41,839 nucleotides of DNA, taken from a virus. The number at the start of each line of letters is the position of its first letter. Position 1 is the first letter of the stretch. The DNA is taken from positions 1 to 41,839 of the IMG/VR virus record IMGVR_UViG_3300044962_000005. The stretch is one strand, 5' to 3'. The notes under the pieces are model-generated. The model worked only from the letters and a program-made list of their open reading frames with translations. It did not search any database and was not told the origin of the DNA. A program made the position numbers and the translations under genes. This document shows positions 1 through 41,839 of this stretch, piece after piece.

Positions 1-127
1 GGCTGCGGTGTCGGCGGCTCGGGCTGCGGTGGCGCGGGCGCGTCTTCAACAGCCGTTCCGGTGGACGGGTCGTTGACGGCGAGCGCCTCGCGCATTTCTT
101 CGGGCGTTTCGTGACTGCTCTGGAGCT
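1..127. repeat. Terminal direct repeat, identical to 41713-41839 (circular closure, assembly overlap or terminal redundancy)
   Basis: Read directly: both ends spell ggctgcggtgtcggcggctcggg...cgtttcgtgactgctctggagct with no mismatch. Unit length is 41712 bp. Confidence 0.97.
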
Positions 128-194
128 CGAAATCGCCGCTCTGAATGACTCCCGCGCCTTCCATGTCGCTCCCTTGAACAAGCTCAGGGACAAC

Positions 195-236
195 AAAAAA
201 GGGACGGCAACGGCTCGGATGAGCCATCGCAGTCCC
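195..236 (-). terminator. Rho-independent terminator candidate between the portal-side small genes and the scaffold gene
   Basis: The minus-strand RNA reads GGGACUGCGAUGGCUC-AUCC-GAGCCGUUGCCGUCCC followed by UUUUUU. The stem is 16 positions with one mismatch and two G-U pairs. Confidence 0.6.
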
Positions 237-321
237 CTGTCTGCGTCCCCTTGTCGTCTCGCGCCGCTCGGGGTGAGCGGTGTTCGTCCCGGCCGGGACT
301 AGCGAGCCGTCAAACCTGCGT

Positions 322-540
322 TTACGTCACTCGGAACCTCTGCGGCAGCCTTACGGTCACGGTCTGACCGACGCGCGTGTACGGATAATGCGCAAGATCA
401 GATTCCCTGACCGTCCATCCAATAACCGGATCCAGTTGCGGAGCAGTGAGTACTGGACGAGGGACGGCCTTCGCCTGTGTCGGCACCAAGGGCGCCACCG
501 CTGCCGCTGCGAGCACGCCGAGAAACCCGCGTCTGTTCAT
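322..540 (-). CDS. Small exported protein with a twin-arginine (Tat) type signal peptide
   Basis: The N-terminus is MNRRGFLGVLAAAAVAPLVPTQAKA, with RRxFL, a hydrophobic core and AxA. Its ATG overlaps the upstream stop as ATGA at 537-540. Confidence 0.7.
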   Translation of the reverse strand: MNRRGFLGVLAAAAVAPLVPTQAKAVPRPVLTAPQLDPVIGWTVRESDLAHYPYTRVGQTVTVRLPQRFRVT

Positions 541-704
541 CGCTTCTTCCCAACGTGCTCTGGCTTCTTTTTCATCGACCCTGACGCAAAGTCGTGCATC
601 TGTTTGAGCGTCATGGAACTGCGGATCGCCTGCGCCTTCGGGAAGTTCGCCCCATGTTCGGCGGCCGCGATCAACCGCTGCTGACTCTTTGACTTACTCG
701 GCAT
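537..704 (-). CDS. DUF3008-like small basic protein (55 aa)
   Basis: MPSKSKSQQRLIAAAEHG...MKKKPEHVGKKR resembles the MPxKSKxQQ family as I remember it. Start taken at ATG 704; the longer ORF N-terminus is Arg-rich and unconvincing. Confidence 0.65.
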   Translation of the reverse strand: MPSKSKSQQRLIAAAEHGANFPKAQAIRSSMTLKQMHDFASGSMKKKPEHVGKKR

Positions 705-879
705 CGTCACTCTCAGTCTGCCAAACCGGATCCACGGTTTGCAACTGCGTCCACCACGCATGAGCGGGACAGAAGTACTGCGTGGTCAAAATGTCCCAAT
801 CGGTCCAGCGGACCCGTACCCCACACGTCGCACAGCTCGGCGGTAACGCGATGATCCTATGCGCCACTGCCGTTCCCAC
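694..879 (-). CDS. Small Cys/Trp-rich hypothetical protein (possible zinc ribbon)
   Basis: The ORF follows the portal stop directly and carries CATCG...CPAH. The GTG start is uncertain (879 or 867). Confidence 0.4.
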   Translation of the reverse strand: MGTAVAHRIIALPPSCATCGVRVRWTDWDILTTQYFCPAHAWWTQLQTVDPVWQTESDDAE

Positions 880-3220
880 TCACCGGAGGAGGCGCCAACG
901 CCGCCGCTTGCTGTTGCTGCTCGAGCGCGTGCGCCTGCCCTTGGTCAGCCGCCTGCGCGTCCATCGCGGCCCCTTGCTGCCCGGCCTCTAAGGCGTGCTG
1001 CTGCCCCATCGCGGCCATCCCCACCTCGTGCGCCTGCGTCCCGAGTCGCGCCCGTTCTTCGAGGAACAACGTCATCCGCTCGATCTTGGCGCCGAGCTCG
1101 GCCACCGCCAGCCGCGTCTCGTTGTCCATCTGCGTCTTCTGGAGCGTCGTCGCGTCCCGATGCTGCGCGATCGTGACGTCCTTCTGCGCGCCAATCTGTT
1201 CGGCCTGGATCTTGGCCTGCTGCTCGATCTGCTTGGTTTTGATGATCTCGCCCGCCTGTTGCAGCTGCTGCTGCATCACCTGTGCGGCCTGCTTGAGTTG
1301 CCCGAGTTCCTGCGCCTGCTTCGCCTGCTGGTCGTCTTCCTGATGCAGTTGCGGCGGGAGCATCTTCTTCGCCCGCTCGGCGGCTTCCATGTGCCCCGGC
1401 CACGTCTGAAACTTCAACCACAGATCCCCGAACAGTTGAAACAGCGCCGGGTTGGCCTGGAACAGCATCGACAGCCCGTCGGAGCCTTCTTCAATGCGAG
1501 ACTCACGCGCTTTCCCGACACTCACCGCCACGCCGTACGTCCCTTTCTTCAGGTCGTAGCGTTTCGCGGGATCGTTGGGATCCTGGACGCGGGCGTCTGT
1601 CTGCGGCCCTTCCTGTAACGGTTGCGGGCGCTTGTTCGGCCCTGGCACAAACGGCTGATTGAGGATCACCGTCTTCGCGTTGTCCTCGAGGTCCAGCGTG
1701 CGCGCGACGCGACCTGGCCGGTCATACACGTAGGGAATCAGGTCCAGTACCACCTTCGCTTCGTAAGTGATCGAAATTTGTGCAAGATTGTCGAGGAAAT
1801 GGCTGTTCCCGCGGGTGTGCTGATCTTGCAGCGCCATGATCCCGCCCTTGGTCTTATTGGACGGGTCCGCCTGGCCGAGTGTCTCTCTGAAGGCTCCTGT
1901 CCCACTCTGGATGAACTCCCGCGCCATCCCGAGCAGCATCATGGAGGGACCGAGGCGGCTGGTGTCAATCTGCGTCCGCTGCGGCGGCGGCACCGGTTGC
2001 CCATTGAGCGCGGTCGGCTTGTAGCGCACGTAAGGCAACTGCCGCACCGCCGCCAGCAGGAACTCCTTCTCGTGCCCTTCTTCCTGGCCTTCCGCGATGA
2101 GGTACGGCGCTTTCGTCTCCATCGACGCGATCTCGATCGCATTCGACGCCGCCACGTTCAACATCCGTGCGGCTTCCTTGTTCGGCCCGTAGATCCCCAC
2201 CCAGTAGCGGTCATCATCGAAGGGCTGGAGTTCCTGGCCGATCACCGGAATGATCGGGATGTAGCGACCGTCGCGTTCCTCTTCGTCGAGGACTTCGCCG
2301 CCGTTCAGCTTGCACCACTTCAGTTTCGGCACCTGCTCTTTGCGTGAGCGGCCGTCCTTCTTGACTTTCCGTCCTGCCGGCACCGCGTCGTCGTAGCCGT
2401 CAGAGTCGTCGTCGTACTGGACGCGGGTCTTCTCGGTGAACTCCAGGTAGAAGAACTCGGCCACGAGCACCGCGCGACTTTCCCCATCGCCCTGAATCCA
2501 GTGCGGCCGCTCGTCCTCCGGCATCTGATCGAAAAAGCCCTCCGGGTCGTCGCTGCTCTGCCCGTACTTCGAGAGCTCCGACTTGGGATAGTCCTGTTTG
2601 TACCGGGAGTACGGCACCCACTGCGTCACGAACGCCCACCGCCCATCGCTCCAGTCCGGTTCCTGCGCGAACGGATCGAACACCACCGCCTCTTGATGCA
2701 GGATCCGCTTGATCACGATTTTCTGGTCGGTGAAGTGCCCGCCGTCGTCGGCGTACTCGGTCAGCACCCGATACGCGCCGCGCCCGGCTTTCACCGCGCG
2801 TTCATACGCCCAACTCCGCGCGAGCCCGGCCCGGCTGTCCACCTCGATCCGCCGATACAGCCCTTGCAGAATCTCGGCAGTGTCCTCATCGGCATCTTCG
2901 GACAGCGCGTGAATCTGCACGCCGAGATGCGCGGCTTTCTCCTGATTGAGTACGAGCTGGACGGGTTGCGCGAGCGAGGGAATCGAGATGGTCGGCCGTG
3001 GCGGAATCGTCATGCCGCCGACGGTTTCACCGGCCCGGTAGCTCTTGACCGCGTCGGGCCAGATCAGTTCGGGCACCTGGCAGCGGAGGTCGTCCTTCTC
3101 ACGTTCGACTTGGGGTTTGATCGCGTCGACGCCGAGGGCGTAGCACTGGCGGGCTTTCTTGAGAAGTTTTTCGTGCGCGGTTTCGGCGGGTTTGTCGTCG
3201 GCGCCGGTGTCGTCCTTCAT
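857..3220 (-). CDS. Portal protein with a long Q/A-rich C-terminal coiled-coil extension
   Basis: About 787 aa, located downstream of terL. Start taken at ATG 3220, which overlaps the upstream stop as ATGA. The C-terminal ~190 aa are Q/A/E-rich and helical-looking, like the P22 portal barrel. Confidence 0.85.
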   Translation of the reverse strand: MKDDTGADDKPAETAHEKLLKKARQCYALGVDAIKPQVEREKDDLRCQVPELIWPDAVKSYRAGETVGGMTIPPRPTISIPSLAQPVQLVLNQEKAAHLGVQIHALSEDADEDTAEILQGLYRRIEVDSRAGLARSWAYERAVKAGRGAYRVLTEYADDGGHFTDQKIVIKRILHQEAVVFDPFAQEPDWSDGRWAFVTQWVPYSRYKQDYPKSELSKYGQSSDDPEGFFDQMPEDERPHWIQGDGESRAVLVAEFFYLEFTEKTRVQYDDDSDGYDDAVPAGRKVKKDGRSRKEQVPKLKWCKLNGGEVLDEEERDGRYIPIIPVIGQELQPFDDDRYWVGIYGPNKEAARMLNVAASNAIEIASMETKAPYLIAEGQEEGHEKEFLLAAVRQLPYVRYKPTALNGQPVPPPQRTQIDTSRLGPSMMLLGMAREFIQSGTGAFRETLGQADPSNKTKGGIMALQDQHTRGNSHFLDNLAQISITYEAKVVLDLIPYVYDRPGRVARTLDLEDNAKTVILNQPFVPGPNKRPQPLQEGPQTDARVQDPNDPAKRYDLKKGTYGVAVSVGKARESRIEEGSDGLSMLFQANPALFQLFGDLWLKFQTWPGHMEAAERAKKMLPPQLHQEDDQQAKQAQELGQLKQAAQVMQQQLQQAGEIIKTKQIEQQAKIQAEQIGAQKDVTIAQHRDATTLQKTQMDNETRLAVAELGAKIERMTLFLEERARLGTQAHEVGMAAMGQQHALEAGQQGAAMDAQAADQGQAHALEQQQQAAALAPPPVSGNGSGA

Positions 3221-3420
3221 ACGAGCCGAATCCGCATACCGAACAGCACGTCGGGCACGCACGGTTCGTCAGTACACGTCTTCCACCATCGCTCTAGTTC
3301 CTCGTACTCCGTCGGCACCAAGTCCGCCACCATCGCGTCAAGTGGGTGCCGGGCTTCCAACAACCGTGCACGGTGCTCAAGCAGTCTGCCAACCACCTGC
3401 GGCGGCGCCAAGCTTGTCAC
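3217..3420 (-). CDS. Hypothetical protein (67 aa)
   Basis: GTGA overlap with the upstream gene and ATGA overlap with the portal start. Confidence 0.6.
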   Translation of the reverse strand: MTSLAPPQVVGRLLEHRARLLEARHPLDAMVADLVPTEYEELERWWKTCTDEPCVPDVLFGMRIRLV

Positions 3421-3884
3421 CGCAGGTATTGCGCTTTCTTCTGCCGGTAATAGATCAACAGATCCCGCTGGCTGTACCCGAGCGCCACATCATCGACCCA
3501 CGCCGGATCGCTGTGATCGTCATCCAGAATCTCGGCCGTCTCCCGCAGCTCCAGCGCCCGCAAGAGCGCCTCGAGCGCCACGGTGCGGTCTTCCACCTGC
3601 TGGCCGTTCGTCAGCCGTGGTGCGGCCGTCCGATATGCCATGTGCGCCGCTCGCGCGAGTGTCAGGATCTTGGCGAGGTCGGTCTGCGCGGGATTGGCGA
3701 CCATCGGCGGGTCCGGTGCGACACCTGCTGGCGGGGCATCACCGACGAACGCCACACCGGCGGGCTGCATCGGGACGATGTCGGGTCGTGGGACGGCAGG
3801 ATTCGGAACGTCAACGGTGGAGGTCAACACCGGTTCCACATCAGGCATACCCGCGATGATGCGACGGGCTTCGCGGTGGTTCAA
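3417..3884 (-). CDS. Hypothetical protein (155 aa)
   Basis: ORF in the operon frame. Start is TTG at 3884 or ATG at 3848; no recognisable domain. Confidence 0.6.
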   Translation of the reverse strand: MNHREARRIIAGMPDVEPVLTSTVDVPNPAVPRPDIVPMQPAGVAFVGDAPPAGVAPDPPMVANPAQTDLAKILTLARAAHMAYRTAAPRLTNGQQVEDRTVALEALLRALELRETAEILDDDHSDPAWVDDVALGYSQRDLLIYYRQKKAQYLR

Positions 3885-3952
3885 CCGCGCCTGAACTCGT
3901 CTGTTCGCTGCTATCTACGGAATTGGCCTGAAGATTTTCTGGCCCGTGGCCC

Positions 3953-4558
3953 TCAGCGCTGCTTGTTCCAGCAGGCGATGAGAACCGCATAGCCCTTTCG
4001 CGTGAGTCGCACTGTATGGATCAACGCAGGACCGTCCCGACCAACGGAGCGCATTTCGAGTAGCCCTTCTTCCAGTAGGCGATCGGGGAATTCCTTCAAA
4101 CGAAATGGCTCACCGCTCAGAATCGCGGTGTGATGATCGAAGGGATGCTGATGGCTCGCCCCGATACAGGACTCCAAGACGTAGATTTCCCACTTCGCCA
4201 ACTCAATACGTGGCGGCTCCTCGCCGGTTCCCTGACAGCGATCACACGTTTCGACCGTCCCTCGTTGTGGATCAGCGGGCACCAATTTGGCCCCGCCGCA
4301 CGTACCGCACAGCGGCGCATTCAGAATCGGCGTTTCTAGCGATCCCTGAAAAGCTTCATTGGGCTGAAACCCCGGACAGTCCTCATCGCGAGTCGTGCCG
4401 CCCGTATACCAAGTACGGCGACACTTGCGCGGACCATCCACCCATGCGTCGTTGTGGCAATACACGGCGTGATCTTCGACACGATTGCCAAACTTGCAGC
4501 GTTGGTCGAATGCGCAGTCATCCTGATCTGCGGCTAATTCGACAATGTTGATCGTCAT
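3953..4558 (-). CDS. Cys-rich protein with a DnaJ-type CxxCxGxG zinc-finger pair and a C-terminal winged-helix-like region
   Basis: Motifs CGTCGGAK and CDRCQGTG. The N-terminus is Cys/His-rich. The C-terminal LLEEGLLEMRSVGRDGPALIHTVRLTRKGYAVL looks like a wHTH. GGTGG lies upstream of ATG 4558. Confidence 0.75.
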   Translation of the reverse strand: MTINIVELAADQDDCAFDQRCKFGNRVEDHAVYCHNDAWVDGPRKCRRTWYTGGTTRDEDCPGFQPNEAFQGSLETPILNAPLCGTCGGAKLVPADPQRGTVETCDRCQGTGEEPPRIELAKWEIYVLESCIGASHQHPFDHHTAILSGEPFRLKEFPDRLLEEGLLEMRSVGRDGPALIHTVRLTRKGYAVLIACWNKQR

Positions 4559-4568
4559 TCCCACCACC

Positions 4569-6059
4569 TCATGCGCTCATCCACCCACCAGACGAGATCG
4601 GCGGGAACTGCACCGTCTGCGATCCGCCCGCCTTCGGCTTCACCACCTGCGCGAACGTCAACGCCAACGCGTCCCCATCGTCTGGACTGTCTACCCCGCG
4701 CGCCTTCATGTGTTCCTTCGGTTCGAGCACGATTTGATCTTGCCGGTTGTGGCTGTAGCCTGGTCCGGTCAGATCCGTCTCCAGTCGCGGCGAGTCGTCA
4801 ATACACCCGTGCGTCAGCCAGTCGCGGAGCTTGCCCCACATGTACGCCCGGTAGTTGGCGTACTTGTCGTCCGGTGCCTTCCACCCGAACTGGATCTCCA
4901 CGACGTTGGTGTGCCCGAGCTGCTGGAGCCGGTTCACGATCGGGCCGCCGATCCCGGTGCCGTCCACGAACAGCATTTGAATCGACCGGCCATTGAACTT
5001 GCGCCCGAGGACGTCAGCCGCCACGGTCACGAGTCGCATGGAGTCACGGGCTTGCTCTCCAGGGATGCGAAGAGACGGGATAGTTGCGCCATCAGGTCCG
5101 CGTCGGAAACGGAACACACAATCGTCGCCTCCCCCTCTGGCAACGTCGAGTCCACAAACCAATGGCTCGTCGGCCAGTGGTTCAATGCGTCGACGTTGAG
5201 CGTCATAGACACGCTGGGAATCAATGTATTGGAGGTCTGAAGCCGCTGGCGGTAAGCCTCGGACACGTACACGGACAAAGTCGGAGTCTTCGCCATAGTC
5301 CTGCACCCATTCGTCGATTTGCGCCTTGTTCGTGAACTTGCTCGTGCGGCTGTCGATAATGATCGGATGCCACCGGTTCCGCGCCGCCCCATGCACCGCC
5401 TCGTGAAACTTCCCAGTCGACCGCGTCGTATTCCCGAACACGAAGATCATCGACTCCCCGTCCGTCAGCCCGCCTTCGGCCACTTCCCAGATTGGATTAG
5501 GAATCGCGCTCGCCTCATCGAAGATGTAAAAGCTCGTGCTGTCGGCCGCGTGCTGGCCGGCGAAGGCTTCGGAGTTCTCTTCCTTGGACGACTGCGGCGC
5601 GCAGAACCACGACTCCCTGAACCCCGTATAGAACATCCGCTCACTGTTGACCGTGAACCAGTGTCCGGTCAGGCAGAGCTTCGTCCACCGCTGCAACGCG
5701 GCCCAGGTCTTCGTCTGGAGCTGCGTGATGGTGTTGGCGGTGACCGTGCCCTGCGCGTGCGGACGCGTCGACATGATCCAGTCCACAATCATCGCGACGA
5801 GGACCGACTTGCCGATGCCGTGCCCCGAGCTCGTCGCGCCTCTGACCGGAGGTACCGCGGTATGCCCGTTGAACGACCGGGCCGTGACCTCTTCCCCGAG
5901 CCACTGGAGGAACTCCCGTTGCCAGGTGTCCGGGCCGTCGTGATGTTGGAGCAGGCCGCGTTCGCCCCACGGATAGGCGCCGACGACAAACCGCAGCGGG
6001 TCGTGATAGGTCGTCGCCACCCAATCGGCAATCTCGAGATTGACGTCAGGAACCGGCAC
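4569..6059 (-). CDS. terL: Terminase large subunit
   Basis: 496 aa with Walker A-like SSGHGIGKS. An acidic nuclease half carries LVCGLDVARGGGDD and LFVDGTGIGG, which is typical terL architecture. Confidence 0.92.
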   Translation of the reverse strand: MPVPDVNLEIADWVATTYHDPLRFVVGAYPWGERGLLQHHDGPDTWQREFLQWLGEEVTARSFNGHTAVPPVRGATSSGHGIGKSVLVAMIVDWIMSTRPHAQGTVTANTITQLQTKTWAALQRWTKLCLTGHWFTVNSERMFYTGFRESWFCAPQSSKEENSEAFAGQHAADSTSFYIFDEASAIPNPIWEVAEGGLTDGESMIFVFGNTTRSTGKFHEAVHGAARNRWHPIIIDSRTSKFTNKAQIDEWVQDYGEDSDFVRVRVRGLPPAASDLQYIDSQRVYDAQRRRIEPLADEPLVCGLDVARGGGDDCVFRFRRGPDGATIPSLRIPGEQARDSMRLVTVAADVLGRKFNGRSIQMLFVDGTGIGGPIVNRLQQLGHTNVVEIQFGWKAPDDKYANYRAYMWGKLRDWLTHGCIDDSPRLETDLTGPGYSHNRQDQIVLEPKEHMKARGVDSPDDGDALALTFAQVVKPKAGGSQTVQFPPISSGGWMSA

Positions 6060-6468
6060 GTTCCCGTGCCTTGGTGAGCCGTTGCACGAGCTCGACTTCC
6101 CCGCTCACCTTGACCTCGAACTCCTGCTCTTTGGGCTTATCGAGCGTGCGGTTCAGAAGGTCTGCGGCGGCCTGGATATTCGGATCCTTCTCCCAGACTT
6201 CGATGATCTCTTCGTTGGAATCACCCTGCCGGGCTTTGGCCATCGCTTCCGTCACCCGAATGAACTTGCCGCTGCGCTTGTCTCGAGTCACCAAATACTT
6301 GAGACCCATCGCGTTGGCCATCTGGGCTTCAATGAGCGGTTGGAGGCGTTCCGTGACCATCTGACGCACGTACTCGCGGGCCGCGATCTTGTCCATCGTG
6401 GACTTGCGAGGGCCGAGCTTCGTGCCCTTCTTCAGCCCCGCGCCTGGCCGTCTCCCCCCGCTAGGCAT
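6046..6468 (-). CDS. terS: Putative terminase small subunit
   Basis: 140 aa immediately upstream of terL, overlapping it by 14 nt. The basic N-terminus GGRRPGAGLKKG resembles a DNA-binding arm. Confidence 0.6.
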   Translation of the reverse strand: MPSGGRRPGAGLKKGTKLGPRKSTMDKIAAREYVRQMVTERLQPLIEAQMANAMGLKYLVTRDKRSGKFIRVTEAMAKARQGDSNEEIIEVWEKDPNIQAAADLLNRTLDKPKEQEFEVKVSGEVELVQRLTKARERAGS

Positions 6469-6805
6469 GATTCCGAACTTTCACATCATTCAGGTGGGGT
6501 TCCGGCGTCGGATAGCCATTGATGAGGCGGATCGTGTCATACACCATCTGCACGTCGGCAAGCGTTTCACACGTCCCGATCTGCATCCGCGGATTGAGCC
6601 CGCTGGCATGATGCCCGACGATCGCGTCACAGCCTGAATCCGCCTCGCGGCGCGCCAACGGCCAGAACAGCAGCGTCGTAAAGTCGATCCCGATGCGCGT
6701 CGACCACGCAATCCCGAGACTGTCATCGTCACGCACGAACCCGCGGCAGAGGAGCCAGTCGCGAATCTCGGCGCGCTGCGGTTCATTCCAATAGTCGGTG
6801 GCCAT
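6461..6805 (-). CDS. Hypothetical protein (114 aa)
   Basis: ATG-initiated ORF in the operon; overlaps the terS start by 8 nt. Confidence 0.65.
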   Translation of the reverse strand: MATDYWNEPQRAEIRDWLLCRGFVRDDDSLGIAWSTRIGIDFTTLLFWPLARREADSGCDAIVGHHASGLNPRMQIGTCETLADVQMVYDTIRLINGYPTPEPHLNDVKVRNHA

Positions 6806-6819
6806 AACGTGTGTGATGC

Positions 6820-7086
6820 TCAGTTCAGCGTTTCAATGCGTGTGGCTGGCCAGTGGCCGCGCTGTTCCAGCCCATCAACAACGTGCTGTCCGGCCGCGCG
6901 GATCATCGTCACGTCCGCTTCGCGCGTATGGCCTAACACGCTAAGCATGTCGGCCGCGCCGTGATAGCCGTCCCGCACGCCCTGCACGTAGGCCGAGCAG
7001 GTCAGCTGGCCTTGGAGTGCGGAAAGCTTCTGAATCTCTCCACGAAACAGCCAGCCAACGAGACGCATTCCCCACGATGGTCGCAT
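6820..7086 (-). CDS. Hypothetical protein (88 aa)
   Basis: ATG-initiated ORF in the operon. Confidence 0.6.
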   Translation of the reverse strand: MRPSWGMRLVGWLFRGEIQKLSALQGQLTCSAYVQGVRDGYHGAADMLSVLGHTREADVTMIRAAGQHVVDGLEQRGHWPATRIETLN

Positions 7087-7096
7087 GCCATTTCTC

Positions 7097-7420
7097 CTAA
7101 GGATTCTGATGATCCGGCTCCACGAGATACCGTCGCCACAACGCCCGAATCTTGAGCCACGTCCGCACCGTGATCCGAGTGTGCAACCGCACCCGCGCCC
7201 GTTTCAAGCCGAGCCGCTCGGCCACGTTCACCTGTTCCCGCTTCAACTGCTCGACTTTCCGTCTGGCATCCGTCGCACTGATGAGACTGCCTAACCGTCT
7301 GATGCCTTTCGCTTTATCTCTCGATCGGGCCGCTTCATACCTCGCATTCGCCGCGCGACAGGTCAAACATCGGCAGCCCCGTTTGTACTGGCGGCGTGTC
7401 CCATGCGCGTCGTCAGGCAT
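7097..7420 (-). CDS. DNA-binding protein with a HGTxxxYxxGCRCxxC motif
   Basis: HGTRRQYKRGCRCLTCRAANARY followed by a basic helical region. From memory, this motif recurs in phage DNA-binding proteins. Confidence 0.65.
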   Translation of the reverse strand: MPDDAHGTRRQYKRGCRCLTCRAANARYEAARSRDKAKGIRRLGSLISATDARRKVEQLKREQVNVAERLGLKRARVRLHTRITVRTWLKIRALWRRYLVEPDHQNP

Positions 7421-7426
7421 CGGTAA

Positions 7427-7687
7427 TCATTTCAGTGGTTTATACGAAATCTCCGTTGCGAGATACGGCCGATCCGGCAGCACCGAGAAGGACACGCGAC
7501 AGCCGGGCTGCAATTTCTCCGGCGTCGTGAAATCCCGATAGACATGCCCGAACAGCCAGGCGTAAATCCACCCACTATCGGCTCTCAGCACGCCTTGCAC
7601 GATGTCGAACCGTCGCACGCGCTGTTGATCGTCGGGCGCGTCCACATAGAAGAGGATCGTCCCCATCTGACGCATGTCGTCAGGCAT
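7427..7687 (-). CDS. Hypothetical protein (86 aa)
   Basis: ATG-initiated ORF; overlaps the upstream gene end by 8 nt. Confidence 0.65.
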   Translation of the reverse strand: MPDDMRQMGTILFYVDAPDDQQRVRRFDIVQGVLRADSGWIYAWLFGHVYRDFTTPEKLQPGCRVSFSVLPDRPYLATEISYKPLK

Positions 7688-7874
7688 CCGCGTGCCGATC
7701 CTTGAGTTTCAGGACATGGCTCAGCTTGACGCGTCGTCCACCCTGAATGATTACGTAGGGTAAGGATCCGTGCGCCATCCAGTAGTAAAGGGTGCGACGG
7801 GAAATGCCGGCGTGCTGTGCCGCTTGATCGAGATTCACGCGCTGAGAGGCAGGCATTTTCATGAACAATTTCAC
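7680..7874 (-). CDS. Excisionase-family / MerR-like HTH DNA-binding protein
   Basis: VNLDQAAQHAGISRRTLYYWMAHGSLPYVIIQGGRRVKL matches the HTH_17 pattern. GTGA overlap with the upstream stop; ATG alternatives lie 12 and 18 nt downstream. Confidence 0.7.
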   Translation of the reverse strand: MKLFMKMPASQRVNLDQAAQHAGISRRTLYYWMAHGSLPYVIIQGGRRVKLSHVLKLKDRHADA

Positions 7875-8266
7875 GAAGAGGTCTTCCCGCGCGTAATGGC
7901 TTCCTGCCCTATGTCATCGGCAGGAACTACCGCGAAAATCTCGTTCGAGACGGCTCCCCGCAACCGAATACCGAGATACTTGTCCGCCAACCACCCAATC
8001 GCCGCACGACGGGCCGGTGGCGACATCTGCTCAACGGCTTTCGCAAACCGGGCGAGCGCGTCGATTTCTGGGAACTGCCTCGGCTTCCGTCGGCGCGTCG
8101 GCGGGGCCGGTGGCAGGGCCGGCACAAGCGGCTCATCATCCACACGATCATCGGGCGGCTGCATGAAGAACAGTTTCTTCACCCGTTCTAATTCAGCGGC
8201 TTCCGTCTGAATGGTGTGCTCCGCTTCCCTGATGTTTCGGTCGGCGAGCGTTTCGTCGTCGTTCAT
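7871..8266 (-). CDS. Hypothetical protein (131 aa); its C-terminal ~20 codons come from a repeat copy
   Basis: ATG with GAGG upstream. The tail EIFAVVPADDIGQEAITRGKTSS is encoded by repeat copy 7888-7934. Confidence 0.7.
   Translation of the reverse strand: MNDDETLADRNIREAEHTIQTEAAELERVKKLFFMQPPDDRVDDEPLVPALPPAPPTRRRKPRQFPEIDALARFAKAVEQMSPPARRAAIGWLADKYLGIRLRGAVSNEIFAVVPADDIGQEAITRGKTSS
7888..7934 (-). repeat. Palindromic repeat element, family A, copy i (reverse orientation)
   Basis: Reverse complement reads CGCGGTAGTTCCTGCCGATGACATAGGGCAGGAAGCCATTACGCGCG. Confidence 0.85.
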
Positions 8267-8275
8267 CGCGTTACC

Positions 8276-9298
8276 TCAGTCCGGCAATGCGGTAGCTGGA
8301 TTGGTGGATGGATTCACAGGCTTTTCATTGCGCGCAAAAGACTTATCGTCGTTCTCTGTCGTCTCTCGCACGTCGTGGGGGGCGGCAGGGGCGCGCAGTC
8401 GATCAATTTCTGCGGCGATGAGCGCGCCAGCTTTCACGAGGTTCCGCCTCGGATCGTCGCTTGGCTTCCACCACTCCCAATCCCACGGCCACCCAGACGG
8501 CGCCGCGATGTGCTCTGCACGACTCTGCACCGTTCCGTCGGCTTGTCGCCTCGCCAGCGCGGCATAGCAACAAGCCGCCGCGACCATCTCGGCCTCGCGG
8601 TGAGTCTTATCGTGCGCCGCCGTCCAGCCTTCCGCGGTCTGTTGCCGCCGACGTTCCGCGGCAATCAGCGTGATGCCCTCCTCCTGGGCGGGGACCGCCG
8701 CGAGGGTCGAAGTCGTGTCAAAAGAAGCATTTGGCGCGCGTAGACCGCCTTCCCCTATCCCATCGACAGGATCTACCGCGGAGTCCGCGCCGGTGACCGC
8801 TCCCAACAACGCACGACGGACGTAACCGACGACATCAGCCGGACACGACACATGGCCATCAATGCCGCAGAGTCCGAAGATTTCCTGTAAGGCTTCATCC
8901 TGTGCACGCCATGCCGCTAAGAGGGCCTCCGCGTGTCGGCAGTTCAGGCTACAGCGTGGATCGCCCTGAAACTCCGCGACGAACGCGAGCGCACGCGCCA
9001 GATCCTCGACCGCTTGCACGCCGGGCGGCTGAGAGTTGTCTGGTTGTGGTTTACGCGGTAGATCCTGTCCGTCAGAGATGGCAGATCGGTCTACGCGCGA
9101 CAGATCGTCTTTATTTTCTTGAGGTTGGGGGGCGGGGACCGCAGGGGCGGCGATGTCTTTCACGGCGTCTAAGAGTGCGTTGAGTTCCGCGCCGCAGCGT
9201 CCGGAATGCTCAATGATCACGTCGCCATACGCTCGACGCTGAGCCTCACGATACGCAATGAACGCTAATCGCAGGCGACGAATCTCGTCCGGCTTCAC
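8276..9298 (-). CDS. Composite 340-aa ORF: three small-gene-sized segments joined in frame by repeat copies
   Basis: GTG 9298 overlaps the upstream stop as GTGA; an alternative GTG lies at 9346. Copies 9054-9099 and 8735-8780 are internal, and copy 8285-8345 encodes the C-terminus. The third segment carries EGWTAAHD...WPWDWEWWKP...RNLVKAGALIAAEIDRL. Confidence 0.65.
   Translation of the reverse strand: MKPDEIRRLRLAFIAYREAQRRAYGDVIIEHSGRCGAELNALLDAVKDIAAPAVPAPQPQENKDDLSRVDRSAISDGQDLPRKPQPDNSQPPGVQAVEDLARALAFVAEFQGDPRCSLNCRHAEALLAAWRAQDEALQEIFGLCGIDGHVSCPADVVGYVRRALLGAVTGADSAVDPVDGIGEGGLRAPNASFDTTSTLAAVPAQEEGITLIAAERRRQQTAEGWTAAHDKTHREAEMVAAACCYAALARRQADGTVQSRAEHIAAPSGWPWDWEWWKPSDDPRRNLVKAGALIAAEIDRLRAPAAPHDVRETTENDDKSFARNEKPVNPSTNPATALPD
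8285..8345 (+). repeat. Repeat element, family B, copy h
   Basis: CAATGCGGTAGCTGG...CAGGCTTTTCATTGCGCGCAAAAGACTT. By eye about three quarters identical to 11562-11620. Confidence 0.8.
8735..8780 (-). repeat. Palindromic repeat element, family A, copy a (reverse orientation)
   Basis: Reverse complement reads CGCGGTAGATCCTGTCGATGGGATAGGGGAAGGCGGTCTACGCGCG. Confidence 0.9.
9054..9099 (+). repeat. Palindromic repeat element, family A, copy b
   Basis: CGCGGTAGATCCTGTCCGTCAGAGATGGCAGATCGGTCTACGCGCG. Confidence 0.9.
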
Positions 9299-9459
9299 GT
9301 CCACAGCAGATCCTCCTCCGACAACTCCACCAGACGACGACGCCACCGATCCACCGCAGGCACCGGTAACGTCACCTTGCTCGACCGCTCAAACTTGATC
9401 GCGACGTCCATTTCGACCGCAAGTTGTTTGAGCGCCGTCCGTAATTCTTCTTTGGTCAT
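9295..9459 (-). CDS. Small hypothetical protein (54 aa), below the ORF-track size cutoff
   Basis: My own translation: MTKEELRTALKQLAVEMDVAIKFERSSKVTLPVPAVDRWRRRLVELSEEDLLWT. The ATG at 9459 abuts repeat copy c, and the stop overlaps the next GTG. Confidence 0.6.
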   Translation of the reverse strand: MTKEELRTALKQLAVEMDVAIKFERSSKVTLPVPAVDRWRRRLVELSEEDLLWT

Positions 9460-9507
9460 CGCGCGTAATCGCTCAAGTGGTCGCTCCCCTCGATTGGATC
9501 TACCGCG
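9460..9507 (-). repeat. Palindromic repeat element, family A, copy c (reverse orientation, intergenic)
   Basis: Reverse complement reads CGCGGTAGATCCAATCGAGGGGAGCGACCACTTGAGCGATTACGCGCG. Confidence 0.85.
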
Positions 9508-9538
9508 GAGTCCTCAACGAGAACGCTCCCGGCGTCCG

Positions 9539-9856
9539 TCACGAGCCGACCTGCTCGCCGTCCAACCAACGAAATTCGATGAGCGGAAAGTGCGCGTTGC
9601 ATCGGACACAAAACGTCGCGCCGTAGAACGACGGATCCCGCGCATACGTCTCCGACAGCGCCCGTCCCATCGTCGTCGTGGTGCCGCACGGTAGATGGGT
9701 GTACACGTCACGATAGGGTCGGATAAAGCCTTTCGCGCGTTCATCTGGGCAGAGCACGATGTAGCCGTCGTGTTGGCCCGTGGCGTTCGTCTGGCTCGCA
9801 CGCACTTCATCGACGGCCTTGCCGTTCGTCGTGCAGAGTTTCTGAGAATCGGTCAT
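9539..9856 (-). CDS. Hypothetical Cys-containing protein (105 aa)
   Basis: ATG 9856 is preceded by AAGGA at 8 nt spacing. An alternative TTG at 9862 overlaps the upstream stop. Confidence 0.65.
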   Translation of the reverse strand: MTDSQKLCTTNGKAVDEVRASQTNATGQHDGYIVLCPDERAKGFIRPYRDVYTHLPCGTTTTMGRALSETYARDPSFYGATFCVRCNAHFPLIEFRWLDGEQVGS

Positions 9857-9858
9857 GT

Positions 9859-10086
9859 TCAATGTCCTTCTGGCCCGACTTTCACGAAGACCGTATCTTT
9901 GACAGGCCCCGCACCGCGCTCAATCACGCGAATACGAAACCGCGCGTGCAACTGCTTGAGGTAGCGATCAGCCTTGGCGTCGTCTTCTACGACGAAGGCC
10001 ACGAGCGCGCCGCCGCTGGCCGCGTGCCCGATCGCGTCGATGCGCTCCTTCTCCGGCAACTCGAAGAGATCGGCGTAAATCGCCAT
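9859..10086 (-). CDS. Hypothetical protein (75 aa)
   Basis: ATG preceded by GGGAGA. Confidence 0.65.
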   Translation of the reverse strand: MAIYADLFELPEKERIDAIGHAASGGALVAFVVEDDAKADRYLKQLHARFRIRVIERGAGPVKDTVFVKVGPEGH

Positions 10087-10113
10087 GGTGACTTATCTCC
10101 CTCGGAGGTGTCT

Positions 10114-10158
10114 CGCGGTAGATCCTGTCGATGAAATAGTCGCAGAGGTCTACGCGCG
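10114..10158 (+). repeat. Palindromic repeat element, family A, copy d (intergenic)
   Basis: CGCGGTAGATCCTGTCGATGAAATAGTCGCAGAGGTCTACGCGCG. Confidence 0.9.
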
Positions 10159-10271
10159 CATAAGTCTGACGTTCTTCATCGTTCGTCGTCACGCCTCCTA
10201 CTGATCCCGTCGCGCGGGAGTCATCCCCCTAGAGTTCCAGAACGACGACGACGTGTTGGCGCGCGTGGCCA

Positions 10272-10457
10272 CTAGGGGTTCTCCTCAGGCCCTCGTACCG
10301 CAGCCTCCGACTGAGCTGATGCGGTACGTCCCTGAATCGCGCCAATGAACCACCCCCCAACTTGCACGCCAACGATGCGCGTCCAAATAAAACGGCGGTC
10401 GGCGACCAAATGCACCGTCACCGGTAAGGCCGAGAACCTAAAGTTGTAGACCGTCAC
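10272..10457 (-). CDS. Small hypothetical protein (61 aa, possible TM segment)
   Basis: GTG 10457 is preceded by AGGAG at 7 nt. Sequence includes IVGVQVGGWFIGAI. The start is uncertain. Confidence 0.4.
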   Translation of the reverse strand: MTVYNFRFSALPVTVHLVADRRFIWTRIVGVQVGGWFIGAIQGRTASAQSEAAVRGPEENP

Positions 10458-10491
10458 CGCACCGCTCCTATCGCCCGTAGCGCCGACGTAA

Positions 10492-10791
10492 TCAAAAGGC
10501 CGTCTCCTGACGTGGCCGCAATCCCGCCGGCAGTTCCAGCCCGACGGCAATCAACGCCTCGTCCAATGTCCGAACGATCACTGCATGGCCTCGCCAGAGC
10601 GCCAGGAACGCCTCCTGTGACGGGCGGACCTTCCCCTTGGCCGTCTTCACCTCCAACAGATACGTGCGCCCCTGACGCCCCACAATCAAATCTAAGGGGC
10701 CTCCCGAATAGACCGAGCACCCGCGCGCTTTCAGGCCATCCCGGATCGTCCGGTGATTCGAGTCGAGCTGATGAACGACGTACTTCCCCAT
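10492..10791 (-). CDS. VRR-NUC-like PD-(D/E)xK nuclease
   Basis: 99 aa with GGPLDLIVGRQGRTYLLEVKTAKGKVRPSQ, which fits the D...ExK pattern and the VRR-NUC size. Confidence 0.7.
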   Translation of the reverse strand: MGKYVVHQLDSNHRTIRDGLKARGCSVYSGGPLDLIVGRQGRTYLLEVKTAKGKVRPSQEAFLALWRGHAVIVRTLDEALIAVGLELPAGLRPRQETAF

Positions 10792-10845
10792 CTACATCCT
10801 GACGGGCTGGGCGGCCATCCTCATGACAGAATCCGATCGAAAAGA

Positions 10846-11124
10846 TCATTCATCGCGCGTCGCACCTTCCTGCCTCTCCGTTGCGACGATTGGATCTACC
10901 GCGTCAGAAGCCGGTGACTCATCCACCTCCTGCAACGCACGGCACAAACGACAACGGAACGGCCCGACCAACTTTGCCTCGCCGTTAACGAACGCAATCC
11001 ACACCTGCTCCCACTCATGCGGGCATTTGCCATGCGTACAGTCAGGACAGCACACGCGGCCTTGTCGTTTCCAGTCGTCACAGGAGCTTTTTACGGCCCC
11101 GCATCCGCCGCATGTTTCTTTCAA
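10846..11124 (-). CDS. Cys-rich small protein (92 aa); its C-terminal ~20 codons come from a repeat copy
   Basis: CGGCG...CCPDC...CPHEW...CRLC. TTG start overlaps the upstream stop as TTGA. The tail SDAVDPIVATERQEGATRDE is encoded by repeat copy e. Confidence 0.6.
   Translation of the reverse strand: MKETCGGCGAVKSSCDDWKRQGRVCCPDCTHGKCPHEWEQVWIAFVNGEAKLVGPFRCRLCRALQEVDESPASDAVDPIVATERQEGATRDE
10854..10903 (-). repeat. Palindromic repeat element, family A, copy e (reverse orientation)
   Basis: Reverse complement reads CGCGGTAGATCCAATCGTCGCAACGGAGAGGCAGGAAGGTGCGACGCGCG. Confidence 0.8.
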
Positions 11125-11342
11125 CGCAGAACCTCACTCGTTACTTCAATCGGATGATCGCCATACCAGCCCGCGCAGTCTTCGCAGATGTAGACCTGAT
11201 CGAAGCAGAGACTATCGAGCATCCGCACCTCGCGCGGATCCGTATCGGGCGGAAGATCGCGCATCCGTTTCAGCACCATGAAGACCCGGCCGTTCGGCGT
11301 GAACTCGTCAAGGCAATCCTCGCAACGAGACGTACTGATCAT
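11121..11342 (-). CDS. Small Cys-rich protein (73 aa, CEDC...CEDC)
   Basis: Start taken at ATG 11342 (MISTSRCEDC...). The longer ORF N-terminus overlaps the upstream gene. Confidence 0.55.
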   Translation of the reverse strand: MISTSRCEDCLDEFTPNGRVFMVLKRMRDLPPDTDPREVRMLDSLCFDQVYICEDCAGWYGDHPIEVTSEVLR

Positions 11343-11535
11343 CAGCGTCGACCTCGCGAATGTCTCCCGGCGACACGTAGCACCCATCGGTGCCGTGCTG
11401 GCAGTGCTCCAACTTCACCAGCGCCATGTGATTGCCGAGCACGTTGATCGTCTCGCCGGTGAATCGCCCGTACTCGCCACGATGCGGATGATCCTTGCCG
11501 ACAATCTTGACGCGCGGCGGTGTCGTCGTTTTCAA
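11308..11535 (-). CDS. Hypothetical protein (75 aa)
   Basis: TTG start with GGAGG 4 nt upstream. Confidence 0.55.
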   Translation of the reverse strand: MKTTTPPRVKIVGKDHPHRGEYGRFTGETINVLGNHMALVKLEHCQHGTDGCYVSPGDIREVDADDQYVSLRGLP

Positions 11536-11561
11536 CGGACCTCCGAATGACTCCGAACCGT

Positions 11562-11620
11562 CAATGCGGTAGCTGGGACGGTGTGATGACTCTCAGGCTC
11601 TGCATTGCGCGCAAAGTCTT
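11562..11620 (+). repeat. Repeat element, family B, copy g
   Basis: CAATGCGGTAGCTGG...CAGGCTCTGCATTGCGCGCAAAGTCTT; partner of 8285-8345. Confidence 0.8.
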
Positions 11621-11695
11621 CTGTCTCTTGAATTTTCGTCGTTCATGCCGCGTCATCCTCGCCTGGCGCACGACCGAATAGCTGAGAAGGCGCAG

Positions 11696-11823
11696 GCGTT
11701 GCAGAGTGCAACGGTGTTTTCTCTGTTTCTCGGACGGTTGCAGCAACCTCTCTCCTAAAGGAGAGAGAGAGGTTTTGCGCTGCGACCGTTGCAAATTGCG
11801 CTTTTGCCGTTGCAGGTTGCAAC
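11696..11823. promoter_or_regulatory. Iteron cluster plus GA/CT hairpin: candidate replication origin or regulatory array
   Basis: (C)CGTTGCA occurs at 11696, 11734, 11786 and 11807, and inverted at 11707. The palindrome GTTGCAAC lies at 11816. A hairpin CCTCTCTCC-TAAA-GGAGAGAGG spans 11747-11772. No convincing ORF. The array lies directly downstream of the replication ATPase gene. Confidence 0.5.
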
Positions 11824-11827
11824 GCGC

Positions 11828-13075
11828 TCATGACTGATCCGCTAGCCCGATGCGCCCATCGGCCAATCGGAGAAACGTCCCACTCTTCCGCTTCACTTCC
11901 GTGCGGATGGTCGAGGCGGTGGTCTTGAGCATCTCGGCGAGTTCGTCAGTGGGCATGGCCCCATGTTTCAGGAGGTAGTGCATCCGCTGAGCAACTGGGA
12001 GTTTCGCCGCCAGCTCGTCGTGCGCCACAATCTCGGTCGGGCGTATCTGGGTTGCCGTGCCAAGGAATTCCATCCGCTCTCCGAAGGGCCGCCGCAGCCG
12101 CCCGACATTGGATTTGCGGTGATAGAACCCCACTGTTAGACCGTCTCCCCCTTCTTCCGCGTCGGTGCGTTTGAGATACCAGGTGCTCCGGGCGCCATTG
12201 GCCCAGAACACACTCCCGAAGGGCTTTTGATCGCCTTGTTCGGCTTTACTGATGTGGGCGAGATGCAGACTCCCCATCTGGCCGAGTTCCCGCAAGGCCC
12301 GAAAATAACCGGTGGCCGCTTCGGCGGATTCGGGTGCCCCTTCCGCCGCGAACCCGAGCGAGTCGCAGATGAGGAACGTGATCCGCCGGTGGGCGACGAT
12401 TTCTTTGAGCCGCCCGACATCCCGGACAAAGGGCCGATCGCACCGTCGATAGAACAACTGCTCGAGATGTGGAACCGGTCCTGCGAGCCGATGCAGCCGC
12501 CGCCGATGGTCATCCCCGGCAAATTCCCAATCGCAGTAGAGAACGCGTTCTCCCCGCTGCGCAAGGTCCACCGCGGCTGACAACGCGAGATAGGACTTCC
12601 CGCAGCCACCGTCTCCGAACCAGATCGTCGGATGACGCCGGAGAACGGGCAGACCGCCCGCGTCCATCTCGGACTCAAGCTCGTCATCAATCGGCACCTG
12701 CTCGAGCGGCCGTTCCGGGTCGCCCTGGTCTTCCGCCGAGAGCACCTGTAGGCACAGCTCCTCCAGGAGCCCCACCCAGTCGATGTCCTCGGCGCGTGTC
12801 CGTTCCCGCAGAAACTTCGCCCGTTCCGATCGGGACCGTTGCCCGGAACAGTTGAAGTCGGCACTGGAGACGATGTTGTCGGCGACGGTCTGGGCGCCGC
12901 GGAACGTCACCCGCACCGTCAGGAGGCCGATCGTTTCCTGATGCTCCCGCCGGATCCGCGTCACATCGAAGCGGATCCCGCTCTGCGGCAGCGACAAGCG
13001 ATACCCGATCCCGGGCACCGCGTGCCAATCGTGTGGACCCGATGGCATCGTGCCACCGGGCGTCGGTCCCGCCAT
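11828..13075 (-). CDS. RepA/AAA_25-like RecA-superfamily replication ATPase (helicase-type) with a C-terminal wHTH-like tail
   Basis: Walker A GDGGCGKS, Walker B-like ITFLICDSLG, and LAHISKAEQ. 415 aa. Confidence 0.8.
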   Translation of the reverse strand: MAGPTPGGTMPSGPHDWHAVPGIGYRLSLPQSGIRFDVTRIRREHQETIGLLTVRVTFRGAQTVADNIVSSADFNCSGQRSRSERAKFLRERTRAEDIDWVGLLEELCLQVLSAEDQGDPERPLEQVPIDDELESEMDAGGLPVLRRHPTIWFGDGGCGKSYLALSAAVDLAQRGERVLYCDWEFAGDDHRRRLHRLAGPVPHLEQLFYRRCDRPFVRDVGRLKEIVAHRRITFLICDSLGFAAEGAPESAEAATGYFRALRELGQMGSLHLAHISKAEQGDQKPFGSVFWANGARSTWYLKRTDAEEGGDGLTVGFYHRKSNVGRLRRPFGERMEFLGTATQIRPTEIVAHDELAAKLPVAQRMHYLLKHGAMPTDELAEMLKTTASTIRTEVKRKSGTFLRLADGRIGLADQS

Positions 13076-13081
13076 CCACGG

Positions 13082-13390
13082 TCACCGTCCTTGTCCCGGG
13101 TCGCACTTCATCAGGGCGCGGATCTGTTGCGCCTGATCGGCTAACCTCGCGTTTTGTTGCTGGACCAACGCGGTCAGGACCGAGACGCGGTCAAGAGCTC
13201 GATGCACCAGCTCACGCGTGGTCGTGAGGTCCGCTTGCACGGACGACAGATGCGCCTCTTGCTCGACGTAATCGGCGTACAACAGCCCGAGCAGATCCGG
13301 CGTGGATGGCTCGAGCGTTGAGGATCGAACAGTCAGCTGGACCGGCGGCAGGCCCCACAGAATATCGTCGGAATAGAAGTCGTCCGCCAT
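13082..13390 (-). CDS. Hypothetical coiled-coil protein (102 aa)
   Basis: ATG-initiated ORF in the operon. Confidence 0.65.
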   Translation of the reverse strand: MADDFYSDDILWGLPPVQLTVRSSTLEPSTPDLLGLLYADYVEQEAHLSSVQADLTTTRELVHRALDRVSVLTALVQQQNARLADQAQQIRALMKCDPGQGR

Positions 13391-13503
13391 CAGTCAATCC
13401 GTCGATCGCGCCACGCGTCACTGATCCAGCGATCCGAGACGCGGTTGATCGGCACGTGCCAGTCGTGCCACCAGCGACTCAACGCCAGCAGCCAGCGGGT
13501 CAC
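13390..13503 (-). CDS. Tiny Trp-rich ORF (37 aa)
   Basis: My own translation: (M)TRWLLALSRWWHDWHVPINRVSDRWISDAWRDRRID. GTGA overlap upstream and TGATG overlap downstream. Confidence 0.35.
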   Translation of the reverse strand: MTRWLLALSRWWHDWHVPINRVSDRWISDAWRDRRID

Positions 13504-13673
13504 GAGGCTTTCTCGTCCACTTTCTTCACCGCTCGCGGTTTGGCACGTTTGACCGTCCGCTGTTCTCGCAGTCGGTCAATGATGTCCTTCGTGCTCTCCA
13601 CCGCGCGTTGGTGCATTTCCAGTTCAAGCTCGTACTGTCGAATGACCTTGTCGAGCGCGCTCTGCTTCGCCAT
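13500..13673 (-). CDS. Small coiled-coil protein (57 aa), below the ORF-track cutoff
   Basis: My own translation: MAKQSALDKVIRQYELELEMHQRAVESTKDIIDRLREQRTVKRAKPRAVKKVDEKAS. TAATG overlap with the upstream gene. Confidence 0.55.
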   Translation of the reverse strand: MAKQSALDKVIRQYELELEMHQRAVESTKDIIDRLREQRTVKRAKPRAVKKVDEKAS

Positions 13674-14134
13674 TACGCCGCCTCTTTAAATTTCAACAGA
13701 AGATCCCCATTGAGATACGGCTTCCCGTTCACCGTGAACATTTGCGCCGCCGTCCCCACGACGTGGAGACGAACCCCACGCCCATGTAACCGTTGATGAT
13801 CCCGAAGACACACCCAAATCCCGTTCCGCACATCGACCCTGACCGCCTTGTCGGCGCGCCCTTTGAGGTGGTGGGCTTCGCCGCGCTTTGGGACACGGTC
13901 GAGGGTGGTGAGGGTGCGGACGCCGCAGACCCGACAACAGCCCTGGTCGCGAGCCTTGACGTCTTTGGCCCACTGGAGGAGGTGCTTCGCGTCGTCTTTC
14001 CCATCGGCGACTTTCTGATCGAGTCGGGTCTGCGTCGACTTCCAATTCGGCCGCGACGCACGGTCTGCTTGAACTTCGGCGAGCGTGGGCAACTGTCTCA
14101 GTGCAGTCATAAAGGCAAAGTGTGTATCTGGCAA
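13673..14134 (-). CDS. HNH-domain nuclease
   Basis: CCRVCG...GEAHHLKGR...NGIWVCLRDHQRLH fits the HNH fold pattern. Confidence 0.7.
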   Translation of the reverse strand: MPDTHFAFMTALRQLPTLAEVQADRASRPNWKSTQTRLDQKVADGKDDAKHLLQWAKDVKARDQGCCRVCGVRTLTTLDRVPKRGEAHHLKGRADKAVRVDVRNGIWVCLRDHQRLHGRGVRLHVVGTAAQMFTVNGKPYLNGDLLLKFKEAA

Positions 14135-14151
14135 CCGCCCGCTTCAGACTT

Positions 14152-14781
14152 TCAGGCGGCGGCCTGTTGGCGCGACCGGAGATACCCGTCCAGGCCCTTC
14201 GCCGTCACGTACTCGACAAACCGCCCAAGCAACCGACCACAGTCCTCGTGCAATGCGGCGTACGGATACAGATCAAAGCTGTGAATCGCTTTCACCTCGA
14301 CCACGCTGTTGCCGTGGTCGTCGAGCTCGAAGACGTGATAGGTAATCCGCGACGGCTCGAAAATATCCGTCATGAACCGCCACTGGCAGGAATCGGCGTA
14401 CTTGTCGAAATCGAAGGTCGAACTCGTGGTTTTGAACTCGCTCAGATGCGCGCCGAGTAAATGATCAGCTTTAGCCACCACGTCATGCGGGCCGTAGGCT
14501 TTCGTAGCCTTGGCTTCAAAGACGCCGCGCCGATCGATGAGGGCGAGCGCCGGCGCCATCGTCGCGTCGGAAAAGGCATAGTCGTGGTGGTGAAAGCCCC
14601 CGGGCACTTCGTAGCTGTCGGGATCCTCGAGCACCTCGCCGAACGCCTTCCCGAGCAGGACCGCTGGCGTCGGCACGAACTTGCCGCAGATGGTGTCGAT
14701 CAAGGACTGCTCGGTCATCCACTCCTGATCGGGCTGCATGAACAGGCGGAACGATTCGAGCGTCGTCGTGCTGATTCTCAC
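14152..14781 (-). CDS. PD-(D/E)xK (RecB/Cas4-like) exonuclease
   Basis: VVAKADHLLGAHLSEFKTT gives D...ExK, followed by a QWRFM (QxxxY-like) motif. GTG 14781 overlaps the upstream stop as GTGA. Confidence 0.7.
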   Translation of the reverse strand: MRISTTTLESFRLFMQPDQEWMTEQSLIDTICGKFVPTPAVLLGKAFGEVLEDPDSYEVPGGFHHHDYAFSDATMAPALALIDRRGVFEAKATKAYGPHDVVAKADHLLGAHLSEFKTTSSTFDFDKYADSCQWRFMTDIFEPSRITYHVFELDDHGNSVVEVKAIHSFDLYPYAALHEDCGRLLGRFVEYVTAKGLDGYLRSRQQAAA

Positions 14782-15695
14782 GCCGTCCGCTCCACCGGCT
14801 GCGGCAGACTGAAGGCTTTCGCCGCCGGACTCCAGACCAACCCGAGTGCCTTCGCGCGGTCGTTCAACAGCTTCTTCACCTGCGGCGCCGTGGTCGCGTT
14901 CAACTTGGACACTTCCGGAATGGCCGCGTTGATCTCCTCCGGCGCCTGGAACGTGTCGATCGCCGTGCGCCAGTCGTCCACCGCGGCGGCCACCTTCGCG
15001 CTCTGGCCGGAGATCGCCCCGAGCGCGGCCCGCCCGGTGACGATCAAATCCGCGAGCACGGTCTGCGCTTTGGCGACTGGCGGCACGGTGAGCGGCGCCC
15101 AGCCCGCCGGGTTCTTCCCGATCCATTTGTCGGTCGGATTGAAATCGAGCACCCGCTGCTTCCCGCTCATCGCGAGATACCCGACGAAGTCGGACACCTT
15201 CATGACTTCGGCATACGAACCACCGGTGATGTCCGGCCGCACGCTCTTGCTGTCGGCGTCGCCTTCTTCTTTGTCATGGGCGATGAGCACGACGTCTTTG
15301 CCGAGTGTCCGTAGCAGCGCAATCCAGAGCCGGAAGCGCGCTTTGAGGACGCCGTAGCCCTGGAGGCTGAGATTGCCGTCCCGCCCGAGTTTCGGATTGC
15401 CGGCGATGATGTCGGTCGACATCAGATCGAGGCAGCGGCCCACGGTGTCCACGACGATCGTCTGATACGGTGCGAGCGCCTCGACATGCTCGGTCAGTTC
15501 CGTGACGTCGGCCCACGTCCCAATCTGCAAGGTATCGCGCCGGTTCGCCGCCCGATGGGCGCCATTGTCGAAATCGAGGAGGAGCGGATCAGCGGCGGAA
15601 TACCCGAGGGACGACTTCCCGATCCCCGGCTGGCCGAAGATCATGAACACCGGATGCTGAACTTCGATCGCGTCGGTCGACTTGATAATCTTCAC
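14778..15695 (-). CDS. Sak4-like AAA_24 recombination ATPase
   Basis: VFMIFGQPGIGKSSLG is a Walker A motif and IVVDTVG is Walker B-like. GTG 15695 follows AAAGGA. The ORF-track start at 15773 adds an unconvincing N-terminus. Confidence 0.8.
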   Translation of the reverse strand: MKIIKSTDAIEVQHPVFMIFGQPGIGKSSLGYSAADPLLLDFDNGAHRAANRRDTLQIGTWADVTELTEHVEALAPYQTIVVDTVGRCLDLMSTDIIAGNPKLGRDGNLSLQGYGVLKARFRLWIALLRTLGKDVVLIAHDKEEGDADSKSVRPDITGGSYAEVMKVSDFVGYLAMSGKQRVLDFNPTDKWIGKNPAGWAPLTVPPVAKAQTVLADLIVTGRAALGAISGQSAKVAAAVDDWRTAIDTFQAPEEINAAIPEVSKLNATTAPQVKKLLNDRAKALGLVWSPAAKAFSLPQPVERTA

Positions 15696-15835
15696 GAATG
15701 CAGTCCTTTCGCGGGGTGGTCGACACGGGTTCTGTTCCAGGCCGCGGCCACTGGCACGCGTCCCAATAGTCACAATCGCTCTCAGCGCTCCATCGGCTCA
15801 TCGTCTGGTCCCCGGCTCGTGGATCGCCACCGCTG

Positions 15836-16234
15836 TCATTCCGCACCGTTGGTCGCGATGAAGTGATCGATCCGCTCCGCCGCGATCTGCGCTTTCTCGG
15901 CGCACGATTGAGCATCCTCGTACGCATCGATAAATCGATCAGGCCAATGATCTGACAGGAACAAGCGACTCCGTTCTGTTCTGTCGTCCAAGCTGTCATC
16001 AGCGACGTCAGCACTGAGATCCAAGAGGCGTGCGGCAACCACGTCTGGATTGCGTCCATCTTCGAGAGCCTGATAGCAGGCGTCTTCGTCAGGGTTCGCA
16101 ATCTTGAGCCCATTTAATACGAGCGCCCATCCGCCAATACAGTGCGCCGTTCCGCAGCTCCACGTATCCATGCGGAAGGCATCCGGCTCCGCGAGAATGT
16201 GCGTCTTAATCTTTTTGAGCAGGCTCACGTTCAT
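15836..16234 (-). CDS. Hypothetical protein (132 aa)
   Basis: ATG 16234 is preceded by GGGAG at 7 nt. The ORF stays open to 16444, so a 202-aa form is possible. Confidence 0.6.
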   Translation of the reverse strand: MNVSLLKKIKTHILAEPDAFRMDTWSCGTAHCIGGWALVLNGLKIANPDEDACYQALEDGRNPDVVAARLLDLSADVADDSLDDRTERSRLFLSDHWPDRFIDAYEDAQSCAEKAQIAAERIDHFIATNGAE

Positions 16235-16468
16235 CGTCGGCTCCCGCCCTTCGCCTGGGCGCGCACGAACAGTGATGGCATCTGGCCGGTTCTGACCCGG
16301 CTCGGACCTTTGGGCATCTTCCTCTCGGCTTTCGCCGCCGTTGTGTGGCCCGACGATTTCGCCGCGTGGCCTGAGAATCAACAACCGACTGGCTACGGTC
16401 TCATTCAGGACGCACTCGGTTCCGCCTTCAGGGCGTGTCACCATCCACGCCGCAGATGCCGTGCTCGT

Positions 16469-16690
16469 TCATCGTCGTGGCCCCTTCGCCTGGGCGCGCC
16501 GCTGGGCCATGTCCCCCTGTAACTGCTCAAGGGCTTTCGCGTGCGCGACGTCCACGCGTCGCTGCCACCGATCTTGCATCCAATCGAGCGTGTAGGTGAT
16601 CGCCAGGAGCGCGAGCGCGATCCCGCCGATGATCAAGATCCAATTCGCGGCGTTGATCGCTTCCGTGGAGGTCGGCCAGACATGACTCAT
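16469..16690 (-). CDS. Single-pass membrane protein (73 aa)
   Basis: TM segment WILIIGGIALALLAITYTL. ATGA overlap with the upstream stop. Confidence 0.65.
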   Translation of the reverse strand: MSHVWPTSTEAINAANWILIIGGIALALLAITYTLDWMQDRWQRRVDVAHAKALEQLQGDMAQRRAQAKGPRR

Positions 16691-16944
16691 ACAGTTTTCT
16701 CGCGTTCCGCGATCATGGCGTCGGCGATCTCGTAAGCCATCCGTGCGACTGTTGGCGTGTCCTTTGGTGAGCCCACGCGAATCATCCGGCCGATCAGGGT
16801 TAGCGCCTGCCCGGCGAAGTAGTCCCGTAGCGACATGCCGTTGTGCCGATGCGGCAACGCATGATCTGGAAACGCCGGCCCGCCGTCGGCATTGAGCCGC
16901 TTCAACGTGTCGGCCTGAATCTGTTCGGCGGTGCGATAGCTCAC
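16687..16944 (-). CDS. Hypothetical protein (85 aa) with a GMSLRDYFAGQAL motif
   Basis: GTGA overlap with the upstream gene. From memory, this motif recurs in phage proteins of unknown function. Confidence 0.65.
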   Translation of the reverse strand: MSYRTAEQIQADTLKRLNADGGPAFPDHALPHRHNGMSLRDYFAGQALTLIGRMIRVGSPKDTPTVARMAYEIADAMIAEREKTV

Positions 16945-17285
16945 GCGATCCTCTTGATGGTGATGGCGGTGCTCACGTCCACCTGTCGTAACCGCTGTTT
17001 GGCAATCGCGAGGATCAATTCGATCCAGAACTCATCCGACAGATCCCACAACCGATGAAAGCTGAGATGGTCCACGCTCTTGAGCCCACGTAACACCAAC
17101 GAATGACTGATGCCCATGTCGGCGGCCATCGCCTTCGCTTCTAGGCGAACAATGCCGCGCGCCATATCGAGGACTTCGCCCGCCGTCGGGTTCAATTTCC
17201 GAACCGGCGTTTCGCCACGGCGGAGTTCCGCCTTCGCATTGCGAAGTGGAATCTCGGCGAGCCGCTCGTTACCCTTGCTGTCCAT
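16941..17285 (-). CDS. Putative HTH regulatory protein (114 aa)
   Basis: Start taken at ATG 17285 (MDSKGNERL...). AKAMAADMGISHSLVLRGLK looks like an HTH. Confidence 0.55.
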   Translation of the reverse strand: MDSKGNERLAEIPLRNAKAELRRGETPVRKLNPTAGEVLDMARGIVRLEAKAMAADMGISHSLVLRGLKSVDHLSFHRLWDLSDEFWIELILAIAKQRLRQVDVSTAITIKRIA

Positions 17286-17292
17286 GAACGTG

Positions 17293-17430
17293 TTACCGGT
17301 CCTCGAACAGCAATTCCACCGGTTGCGACGCGAGGAGGATGGCGTGCAAACCCCGTTCAAACGGACTCGGGAAGCCGAGCGTCACCCATTTGCCGGTGTC
17401 GGTGTACTTGACGTGAATGATGTATTTCAT
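17293..17430 (-). CDS. Small hypothetical protein (45 aa), below the ORF-track cutoff
   Basis: My own translation: MKYIIHVKYTDTGKWVTLGFPSPFERGLHAILLASQPVELLFEDR. It fills the gap between two genes. Confidence 0.55.
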   Translation of the reverse strand: MKYIIHVKYTDTGKWVTLGFPSPFERGLHAILLASQPVELLFEDR

Positions 17431-17433
17431 GGG

Positions 17434-17781
17434 TTACTGCCCTTCCGCGTGTGCGAGCAACGGTTCGTCGCAGACCCACTCCACGATCTCGACTTCGCGC
17501 TCAGGCTTCGCGGGTTCGACGCGCGTGCCGGTCACGACTTTGCGGCAGACGGTGGCGCGATCAGTGAAGACCTGCAACTCGACGTCGCCCGCGAACATGC
17601 GCGAGAGATGGAAATAGTCGTCGCTGTAGACCTTGCGCCAGCCGCCCAGCCGCGCCATGTCCGCGAGCAGCTCCCGCGATTGCACGTAGACCAGATGCGT
17701 CGGCGTGCTCAATTCGATCGCGGGATGGGCGTCGAGAAAATCGGCCAACTCGCGCAACCCTTTCGAGACATCAGCGTTCAT
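17434..17781 (-). CDS. Hypothetical protein (115 aa)
   Basis: ATG-initiated ORF abutting the upstream stop. Confidence 0.7.
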   Translation of the reverse strand: MNADVSKGLRELADFLDAHPAIELSTPTHLVYVQSRELLADMARLGGWRKVYSDDYFHLSRMFAGDVELQVFTDRATVCRKVVTGTRVEPAKPEREVEIVEWVCDEPLLAHAEGQ

Positions 17782-17991
17782 TCAGTGACTCCTCACCGCT
17801 TGCGCGGCGACTTGGATCTGGACAATCGCGATCAGTTGCGGATCCGCGTCCCGTCGCCAGCGGGTGTGCCCGCGCAACGCTTTCTTCACGACGGTGAGCG
17901 AGTGCCACGACGTTTGACAGAGCGGACACGTCCCGCGGCCATCCGCATTCGGGGGCACGATCAAGCCGGAGGCTTCGCACAGGAACCGCAT
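17782..17991 (-). CDS. Small hypothetical protein (69 aa)
   Basis: ATG-initiated ORF; carries CEASG...CPLC. Confidence 0.6.
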   Translation of the reverse strand: MRFLCEASGLIVPPNADGRGTCPLCQTSWHSLTVVKKALRGHTRWRRDADPQLIAIVQIQVAAQAVRSH

Positions 17992-17994
17992 GGC

Positions 17995-18465
17995 TTACTG
18001 CCCTTCCGCCTTGGCGATCACGATCGAGGCGGCGTCCAGTGCCTTGGCGTTGATGTCGGAGAAATCTCCCGAGGCCGCGACGAGGGCCGCGAGACGGAAC
18101 GACGTTTCCTTCAGCGCCGCAAGCAGATCAGGAGCCGCCGCGATCAGGCTCGCGTCGGCTTCTTTCTGTGGGTACGGTCGATCGGCTCGACGCGGCAGTA
18201 CAGCAACGGTCACTGTCTCGACGAGACTTTCGATCGCGGCACCGTTGACGGACGTCCCGCTGTGGAGCCGAACGCCCCACGGCCCAGGCGTATGCGCGAC
18301 GTTCTTCGTGACCGACATCGAGAGCCTTTCCGTTGCGGAGTTCGCGGTAGTTCCTGTCGCGGGGCGCGACGACTGACGGTCTACGCGCGGGAGATTCTTC
18401 TCTGCCCTGACGATCTCGACACTCGCGTAGGGCACGACTTCTGGACGGAGGAATTTCGGGATCAT
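17995..18465 (-). CDS. Phage protein with a TPGPW...ASLIAAAPDLLAAL domain; a repeat copy is inserted near its N-terminus
   Basis: ATG 18465 overlaps the upstream stop as ATGA. An internal alternative start at ATG 18318 (MSVTKNV) follows GGAAAGG. Codons 23-42 are encoded by repeat copy f. Confidence 0.65.
   Translation of the reverse strand: MIPKFLRPEVVPYASVEIVRAEKNLPRVDRQSSRPATGTTANSATERLSMSVTKNVAHTPGPWGVRLHSGTSVNGAAIESLVETVTVAVLPRRADRPYPQKEADASLIAAAPDLLAALKETSFRLAALVAASGDFSDINAKALDAASIVIAKAEGQ
18343..18389 (+). repeat. Palindromic repeat element, family A, copy f (outlying copy)
   Basis: CGCGGTAGTTCCTGTCGCGGGGCGCGACGACTGACGGTCTACGCGCG. Confidence 0.85.
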
Positions 18466-18599
18466 GCCGCGCTCCTCGCATCGAGATCGGCATGGAGCGT
18501 CGCGCTGCACCGGGGGCAGAGGCTGTGCGTCGTCGTGCCGGCCGGGCCAGGCTTCTCCCCCATCGCGGCGCCGCACCATGAGCAAAAAATCTTCATCAT
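18462..18599 (-). CDS. Small zinc-ribbon protein (45 aa), below the ORF-track cutoff
   Basis: My own translation: MMKIFCSWCGAAMGEKPGPAGTTTHSLCPRCSATLHADLDARSAA, with CxxC...CxxC. Confidence 0.55.
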   Translation of the reverse strand: MMKIFCSWCGAAMGEKPGPAGTTTHSLCPRCSATLHADLDARSAA

Positions 18600-18601
18600 G
18601 G

Positions 18602-18811
18602 TTAGGCGCTCCGCCGTTGGGTGAGGCTGATCGCGCGATCCAGATCGGTCTTTTTGATGAGCAGCGTTCTGAACCGCCGGGCCGTCGGGACGCCTTTGGC
18701 TTTGATAAAGCGGTAGAGACTCCGTAAGGCGTTCGGGCCACGGTATTTCAGGTACGCGGCCGCTTCGTCGGTGCGGAAGAGCGGACCTTTGAAGTCGAAG
18801 GCGTCGCTCAT
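18602..18811 (-). CDS. Excisionase-family / MerR-like HTH protein (69 aa)
   Basis: FRTDEAAAYLKY...LIKKTDLDRAI matches the HTH_17 pattern. ATGA overlap with the upstream gene. Confidence 0.6.
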   Translation of the reverse strand: MSDAFDFKGPLFRTDEAAAYLKYRGPNALRSLYRFIKAKGVPTARRFRTLLIKKTDLDRAISLTQRRSA

Positions 18812-19014
18812 GACGCTACCGCCAGCGGGAACAGCTCGCCGACCGGCTTCCGCAGCACTTTCGCGATCAGTTTTCGTTCGACGTCGCTGGCCTCGACGTG
18901 ACCGCGGACGATTTTGCTGAGCCGACTCTCCGGAATGCCGGTCTTCTGGGCCACCGAGAGTTGCGTGGTGCCACTGTCAAAGATGACGGACTTGAGCGTG
19001 GTGTTTCGGGCCAT
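18808..19014 (-). CDS. Cro-like XRE-family HTH regulator, first gene of the early operon
   Basis: TTQLSVAQKTGIPESRLSKIVRG is an HTH. The gene is divergent from the plus-strand HTH gene and lies directly downstream of a strong promoter. Confidence 0.75.
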   Translation of the reverse strand: MARNTTLKSVIFDSGTTQLSVAQKTGIPESRLSKIVRGHVEASDVERKLIAKVLRKPVGELFPLAVAS

Positions 19015-19029
19015 ACGTTTCGTGGAAGA

Positions 19030-19058
19030 AATATATCGTGATAGGAATCACGAGTCAA
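19030..19058 (-). promoter_or_regulatory. Early leftward sigma70-type promoter
   Basis: The minus strand reads TTGACT, a 17-nt spacer, then TATATT. The ATG at 19014 lies 15 nt after the -10 box, so the leader is very short and lacks an SD. Confidence 0.6.
19036..19053. promoter_or_regulatory. Palindromic operator inside the promoter spacer
   Basis: TCGTGAT-AGGA-ATCACGA has 7-bp perfect arms. It is flanked by related half sites, TTCGTGGA at 19019-19026 and TTCACGAA at 19067-19074. Confidence 0.6.
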
Positions 19059-19075
19059 CAACTAGTTTCACGAAG

Positions 19076-19104
19076 TTGTGACAGGTGGAAATCTGGCCTA
19101 TTTC
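19076..19104 (+). promoter_or_regulatory. Weaker rightward promoter candidate for the repressor-side operon
   Basis: TTGTGA, a 17-nt spacer, then TATTTC. The -35 box abuts the TTCACGAA half site. Confidence 0.35.
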
Positions 19105-19144
19105 CGCAACTTTTGATGCCGAGAGCCTGCTACGGTGGCAGGCG

Positions 19145-19690
19145 ATGGACACAAACGAGGCCCTGAGGCAACAGGCATTGCGTCTCGTCAAGTTGGGGGT
19201 GAGTCAGAAGATCGTCGCCGCGAAGATGGGCATGGCGCCCAGCACGTTCAGTAAGTGGCTCAATCGGAAGAGTGGGATCGGGCCGGCGTCGGTCGTCGCG
19301 TTGGATCGGTTCAACCGCTACCTGCAGGAATTATCGAGCGCGCTGGACAGCACGGTTTTGCAGGCCGATGTCTCAAGCTCGCACACCGCCACTCCTGTCA
19401 TGGCGGGAACGCCTGAGAAACAGGTCGGCATGAACGGCCGACCGCTTGCAACTTCCTCAGCTACCCCGCTCCCTCCTCATGGCCAAGCTGCTCCCGTATC
19501 CGGCGCACCGCGTCAGACGTACGGCCAAACACGTACTGGCATTGAGCACCTCATACGAGACGGCGAAGCTGCAGAAGCCCAAATCCTGGAAGAACAGGCC
19601 CGTCCCACCCCAATCCATCGGAAACATGTTGCAGCGCCTCCTTCTAAAACGGCCCATCGCCGTGCTCGTGCTCGAAAACATCATCGCTGA
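19145..19690 (+). CDS. HTH DNA-binding protein, candidate lysogeny repressor (no S24 peptidase domain seen)
   Basis: VSQKIVAAKMGMAPSTFSKWLNRK is an HTH. The C-terminal half is low-complexity and basic. ATG 19145 is preferred over GTG 19085, which lies upstream of the predicted promoter. Confidence 0.65.
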   Translation: MDTNEALRQQALRLVKLGVSQKIVAAKMGMAPSTFSKWLNRKSGIGPASVVALDRFNRYLQELSSALDSTVLQADVSSSHTATPVMAGTPEKQVGMNGRPLATSSATPLPPHGQAAPVSGAPRQTYGQTRTGIEHLIRDGEAAEAQILEEQARPTPIHRKHVAAPPSKTAHRRARARKHHR

Positions 19691-19715
19691 CATGCTTGAC
19701 GAACTTGAGAACTGA

Positions 19716-19844
19716 ATGAACAACTTGATCGGCGCCGGCATCCTCCTCGCGTTGGTTTTCGGAGTCTATCGGGTGAATCAGATCGCCCAACGCATCACCG
19801 AGATCGCGGCGCTGTTGAAACATGGACGACCACAGGATCGCTAG
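19716..19844 (+). CDS. Tiny single-TM ORF (42 aa) abutting the integrase start
   Basis: My own translation: MNNLIGAGILLALVFGVYRVNQIAQRITEIAALLKHGRPQDR. Its TAG is followed immediately by the integrase GTG. Confidence 0.3.
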   Translation: MNNLIGAGILLALVFGVYRVNQIAQRITEIAALLKHGRPQDR

Positions 19845-20933
19845 GTGGGCGTCTATCAACGCAAAGACTCCCAATTCTGGTGGCTCCTCATCGAAGGCAC
19901 CAGCATCCGGGAGAGCACCGGCATCCCCGTTGACGGCGGCTCCTCCTCTCAGAGTGTAGAACTGCGCCGGCAAGCGCAGGCGATCTACGCCGTCCGCAAG
20001 CTGAACGCCGTCAAGAGCGGACAGGGGTTCACCACCGCCCGGCCGGTGATCAGCTTCACGGACTTCGCCGCCTGGTACACCCTGCACCATGCCGCGCACC
20101 ACCGCGGCGCGACGCGGGAAGCCTCCATCGTCCGCCAGCTTTCCCGCTACTTCGACCGCTTCGACTCGCTGACCCTCATCACTGAGGCCGTGGCCAAAGA
20201 GTGGATGACCTGGCGGAAGCAACAGGTGCAGCCGTCGACCGTCAACCGCGAGCTCGACGTGCTCAAGCAGCTGCTGAAAGCCGCGGTCCCGAAATACCTC
20301 CCCGCGAATCCGGCCACCGGTCTGCGGCGCTTCCGGGTGAAGGAAGCCGAGCCGCGCGTCCTCACTCGCGAGGAAGAAAGCCGGCTCTTCGAGGTGGGCA
20401 GTCCCGAAGATCGCGCCTGGCTGGTCGTCGCGCTCGATACCCTGATGCGCCTGTCCAACGTGGTGTACTTGAAGTGGCCGCAGGTGAAACGGGCGCAGAG
20501 CGTGATCGTCCCGCTCAATGCGAAGGTGTCACACGACGCCGTCCCGATTACGCTGCGGATGGCGCAGGCGCTCGACCGACTCACCAGGACGGCCGAGTGG
20601 GTGTTCCCGAGCTTCCATGTGAAAGGCCACGGGAAGACGGCCGCGAAGAATCTGGCGATTCGCCGGTTCGCGCGTCTGTGTGCCCTGGCAGACGTCCCAC
20701 ACGGCCGCCACGTCAACGGGGTGACCTTCCACGGCTTGCGGCATACCGGCGCGACACGCGCGCTCCAGAACGGCGCCAGCGTGCGCACGGTGATGAAGCT
20801 GGGCGGCTGGCGCGATGAAGGCTCCGTGATGCGCTACGTCCATGCGGCCGATAGTGATGTACGGGCCGCGGCGGAGAGCATTTCGCGCCCGACCTTGGTT
20901 ACGCCACCCGCACGGCGGCGCAAACTGCACTGA
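19845..20933 (+). CDS. int: Tyrosine integrase
   Basis: LDTLMRLSN supplies the Arg, HGLRHTGAT is HxxR, and GGW...MRYVH supplies the Tyr. 362 aa. Confidence 0.92.
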   Translation: MGVYQRKDSQFWWLLIEGTSIRESTGIPVDGGSSSQSVELRRQAQAIYAVRKLNAVKSGQGFTTARPVISFTDFAAWYTLHHAAHHRGATREASIVRQLSRYFDRFDSLTLITEAVAKEWMTWRKQQVQPSTVNRELDVLKQLLKAAVPKYLPANPATGLRRFRVKEAEPRVLTREEESRLFEVGSPEDRAWLVVALDTLMRLSNVVYLKWPQVKRAQSVIVPLNAKVSHDAVPITLRMAQALDRLTRTAEWVFPSFHVKGHGKTAAKNLAIRRFARLCALADVPHGRHVNGVTFHGLRHTGATRALQNGASVRTVMKLGGWRDEGSVMRYVHAADSDVRAAAESISRPTLVTPPARRRKLH

Positions 20934-21161
20934 TTGGCACGGTATTTTTGAGGGGAATGGCGGTAGGGACGCCACCTTTCGCCCTCCACCAAGTGCCTGT
21001 AACTACGGCTACGACACGGTTTCTGGACGTGCCGCCGTCCAAACCTCGCGAAAGTGACAGCGGCCACGATATGGCCTAAAACGGCTAGAATAGGGCCACG
21101 CCAATCACGTCAGGCGAACGTGATTCGGATCCACCTCACGCGCCAAGATTTGGGAGTTCCT

Positions 21162-21725
21162 GTGAAGTCTGTCCTCATCCTCAGTTCATTCGTTGTGCTC
21201 GGCGCCCTCACCACGGCCTGTGCCGGTGGGAATCCCGTGTCTCCGACACTCCTGGCCGCACCGCTCGCGTCCAAAGCGGTTGTGTTTGTCGCCACCGACC
21301 CTGCACCGGTTGCGGCTCCTGAGCCGACGCCTGCTGTTGAGCCGTTGCCGCCGCCGGTCAGCGTGCCCGCTCCGACACCAGCGCCGAAGCCGACGCCCGC
21401 TCCTACTCCTACTCCTGCTCCCGCGCCAAAGCCGACACCGCCGCCCGCTCCCAGACCAGCGCCGGCTCCCGTCCCTGTGGTCGCGCCTGCTCCCGCACCG
21501 GTCGCTCAGCCAGCGCCCACGCCACCGCCAGCGCCCATCAACAACCCGTGTGGCACCGCACCGTGTGGCCCCGTGCCTGATGGTCCCTGTGGCAACCAAC
21601 CGTGTGGACCGCTCCCGACGCAAGGCCCGTGCGGTGTGAATGCCTGTGCGCCAGATCAGGCTCTGCTGTGCCCGTCCGGGACGCATTCGGCGCTCGTGGG
21701 CAACGATATGGTCTGCGTGCCGTAA
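21162..21725 (+). CDS. Proline-rich exported protein or lipoprotein with C-terminal PCG repeats
   Basis: GTG 21162 lies 5 nt after GGGAG. The signal peptide VKSVLILSSFVVLGALTTAC is lipobox-like. A ~100-aa PAPTP-type low-complexity tract follows. The C-terminus has five xPCG repeats and further Cys residues. Confidence 0.7.
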   Translation: MKSVLILSSFVVLGALTTACAGGNPVSPTLLAAPLASKAVVFVATDPAPVAAPEPTPAVEPLPPPVSVPAPTPAPKPTPAPTPTPAPAPKPTPPPAPRPAPAPVPVVAPAPAPVAQPAPTPPPAPINNPCGTAPCGPVPDGPCGNQPCGPLPTQGPCGVNACAPDQALLCPSGTHSALVGNDMVCVP

Positions 21726-21741
21726 GATAGAGCCACTGCTG

Positions 21742-21984
21742 ATGCTTGGCACCACAGACTTCGAAGCGATGGGGCCGCTTGCGCGCATCGTCCACATCAG
21801 AGACGCGGTGCATGGGCTCTGCCGCGCGATCGACGCGGGAGACGTGACGCCAACCGAACTGGAGATGGTGACGCTCGCGACCGTCGTTGCTAGGTACAGC
21901 GGCCCACTCGCCCATGACCTTCTCTGTCAACTCGCGAGCCGATGCCGGAATGGCCGAGCGGTGCTGGACCGAATCAGATGCTGA
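21742..21984 (+). CDS. Hypothetical protein (80 aa)
   Basis: ATG 21742 lies after the lipoprotein stop. The gene is convergent with the minus-strand gene ending at 21988. Confidence 0.4.
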   Translation: MLGTTDFEAMGPLARIVHIRDAVHGLCRAIDAGDVTPTELEMVTLATVVARYSGPLAHDLLCQLASRCRNGRAVLDRIRC

Positions 21985-21987
21985 CGT

Positions 21988-22194
21988 TCAGAACGGATGC
22001 GAAGACAGCCACGCATCGTCCTTGTCGACGCTCGATCGGTACGCCGACTGATACGCCGCGATGACTTCGGCGTCGGTCGGGGCGGGCACGTCCGGATTGC
22101 GCTTCGCAAATGCTACCCGGAGATACCCGATGATCGCCGGCAGTTCTTCAATCGCCAACTGCGTGAGCGCGGTCTGGACGGATTTTTCCATCAT
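21988..22194 (-). CDS. Hypothetical protein (68 aa)
   Basis: ATG 22194 overlaps the upstream stop as ATGA. The longer ORF-track N-terminus is Arg-rich and unconvincing. Confidence 0.55.
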   Translation of the reverse strand: MMEKSVQTALTQLAIEELPAIIGYLRVAFAKRNPDVPAPTDAEVIAAYQSAYRSSVDKDDAWLSSHPF

Positions 22195-22559
22195 TTCACC
22201 TCGGCAATCACAGTGCGCGCGAGCACGACGTACGGTTGAAGTTGCTGTTGCTCGGCCGGTGACAGCGCCTTCACGACTTCCTCGAGCCCGGTGCTGACCG
22301 TCGCTTGCCAACCCGTTCCGAGTGTGTGAATCGTGTTCAGCGCGGCTCGGTGATAGCTCACGATTTTCTGGGTCGTCGCGGTCGAGACGAGCGGCGGTGT
22401 CCGCGCATTCGCATCGATCGCAATATCGCGCAGCACGTCGAGCCCACGAATGACGCGCGTGTTGACGAACGCGGTTTGACCGGCAGGCGAGAGATTCGGC
22501 GGCGCGTTGGTACACGCCGTGAGCAACGTACAGGCGAGAATGAAGGCGAGACGGTTCAT
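22191..22559 (-). CDS. Lipoprotein (122 aa)
   Basis: MNRLAFILACTLLTAC carries the lipobox LLTAC. Confidence 0.75.
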   Translation of the reverse strand: MNRLAFILACTLLTACTNAPPNLSPAGQTAFVNTRVIRGLDVLRDIAIDANARTPPLVSTATTQKIVSYHRAALNTIHTLGTGWQATVSTGLEEVVKALSPAEQQQLQPYVVLARTVIAEVK

Positions 22560-22588
22560 GCTGCACTCCTTGGGTTACACTAGTCAGC

Positions 22589-22691
22589 GACTCTCTGCGG
22601 CGCCGAGTCCAAAGGGCTGTGACACGGCCAGCCACGGCGGCCCCTGCTTGACGGCATGGGGCGAATCCGACTGATCACCGGCCAGAGAGCC
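22589..22691. repeat. Leader element X: intergenic segment bracketed by 14-mer inverted repeats shared with 24222-24356
   Basis: GACTCTCTGCGGCG at 22589 and CCGGCCAGAGAGCC at 22678. Confidence 0.7.
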
Positions 22692-22693
22692 CT

Positions 22694-23872
22694 TCACTTC
22701 CGAATCCTCACGGTTTCCCGCCGTCCATCGGGCAGGATCTTCTGATAGACGCGGAGATCGGTCGGGCCTTCCAACTCCATCGCGTGGACGTAGCGGCCCT
22801 CTTGAAACTCGAGATTAACTGAGCGTGCCCCCGCGACCCACGCCTCCGCGAACGGCCGATCGAAGTCCGAGAACAGCGCGCTTTTCTTTCCGCTCTGTGA
22901 GTGAAAACAACTGCCCGCACAGAGCAGCGCGGCACCGGCGGCCGCGTCGTAAAAGTGATGCAGCGTGCCATCGTGATCGGGACGCGTCGTTTCGTTGGAG
23001 AGCGTTGGCACATGGGACGCCGGCAATTGATCCGCGCCTTCGGTGAACTCCCACGCGTTGTGCCCGACTTTTCTCCACCATTCGTTGGTGTCGTTCCAGT
23101 GCGCCGTTTCGTAGTGCCAGGGCGGTCGCACGGGAATCGACTGCGCGCCGTTGCTCCCATGTGAACAGAGGACGCCGGGGATTGGCTGGTAGGCGGTCGG
23201 ATCAATGCTTGGATGCGCGTTGACTTCGTTGGCAAGTTCCAGCAGGACGTTCGTCACGCCCTTACGAATCACCGTGTTCCCGATATTCTCCCAATGGCCC
23301 GGAATGCCGGTGCCCGTGAATACCGTCAACTCCACGTAGAGCCCGTAGGACGCACAGCGCGCGAAGAACGGCGCGAGCTCGTCGTAGTACGTCGGATGCT
23401 CGCTCGGCACCAATCGCCCGATGTCGGCCGTGAACTGCGCGTTGCCCTGGTACTCGCTCCACACCCGCAACAGATTGAACCCAATGTCCGCGCGTTCCTT
23501 CAGCACCGGCCGGATCGCGTCGGCGCCTTCGATCAGGTAGCGGCCGAACAAATTGAAATCTGAACATTCAATCGCGGTCCAGCGGGCGCCTGTCTCGAGT
23601 CGAAACACGCCGCCGGTGGGCACCAGACGCGGGAGTGCGATCACCGGCGGCTCAAGAGGGCGGTCGTGGACCGTGTGCCATTCATCCGACTTCCGAATCT
23701 CGGCGCGAATCCAGTCGAGATCGTGGCCTTCTTCGCGCCAGTGGTGGAACCATTCAATCCATCCACCTTCGTCCGGTTCGCGCGGCTTCGCACCAGGCGC
23801 GGTGAGTTCCTGGATGTAGATGTCGCGAATGCCCTGCGCGATGGCGTGATACTCCGCAGACGTGTAAGCCAT
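22694..23872 (-). CDS. Glycoside hydrolase family 5-like enzyme with an N-terminal DUF4214-like domain
   Basis: VLLELANEVN fits the GH5 signature, with the NE acid/base pair. TIM-barrel-like periodicity. ATG 23872 overlaps the upstream stop as TGATG. Confidence 0.8.
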   Translation of the reverse strand: MAYTSAEYHAIAQGIRDIYIQELTAPGAKPREPDEGGWIEWFHHWREEGHDLDWIRAEIRKSDEWHTVHDRPLEPPVIALPRLVPTGGVFRLETGARWTAIECSDFNLFGRYLIEGADAIRPVLKERADIGFNLLRVWSEYQGNAQFTADIGRLVPSEHPTYYDELAPFFARCASYGLYVELTVFTGTGIPGHWENIGNTVIRKGVTNVLLELANEVNAHPSIDPTAYQPIPGVLCSHGSNGAQSIPVRPPWHYETAHWNDTNEWWRKVGHNAWEFTEGADQLPASHVPTLSNETTRPDHDGTLHHFYDAAAGAALLCAGSCFHSQSGKKSALFSDFDRPFAEAWVAGARSVNLEFQEGRYVHAMELEGPTDLRVYQKILPDGRRETVRIRK

Positions 23873-24204
23873 CAGCCCATCGTCTTTCCGAAATGCAGAT
23901 TGTTCAGCATCAACGTCGACAGCGGGATCCCGTTCACCCACACGTCCGCGAGCCAGCGCCCGAACGTCTGCTGGTCTTTATGCGTCTCGATGATCAGTTG
24001 CGCGTTGGGCTGCATCAGGATTTCCACGGCGGCGGTGCGCGCGGCTTTCCCGGCGTCGGTGTTCAGTTCGGAGGCGGACCACAAGTACAACCGGACGCGT
24101 GCATGGGCGTGGATGTGCAGGCCGAGATCGATGTCGAACTCGAACGTGTCGCCGTCGATGACGCGTAGACAGATGGCCGAATAGCGGTATGCGGGCTCAA
24201 TCAT
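23872..24204 (-). CDS. Staphylococcal-nuclease (SNase/thermonuclease)-like protein, 110 aa
   Basis: RVIDGDT, ARVRLYLWSASE and TFGRWLADVW align with the SNase IDGDT, RLLLVDTPE and YGRGLAY motifs. The DTPE Asp is not conserved. Confidence 0.7.
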   Translation of the reverse strand: MIEPAYRYSAICLRVIDGDTFEFDIDLGLHIHAHARVRLYLWSASELNTDAGKAARTAAVEILMQPNAQLIIETHKDQQTFGRWLADVWVNGIPLSTLMLNNLHFGKTMG

Positions 24205-24221
24205 CGGCTATACTGCCTCTC

Positions 24222-24356
24222 GGCTCTCTGCGGCGTGGAAGGACACGCGCTAACTGAGTTCTCTGTTCGGCTACGTCGCAAGGTAGGCCGACCAGTCGTT
24301 GACGACTCCACCTTGCCGAAGTCGTCATAGCCGGAATCAAGCCCGGCCAGAGAGCC
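24222..24356. repeat. Leader element Y: intergenic segment bracketed by the same 14-mer inverted repeats as 22589-22691
   Basis: GGCTCTCTGCGGCG at 24222 and CCGGCCAGAGAGCC at 24343. The interior contains a 7-bp hairpin, GACGACT...AGTCGTC. Confidence 0.7.
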
Positions 24357-24429
24357 GTTCATACGCCACCTGTCATGCGGACCGCCCGCAAAGTCTTCCC
24401 GGTGAAAGGCCGGGTGGGTGGCCCCAACT

Positions 24430-24768
24430 TCACTGCAACAGCTCATTGATTTTCCGCGTCCACGGCGCCAGCAACTCAAACGGCGCACAGATACTCCGCA
24501 CCTTCGGCCAGTCCAACCGTGCTTGCCCTTCCCATTGCTTCGCGTTCGTCGTCAGAATCCGCAGCTCGCTCGCGATCCATTGGTTGACGACGTTGTAGTG
24601 TTCCAACTCCATCCCGCCGAGATCGTATTGCTCCGCGACCGCGCCGTGAAACTGGATCAGCTGCACCACGACATCGTTGGGCTTCAGACGCGATCGGCTC
24701 GTCACCGACGCGCACCCCACGAGCAGCAGGACGACGAGCACCACGAGCACCAGGCAGCACGCGCGCAT
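24430..24768 (-). CDS. Lipoprotein (112 aa), candidate outer-membrane spanin or exclusion protein
   Basis: MRACCLVLVVLVVLLLVGC carries the lipobox LLVGC. GGGAG lies 6 nt upstream of the ATG. Confidence 0.75.
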   Translation of the reverse strand: MRACCLVLVVLVVLLLVGCASVTSRSRLKPNDVVVQLIQFHGAVAEQYDLGGMELEHYNVVNQWIASELRILTTNAKQWEGQARLDWPKVRSICAPFELLAPWTRKINELLQ

Positions 24769-24856
24769 CACGATCTCCCGGTCAGGGCGACCGCCAGGCC
24801 CTTTGACGGACAGTGTGTCCTGGCAGTCGACCCGTCGTGCATCGCGCTACCCTCCT

Positions 24857-25144
24857 TCATGCTGGCGACCATCGCTGATCGAGGACCGTCGCAATCCGTT
24901 CGACTTCTTTGGCTCGCACGTCCTTGTAATACGCCGCTTCCAACGCGCCGAGACAGCGCATCAACGTCGCGTGACCCTCGGGACTGTGACACCCTTCAAA
25001 ACAGATCGGGCACAGATAGCGGGAGCGTCGCGCCGCACAGCGTCGTCGATATTTCGCGCGTTCGTGGTCGCCGGGCGTGATCGATCGCGGGCGCTGATGC
25101 GATCGCGCGAGATCATCGCTCGGATAGTGCGGGCGAGAACTCAT
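24857..25144 (-). CDS. Hypothetical basic Cys/His-containing protein (95 aa)
   Basis: ATG 25144 overlaps the endolysin stop as ATGA. Carries CPICFEGCHSPEGH. Confidence 0.55.
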   Translation of the reverse strand: MSSRPHYPSDDLARSHQRPRSITPGDHERAKYRRRCAARRSRYLCPICFEGCHSPEGHATLMRCLGALEAAYYKDVRAKEVERIATVLDQRWSPA

Positions 25145-25638
25145 AGTAGGCTCAAACAGCGATCGATCCACCCGACGACAAACCGCGCCTGTGTGTGATC
25201 CCGCTCGACAATCCGCGCCAATCGATGCGCGCGGCGTTTCACCAACTCCATCAGCAGCCAGCCGTTCGCGTCCTGATGCGCCACCAGCGCTGCAATCGTC
25301 TCTGGCCCGATGATGCCGTCGACGGTGACGCCGAGCACCTGCTGGAGGGTGCGAATCGCCGTCACCACACCGGAGAGGACGGCATCATCGACGAGCGCGA
25401 TCCGCACACGATCGTTCAGCCCTGCATCTACCAGCGGCGCGAACGGCTGGACGTATTGCTTCGCGTAAATCACCTTCGCGTCGTGACTTGACGGAGGACC
25501 GTTGCGCCACGCCTCCGGATGTGAGCGTTCGTCAATTCCCCAGGCCGTGCGGCCGCCACGGTCAGCCGGGTCGAGGTACGGCGGCGTCCCCGGTCCTTCG
25601 CGTTCGAGAATGCCATCGAGGAGTTCGTCCACGGTCAC
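25141..25638 (-). CDS. Endolysin: GH108 muramidase domain plus PG_binding_3-like domain
   Basis: ILEREG...DPADRGGRTAWGI is the GH108 motif, and the C-terminal VVGWIDR resembles PG_binding_3. GTGA overlap upstream. Confidence 0.85.
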   Translation of the reverse strand: MTVDELLDGILEREGPGTPPYLDPADRGGRTAWGIDERSHPEAWRNGPPSSHDAKVIYAKQYVQPFAPLVDAGLNDRVRIALVDDAVLSGVVTAIRTLQQVLGVTVDGIIGPETIAALVAHQDANGWLLMELVKRRAHRLARIVERDHTQARFVVGWIDRCLSLL

Positions 25639-26054
25639 GCGGGATCCTTTTTCACGGCGTCGGTGGCGCGTTGCAAATCTTCCTTCCGCACTTGTCGCGG
25701 CGGGAGGACATCCACGGGCACGACCACTGCGGGCCGTTCCTTCATCTGCTCCACGAGCTGCGAGAGGATCTCCGTCAGAGCGGTGTAGTGCCCATCGGTT
25801 TGTTTCTCGATCGAGGCGTTCTGTTCAATCGCCTTGTCGGCCTTCGTGTGGATGTCTTTGACTTGCTGTTGAATGGTCGGCGCGTTCTTCTCGCCATTCA
25901 CGCCGATGGCCGCTTTGACCTCGCCGGAATTGGCTTTCGCACGGGCCGCAAAGAACGCCGCGAGCACGGAGCCGATGGCGCTGGCGATGGCAAGGATCAG
26001 CATCGCCCACGCCTGCGCAGACTCCATCGTGAGCGCGAACACGGGATCAGTCAT
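25635..26054 (-). CDS. Type-II membrane protein with a coiled-coil ectodomain (i-spanin, antiholin or second holin candidate)
   Basis: ATG 26054 overlaps the holin stop as TGATG. One N-terminal TM segment, AWAMLILAIASAIGSVLAAFFAA, is followed by a charged helical region. Confidence 0.65.
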   Translation of the reverse strand: MTDPVFALTMESAQAWAMLILAIASAIGSVLAAFFAARAKANSGEVKAAIGVNGEKNAPTIQQQVKDIHTKADKAIEQNASIEKQTDGHYTALTEILSQLVEQMKERPAVVVPVDVLPPRQVRKEDLQRATDAVKKDPA

Positions 26055-26245
26055 CAGGTGATCCGCAGCGAACCGAGCCCGCCGCCGAGGCCTTGCCACA
26101 GCCACACGAGCAACAGCAGCACGAGCAGGACGTAGACGACGGTGGCGATCGGATCGCCAATCCCGAAGGCCGCCATCAGCGCACGGGCCGCCCAGAGCAC
26201 GACACAGAAGATCAGCAGTGCGATGACTAAGCCAATCAGACTCAT
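26054..26245 (-). CDS. Holin candidate (63 aa, two TM segments)
   Basis: LIGLVIALLIFCVVLWAA and IATVVYVLLVLLLLVWLW. GGAG lies upstream of the ATG. The gene is two genes upstream of the endolysin. Confidence 0.7.
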   Translation of the reverse strand: MSLIGLVIALLIFCVVLWAARALMAAFGIGDPIATVVYVLLVLLLLVWLWQGLGGGLGSLRIT

Positions 26246-26255
26246 CGGGTGCTCC

Positions 26256-26642
26256 TCATAACGTCGCGGCTTTATCGCGGATCGCTTGCAGAAATTGCGC
26301 AGGTGTCACGTTCGGTAACGGCGGCGTGAGCTTCGTGCCGATCAGGTTGAACCGATCGAGGATCAACAGGAACGCCGCTTTTGTCGCGAGCGGCATCGCG
26401 TCGATGTCCGCTTGGGCCGTCAGTTGCGGCGTGCTCGCGGGCGCGGTGTCGAGCGCGTTCTGCGCGGCAGTAATATTGGCTCCCGTCCACGCTGTGTTCT
26501 TTTTGATCACGAAGGCCTGGGATCCGGGCTGGTGTTGAATCCCCGCTGTGGCGTCGAGCGCGCGCAGTTGCGCCACAAGAGACGCGAGATCCGGCTCCGT
26601 CGTTCGCGCTGCTGTGAAGGTCTGATAGAACACCGGCGCCAT
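26256..26642 (-). CDS. Hypothetical protein downstream of the tail fibre (128 aa)
   Basis: TAATG overlap with the tail fibre stop. Confidence 0.65.
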   Translation of the reverse strand: MAPVFYQTFTAARTTEPDLASLVAQLRALDATAGIQHQPGSQAFVIKKNTAWTGANITAAQNALDTAPASTPQLTAQADIDAMPLATKAAFLLILDRFNLIGTKLTPPLPNVTPAQFLQAIRDKAATL

Positions 26643-28021
26643 TACGTCACCTCAAACACGATCTCACCGGCGAAATAGCCACCGTTCACGACCGCGGCCC
26701 ATGCCGCTGCCGATGTCGTGGTGATTTCGATCAGCGTCGCCCCCGCCGTCGCCCGGCTATAGCCGGGTTTCACCGTGCCGTCATTCGCAAACGCCAGCGC
26801 GTTCTGGGAAGTCGCCGCAATGACGCCGTCGCCCCATTGGAGATTGTTGATCTGGAGAAGCGCCGTTGGTGTGCCCGCGATCGTCGTGGTGGACAAGTTG
26901 AACACATAAGTGACCGTGCGCCCGTTGATCCGGTACCGGCTCGTCGTGACGTCGCCCGCGTCCACCGTCCACGTCATCGCGCCGCTGCCGGTGAACTGCC
27001 CAGCCACAAACGGCTGTGTGATCCAGCCGGAATCGTACGCGACCATTCGCCAACGCGCCGCCGTCGCGTCATAGACCATCTCGAACCAGCCCGCGCTGGC
27101 CGCGAGATAGGAAAACCTCCCGACGATCAAACTGCCGACCTGCGTGATCAGGCGATTCGCCGCGACGGAATTCGGATCCTGATTGGTCACCGCCGACGGC
27201 CCCGCGATCGCCTGACGGTTCATCACGAGCACGCGCTGACCATCATAGCCCGCCGTGAACCCACTGACCGTGATCGCCGCGGCGCCGGTCAAATAGAGGA
27301 TCCGAACGCCCGGCGTCAGCGCGAAATCGTTCTGCGGCCCCGTCAGCGTCGACGTCTGCACCACCGGCGGCCGCTCATCCACCAAGGAGGCATCCAGCAC
27401 CAAGGTGGTAATTGTGTCCGCCTGCCCCACCATGCGCGCATTGATCGGTGCCGCACTCGTCAACGCCCCCAACGTCCCGACGTAGTAGGTGGTCCCTGCC
27501 GTCAGACTCGACAGCCCGGTGAGGATCCCGTTGACCCGGATCGATCCCACCGCGCCACTGCCAATCGCCGCCTGCGTCATGCCGACGACTGGCAACGTGC
27601 TGGAGTAGGGATTCGCACTGTCCGCGAGGTACCACCGCCCCGCCGTCAACGCCCCTGAGCCATCGGAGAGGTAGACGGCTTTCCCGGCGCCGAGGGCTTC
27701 TCCTGCCGTGCCGGAGAGGTCCAAGCTCGTACTGCCCGCTGGCCCGCCTGCGATGTTGTCTTGGGTCCAGACTGCCGCCCCCGCTGAGGTTTGCAGGACG
27801 AACTTGTACGACTGCCCTGGTGTCAGGAAGATCACCGCCCGCCCCGCACTGTTCAGGACGATCGGGTTCGCATTGGCGACGGATAGCGCGACATCGGTGT
27901 ACGTGGCGCTTGGGGTAGATGTCCCGGCGAGATAGGTGTAGAGCAGGCCGCCGCTGAGCGGGTCGCCGTTGGAATCCCATCCGGTAAAAACAGGTGAGGG
28001 CGCGAGGGTGCCAGTAGCCAC
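26642..28021 (-). CDS. Tail fibre / receptor-binding protein
   Basis: The N-terminus FTGWDSNGDPLSGGLLYTYLAGTSTPSATYTD matches the common phage tail-fibre N-terminal motif. The rest is Gly/Thr/Ala-rich and beta-like. Confidence 0.8.
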   Translation of the reverse strand: MATGTLAPSPVFTGWDSNGDPLSGGLLYTYLAGTSTPSATYTDVALSVANANPIVLNSAGRAVIFLTPGQSYKFVLQTSAGAAVWTQDNIAGGPAGSTSLDLSGTAGEALGAGKAVYLSDGSGALTAGRWYLADSANPYSSTLPVVGMTQAAIGSGAVGSIRVNGILTGLSSLTAGTTYYVGTLGALTSAAPINARMVGQADTITTLVLDASLVDERPPVVQTSTLTGPQNDFALTPGVRILYLTGAAAITVSGFTAGYDGQRVLVMNRQAIAGPSAVTNQDPNSVAANRLITQVGSLIVGRFSYLAASAGWFEMVYDATAARWRMVAYDSGWITQPFVAGQFTGSGAMTWTVDAGDVTTSRYRINGRTVTYVFNLSTTTIAGTPTALLQINNLQWGDGVIAATSQNALAFANDGTVKPGYSRATAGATLIEITTTSAAAWAAVVNGGYFAGEIVFEVT

Positions 28022-28107
28022 GGGTTACACTGCTCCTGTGTCTCGCGCACGTCGCGCGGCCTGGCTCATCATCGGCTTTGTGCTCTTCTGGCTCTGGGTC
28101 GCCTTCA

Positions 28108-29919
28108 TCATTGAGGCCCTGCGCCAGTCACGCCGGCCGGTGAGCGGTCCTCTCGCTGCGCAGCCAACGGAAGCGCCGTCTGGTCAAGATTCACGCCCGC
28201 CTGCGCCGCAGCTTTCAGCAGCCGCGCCGTGACAAGGGTCCGCGCGCCAGCCGGCGCCGACGCAGGCAACCGAAGCCCCTGCGTCAAGGCATCAATAGCT
28301 GCGGGCGAGCGCATCAACTTGGACAGCGCGGCCGCGCCGATCTGCATCGGGACCGCGACGTGCGGCATCGTCCAGAGCATCGCCCCCTGCGCCCCGAGCG
28401 CGGCCATATAGCCCGAGCCGGACGGGTTGACGTTGGTTTTGCTGATCCTGTCGGTCAGCTCGAAGAACCGGTTCAGCGCCTCCACCTGGCCCTGCGCCGG
28501 GAACAGCGTGGCCTTCGTCTCCGGGCCGAGCTTGCGCCAGTCCGCGACCTTCTGCGGTGCATCCAAGAGGTCTTCCAGATAGGCGCGGGCGAGCTCCGGC
28601 GTCTGCCCCGGCGCTTCCTTCACCACCGCCCGGAGTTTCTGGATCGCGGTGTCCTTCGGGGCCGTCAACGCCTTGACTGTTTTCACCGGTTCGGCGTTGA
28701 GCGTGTCCAGCACGTCCGCGACCTGATATTTCGCAATCGTCGCCTCGCGGCCTTTGGTCAGCGCGTCGTACGCCTTCGGGCCGCCGCGCTTCGCCGCGCT
28801 CTGGACCGCCGCCTCGAGCTGTTTCACCGCCAGCGCCGCCGCGCCTTGGCCTGCCGTCCGGAGTTCGGGAATATCCGCCCGCGCCATCGCTTTGAGATCG
28901 CCGAGTGCGGCGTCTACATCCGAGAGACTCGCCACGTTCGGCCCGGTCATCAGGCGGTCCAGCGCCACCAGCGCGCGCCCTTTGTCGCCTTGGAGCGGCA
29001 CGAGCTCGGCTTGTCGCTTGAGACTGTCATACAGCGGCTTCAGCGCGGCCTTCTGCGGGGCCAGTGCGACGGGCATAGGTGTGTGCTGCTCGATCGCGCG
29101 CAGCGTGTCGTACGCATCGGTCGCCGTGGCGTTGTGCGCCTTCGCTTTGTCCACGAGGGCATCGCGCAGACTGGTCCCGGCCTGTTCGGCAGTGATCGGT
29201 GTGCCATGTGCGGCGTCTGCGAGTTCGCCGCTCACCCGCTCCATCGCCGCGGCCTGTGCCGCTTTGGCGGTCGTCGCGATCGGGTCTCCAGCCACCGACC
29301 GATCCGCGAGCGCCTGCACCCCTTTCACGGCGAAGTTGTTGGAGACCGTCGCCGCGTCCAGCGGAATGCCACGCGCTCGAGCAAATTCGACTGTCGGATT
29401 GACCACGGCCGCGGCTCGAGCCGGCAGTGCGCCACGCGCGGCACTCACGGCCGGACCCGCGGCGAACGGCGCGAGCAGCCCCGTCGCACCGCCGAGCCCC
29501 CCGGCCACGTCGCCACGGCCGATCTGCTCACCCACGTCTGCCGCCGCGGGTCCGATCACCGGCAGCGCGCCCGCGACGCCATGCCCCACCGCTTCGCTGT
29601 AGCGGCCCTGCTGGTACGCCTCGCGGGCTTTCCCAAACTGCTGCGCCGAGGCGTCGACGGCGGCGTGGTAGGTGTCCACGGGATGTGTGACCGCCTGGAC
29701 GACGCCTTTGACCGCCGCGACCGGGTTCAGCTTCTCGCCAAGGTTGGACGCGAATCGGCCGAGCGCCGAGCCTTCGGGTGGGGCCGGTCCTCCGGCCTTC
29801 GTGTCCACGCCGGCCTTGGCGAAAATCTCATGCAGCTCCGCTTCGGTTGGCATCCGGTCGCCGGTGATCTCCAACGTCTTGCCGTTCGGCGCCGTGATCT
29901 CGAAGGTCTGGTCAGCCAC
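28108..29919 (-). CDS. Large alanine-rich internal virion / ejection protein candidate (603 aa)
   Basis: Assigned by size, position between tail genes and helical Ala-rich composition. No enzymatic motif seen. Confidence 0.6.
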   Translation of the reverse strand: MADQTFEITAPNGKTLEITGDRMPTEAELHEIFAKAGVDTKAGGPAPPEGSALGRFASNLGEKLNPVAAVKGVVQAVTHPVDTYHAAVDASAQQFGKAREAYQQGRYSEAVGHGVAGALPVIGPAAADVGEQIGRGDVAGGLGGATGLLAPFAAGPAVSAARGALPARAAAVVNPTVEFARARGIPLDAATVSNNFAVKGVQALADRSVAGDPIATTAKAAQAAAMERVSGELADAAHGTPITAEQAGTSLRDALVDKAKAHNATATDAYDTLRAIEQHTPMPVALAPQKAALKPLYDSLKRQAELVPLQGDKGRALVALDRLMTGPNVASLSDVDAALGDLKAMARADIPELRTAGQGAAALAVKQLEAAVQSAAKRGGPKAYDALTKGREATIAKYQVADVLDTLNAEPVKTVKALTAPKDTAIQKLRAVVKEAPGQTPELARAYLEDLLDAPQKVADWRKLGPETKATLFPAQGQVEALNRFFELTDRISKTNVNPSGSGYMAALGAQGAMLWTMPHVAVPMQIGAAALSKLMRSPAAIDALTQGLRLPASAPAGARTLVTARLLKAAAQAGVNLDQTALPLAAQREDRSPAGVTGAGPQ

Positions 29920-31694
29920 TACGGTTTCACCTTCACCGTGAAGCCGCCGACTTTCACTTCCTGAGAGGGCTTGTTCCCCATCGTCGGATGTGCGGGATCA
30001 AACCCGTGCTTCGTGAGCACGGCTTCGGCATCCGGTGACAGCACACGGAACGGATCATTCGGGCCCATCACCTGCCGGTACTGCGCGTTGTAGCTCGCGA
30101 TCTTCGAGCCGAGCGCCGGGATCGCGATCTTCGTGGCGTAATCCACCAACTGTTTGCCGCTCGCACTACTGCTGATCGCCCGCTCGACACTCGCGATCTC
30201 CTGATCCGTCGCCCCGGACTTTTTGAACGCACTCGCCAGCTCGCCCGCCATGATCGACTTGATGCCGTCAAAGTTCGTCGGTGCGGAATCGCCGAACGTC
30301 GTCCGCACCCAGTTGTACGCCTGGTTACCGGGCCGGAAGTTGCCGTTATCGAGCGCCTTCGCGACGTCCACGAACTGATCGAGATGCCCAATCGCCGTAT
30401 TCAGCGAGTTGATCGCTTGCGACTGTGGCCCCGAGGTAAACGCCTTCGCCATCGGCGCGCGACGCGTGAACTCATCCGCGGCATACTCGGGATTCGCGCG
30501 CATGACCTGATCCATCAACGCCTTACCTGCACCAGACGCCACGGATCGCGAGGACGGCGGGGCGAGTCGATATTCGGCAATCGCTTTGGCCGTCGGGCTG
30601 ATCTCGCCGGTTGCGCCCGCCGCCGCTTGTGCGTTGTTGATCTGCACCGAGGCCGGCGGCACGGGCTTGATCCTGGCGATGGCGTTCTCGATCGGCTTTC
30701 CAGAGAGATCCGTCACGGTGCGCGTTTTCGGATCCACGAACACCTTGGCCGGTCGACCGTCCAGCAGCACGTCTTTCCACTCGTTCGACGTGACCGGCGG
30801 GGGCTTCAGAATCGCCATCGCCCCTTTGGCCGCCGCGTCGCCTTTCGCAGCCTCGAGCGCCAGCGTGGCTTCGGTCGGTTTGTCGGGCACCACATTCGAC
30901 GCCGTCACCCGTCCGTAGCGGTCCACTTCCTGCGCGTCTTTCCCGAGCGTCTTTCCCTTGTCGATCTTCGCCGCCGCATCCATGAACGTCGTCAAGGCGG
31001 CCTGTTGCTGGTCCGGCGGCAGACTGGCGATCTTGTCTTTGATCTGCGCGTACTCCTGCGGCTGGATCCGCTTCGTCGCGATCGCTGGCTGAATGACGAA
31101 GTCCATCGCCTGATCGACGGGCATCCCCATCTTCGTCAGCTTGAGCACGCCATCCGCGAGATCGCCAAACATCACCGTTTTGACTTGCGCCGCCTGTTGC
31201 TCGAGCGCGGTGTGCTTGGTGATCGAGTCGTTGATCGACTCCGCGCCTTTGAGCAGTTCCGGCGCGAGATGCCCCATCCCGCTCTTGGCGAGCGCCTGCG
31301 TCAACTTCGGAACATCGAACAAGCCGTTCGCGTCGGTATAACTCTCCTGCCGCGGTCCCACATGACCGGGCGGCAACTGATCGCCGCGCATCAACGTATC
31401 GAGTTGCGCCTGACCGGCTTGGTGCGCTTTGGCGTCCGCGATCTGCATGTCGCGGATCTGGCCGATCTGCTGCTGTTGCCGCGCGTCCTGCATCTGCTGC
31501 GGGATCTGCCCGACGGCGTGCCCGATTTGATTGATCGCCTGCCCCCAGACATCGCCGGAGGTGCGTGTGGCCTGCGCTTGCGCCTGACTGGCCTGCATTG
31601 CCGCGTTCGCGCGGATCTCCGCCGCACGTTCCATCATCTGCGCGATAGAACCGACAATGGCGCGATTGTTATATTGCTGATATTCAAACGGCAT
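29919..31694 (-). CDS. Large internal virion / ejection protein candidate (591 aa)
   Basis: Assigned by size and position. The N-terminus is Q/A-rich. TAATG-type junction with the upstream HNH gene. Confidence 0.6.
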   Translation of the reverse strand: MPFEYQQYNNRAIVGSIAQMMERAAEIRANAAMQASQAQAQATRTSGDVWGQAINQIGHAVGQIPQQMQDARQQQQIGQIRDMQIADAKAHQAGQAQLDTLMRGDQLPPGHVGPRQESYTDANGLFDVPKLTQALAKSGMGHLAPELLKGAESINDSITKHTALEQQAAQVKTVMFGDLADGVLKLTKMGMPVDQAMDFVIQPAIATKRIQPQEYAQIKDKIASLPPDQQQAALTTFMDAAAKIDKGKTLGKDAQEVDRYGRVTASNVVPDKPTEATLALEAAKGDAAAKGAMAILKPPPVTSNEWKDVLLDGRPAKVFVDPKTRTVTDLSGKPIENAIARIKPVPPASVQINNAQAAAGATGEISPTAKAIAEYRLAPPSSRSVASGAGKALMDQVMRANPEYAADEFTRRAPMAKAFTSGPQSQAINSLNTAIGHLDQFVDVAKALDNGNFRPGNQAYNWVRTTFGDSAPTNFDGIKSIMAGELASAFKKSGATDQEIASVERAISSSASGKQLVDYATKIAIPALGSKIASYNAQYRQVMGPNDPFRVLSPDAEAVLTKHGFDPAHPTMGNKPSQEVKVGGFTVKVKP

Positions 31695-32141
31695 TTAGGC
31701 CGCCTCGCCGCGCGAACGTTCGTAACACCGTTTCGCGGCTGCGCGCTGACAGGTGCGACACCGCCGAGCGCCCTTCTGACTGTACGCATCGTCGTAACTG
31801 TGTCCGTTCACGCAGTGAGTACGCCGACGGAGCACATCGTGACCGAGATATGCGTTGAGTCGCACGTCACCACGACGACAGTTCTCTGCGTGCGTCACCG
31901 GTTCCAAATGCGTTGGATTCACACACGCGCGATTTCGACAGAGATGATCGATTTCCTTGTCCTCTGGAATAAACCCGATGAAGTGCTCATAGGAGAGACG
32001 ATGCGCGAGCTTTGAACAGGTCGGATTCTGCGCGACAGTGAACCGGCCGTACCCACCTTTCACGCGCACACCGATCCAGATCCAGCACGCGCCGGACATC
32101 TCGATCTTCGTGTAGAATCGCGCGAAAAGTTTGTCAGTCAT
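31695..32141 (-). CDS. HNH (HNH_3-type) homing endonuclease
   Basis: GYGRF...LAHRLSYE...IDHLCRNRACVNPTHLEPVTHAEN, with a Cys-rich C-terminus. Confidence 0.85.
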   Translation of the reverse strand: MTDKLFARFYTKIEMSGACWIWIGVRVKGGYGRFTVAQNPTCSKLAHRLSYEHFIGFIPEDKEIDHLCRNRACVNPTHLEPVTHAENCRRGDVRLNAYLGHDVLRRRTHCVNGHSYDDAYSQKGARRCRTCQRAAAKRCYERSRGEAA

Positions 32142-32144
32142 CGT

Positions 32145-32939
32145 CTAGCCATTGGCCAGCATCCAGGCATACCTGCGCTCTTCATCGGCGCGATGCTGTC
32201 GGTCTGACACTTGTGTTTCCCACTGTTTCATTTGTGGGGCGAATTGGTCGAGCGCACTTTGATACGAAAGATCGTACGGATCTTTCGTCTGTGTTTGGTA
32301 ATTCGTATTGTACGTGTCTAATGCGTTCCCGCGGTTCGTCTTGTACGTGTTCGCGGCGCGGTCCCAGACGTTCCCGTACTCCTGCGTCGCGAAGTTCTGG
32401 TTGTAGTTCAAAAAATCCTTGAGGGTGCCGCCGGTGTTGAGCAGGCCGCGCGCCGCGCGATTGTTCAAGAGCCCTTGTTCGCCCTGCTGCAACCGAAACT
32501 GATAGCCGGGATCGTTCATCACCTCCGCGCCCGTTGGCGCCATGAACGCGTCGTAGGAAAACGCCGGAGGCGGGGTGTACGCGGGCGGCGTAAATCCCGG
32601 CACCGGTGGCAAGGTGTAATCGCCAATCGTGCCGCCGGGCGGCGGCCCACCACCCGGTGGAGGCGGTGTCGTCGTGGGGGGCGGCACCGTCGGCGTGATC
32701 GGTGGCACGCCTGGCGTCGGCTGATCCGGCGTCCACGGATTCGCGGATCCCGGCGCCCCAGGCGTCGTCGGCCCGTAGATGATCTGCCCTGAGTTCGGGC
32801 CGTAGCTCGCGCCCGGCGGCAGTTCCGGCGGCCACGGCATATTCGCAGGCCACGTCGCTGGCTTCGGGCCTTCCCACCACGGCGTCGGTTCTGTCGGCGC
32901 CGGATGTTCGCCCGTGCCAATCGGATCGTAGTTGGCCAT
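32145..32939 (-). CDS. Proline-rich virion protein candidate (264 aa)
   Basis: The N-terminal ~130 aa are extremely Pro-rich (PPPTTTPPPPGGGPPPGG). The C-terminal half is N/Q/Y-rich. Confidence 0.6.
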   Translation of the reverse strand: MANYDPIGTGEHPAPTEPTPWWEGPKPATWPANMPWPPELPPGASYGPNSGQIIYGPTTPGAPGSANPWTPDQPTPGVPPITPTVPPPTTTPPPPGGGPPPGGTIGDYTLPPVPGFTPPAYTPPPAFSYDAFMAPTGAEVMNDPGYQFRLQQGEQGLLNNRAARGLLNTGGTLKDFLNYNQNFATQEYGNVWDRAANTYKTNRGNALDTYNTNYQTQTKDPYDLSYQSALDQFAPQMKQWETQVSDRQHRADEERRYAWMLANG

Positions 32940-33677
32940 CTACGCTCTCCTCAAATAGCTGCGCAACGTCGACGGTGCCACGTACGGATCGGTCGGCATC
33001 CCCGGCCGTACCACCGGCATATTGGCCATCTGCGCCAACGTGCCCATCACGCTCCGTCCGCCACCGCCCCCACCCGCTTGCGGTGCCAACATCTGCCACT
33101 TCGCATTCGGACTGCCGACGTTCTGGATCACGTCCAACCCGCCGCCACCGCCAAAGTTGATGAAGTCATCGCTTGGCAGATTGCCGGCGTGCGTGGCGCG
33201 GGTCGCGGAGATCCCGGCATCGTTCAGCGCCTTGATCACCGTCGGCAAGTTCTCGGCTGTGGGGGCGAGCCCTTGCGTCACCTTGTTGAAGATGTCGGCG
33301 ACGCGCGGATCGGTCGACCCACCGCCGCTGGTCGGTCCTCCCACACCGGTCGCGCCGCTCGAGACGTAGCCGGGGATCGGGCCACGATTGCCAAGGCCCA
33401 TCATCTGACTCAGGGAGCCGAGGCGGTTTTCTCGCGCGGCCCACTGGTCGTAATTCGCGCGTTGGGTGAGCTCGAAGCGACGCGCATCTTCGGCGGCTTG
33501 CTGTTTCTGGAAGTTCAGCGTGTCGGTATTGCCGCGCCCTTGGATGTCGGCCGCGTAGTTCGCCGAGGACGTCTGTTGCTTTGCCGCGCGGTCGGCGGCA
33601 CTGCTCGCCTTGTGAGCGCCGTAGGCGGTCGCCGCAGCCGAGACGCCCGCGACCGCGAGCGGAATGAGTGCAGGCAT
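32940..33677 (-). CDS. Gly-rich virion protein candidate with an N-terminal hydrophobic segment (245 aa)
   Basis: MPALIPLAVAGVSAAATAYGA, then Gly runs (GGGGG, GGGGGG). Confidence 0.6.
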   Translation of the reverse strand: MPALIPLAVAGVSAAATAYGAHKASSAADRAAKQQTSSANYAADIQGRGNTDTLNFQKQQAAEDARRFELTQRANYDQWAARENRLGSLSQMMGLGNRGPIPGYVSSGATGVGGPTSGGGSTDPRVADIFNKVTQGLAPTAENLPTVIKALNDAGISATRATHAGNLPSDDFINFGGGGGLDVIQNVGSPNAKWQMLAPQAGGGGGGRSVMGTLAQMANMPVVRPGMPTDPYVAPSTLRSYLRRA

Positions 33678-34045
33678 CAGCCTTCTCCTCGTACCGGCAC
33701 GGCATACGCCTCACCGGGTAATGGCGTCGCGCCGACATGCGCCAGCAACGTCCGCACACGATCATCGACCGCCGCCGTGAGCACGACGCGAATCCCGAGA
33801 TCCCACGCGACCCGCTGCACCGCAGCCCAGAGTCGGCCCGCCACCGTCCCACGGCCTCGAAGCGCGGGCGCGATCCAGAGACACTCGACGTGCCAATAGG
33901 GGATCAGCACATGACAGCCGATGATCGCGGCGTCGCGCTCGACGACGACCACGCGCGCCTCTGGTGAGAGATGGGGCCACACCAACTCCGCTTCCGTCCC
34001 GACGAGCCGCGGCCACTCCTCTGGCGGCAGAATGCGCGCGATCAT
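33677..34045 (-). CDS. Small GNAT-family N-acetyltransferase (122 aa)
   Basis: ECLWIAPALRGRGTVAGRLWAAV matches GNAT motif A (RxxGxG/A). ATG 34045 overlaps the upstream stop as ATGA. The longer ORF-track N-terminus lies out of frame over the upstream gene. Confidence 0.7.
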   Translation of the reverse strand: MIARILPPEEWPRLVGTEAELVWPHLSPEARVVVVERDAAIIGCHVLIPYWHVECLWIAPALRGRGTVAGRLWAAVQRVAWDLGIRVVLTAAVDDRVRTLLAHVGATPLPGEAYAVPVRGEG

Positions 34046-34512
34046 CCGACTTGCTCCAACACCACGTCCAGCCGGTACTGCGCGTCCGCGGCTGGCGTGC
34101 TCGCATACGTGACGCTGTAAGTTATGGGCGCCGCGCCGTCCGACCGCAGCAGAAATGTCCCGCTCTGCACGCTCTGGATCGTGTTCGTCGTCAACGCCGC
34201 GAACGCAAACGTCAACGGCACACCGCTTTCCGTCCATCCCACGGTGATCGTCACGGAGCTGTTCGTCGCCGCCGCCTTCGTGATGCGCAGGTAGTACGTC
34301 ACCCGATACAGGCCCGAGAACTGCGTCGCCAGAATCGTCGTCGCGCCAATCGTTGCGCTCTTCGCCGTCAGATGCACCGCGCCAGCCCCTTGCGCCGCCG
34401 ACCCGAGTTGTGCGGTCAGCGTGGAGAGCCACTGATACCACGGTGAGGCAATCAACTCCTTCCCGCCTTCGAGCAGGGGCGCGTAATACGGAATCGGTTC
34501 GCCTTGCGGCAC
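34042..34512 (-). CDS. Hypothetical structural protein (156 aa)
   Basis: GTG with GAGGTGAG upstream; beta-rich T/S/A composition. Confidence 0.65.
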   Translation of the reverse strand: MPQGEPIPYYAPLLEGGKELIASPWYQWLSTLTAQLGSAAQGAGAVHLTAKSATIGATTILATQFSGLYRVTYYLRITKAAATNSSVTITVGWTESGVPLTFAFAALTTNTIQSVQSGTFLLRSDGAAPITYSVTYASTPAADAQYRLDVVLEQVG

Positions 34513-34523
34513 GCACGCTCACC

Positions 34524-35954
34524 TCAGTTGTTGATGTAGCCGTCGATAATTCGCCAGTTCACAATCGGATCGCTGACCACGACTTCAGGCACCCACATGC
34601 GCGGTGAGCCCAACCGCGTCCAGAACACACGCCGCGTGTATTGCCCGACCTTGCCGGCGCTCGCTTGCCGCGCGTTGCTCCAGGTCTTCCCACCATCCGG
34701 TGAGCCGCGAAACATCACTTGCGGATCGCTGCCGAGTCCGCTCTGGAGTCCGAGGCCCGCTTCGAGCAGCAATTCAAACCGCCGCAGCGGGATCCGTTGC
34801 CCGTCGTTCACGAGCACGCCCCCACGCCGCAACCGGCGAATCGCGGAGCCATCCGCTTCGGTCGCGTACGTGATGTCCATCGCCGAGATCACGCTGGTCG
34901 CGGCATCACCGATCAGATGCACTCCGAAGGCGTAGACATGCACCCGCGGCGCCCACACGTCGTAATCCCCGCGGGCGGGATTCCATGTCCCACGTTCGGC
35001 CCATTGGCCCGTCGTCAGATCAAACGCCCATGTCGCATTCGCGGCTGGGAAGCGCAGGATGTAAAACGTGTGCCCCTGATCCTGATAGACCAACGCTTCC
35101 GCATCAGTGATCAGCGCGTCGCGTTGATAGCGCGCCAGGGCGGTGTCGAGCTCGGGGCTGCTGATCTTCTGCGGGCTGTAGCCTTGCGACTGGACGACCA
35201 TCCCGGCGCCGTCTTTGTTCTGCGTCAACCAGAAGCCGACGCCACCGGTAAACGCGAGCGAGGAAGCCGCTGCGATCCCGTAGCCAAGGGTGAGCCCTTG
35301 CCGCGGCGCGAGCGGAAACGGCGCCGTGCCGGGGTCGTACCAGACATCCCCAGTCTGTTCCCCGATCAAGAAAATGTCGGGTGAGTTGACGATCATCGCG
35401 CGCCACGGATCGGGCTGTGCGGCGCGTTCGGCAAACTGCGTCGGATCCCACGCGAGGCCGTTGTTGAGGTCGGAGAGCCGCAACCGCACGCCAACGAGCG
35501 CGAGAAAATAGCCGTCCAGCATTCCGATCGAGCCGACATTGCCGGTCAGGACGAGCGTCAGCGTGTTCGTCGCCAAGTCGTAGCAGTAGGCATTCCCGCC
35601 CGATCCGATCAGCAGTTGTGCCCCGCTCCCGTTGGCGACGATCTGCGCCAAGCGGCTGTCGAGCGCGACCGTGCCGCGCTTGACCGCCGTTTTGGACGCG
35701 AGGAGTTCGTAGAACCCGCCCCCGACCACGACAAACGTCCGGCCATTGACCGACAGACCCGCACGGATTCCGAGATCGGTAATCGGCCCCTGGACGATGT
35801 AGGGCAGAAACCCCGGTGTCGGGTAGAGCGCGGACACGTCTTTCGCGGCGGTGCCGGTCATCTTCTCGACGTACCAGTTGACGGTGCGCTCGGCGTCGGC
35901 AATGACCGATTGCGAGGTCGCGGAGCCGCCGATAAAGCCGGGGACAGCTGGCAT
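34524..35954 (-). CDS. Tail hub / packaged-DNA stabilisation protein candidate (P22 gp10-like, 476 aa)
   Basis: ATG 35954 overlaps the upstream stop as TGATG. Size and repetitive beta-propeller-like pattern resemble gp10-type proteins as I remember them. The first 184 codons of the ORF-track entry are out-of-frame overlap. Confidence 0.55.
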   Translation of the reverse strand: MPAVPGFIGGSATSQSVIADAERTVNWYVEKMTGTAAKDVSALYPTPGFLPYIVQGPITDLGIRAGLSVNGRTFVVVGGGFYELLASKTAVKRGTVALDSRLAQIVANGSGAQLLIGSGGNAYCYDLATNTLTLVLTGNVGSIGMLDGYFLALVGVRLRLSDLNNGLAWDPTQFAERAAQPDPWRAMIVNSPDIFLIGEQTGDVWYDPGTAPFPLAPRQGLTLGYGIAAASSLAFTGGVGFWLTQNKDGAGMVVQSQGYSPQKISSPELDTALARYQRDALITDAEALVYQDQGHTFYILRFPAANATWAFDLTTGQWAERGTWNPARGDYDVWAPRVHVYAFGVHLIGDAATSVISAMDITYATEADGSAIRRLRRGGVLVNDGQRIPLRRFELLLEAGLGLQSGLGSDPQVMFRGSPDGGKTWSNARQASAGKVGQYTRRVFWTRLGSPRMWVPEVVVSDPIVNWRIIDGYINN

Positions 35955-36673
35955 CAGCGGTATCCATCGCTGAAAATGTCGTACCGACCGACTGAGCCAG
36001 TGTCCATGTCGTCGAGTCGGCTGTTCGCGCGTTTCACATCGGCGCGTGCGTCGTGGGCGCGCGCTTCGAGTCCCGGCGGAATCGCCACTTGATAGGCACT
36101 CGCAAGTTCCAGCGCGAGATTCAACCGCAGGAACCGCCGATACCCAGGCGGCAGCGACACCGTATCGCCAGGCGCGGCAAATTCGGTGACGGGGGCATTG
36201 ACGTAGATCACGCCTTGAAGACCTGCCGCGGTGGGAATCGGCAGCGGCGAGATCGTGCCGTAGCCCGTCGTGCCGAACGTCGGGTTGTAATAGAACGCGG
36301 TCGGGTAGGCGCTCGTCATCCCCTTCAACGACCACGCGGCGTACGCCGGTTCCGTCAAGAGCGGCAGCGCGAACTCGTTCACCGGTGAGACGTTGGCGAT
36401 CTGGTAGCCAATCTGCGCGATGGCTTGCGGACTCACCGGACGGGCCACGTTGATCGTGGCGCCGACGCCAATCGTGTACGTCGCCACGCTCGGCGTCAGT
36501 GTCCACGTCACGCGTGTGACGCTGTAAATCGACAACTGCTCCACGGCAAGACCGTCGAGATAGTCGTTGAAGATCCGCAGCGCAAACGCGGAGTCATCGG
36601 AACCGAGGACGGTCGTCGCGTCGGCGACGTTGAGCTCGGCCAGCGCGCCGGTGAGGAGATCGAGCACGGTCAC
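35954..36673 (-). CDS. Head-to-tail adaptor / tail tubular protein A-like candidate
   Basis: GTG 36673 overlaps the upstream stop as GTGA; an alternative GTG lies at 36703. The gene sits directly upstream of the hub-like gene. Confidence 0.5.
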   Translation of the reverse strand: MTVLDLLTGALAELNVADATTVLGSDDSAFALRIFNDYLDGLAVEQLSIYSVTRVTWTLTPSVATYTIGVGATINVARPVSPQAIAQIGYQIANVSPVNEFALPLLTEPAYAAWSLKGMTSAYPTAFYYNPTFGTTGYGTISPLPIPTAAGLQGVIYVNAPVTEFAAPGDTVSLPPGYRRFLRLNLALELASAYQVAIPPGLEARAHDARADVKRANSRLDDMDTGSVGRYDIFSDGYR

Positions 36674-37656
36674 CGTTCGTACCCGCCAAAATTCGCGCGC
36701 CACAGCATCGACGTCGCCGCAGCCGGCGTCACGACGACGCGGATCAGGGTACCGGCCGCAATTGGCACCGGTTCCGCGAAGCTGATCGCGTTGAACTCCA
36801 GTTCGGACGTGGTCGGGTTCATGTCATCCAAGGTCAACAGCTTCGTCGCGGCGGGACTCTCGAGACTGATCGCGCCGAGCACCGACGCAGCGGCCGCCAC
36901 CGCGGTCAACCGGCCATACATGACGAGGTATTGCAGGTAAAACGTCTTCCCCGCGGTGACGGTGTAGGTCAGCACGACTTGATCGGCCGTGACCGCCACG
37001 GTCGTAATCGTCCCGGTCTTCATCACGATCGTCGCGCCGGTCAGCGCGTGCTGAATCGAGATCGGCCCCTGATCGCTGGCCATCGTCACCGCGAGTGACG
37101 CGGCCATCGCTTTCTGTCCGAGCGTCGCCGGCAGCTTCCCGCTCGTCGCCGCCAGCGTCGTTTCTGTGGCCGCACCAGCTGGCAGTGGCAACGCGGCCGC
37201 GCTGACCGGTTGCGTGGCTTGCCAAAATGTCCCGGTCACCGGCGTACTCGGCATCGAGGCCACCGACACCGGCTGTGTCGCTTGCCAGAACGTGCCAGTG
37301 ACCGGATGACTCGGGACACTCGCGAGTGACACCGGCTGCGTGGCAGGAAAATTGTTCACCCCCACGCTCCCGTTGACCGGAATCGCGTTTCCGACGTCGT
37401 TGACGATCTCGACCGCACCGACCACGCCGACATTGCCGCTGATCGTTTGCGTGAGCGGCCAGTTCCCGACACTGACCGCCACCGGCGCCGTGAGCTTGCT
37501 GTCAATCGAGGCCAGCGACGCGTTGCCGGTAACTTGATTCGCGGCGCTCGCATCCCCAGCCCCACCACCAGCCGCAGGCGACGCCGGCACCCACGCGGAC
37601 CCGTTCCACACATGGCCGAGCGATTCGACCGTGAAGCTCGGATTGCCCGTCGACAT
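36670..37656 (-). CDS. Structural protein with internal 21-aa tandem repeats (328 aa)
   Basis: ATQPVSLASVPSHPVTGTFWQ / ATQPVSVASMPSTPVTGTFWQ / ATQPVS. TGATG overlap upstream. Confidence 0.7.
   Translation of the reverse strand: MSTGNPSFTVESLGHVWNGSAWVPASPAAGGGAGDASAANQVTGNASLASIDSKLTAPVAVSVGNWPLTQTISGNVGVVGAVEIVNDVGNAIPVNGSVGVNNFPATQPVSLASVPSHPVTGTFWQATQPVSVASMPSTPVTGTFWQATQPVSAAALPLPAGAATETTLAATSGKLPATLGQKAMAASLAVTMASDQGPISIQHALTGATIVMKTGTITTVAVTADQVVLTYTVTAGKTFYLQYLVMYGRLTAVAAAASVLGAISLESPAATKLLTLDDMNPTTSELEFNAISFAEPVPIAAGTLIRVVVTPAAATSMLWRANFGGYER
37201..37344 (-). repeat. 63-bp tandem repeat, about 2.3 copies, inside the 328-aa structural gene
   Basis: Seen at both protein and DNA level. 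Confidence 0.8.
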
Positions 37657-37904
37657 CAGACCATGCTCAACGCCACCATGACCGTGGCGGTGGTCCCGGT
37701 ACTGTTGACGCGCTTGATTCGGATCGGCAGCATCTCGCCCGCCACCGCCGTGAAGTTCACGACCGTGTTGTCCTGAAACACCGCCGCCACGACACCCGCG
37801 CCCCCGACATAGATCGCATCGGGCAATGGATCGCGCGCCGGGTCCACGATATTGACCGTATCGCTTGTCACGATCGGCACCGCGCGGTTATACGGAACGT
37901 CCAT
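37656..37904 (-). CDS. Hypothetical protein (82 aa)
   Basis: ATG-initiated ORF tightly packed in the operon. Confidence 0.65.
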   Translation of the reverse strand: MDVPYNRAVPIVTSDTVNIVDPARDPLPDAIYVGGAGVVAAVFQDNTVVNFTAVAGEMLPIRIKRVNSTGTTATVMVALSMV

Positions 37905-37908
37905 CGGT

Positions 37909-38472
37909 TCACTCCGTCGGTGTCGGCGTCACCTTGCGCCGATACGGCCGTTTCTTCGGCGCTTTGAGCGTTGGCAGATGTTCGTGTGTCTCCGCTTCCG
38001 CCGCCGCCATCTCCGCTTGCGCCTTCGCACTCATCCGCTGATCGGTATAGGCGCGCTCGGCGGCGAGGTTGCCGATCGTGCGTTGCTCTTTCTCGTATTG
38101 CTCGAGCGCGTCGGTCACGGAGTTGCGCCACCCATCGGTTAGCGCGCGGCGGTGCTGCGACTCTTCCTGCACGATCAGCGTGCACCGTTTGTTGAACTGC
38201 TCGACCTCCTGCACCGCGCGGTCGTACTCAGGCTGGGTGTCGTAGAACAACGGATCGGGCGGCGCTTGCAGACACACCACTTTCCCGGTGCGTGTGGGGA
38301 GTGCCCGGTAAAGCATCCGCGGGTACTCTTCGTAGCCCGCGGCGCCGTGTCCGAACACGCCGAACAGCGGATCGCCTGGCATCGCGTCGCCGTCCACGAG
38401 CCGATTCTTCGGCGTGTTCCACTTGCGGAGTTCTTTCCCGAGCAGAGAATCCGGACTGATCTGGACGCCCAT
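37909..38472 (-). CDS. Hypothetical protein (187 aa)
   Basis: TAATG overlap with the upstream gene. Confidence 0.65.
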   Translation of the reverse strand: MGVQISPDSLLGKELRKWNTPKNRLVDGDAMPGDPLFGVFGHGAAGYEEYPRMLYRALPTRTGKVVCLQAPPDPLFYDTQPEYDRAVQEVEQFNKRCTLIVQEESQHRRALTDGWRNSVTDALEQYEKEQRTIGNLAAERAYTDQRMSAKAQAEMAAAEAETHEHLPTLKAPKKRPYRRKVTPTPTE

Positions 38473-38870
38473 TACCGCCCTCGTCCTGCGGCCGTCTCGT
38501 CGTGGGCCACCTTCGCCGCTCCACTGGTTGCGGCACTGCCCTTGGCGCGCGCTTTCGTCTCCGGCAGATCCGCGAGCGAATCCACCCAGCCGGACCCGAG
38601 TTTCTTTTCCTGCTCGGCGTCATTGACGACGGTCGCGGGTTGATCCGCGTGGTACTTCATCTTCGGGAACTCGGTATGTGGCGGTCGTTGGAGTTCCTCG
38701 ATCTCGCCCTGGAGTTTCGCGATCTCCGCTTGCCGGTCGGCGACCGTGCCGTCCTTCAGGAGTTTCGCGTGGCGCCCCCGTGCGGCATCGGCGGGGTTTT
38801 TCGGGGCGGCGGCATTCGCCTTCTCGGCGTCGTCGGTCAGTTCGGCGTCGGTCTTTTCCACTTTGGCCAT
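38472..38870 (-). CDS. Hypothetical charged protein (132 aa)
   Basis: ATG-initiated ORF, first gene after the terminator-like hairpin. Confidence 0.65.
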   Translation of the reverse strand: MAKVEKTDAELTDDAEKANAAAPKNPADAARGRHAKLLKDGTVADRQAEIAKLQGEIEELQRPPHTEFPKMKYHADQPATVVNDAEQEKKLGSGWVDSLADLPETKARAKGSAATSGAAKVAHDETAAGRGR

Positions 38871-38887
38871 GTCGGCTCCTGTTCAGC

Positions 38888-38940
38888 ACAAAGAAAACAT
38901 CGGGACGCGCCCCGCCATGAAGGGAGCGACGCGCGTCCCG
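38888..38940 (-). terminator. Terminator-like hairpin after the coat/decoration genes
   Basis: The minus-strand RNA reads CGGGACGCGC, a 20-nt loop, GCGCGUCCCG, then AUGUUUUCUUUGUG. Confidence 0.5.
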
Positions 38941-38955
38941 GTCTGATCGCGACGA

Positions 38956-39585
38956 TTAGCCGATACCCGCACCGGCGATCGTCGCCGCGCCAGCCACACT
39001 GCCCGTGGCCTGCCACGAGATGCCCGACGCGATGAGTTCCACCGCCATTTGCTGCGTGGCCGAGAACGTCAGCACGTCCGCGGTGGCGCCCACCAAGCCG
39101 AGGCCGCCGGCCACGGTGACGGTGTGTGCCGCCTTGCCGTTGCCGGAGATGGTCAACCGCGAGCCGTCCATGTCGGCGGTCGGCGCCGCCACGGTCATCG
39201 CCAAGGCACCCGTGCCGTTGAGGATCGCCGTCGCATCCGCGCCCGGCTGCGGCAACGTAATCGCCCCCGACGCGCTGTACGACGTCCGCACGTTGGGTTT
39301 CTGCGTGTGATACTGGACGAACGACTGCGGCGCCAACGGCGTCGGCAGATCGCTCGCCAGCATCGCCGTGACCATCGCGCCGCTCTTGTGCGCCGCGGTG
39401 GCGGTGCCGTCCCGTCCACGCAGGACACCGATCGTGGTGCCTGAGCTGTACGGTTGGGTGACTTTCATCACCTCCTGATCGATCACGATGACGCTGCCGG
39501 CGGCAAAACCTGTCGCCGACGCGACGACGATGGAGGTGTCGTTGACCGCAACGGCCGAGGAGAGCGTGGTGGTGGTTTTGGCCAT
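38956..39585 (-). CDS. Virion protein directly after the coat gene (possible decoration protein, 209 aa)
   Basis: GAGGA lies upstream of the ATG. T/A/G-rich, beta-like composition. Assigned by position. Confidence 0.6.
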   Translation of the reverse strand: MAKTTTTLSSAVAVNDTSIVVASATGFAAGSVIVIDQEVMKVTQPYSSGTTIGVLRGRDGTATAAHKSGAMVTAMLASDLPTPLAPQSFVQYHTQKPNVRTSYSASGAITLPQPGADATAILNGTGALAMTVAAPTADMDGSRLTISGNGKAAHTVTVAGGLGLVGATADVLTFSATQQMAVELIASGISWQATGSVAGAATIAGAGIG

Positions 39586-39596
39586 GATGTCCTCGC

Positions 39597-40829
39597 TTAC
39601 CCGACCACGCGGACGGCCAGCCGAGGCTGGAGTGTCGCCGCGCCAATCAGAATGTCCAGACGGCTCGGGTTCTGGTCCGTCCCGATCTGGTACTGGCTGA
39701 CCATACGAATCGAGAAGCCCAGGGCTTTCGACCGCACAAACGTCGACTTCGCGCCGCCTTCCGGCTCATCGAGATCCGCCATCACGAACGCGAACGCGTC
39801 AGGATGGAAAATCAACGACTGCGGCGAGTTGGTGGTGGCGAGCGTGCCGCCCGCCGGGTTCGCGCTCCACACCGTAATCGCCGCGCTGTTGGCCGGCGAT
39901 GCGTCCACGGTCTGGAGTGAGCCCGAGGTGATGATCGACGGCGAGATCGCAATCGTCATCGCGCCCGTGGTGTCGGAAATATCCGAGGTCACCACGAACT
40001 GCTGGAGACGGCCCGTCGACTGGTACGACAACGGATTCACGCCGTTGACGCCGGCCACCGTGAACACGTCGCCTTTCTTCAAGGACGTGGCACCGGAGGC
40101 CCAGCCGGAGGTGACAAGCGTCGCGCCCGTCTGGTTGGCGCCATTCACGACTGGCGTCGATGCCGTAAACGTCCCGGTCGTATGGACTGGACGGTTGGCA
40201 TCGATGTACCACTCGGAGATCCCGAGCGCGGGCCCGCCGAACTGCCCTTCGCGGTAGTTCTTCCCCACCGCCCCGCCGAGCGCGAACAGCTGCGACGTGG
40301 TGTTGACCATCGTCGCCTGCGCCATCGCATCGAGGACCGCAATCCGTCCGCTGGTCGGTGCGCTCTGATCGGTGAGCTTCACACCGGCCTGGAGGAAGGT
40401 CAGGAGCGCCGATGGCGTGGTGCCAGGCGTGCCGACCGCGTTGTACACGTCCTTGTAGACCGCGTTGAACGCGAGCACGTCCGCGCCGTTGGCGAGGGAT
40501 TCCGCGGCCGGATTCACCAGCCGTTCGCGGATGTTGTCGAGCTCGGTCGTTTTCTCCGCGCTGGAGTACCCGAACGCGACTTGCTTCTGGTTCGTGAGTG
40601 AGATCGGAACCGTCTGATCCAGAATCGGCTGGAGCTGAAGCGCCTGCCCGTCCATGACCGCCCAGCGTTGCGGCATCCGGGCGAGCACGGTATTCCCCAC
40701 CTTGGCGCCGCCCACGCGGAAGCGGTCGTCATAGGTGCGGTTGACGTTGTTGACGAAGACAACTTTGTTGACGTAGCCGCGGGCCACCTCGTTTGTGACC
40801 CAAGTCGGCGTCGCGATGGTATTGGCCAC
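39597..40829 (-). CDS. Major capsid protein, P22 coat-protein type
   Basis: 410 aa. The N-terminus TIATPTWVTNEVARGYVNKVVFVNNVNRTYDDRF...GNTVLARMPQRW resembles the P22 gp5 family as I remember it. It follows the scaffold gene. Confidence 0.85.
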   Translation of the reverse strand: MANTIATPTWVTNEVARGYVNKVVFVNNVNRTYDDRFRVGGAKVGNTVLARMPQRWAVMDGQALQLQPILDQTVPISLTNQKQVAFGYSSAEKTTELDNIRERLVNPAAESLANGADVLAFNAVYKDVYNAVGTPGTTPSALLTFLQAGVKLTDQSAPTSGRIAVLDAMAQATMVNTTSQLFALGGAVGKNYREGQFGGPALGISEWYIDANRPVHTTGTFTASTPVVNGANQTGATLVTSGWASGATSLKKGDVFTVAGVNGVNPLSYQSTGRLQQFVVTSDISDTTGAMTIAISPSIITSGSLQTVDASPANSAAITVWSANPAGGTLATTNSPQSLIFHPDAFAFVMADLDEPEGGAKSTFVRSKALGFSIRMVSQYQIGTDQNPSRLDILIGAATLQPRLAVRVVG

Positions 40830-40841
40830 GGTGCCGCCTTC

Positions 40842-41807
40842 TTACCGGCGGCCGCTCGCCCGATCTTTCGCGTTCCCCCGCTTGATCCATTCTTCAATCG
40901 GGAGATCGTCGGAGAGTTCGGTCGGATCGGCCGCGTGTGGCGAACTCCCGAGCGGCTGGATCGGGGGTTTCGCATGACTGACGGCCACCGACGGTGCTGG
41001 AGCCGCAGGAGAGGCAGCACCGAGGCGGGCTTCAAATCTCGCCAGATCCCGGATCACGTCATCCGGGGGCAGCGTGGCGAGGCGCTGAACTTCGGCCTCA
41101 TCCGACAGGTGCAGCATCAGATCGCGCGGATGCTCCGAGCGAAACACCTGTTCAGCGAGGAAATTGGCAAACGTCGGGCGTTCGCCCGGCGCGAGCGCAC
41201 TGATCGGTTTGGCGCCGGCCAGCTTCGGATGCACGCGGTCCATGAACCCTGGATCCTCAGCATCGGCCGCCGTGAGGCGTTCGGTGAACTTGGTGGCGTG
41301 CGTCTCGAGCTCGCGGGTACGCGCCTGTTCCGCCGTGAACCGCTGCCGCGCGAGTTCGGCCGCTTTGTATTCCTGCCGGGCTTCCCAGCGCGCTTGATCC
41401 TTCAGGTACTTGCGGTCGAATTGCCCATCGGCATAGACCGCGAGATTTTCGGGATCCGGTTCGGGATCGTCGGGATCCGCCGCAGCCTGCGGTGGAGGAG
41501 GCGGTTGGGGCGGTTTTGGCTGCGGCGGTGGCGTCTCCGGCTTGCGGGCGGCTTCGAGTTCCTGCGCGCGCCGTTCAGCAGCTTCAGCACGGCGTTCCGC
41601 GTCCCGCTGGCTCTTGATCGCTTGATCGATCCGGGCCTGGACATCGTTGCGCGGCTTCGGCGGCTTTTTGAACTGGCCAGTCTTCGGATCGCGCTCGCCC
41701 TCGGGCTGCTGCGGCTGCGGTGTCGGCGGCTCGGGCTGCGGTGGCGCGGGCGCGTCTTCAACAGCCGTTCCGGTGGACGGGTCGTTGACGGCGAGCGCCT
41801 CGCGCAT
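40842..41807 (-). CDS. Scaffolding protein candidate
   Basis: 321 aa, Pro/Glu/Ala/Arg-rich and helical, directly upstream of the coat gene. Its first 32 codons lie inside the terminal repeat. Confidence 0.7.
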   Translation of the reverse strand: MREALAVNDPSTGTAVEDAPAPPQPEPPTPQPQQPEGERDPKTGQFKKPPKPRNDVQARIDQAIKSQRDAERRAEAAERRAQELEAARKPETPPPQPKPPQPPPPPQAAADPDDPEPDPENLAVYADGQFDRKYLKDQARWEARQEYKAAELARQRFTAEQARTRELETHATKFTERLTAADAEDPGFMDRVHPKLAGAKPISALAPGERPTFANFLAEQVFRSEHPRDLMLHLSDEAEVQRLATLPPDDVIRDLARFEARLGAASPAAPAPSVAVSHAKPPIQPLGSSPHAADPTELSDDLPIEEWIKRGNAKDRASGRR

Positions 41808-41839
41808 TTCTTCGGGCGTTTCGTGACTGCTCTGGAGCT
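41713..41839. repeat. Terminal direct repeat, identical to 1-127
   Basis: Base-by-base comparison with the first 127 nt. Confidence 0.97.

Follow-up and report, generated by a model that had tools for sequence, protein, structure and literature searches.

Inverted pairs of a short bipartite element at gene boundaries in a group of uncultured soil and rhizosphere phages: possible edges of exchangeable gene slots

The window analysed here, the 41,839 nt of IMG/VR virus record IMGVR_UViG_3300044962_000005, raises the question of what a family of short palindromic repeats, reported by a first-pass annotation in seven copies at or near gene junctions, could be for. All seven copies were matched again in the window, at the same coordinates and in the same orientations, and the pattern CGCGGTAGN{25,40}ACGCGCG has exactly 7 matches there compared to 0.02 expected from dinucleotide shuffles; the family is therefore real. 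Two extra, diverged copies of the same family, g1 and g2, represent a sub-type with head GCGGTAGCTGG and tail CATTGCGCG that is also found beside canonical copies at 8 other loci. The element is bipartite, with an H box CGCGGTAGATCC (core GCGGTAG), a variable spacer of 22-25 nt and a T box (G)TCCACGCGCG, the two boxes being imperfect inverted copies of one motif of ~ 11 nt. Copies of 46 nt and 47 nt are both common, and the T box of the window lineage is an unusual variant, GGTCTAC, where most relatives display GTCCAC. Conservation is much stronger in the boxes than in the spacer, which is free to vary, and this strictness argues for a factor that reads them sequence-specifically.

Eight copies of the window lie in the accessory region that separates the replication genes from the packaging genes, and their orientation alternates without exception, hence each gene or small gene group lies either between two inward H boxes or between two inward T boxes. 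The slot g1/i holds a gene of 131 aa with no family match (7871..8266, minus strand). Its 5′ repeat is copy g1 (8288..8334, plus strand; TGCGGTAGCTGG...CATTGCGCG), which ends 21 nt ahead of ATG 8266, and its 3′ repeat is copy i (7888..7934, minus strand), which runs from H box to T box along the gene (minus) strand and forms the last codons (AVVPADDIGQEAITR...) of the gene. In slot b/a, the bracketed segment (8781..9053, minus strand) lacks its own ribosome-binding site and start and is the middle module of a modular ORF (8276..9346, minus strand; called by JGI as 342 aa from 9304), within which the 5′ repeat, copy b (9054..9099, plus strand), and the 3′ repeat, copy a (8735..8780, minus strand), are translated in frame as SRVDRSAISDGQDLPR and SAVDPVDGIGEGGLRA respectively. 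The order in this ORF is module 1, copy b, module 2, copy a, a promiscuous C-terminal domain whose homology to other proteins starts directly after copy a, and finally copy g1 as C-terminal tail. The slot d/c contains genes of 75 aa and 105-107 aa (9539..10086, minus strand) between copy c (9460..9507, minus strand), an intergenic 3′ repeat whose T box abuts ATG 9459, and the 5′ repeat, copy d (10114..10158, plus strand), whose H-box end is 27 nt before ATG 10086 with the ribosome-binding site GAGGGAGATAAGTCACC in the gap. Three small cysteine-rich ORFs occupy slot g2/e (10846..11535, minus strand); the 3′ repeat, copy e (10854..10903, minus strand), forms the last codons (DAVDPIVATERQEGATRDE, then stop) of gene 10846-11124 and the 5′ repeat, copy g2 (11565..11611, plus strand; diverged G-subtype), ends 29 nt before ATG 11535. 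The unbracketed stretch that separates e from d encodes a VRR-NUC-like nuclease (10492..10791, minus strand), the commonest neighbour of the element in other contigs (28 loci).

The positions first reported for a, b, c, d, e and i hold in this layout, including those of i and e at the 3′ ends of ORFs and of a and b inside one, and the tolerance of in-frame copies is real since a, b and g1 all lie within one called ORF. Copy f (18343..18389, plus strand), a solo copy in 5′-type orientation, had also been placed inside an ORF. However, the phrog_1273 profile (103 positions) matches ORF 17995-18741 at residues 146-248 only, and a 45-aa zinc-ribbon ORF (18599-18462) is found upstream of the phrog_1273-like gene, with f after it; f is thus probably located between genes, with the likely start of the phrog_1273-like gene (18315) ~ 27 nt further on.

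Beyond the window, 254 distinct copies, from 73 viral and 120 metagenome loci, were found in ~ 180 phage contigs from soil and rhizosphere. Of 96 pairs of neighbours, 83 are inverted and 13 direct (p = 1e-13), and 63 inverted pairs with inward H boxes show a spacing of 144-900 nt (median 394 nt), the H boxes always facing the bracketed gene. This alternating inverted-pair architecture, the key feature of the family, is absent from the first-pass annotation. The carrier phages form a coherent group, with TerL ~ 65% identical in 12 loci and the portal matched in 16. When 105 stretches from a genome scan were checked with the element profile, only 2 gave convincing matches; both are on short MAG contigs, which may be phage. 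No homologues of the window's flanking proteins were found in the other element loci, 6104 of 6150 copy pairs from different loci have nothing in common except the element, and flank similarity between non-duplicates is one-sided in 33/33 cases. A relative by its helicase (L195, 52% identity) carries no element at all; the elements are therefore dispensable for this type of phage.

With respect to the genes, the element behaves in a very regular manner. In 26/28 cassettes, 17-27 nt separate the H box from the start codon that follows it. In 25/28, the ORF runs on across the opposite (3′) H box in a single fixed frame, often to a TGA at +37, the position at which 12/28 stop. The 3′ copies are translated in this fixed frame as a common tail, (D)AVDP..., and ORFs lying upstream mostly remain open across the 5′ copy, with their stop 9-30 nt beyond it. 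Furthermore, the 5′ and 3′ copies have diverged functionally at the stop codon, as a TGACC variant is present in 10/20 3′ copies compared to 1/20 5′ copies.

Three independent slots could be compared between related phages (L009/L024/L303, L209/L260 and L023/L047), a small sample which, with three alleles in the first, amounts to five pairwise comparisons. Identity is 83-98% in the repeats and 66-91% in the outer flanks, while the interiors consist of unrelated genes of differing lengths; at every junction read, similarity ends 0-20 nt from the H box. Since unrelated genes lie between the same pairs in related phages, the elements appear to mark the edges of exchangeable gene slots; the replacement of cassettes is deduced by comparing contigs ~ 90% identical in their flanks. 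A homologous gene in L012 and L038 (~ 80% nt identity) has upstream copies with an identical H box and an unrelated spacer, and a downstream copy in only one of the two, and would be a gene moving between slots. These inverted pairs around single genes, with unrelated interiors and similarity ending at the H boxes, favour the cassette-boundary linkers that had been one of the initial proposals. Further replaced segments are delimited by conserved junction blocks of another kind, 40-120 nt long.

We therefore consider that there is about an even chance that the copies are cassette-boundary elements at which genes are exchanged, and that, as gene-boundary elements, they are confined to one group of uncultured temperate soil and rhizosphere phages. 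Elements of alternating orientation fill successive junctions of the accessory region, and the H-flanked unit is a slot, in which unrelated ORFs replace one another among related phages between repeats and outer flanks that persist. In this model, co-infecting phages or prophages would exchange genes by recombining within the conserved junction sequences, probably with the aid of the nucleases of the phage and of its Sak4-like single-strand annealing protein (14778..15773, minus strand), a candidate for catalysing exchange where short junctions are conserved. The inversion of neighbours may keep intramolecular recombination from deleting the enclosed gene. The element also serves as a standard connector, with the 5′ copy 17-27 nt before the start codon and the 3′ copy supplying both the common C-terminal tail and the stop codon. 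Several points count against this model. The conservation of the boxes, being much stronger than that of the spacer, is not predicted by homologous recombination alone, and copies whose spacers differ share uninterrupted stretches of only 11-12 nt, a short length for annealing proteins. In addition, no recombinase or transposase other than the integrase was found among ~ 30 window ORFs scanned, L195 is element-free and the slots are only three.

A rather unlikely alternative is a signal at the RNA level, where the 5′ and 3′ copies of each gene would pair in the long early transcript, with helices of 12 bp between H boxes and 11 bp between T boxes, or each copy would fold singly, so that the cistron is closed off for processing, as by RNase III at rRNA stems, for exonuclease protection, as with REP elements, or for translational coupling, exchange being a by-product. 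The fixed distance of the 5′ copy from the ribosome-binding site and start, the constant orientation of the H boxes towards the bracketed gene, the usual stop of upstream ORFs shortly past the 5′ copy and a constant spacer length (46 or 47 nt), which would hold two helices in register, are all consistent with it, as are the stem-loops that about half of the 5′ copies display just upstream of a free ribosome-binding site. The initial claim that each copy can form a hairpin stands for four of the seven window copies, which are clearly stabler than shuffles (z -2.4 to -3.6), but not for c, e and f (z -1.8, +0.35 and -0.9) nor for 106 relatives, whose mean z is -0.3 in forward and -1.1 in reverse orientation (25/106 below -2 in reverse). 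The stability of the four, and that of reverse-oriented relatives, which is somewhat above that of shuffles, speak for an RNA signal. A conserved hairpin is rejected, the relatives folding no better than shuffles overall and their consensus structure being a trivial CGCG/CGCG pair. Moreover, no covariation is seen, as the boxes are invariant and their variants are unmatched in the partner or within the same copy; partner spacers are not complementary (p = 0.21); the element matches no Rfam family; the copies have no terminator-like tail; and many are partnerless within the DNA stretch examined.

It is improbable that the copies are simply DNA-binding sites, in which case each would be a two-box operator for a phage or host repressor, or for a nucleoid or replication protein, controlling or insulating early accessory genes like stoperators, to which the copies had been compared at first, or like the extended start-associated sequences (ESAS) of Cluster K mycobacteriophages. 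Two inverted boxes under strict conservation, with a free spacer of constant length between them, found in the window only within elements and linked to gene starts as in SAS/ESAS, would suit this proposal, and HTH proteins are encoded in the window. However, a dimer operator would not usually have its box centres ~ 35 bp apart, the orientation alternates with half of the copies on 3′ coding ends, no conserved candidate box-binding protein was identified, and binding alone leaves the slot polymorphism unexplained.

A selfish mobile element has a still poorer standing, whether the copies are terminal inverted repeats of small non-autonomous passenger-gene transposons or REP/RPE-like palindromes inserting in frame with a transposase encoded elsewhere. 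Short segments do lie between inverted pairs, the head contains GTAG as in REPs, both orientations are open, with a, b and g1 in one called ORF, and the element is dispensable, being absent from L195. Against this, no target-site duplication was found, the flanks showing inverted symmetry instead, partner repeats resemble each other no more than non-partners do, and the repeats remain with the slot while the cargo changes; on these grounds the MITE/REP-like element proposed at first finds no support. Likewise, the interiors are unrelated protein genes, the positions of the copies relative to starts and stops are fixed to within a few nucleotides, the 5′ and 3′ copies differ in function, no transposase was seen among the window ORFs scanned and the genome-scan stretches gave only the two matches. 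The MITE/REP, shufflon and attC readings all fail their tests. Finally, an ordinary coding motif or chance family has a negligible probability, for although the 3′ copies share a translated tail and open frames are cheap in GC-rich sequence, it is already refuted by the 0.02 copies expected by chance, the two common lengths, the presence of both orientations within one-directional gene arrays, the invariance of the rare codons GTA, GAT and CTA and the non-homology of the carrier genes, the family being one at the nucleotide level, as first proposed.

Among known systems, the cassette-boundary elements resemble the PeSLs of T4-type phages in their outcome. They differ from them in that the copies carry neither a sigma-70 promoter nor a terminator and are inverted, not direct, and hence are not PeSLs themselves. 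In their architecture, they resemble dif modules.

The contig represents a phage genome of ~ 41.7 kb assembled as a closed circle, in which bases 1-127 are repeated as 41713-41839 to form an exact 127-bp terminal direct repeat; its G+C content is ~ 62%, almost all genes are carried by the minus strand and a tRNA search of the window returned none. The seven copies of the repeat element described in the first-pass annotation (a to f and i) were confirmed exactly at their positions in the sequence, and the pattern CGCGGTAGN{25,40}ACGCGCG matches these seven copies and no others, against 0.02 matches expected from the shuffled-sequence control. Two diverged copies, first detected as a 58-nt direct repeat, were added, namely g1 (8288-8334, plus strand) and g2 (11565-11611, plus strand), both with the head GCGGTAGCTGG and the tail CATTGCGCG; this sub-type was found again next to canonical copies in 8 other loci, i.e. 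related viral or metagenome contigs (L numbers below). Read along the gene strand in the order g2, e, d, c, b, a, g1, i, the copies alternate in orientation with zero exceptions, and f is a solo copy.

The gene context proposed earlier, with a and b inside ORFs, c between a stop and the next start, d in an intergenic gap and e and i at ORF 3' ends, is retained for these six copies. Copy f had also been assigned to the inside of an ORF, but its place is probably between a 45-aa zinc-ribbon ORF and a phrog_1273-like gene, the profile covering the long ORF only downstream of f. The 45-aa ORF (18462-18599, minus strand), previously unlisted and directly upstream of f, carries two CxxC pairs (MMKIFCSWCGAAMGEK...CPRCSATLH...). 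A single called ORF of 342 aa (starting at 9304, within ORF 8276-9346) contains copies a, b and g1 in frame, and its C-terminal ~ 120 residues (WPWDWEWWKP...LVKAGALIAAEIDRL) form a promiscuous domain. Elsewhere this domain is joined to many different N-termini, with homology starting right after copy a; hundreds of phage proteins carry it at their end or in the middle, and PF04447, PF04448, PF16473 and PF14354 are among the Pfam hits precomputed for them. The C-terminal domain of the window ORF itself has no match in Pfam. No orthologue of this ORF lacking the copy was found, the homologues matching the C-terminal domain only. A second kind of repeated junction block is also present in the window as a 32-nt repeat (17428-17459 and 17989-18020, 84% identical) at the ends of two adjacent minus-strand genes, spanning the stop, the spacer and the next start (CATGGnTTACTGCCCTTCCGC), and two tandem 63-nt units, 71% identical, lie at 37187-37312 within a structural-region ORF.

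Across the family, the element consists of an H box (CGCGGTAGATCC) and a T box ((G)TCCACGCGCG) on either side of a free 22-25-nt spacer, the two boxes being imperfect inverted copies of one motif with arms of 11-12 bp. It is 46 nt long in 122 copies and 47 nt long in 81. The T box of the window lineage, GGTCTAC, is unusually symmetric, most relatives having GTCCAC, and in the head the rare codons GTA and GAT (CTA on the opposite strand) are invariant. The symmetry reaches ~ 15 nt outward (purine-rich AAGACGATYWGT) and ~ 25 nt inward, where the stretch on the gene-end side is a decayed copy of the ribosome-binding region.

The element was recovered from 73 stretches in the IMG/VR search and from at least 120 in JGI and other metagenomes, mostly from soil and rhizosphere. 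In 596 Gb of genomes, a scan swamped by chance singletons, 105 among the matches listed were checked with the element profile and 2 were convincing, both on short MAG contigs. Nothing similar to the element or to the window junctions was found in GenBank phages, and the closest cultured phages show less than 50% TerL identity. The element-bearing contigs match the window in structural genes, among them TerL (12 loci, at ~ 65% identity) and portal (16 loci), and represent one phage group. In this group the elements sit in the accessory region between replication and packaging genes, with a helicase-like gene (11828-13075) and a Sak4-like gene (14778-15773) on the replication side in the window, and the nucleases most often found beside them are VRR-NUC-like, HNH and DUF1064-like, with the HNH and DUF1064 names coming from motif recognition only. 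The relative L195 (IMGVR_UViG_3300032954_000031), with a helicase 52% identical to that of the window, has 0 copies in 15 kb and provides a natural element-free comparator; L196, with a helicase 57% identical, has two element pairs. As for the window's own junctions, the helicase relatives have none of its small genes.

After de-duplication, 83 pairs of neighbours are inverted and 13 are direct (p = 1e-13). The H boxes point inward in 63 neighbour pairs, with a median gap of 394 nt, and the interval between them usually contains one gene. Gene register was counted in 28 strictly defined cassettes: the start codon is found 17-27 nt past one H box in 26 of them, the ORF reads across the opposite H box in the (D)AVDP frame in 25, and it stops at +37 in 12. 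This +37 stop is the TGA in a TGACC variant of the T box, observed in 10 of 20 copies at the end of the bracketed gene (3' copies) compared to 1 of 20 copies before its start (5' copies; p = 0.003). Hence, with ORFs translated through the 3' copy up to an element-supplied stop, unrelated proteins have a common element-encoded tail. At the other end, a conserved ribosome-binding motif (GGAGATAAGTGAC) is often present ahead of the start, 9 of its 15 distinct occurrences being 10-13 nt past an H box, and ORFs upstream of the 5' copy usually run through it, in any frame, and end 9-30 nt later beside the next start. Of the 17 scorable cases, 15 have the bracketed gene pointing the same way as its neighbours, and the two exceptions are weak calls.

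When copies from different loci were paired (n = 6150), the element alone was similar in 6104 pairs, one flank as well in 33 and both flanks in 13, which are duplicate contigs. Three independent slots flanked by inward H boxes were compared between relatives, L009/L024/L303, L209/L260 and L023/L047, the three alleles of the first bringing the pairwise comparisons to five. In these slots the repeats are 83-98% identical, spacers included, and the outer flanks 66-91%, while the interiors are unrelated and of different lengths (144/685/395, 377/769 and 421/830 nt respectively); at the junctions read, similarity stops 0-20 nt from the inner H-box edge. As judged from these comparisons, slot polymorphism is bounded by the H boxes. 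The differences between slot repeats cluster in the mid and H-proximal spacer, which is also generally the least conserved part of the element. Furthermore, the phages L012 and L038 share a homologous gene (~ 80% identity) whose upstream copies have an identical H box and an unrelated spacer, the downstream copy being present in only one of the two. Taken with the slot alleles, this indicates that the repeats belong to the slot and that the ORF between the H boxes is the changing part. Among the cargo, bracketed cassettes in L015/L196 (6830-7601), L047 (7798-8719) and L062 (2290-3169) encode proteins of 230-270 aa with TIYHGD...DPPY(G), motifs which we take to be typical of DNA methyltransferases, so that these ORFs are methyltransferase-like by motif recognition only. 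Possibly the slots contain anti-restriction cargo.

Further replaced segments are bounded by other conserved blocks of 35-120 nt, some of which include the RBS, the start and the first ten codons; conserved junctions are thus a habit general to this phage group. A 42-nt block, ATCAGCGCGGGCAGCGCCACGAAGGCGCGGGCATCGGCTTCC, surrounded by unrelated sequence, is shared at 91-100% identity by 12 loci (L019 3399-3446, L024 5958-6001, L047 6235-6274, L039 6713-6760 and 8 more). The RBS, ATG and first ~ 10 codons (MPRTPAPLT, MSESRPP, MSEPDDTPTRL) are conserved at the nucleotide level before otherwise unrelated genes beside T boxes (L023 7969-8006, L019 3517-3554, L009 4041-4088, L023 6497-6541 and relatives), and one of these starts, in L024, begins a 24-codon mini-ORF ending inside the 5' copy. 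The otherwise identical contigs L025 (9301-9439) and L059 (6328-6396) differ from each other by a ~ 69-87-nt insertion or duplication just outside a 3' copy.

The element is a clade-specific nucleotide element found at gene junctions, in an alternating inverted arrangement and in a fixed register with starts and stops. We infer that gene exchange proceeds by recombination inside the conserved junctions, probably with the help of the phage annealing protein and nucleases, and that the element also works as a standard connector for expression. Inverted neighbours would persist because the gene cannot be lost when they recombine with each other. Given that recombination does not account for the invariance of the boxes, the readings of the element as a bracket acting in RNA or as an operator are both live, each being compatible with a role in recombination; indeed, invariant boxes around a free spacer imply a sequence-specific reader, either a protein or an RNA pairing with a standardised partner. 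A bolder and rather doubtful proposal is that a dedicated phage gene-cassette system, a viral counterpart of integrons or dif modules, uses the elements as its cis sites. Under that proposal the H and T boxes would be the targets of a putative sequence-specific factor from the phage or the host, and a universal connector would let any ORF drop into any slot, supplying frame, stop codon and translational coupling ready-made; where the stops are absent, as in the three-module ORF of the window, in-frame domain fusion would result.

Exchange at conserved junctions was partly anticipated by the suggestion of linkers like the PeSL elements of T4-type phages, which is upheld in that replaced genes are bounded by copies in three slots, but not in promoter, terminator or conserved hairpin. 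No sigma-70 promoter-like site was found in 7000-13500, against 1.7 expected, and no terminator-like site spans a copy, the 8 found compared to 4.9 expected being no excess; the lone terminator-like match inside copy d (10154-10141) is a 5-bp stem. As for the proposal that each copy forms a hairpin, 4 of 7 window copies do fold significantly better than shuffles, but the family as a whole does not conserve the hairpin. For 106 distinct copies, folding z relative to shuffles averages -0.3 forward and -1.1 reverse, and the alifold consensus of these copies is limited to the self-complementary CGCG/CGCG ends. An Rfam scan of 7000-19500 gave no family at the copies and one weak chance match elsewhere. 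Sequestration of the RBS by the H box was rejected, 14 folded 5' copies showing no consistent pairing, as was a long-range full duplex or a co-derivation of partner repeats, the spacers of partners being no more alike than those of non-partners (p = 0.21).

The suggestion of a REP-like element fails on the same folding values, a tight conserved hairpin being absent. That of a MITE is contradicted by the lack of a target-site duplication, by outer flanks which are inverted-symmetric and not direct repeats, and by repeats which stay with the slot and not with the cargo, partners again being no more alike than non-partners. Neither a transposase nor a Y1 transposase was found among the window ORFs scanned, and the only recombinase found in the window is a phage-type tyrosine integrase ~ 9 kb away from the elements. 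A shufflon or invertible segment is not compatible with the absence of inverted cassettes among the 17 scorable cases; altogether, MITE, REP/RAYT, attC and shufflon each miss at least one defining feature tested. A chi-like or genome-wide motif was discarded, the boxes not being enriched in the window outside the elements, and an ordinary coding domain is ruled out by the 46/47-nt lengths, the invariant rare codons, the presence of both orientations in one-directional arrays and the unrelated carrier proteins.

It has long been asked whether phage genes are shuffled via conserved linkers or by random illegitimate joins followed by selection. This clade combines standardised, nucleotide-conserved junctions with clear slot polymorphism, which makes the linker route directly testable. 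The layout of alternating inverted sites resembles that of the dif-module system, which is still poorly understood, but here it is viral and has a different site design; since a dif-like layout occurs in a virus with a different site, the principle may be more general. The boxes are also a cheap marker of accessory-gene slots in soil viromes, with cargo including DNA-methylase-like genes (motif-based), and suggest natural landing pads for phage engineering.

No description of the element was found in the literature searched, and its site design is unmatched among the families compared. Integron cassettes are promoterless, single-ORF units with a conserved, imperfectly palindromic boundary site and unrelated cargo, and the present cassettes resemble them in unit, boundary and cargo. 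However, attC sites occur once per cassette in the same orientation, have R/L boxes with extrahelical bases and need IntI and attI, whereas here the sites are paired and inverted, and such R/L boxes, IntI and attI are absent. REP, BIME and REPIN sequences are short imperfect palindromes in both orientations, often in inverted doublets and with GTAG near the head, three features seen here as well. REPs are tight short-loop hairpins present in hundreds of extragenic chromosomal copies and associated with a RAYT gene; in contrast, our doublets enclose whole genes, their hairpin is not conserved and, among the matches listed, they are found in phage contigs only, the 2 genome matches being short MAG contigs that may be phage. 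Rickettsia palindromic elements are tolerated in frame within genes, and one called ORF likewise reads through copies a, b and g1.

The SAS/ESAS repeats of Cluster K mycobacteriophages are clade-specific sequences just upstream of the starts of many non-homologous genes, and ESAS consist of imperfect inverted repeats with 17-bp arms enclosing a variable spacer of 4-13 bp, nearly all in one orientation, followed by a conserved motif (GGGATAGGAGCCC) that includes the ribosome-binding site; their function is unknown (PMC3203893). Our 5' copies with GGAGATAAGTGAC similarly take a fixed position before starts (17-27 nt after the H box, 26/28). Unlike ESAS, the element alternates in orientation, has arms of 11-12 bp and a 22-25-bp spacer, is unrelated in sequence, possesses a partner copy at the 3' end and displays a cassette polymorphism not reported for ESAS. 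The PeSL (promoter-early stem-loop) of T4-type phages combines a sigma-70 promoter with a terminator stem-loop, and exchange between nearby PeSLs yields mini-circles (PMC2839356), which would mean that they act as direct repeats. Like the element, PeSLs are short conserved motifs placed where genes meet in hyperplastic accessory regions, and they bound insertions, deletions and replacements among related phages (here three slots with unrelated genes). Recombination between PeSL motifs brings about modular shuffling (PMC2839356), as we infer for the element. Our copies differ in forming inverted pairs and in being partly translated. PeSL is the closest system in evolutionary outcome, with none of its defining promoter or terminator features seen here.

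In the dif modules of Acinetobacter plasmids, C and D modules alternate between pdif sites of 28 bp, made of two 11-bp Xer-binding arms and a 6-bp spacer. As in this system, discrete gene modules lie between inversely oriented copies of a two-armed site, the alternation of site orientation along the replicon defines two module classes (here H-flanked and T-flanked), and one backbone carries different modules in different relatives (PMC13141974). Unlike pdif, the element is 46-47 bp long with 11-12-bp arms and a 22-25-bp spacer, the replicon is a phage genome, and the sites overlap coding ends and keep a fixed distance from starts. By eye, the E. coli dif sequence has no likeness to the element. 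No inversions were seen, and no claim of Xer dependence is made. In architecture, dif modules are the closest system.

Follow-up and report, generated by a model that had tools for sequence, protein, structure and literature searches.

An early-gene ORF of an uncultured temperate phage is a chimera of independently circulating modules joined by a gene-junction element

The window analysed here, 41,839 nucleotides of DNA from IMG/VR virus record IMGVR_UViG_3300044962_000005, contains on its minus strand (8276-9346) a reading frame without stops that offers in-frame GTG codons at 9346, 9304 and 9298. ORF inspection confirmed the open frame reported at this locus in a first-pass annotation, which had started it at GTG 9298 to give 340 aa; GTG 9304, which is preceded 6 nt upstream by the SD sequence GGAGGAGG and agrees with the JGI call P0001, is however the better start, yielding a product of 342 aa. 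The ORF lies in a region of small genes, with recombination genes on one side and the terminase on the other, and the phage has a distantly P22-like portal protein for which a search of 185,579 species genomes returned no match. The contig derives from a metagenome assembly and has a 127-nt terminal overlap. We identify the ORF as a real early gene, open and chimeric, in an uncultured soil phage of temperate type, with the following components (F, forward, and R, reversed, relative to the minus-strand genes):

8276-9304, minus strand: chimeric ORF, 342 aa plus stop, start GTG 9304 (JGI call P0001)
9110-9304, minus strand: segment 1, an N-terminal '..EIRRL..' cap followed by module 1 (AYREAQRRAYGDVIIEHSGRCGAELNALLDA), identified by phmmer
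9020-9135, minus strand (same strand as the ORF): repeat copy b, family A, F orientation, 34-nt arm spacing, core 9045-9105
8798-9019, minus strand: segment 2, consisting of two fused modules, 2a (about 8915-9001) and 2b (about 8801-8938)
8729-8788, plus strand (opposite strand to the ORF): core of repeat copy a, family A, R orientation, 34-nt arm spacing
8665-8730, minus strand: stretch flanking copy a on its outer side; comparison loci L020 and L031 have homologous DNA at intergenic junctions
8387-8674, minus strand: segment 3, a conserved all-helical phage domain (PHROG matches, homologues, AF2)
8257-8364, minus strand: family-B element, F orientation, supplying the C-terminal tail of the ORF and its stop TGA 8278-8276

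Codon usage scores the ORF frame at least as high as both other frames of the same strand, except in the two repeat-encoded linkers and in one window (around 8506, in segment 3); the signal is weak, and favours most of the three segments, the linkers excepted. Sequence searches of Pfam, NCBIfam and the PDB with the ORF gave no match, comparison of the full-length AF2 model with the PDB gave only noise, and Rfam and tRNA scans found nothing. In the AF2 model of the ORF, pLDDT is 97-98 in segment 3 and stays below 50 in the parts that the repeats encode; on this model the C-terminal domain is predicted to be the sole recognisable folded domain of the product.

Segment 3 belongs to a family of domains of about 100 aa, widespread among phages and uncharacterised, with the pattern LIAAERxRQ..EGWT..HD..CYA..WPW..WWKP..RNLVKAGALIAAEIDRL. 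Nine PHROGs (including 6628, 9434, 9763, 11504 and 6574) match residues 211-332 with E-values of 4e-29 to 2.5e-14, and 297 homologues were found. Among the 120 homologues listed, lengths range from 195 to 558 aa (mostly about 195-260) and the alignment is restricted to the segment-3 part, which elsewhere usually forms the C-terminal end behind unrelated N-termini. These N-terminal partners vary (Lar, DUF550, DUF551, exonuclease, Ead/Ea22 and others), some homologues carrying the Pfam domains PF14354, PF04447, PF04448, PF16473 or PF13935. Since the domain is normally C-terminal in fusion proteins, a segment 3 without its own start is nothing unusual in this family. There are stand-alone forms as well, of 105-136 aa; a Klebsiella phage match considered as a stand-alone segment-3 gene proved to be a 253-aa fusion. 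Segment 3 keeps the conserved residues (E, R, R, D, Y, K, AGAL..AEI.R, WPW and WWKP) and matches every invariant column of alignments A6 and A7, the sole notable change being HDK for HDD, at a position that also varies in P0037. Modelled alone it has an AF2 pLDDT of 94.5. It gave no match in Pfam, NCBIfam or the PDB, the structure search against the PDB returned E-values above 8, and its structure matches in BFVD were to uncharacterised phage proteins only, so that the domain is undescribed in the sources searched (no Pfam entry, no PDB fold match). A MazG- or DUF550-like assignment was set aside, the structure matches having E-values above 1 and serving as a lead only.

For the N-terminal 207 aa a word-indexed protein search found no match, and the modules of segments 1 and 2 were detected only by exhaustive phmmer search. 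Module 1 (ORF residues 22-66, counted from GTG 9346) corresponds to the C-terminal part of proteins of 104-124 aa (P0126, P0127 and P0136), of which P0127 is a stand-alone gene on L033; two helices are predicted by AF2 for segment 1. Module 2a is found elsewhere at the start of proteins of 63-143 aa and module 2b in proteins of 130-333 aa, stand-alone genes with segment-2 modules being P0124 (L032), P0128 (L034) and P0123 (L036). Several homologues of modules 1, 2a and 2b are stand-alone genes within arrays of small phage early genes, and segments 1 and 2 together comprise at least three mini-modules that also occur in other combinations elsewhere. Profile scans of viral contigs with the module alignments gave no confirmed match. 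The three-part order itself is absent from all proteins in collections of 5.8 billion and 1.84 billion sequences, so neither collection holds the single full-length homologues of the same order that the first-pass annotation had named as evidence against its reading. Searching each segment separately for stand-alone homologues, as that annotation had proposed, yielded small genes for modules 1, 2a and 2b in addition to the 105-136 aa forms of segment 3. Its description of three small genes stitched together holds for their separate histories and fails on their number, segment 2 being itself composite: the ORF consists of at least four independently circulating modules, namely 1, 2a, 2b and the widespread C-terminal domain.

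Copies b and a lie at the joints between the segments, with the positions and translations originally claimed. Copy b is translated as ..LSRVDRSAISDGQDLPRKPQ, its linker reading ..PQPQENKDDLSRVDRSAISDGQDLPRKPQPDNSQ.., and copy a as ..ADSAVDPVDGIGEGGLRAPN, with its linker in the 'AVDP...GLRA' frame; together they form a 52-nt inverted repeat around segment 2 that is 77% complementary, and copy b is 75-85% identical to copies in L007, L009, L013, L015 and L024. In this genome the 18-mer GGATCTACCGCGGAGTCC has four matches at up to three mismatches against 0.03 expected, and the 12-nt core occurs five times exactly and twice with one mismatch. A profile search recovered seven family-A copies (E-values 5e-11 to 6e-15), four reversed and three forward relative to the minus-strand genes. 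Besides those already given, the window contains:

7884-7942, plus strand: family-A copy, R orientation, at the 3' end of the 131-aa gene 7871-8266
9456-9516, plus strand: family-A copy, R orientation, intergenic, its left arm abutted by ATG 9459 of a 54-aa gene (CGCGCGATG)
10108-10163, minus strand: family-A copy, F orientation, followed by 27 nt with the SD GAGGGAG and then ATG 10086 of a 75-aa gene
10848-10911, plus strand: family-A copy, R orientation, upstream of the VRR-NUC-like gene 10492-10791
11526-11641, minus strand: second family-B copy, F orientation, upstream of the gene 11308-11535 (TTG 11535)
18334-18395, minus strand: family-A copy, F orientation, core with one mismatch, ATG after 24 nt

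Within the family-B copy at 8257-8364, the stop of the ORF is followed by an SD (GAGG) and then by ATG 8266 of the next gene. The origin of the C-terminal ~22 residues and stop in a family-B copy is borne out by the repeat of 8281-8338 at 11558-11615 (79% identical). Family B had been regarded as an unrelated repeat and proves instead to be a diverged sister of family A, with relatives in L009 (7767-7859), L015 (9836-9930) and also L031. Four F...R units in the window alternate with backbone segments.

The element, of 60-110 nt, was found in phage contigs from soil or rhizosphere, about 25 of them distinct. We compared 39 distinct family-A copies, drawn from the window and from 29 loci, some overlapping, that represent about 20 distinct contigs; the family-B copies and L031 are additions to this set. 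The arms (CGCGCGTAGACC and GGATCTACCGCG), of 11-12 bp, lie 34-35 nt apart from start to start; CGCGCGT and GGAWCTACCGCG are invariant, and the spacer is variable. Copies are found at gene boundaries in both orientations, often as inverted pairs flanking small genes, and usually hold the SD, start and stop signals of the adjoining genes. Ten F copies have an ATG 22-27 nt past the right arm. Of the nine F-used copies in the 34-nt class, four have a stop that overlaps the next ATG ('GGCTCCCGATGA'); copy b has none. About eight R copies have an ATG 0-1 nt from the left arm, and wherever an upstream ORF runs into an R copy (14 of 14 cases) it continues in the AVDP frame. Open frames run through copies a and b, and also through copies in L009 (P0122), L013 (P0144), L015 and L020. 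F...R pairs with the right arms inward account for 11 of the 15 adjacent pairs under 1 kb (p = 1e-4), and F-used and R-used copies form different sequence subgroups. In L009, L020 and L026 the element and an HNH gene are common at 77-81% identity, the similarity stopping about 25 nt into the element, and the segments between paired elements are unrelated from locus to locus. The repeat is, accordingly, both a gene-junction element and a breakpoint of homology between contigs. Among 50,697 deposited phage genomes blastn found no match to the element, none of 185,579 species genomes contained its strict pattern, and the arm sequences turned up in the literature searched only as one unrelated primer-like match; the family is undescribed in the sources searched.

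Several roles considered for the element were rejected or gained no support. As a conserved RNA or DNA hairpin, RNAalifold pairs the invariant arms only (-4.75 kcal/mol) and, the arms being invariant, finds 0 covarying pairs; single copies fold with z-scores of +0.3 to -2.3. A promoter role finds no promoter-like site in 7600-11800, and a terminator role finds no T-run, with one of eight terminator-like matches (10154-10141, in the F copy 10108-10163) touching an element. Nor does the repeat peptide appear to be conserved as protein, the synonymous fraction being 0.15 in the used frame against 0.10-0.22 in the others. No gene common to all element-bearing loci was found. Among the ORFs scanned, a subset of all ORFs, there was no transposase, invertase, Rci-like gene or RAYT; those recognised were the integrase (19845-20933), which is the only recombinase found, Sak4-like and VRR-NUC-like genes and a weak HNH match. 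Early proteins that might bind the arms include an HTH protein (7680-7874) and an HNH-like protein (7097-7420).

At the joint between segments 2 and 3, in the flank of copy a, the out-of-frame ATG 8730-8728 starts a 21-codon mini-ORF whose stop TGA 8667-8665 overlaps the in-frame CTG 8668-8666, and the SD-like AGGAGGAGG (8685-8677) is followed by ATC, ACG and CTG. Between TTG 8806 and ATG 8587, the latter inside the conserved domain, there is no in-frame ATG, GTG or TTG. Segment 3 hence lacks a canonical start, as had been noted, although read-through is not its sole possible route of synthesis, since initiation at GTG 9019 or CTG 8668 could also provide it. Segment 2 does have a potential start, the in-frame GTG 9019, at the position where stand-alone homologues of module 2a begin, from which the product would be 247 aa. 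In L031 (P0121), module 2b is followed by an R element and a tail 'TTSRPAAPPAEE' with an SD, and then by ATGA; L020 has the same plan with ATG/TAG at the junction. The window contains the same stretch of DNA without stop or start. This agrees with the suggestion that former stop/start junctions had been erased, L031 and L020 having an SD and an overlapping stop and start at the homologous joint where the window has neither stop nor start. The loss of signals is read from these two diverged relatives, no close relative having shown this locus in its ancestral state.

Taking these comparisons together, the most probable explanation (roughly 0.6) appears to be that the ORF is a read-through fusion across gene junctions that have lost their stop and start signals. 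In this phage group an F copy is typically followed by 22-27 nt with an SD and then by the ATG of the next gene, and an R copy is open to the upstream gene in one fixed frame, with the next ATG often abutting its end. Here two successive junctions lack such signals: copy b has no stop or start, copy a is of a spacing class without a built-in stop, and the SD after copy a leads to ATC..CTG and not to ATG. With the signals missing at both junctions, ribosomes starting at GTG 9304 would be expected to read through both elements and to produce one protein of ~37 kDa, in which the elements would become disordered linkers. The modules may have been shuffled by homologous recombination between element copies, with stop and start signals lost afterwards; both translation as a single chain and this order of events are what we infer from the arrangement.

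An in-frame insertion would explain much of the same anatomy, although we consider it unlikely. Here a gene of ~200 aa, composed of segments 1 and 3, would have received a unit of F element, segment 2 and R element (8729-9105 plus flanks) that happened to be open in the host frame, as may be compared with palindromic elements in Rickettsia genes. This model fits the inverted pairs around small genes about as well as read-through fusion does. The predominance of inward-facing pairs noted above speaks for it, as do the four F...R units alternating with backbone segments, the units of L024 and L017 that carry one small gene, reversed, between or next to opposite-strand genes, and the lengths of the listed family members, mostly about 195-260 aa; F-type ends are moreover 70-88% alike between contigs against 57% for copies b and a, like distinct transposon ends. 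However, no empty-site homologue joins segment 1 to segment 3, inspection revealed no target-site duplication at the outer ends, the subset of ORFs scanned included no transposase or invertase, and 8665-8730 resembles ordinary intergenic junctions with an SD (L020, L031) and not the interior of a gene; module 1, too, is elsewhere the C-terminal end of small proteins and not an N-terminal partner of segment 3. More generally, and as a tentative proposal to which we assign a small but real chance, the F...R units may represent mobile gene cassettes of a type new for phages, with one or two small genes between two unlike ends of about 60-110 nt that have inverted arms in common. Since the ends contain no stop in their fixed frames and bring start and stop signals with them, such units could travel or be exchanged from one phage genome to another, coming to lie between genes, in either orientation, or inside a gene. 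If so, landing within a gene would insert a whole module in frame, in a manner resembling exon shuffling, and the ORF would be an example caught in this state.

Synthesis of several products, namely 247 aa from GTG 9019 and/or 130 aa from CTG 8668 with the full-length chain as a by-product, is doubtful. The 130-aa product would require reinitiation at CTG 8668 after the mini-ORF (CTGA overlap, AGGAGGAGG 8 nt upstream), and an SD with a stop overlapping CTG is the geometry of translational coupling; ATG 8730 lies at the usual place of the next gene's ATG in R-type elements, GTG 9019 at the start position of stand-alone 2a, and 247 and 130 aa are sizes of family members, the stand-alone homologues having 105-136 aa. 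Yet GTG 9019 lacks a good SD, CTG initiation is rare in bacteria, and the read-through product remains regardless, there being no intervening stop. It is very improbable that the ORF is an artefact present in no single phage genome, produced by mis-assembly at the 60-nt repeats or by an indel that hides stops. The sequence is a metagenome contig with a terminal overlap, such repeats could in principle mislead an assembler, and the ORF is on no second contig; but mis-joining is not favoured by copies this short and this diverged (57-90% identical), the three segments have independent homologues and are on one strand in one frame, gene order and strand are coherent across the region, and L020, an independent contig, has the same open F-cargo-R reading. 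Scarcely credible, finally, is an invertible segment in which a recombinase flips segment 2 between copies a and b to give alternative proteins. Shufflons and other invertible segments (R64 Rci, Mu Gin) have inverted repeats inside coding sequence that are translated both ways; copies a and b are likewise inverted repeats within coding sequence, the element is stop-free in two frames in both orientations, and an open frame on the other strand of segment 2 spans 8797-9180. Homologues of that opposite-strand ORF are nevertheless absent, and a GC content of 63% makes ORFs of this sort expected; the arms are just 77% matched, no invertase or Rci-like gene was found nearby among the ORFs scanned, in which the integrase is the sole recombinase, and, unlike the repeats of shufflons, which have a dedicated recombinase, the same elements occur at ordinary gene boundaries along 3.7 kb in which all genes point one way and operons would be disrupted by inversion.

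Read-through fusion, the reading that we prefer, bears on phage early regions, which contain many small orphan genes whose gain, loss and fusion are poorly understood. The locus offers a sequence-level view of one route to multi-module proteins, since a junction element that is readable without a stop allows mini-genes to become one such protein, and it suggests how phages may fuse and shuffle small genes. In element-bearing phages gene callers will over-fuse or mis-start genes, and repeat-encoded peptides (..SRVD..DLPR.., ..AVDP..GLRA..) can cause false 'homology' between unrelated genes. Experiments on the element family, and on the segment-3 domain as well, are practicable.

Known systems share some features of the element. 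PeSL cassettes of T4-type phages combine a sigma-70 promoter with a terminator stem-loop, and are short conserved repeats bordering small, non-essential, mostly orphan genes in variable regions, whose modules are exchanged when copies recombine (Arbiol et al. 2010, PMC2839356; PMC4122927). Like PeSLs, the present element marks the ends of homology between contigs and flanks unrelated cargo; in contrast to them it has no promoter-like site or supported conserved hairpin, a single terminator-like match touches a copy, and the copies, which face both ways and mostly form inverted pairs, are translated within ORFs.

The SAS and ESAS repeats of Cluster K mycobacteriophages are confined to the non-structural genome half, where they accompany translation starts (Pope et al. 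2011, PMC3203893). SAS is a 13-bp motif, GGGATAGGAGCCC, located 3-8 bp before start codons, and ESAS are imperfect inverted repeats with 17-bp arms and a 4-13 bp spacer, just upstream of an RBS-like motif; nearly all sites lie in one direction (PMC3203893). The present element resembles ESAS in its inverted arms, variable spacer and link to translation starts, but its arms are of 11-12 bp and it occurs in both orientations, also at gene 3' ends and inside ORFs. The SAS motif is absent, the one match with two mismatches (0.82 expected) lying in the portal gene.

Rickettsia palindromic elements are reportedly in-frame insertions of 100-150 bp in otherwise conserved cellular genes, described by Ogata and colleagues in 2000 and known via empty-site orthologues; each adds to its protein a stretch of peptide that is tolerated. 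Here too the element is translated in frame within ORFs; unlike those insertions it is usually found at gene boundaries with start and stop signals, and a search for empty-site orthologues found no protein joining segments 1-2 or 2-3 without the element and no full-length relatives.

MITEs and REP/REPIN doublets are short, non-autonomous, imperfect palindromes that occur in both orientations and are mostly intergenic. The element differs from them in having no cognate transposase or RAYT among the ORFs scanned and a strict pattern absent from the 185,579 species genomes; the different sequence subgroups of F-used and R-used copies are, in addition, not what is expected of MITEs inserted at random either way round. 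The a/b pair has inverted ends, and on inspection no target-site duplication or other direct repeat is visible outside them, the true ends of the element being undefined. As in REP sequences, both arms of the element contain GTAG.

The minus-strand frame that contains the ORF has no stop between 9346 and its closing TGA, 8278-8276 (residues are numbered from GTG 9346; subtracting 14 gives positions in P0001, the JGI call, and in the AlphaFold models). An open frame had been claimed from 9298 (340 aa) in the first-pass annotation; the frame is real, but the JGI start is GTG 9304, which has GGAGGAGG 6 nt upstream and gives 342 aa, while GTG 9298 overlaps the stop of a 54-aa gene (9295-9459). ORF, repeat and start-codon checks confirmed the rest of that description, i.e. 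an open ORF with repeats at its joints. Copy b (core 9045-9105, ORF strand, translated ..DDLSRVDRSAISDGQDLPRKPQ..) separates segments 1 and 2, copy a (core 8729-8788, opposite strand, translated ..ADSAVDPVDGIGEGGLRAPN..) separates segments 2 and 3, and the final ~22 residues and the stop lie within a family-B copy (8257-8364). Copies a and b form a 52-nt inverted repeat with 77% complementarity. In-frame ATG, GTG and TTG are all absent between 8806 and 8587, and the SD-like string previously noted, AGGAGGAGG, is present at 8685-8677, followed by ATC ACG CTG. Codon usage in the ORF frame equals or exceeds that of the other two same-strand frames over most of the three segments, the signal being weak, and does not favour this frame over the two repeat linkers. 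In related contigs, three otherwise different small proteins (P0121, P0122 and P0132; L031 1048, L009 9303) share an MSAEIRR(L/P) cap at their start, with which the N-terminus of the ORF, ..KPDEIRRLRL (9284-9298), can be compared; the first codons of early genes may be a further shared, shuffled piece.

The N-terminal 207 aa gave no matches in a word-indexed protein search; phmmer, run exhaustively against 1.84 billion representatives, returned 28 matches, which divide the region into mini-modules.

Module 1: AY(H/R)EAQRRxFGDVxIxHSGRCGAEL, C-terminal part of 104-124 aa proteins
Module 2a: RALAFVAEFxGDPRCSLNCxHAEAL, start of 63-143 aa proteins, also inside larger ones
Module 2b: LLAxWREQDEALQxIxGLCGxDxxxxCPADVV, within 130-333 aa proteins

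The proposed three parts thus do have separate homologues, but because the phmmer matches split into separate modules segment 2 is itself already a 2a-2b fusion, with its seam between ..HAEAL and LAAWRAQ... The contigs of five module-bearing proteins place them as small genes within phage early-gene arrays, with neighbours such as SSB and AAA_24 (L032) or HTH and the terminase small subunit (L036).

Segment 3 (residues ~225-320, 8387-8674) matches nine PHROG families of unassigned function (profiles of 186-685 positions), and the match always falls towards the C-terminus of the profile. Homologues number 297; the 120 listed (P0002-P0120 included) are 195-558 aa long with only 23-53% of the query covered, and the Pfam domains carried by some homologues differ (Lar, DUF550, DUF551, exonuclease, Ead/Ea22, HTH). 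The AlphaFold model is a confident, helical domain (pLDDT 94.5) with no PDB fold match, and its BFVD matches are only uncharacterised phage proteins, stand-alone ones of 105-136 aa among them. From these lengths, partners and stand-alone matches, segment 3 is therefore usually the C-terminal partner in fusions and sometimes its own small gene. It is present in 77 deposited phage genomes, none of which holds the whole ORF. In this widespread domain (~100 aa) E, R, R, D, Y and K residues are invariant; Pfam and NCBIfam contain no model for it, and MazG- or DUF550-like proteins gave non-significant E-values only.

The window is an entire JGI metagenome contig (G+C ~63%) whose first 127 nt (1-127) are repeated exactly at 41713-41839. 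The simplest explanation of this direct repeat is overlap in a circular assembly, and the window is therefore probably a complete phage genome of ~41.7 kb. From ~19000 down to 500 nearly all genes are on the minus strand, tightly packed and frequently overlapping, and the ORF lies in a stretch of small genes with recombination genes on one side and the terminase on the other.

857-3220, minus: distantly P22-like portal (at most 32% identity to any deposited phage)
4569-6059, minus: large terminase
7680-7874, minus: HTH/excisionase-like protein
10492-10791, minus: VRR-NUC-like nuclease
11828-13075, minus: AAA_25 protein
14778-15695, minus: Sak4-like annealing protein
19845-20933, plus: integrase

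The repeat is far above chance expectation in the window, where a profile finds seven family-A copies, accompanied by two of the sister family B.

7884-7942, plus: family A
8257-8364: family B
8729-8788, plus: family A (copy a)
9045-9105, minus: family A (copy b)
9456-9516, plus: family A
10108-10163, minus: family A
10848-10911, plus: family A
11526-11641: family B
18334-18395, minus: family A

Pattern scans place the element in 9 loci from IMG/VR and 20 of JGI soil or rhizosphere origin, with some overlap among them; distinct family-A copies number 39, from the window and ~20 distinct contigs, with family-B copies and L031 extra. No match was found in 50,697 deposited phage genomes or, with the strict pattern, in 185,579 species genomes, nor did any paper in the collection searched contain the arm sequences in a relevant context. 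CGCGCGT and GGAWCTACCGCG are invariant across 35 aligned copies and the spacer is variable, the arm start-to-start distance being mostly 34 nt (14 copies) or 35 nt (13 copies). Family B shares this layout, its arms having diverged, and there are intermediate forms.

Forward (F) copies, relative to transcription, are preceded by a purine-rich stretch, and ten have an SD-like run and the ATG of the next gene 22-27 nt past the right arm (in the window, 10108-10163 before ATG 10086, and 18334-18395). In several, a start codon lies 7-13 codons ahead of the left arm, and the element is therefore translated as a short leader; in four (L007, L012, L017, L024) this ends ..GGCTCCCGATGA, its TGA overlapping the next ATG, and in further copies (among them window copy b, L009, L013 and L015) the leader stays open and passes into the coding sequence that follows. 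Gene 7871-8266 (131 aa), downstream of the family-B element, starts MNDDETLADRNIREAE (8221-8266), which resembles such a leader (MNDEEENLSRVDRSALS in L015), and on this likeness the N-termini of some genes may derive from element sequence. Reverse (R) copies lie at gene 3' ends. In all 14 into which an upstream ORF runs, the frame used is the same (..GAV....AVDP..), a second frame also being open, and ~8 have the next ATG 0-1 nt from the element end (..GGTCTACGCGCG ATG; ATG 9459 in the window). At R copy 10848-10911 the abutting ATG 10849 opens only ~10 codons (10792-10849), the start of the VRR-NUC-like gene following at 10791; this mini-ORF, like that of 21 codons after copy a, may be a vestige or serve in coupling.

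Copy b falls within a close-knit set of F-used copies that share 70-88% identity between contigs, and lacks the stop/start carried by four of the eight other members. The frame through it continues to GTG 9019, the start position of stand-alone 2a genes, 8-14 residues ahead of RALAFVAEF. Copy a has the 34-nt spacing, a class without a built-in stop, and the ~70 nt beyond it (..ASFDTTSTLAAVPAQEEG) are homologous to the stretch beyond R elements in two relatives. In L020 this reads ..ESSTLTGLAAPAQEDEPPDA up to a stop, and an HNH gene has its SD (AGGAGG) and its ATG there; L031 (P0121) has module 2b, the element, ..TTSRPAAPPAEERKV and a stop in that order, together with an SD, and the following gene overlaps through ATGA. 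The window has the SD and lacks both the stop and a canonical start. The out-of-frame ATG 8730-8728, where R elements usually present the next start, opens the 21-codon mini-ORF, whose TGA (8667-8665) overlaps the in-frame CTG 8668-8666. The best-supported reading takes the ORF as a fusion by read-through of two junctions whose stop/start signals were lost, the elements being the usual seams between shuffled mini-genes in this phage lineage. The first-pass interpretation of three small genes stitched in frame is partly supported: the modules occur separately, and signals present in L020 and L031 are missing here, but there are at least four modules. If translation began at GTG 9304, the product would be a single ~37-kDa chain in which flexible linkers encoded by the repeats connect helical modules, with the conserved domain at its end. 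In the AlphaFold model pLDDT is <50 at model residues 52-92, 172-198 and 306-342, and the stretches encoded by copy b, copy a and the family-B copy are accordingly predicted to be disordered; segment 3 is confident, and segments 1 and 2, modelled without an alignment, come out as helices of low to moderate confidence.

Adjacent copies <1 kb apart form F...R pairs with right arms inward in 11 of 15 cases (p = 1e-4), enclosing cargo that is unrelated among loci. In L024 and L017 the unit holds one small gene directed opposite to its neighbours, and L009, L020 and L026 have in common an element and HNH gene (77-81% identity), the similarity ending ~25 nt into the element. Along the minus strand of the window there are four units (11641-10848, 10163-9456, 9105-8729 and 8364-7884) with other genes between. 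The third spans segment 2, and insertion of this F-segment 2-R cassette in frame into a segment 1-segment 3 gene is conceivable, if unlikely; slightly less probable again is the production of smaller proteins from GTG 9019 (247 aa) or CTG 8668 (130 aa). Both overlap with the read-through reading. We regard an assembly or sequencing artefact as very improbable, and an invertible segment as marginally more so; no transposase or invertase was found in the subset of window ORFs scanned.

The L024 unit (725-980, 256 nt) contains one 54-aa Cys-rich ORF, reversed between two plus-strand genes; the gene downstream is 53% identical to window 26642-28021, and the counterpart spacer in the window (28022-28107) is without the element. 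In L031, family-B elements at 70-160 (plus) and 941-1030 (minus) form an inverted F...R pair around two small genes, and the paired layout is therefore not confined to family A.

The element has no Rfam match, no promoter-like site was found in 7600-11800, and among terminator-like hits only 10154-10141 touches a copy. A hairpin lacks covariation and gives inconsistent folding energies, the translated frame shows no substitution bias of coding type, and no gene is common to all element-bearing loci. What is conserved is therefore the arms as nucleotide sequence, which suggests that a protein recognises them.

Rickettsia palindromic elements are likewise translated in frame, but for the window element there are no empty-site orthologues. 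The PeSLs of T4-type phages (PMC2839356) also mark exchange points between small genes, but are defined by promoter and terminator features that our element lacks. The SAS/ESAS of Cluster K mycobacteriophages (PMC3203893) share its link to translation starts, inverted arms and variable spacer; it differs in having neither the SAS motif nor their single orientation. We file the element as a kind of boundary repeat mediating phage mosaicism, with the uncommon twist that it is routinely translated and can weld adjoining genes together.

A second start-associated repeat (17428-17459 and 17989-18020, 84% identical; coding strand GCGGAAGGGCAGTAA(C/G)CCATG, i.e. SD plus ATG) begins two small early genes, whose starts are 17430 and 17991. 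A tandem pair of 63-nt units (71% identity) occurs at 37187-37312 within a large structural-region ORF (36670-37656, minus).
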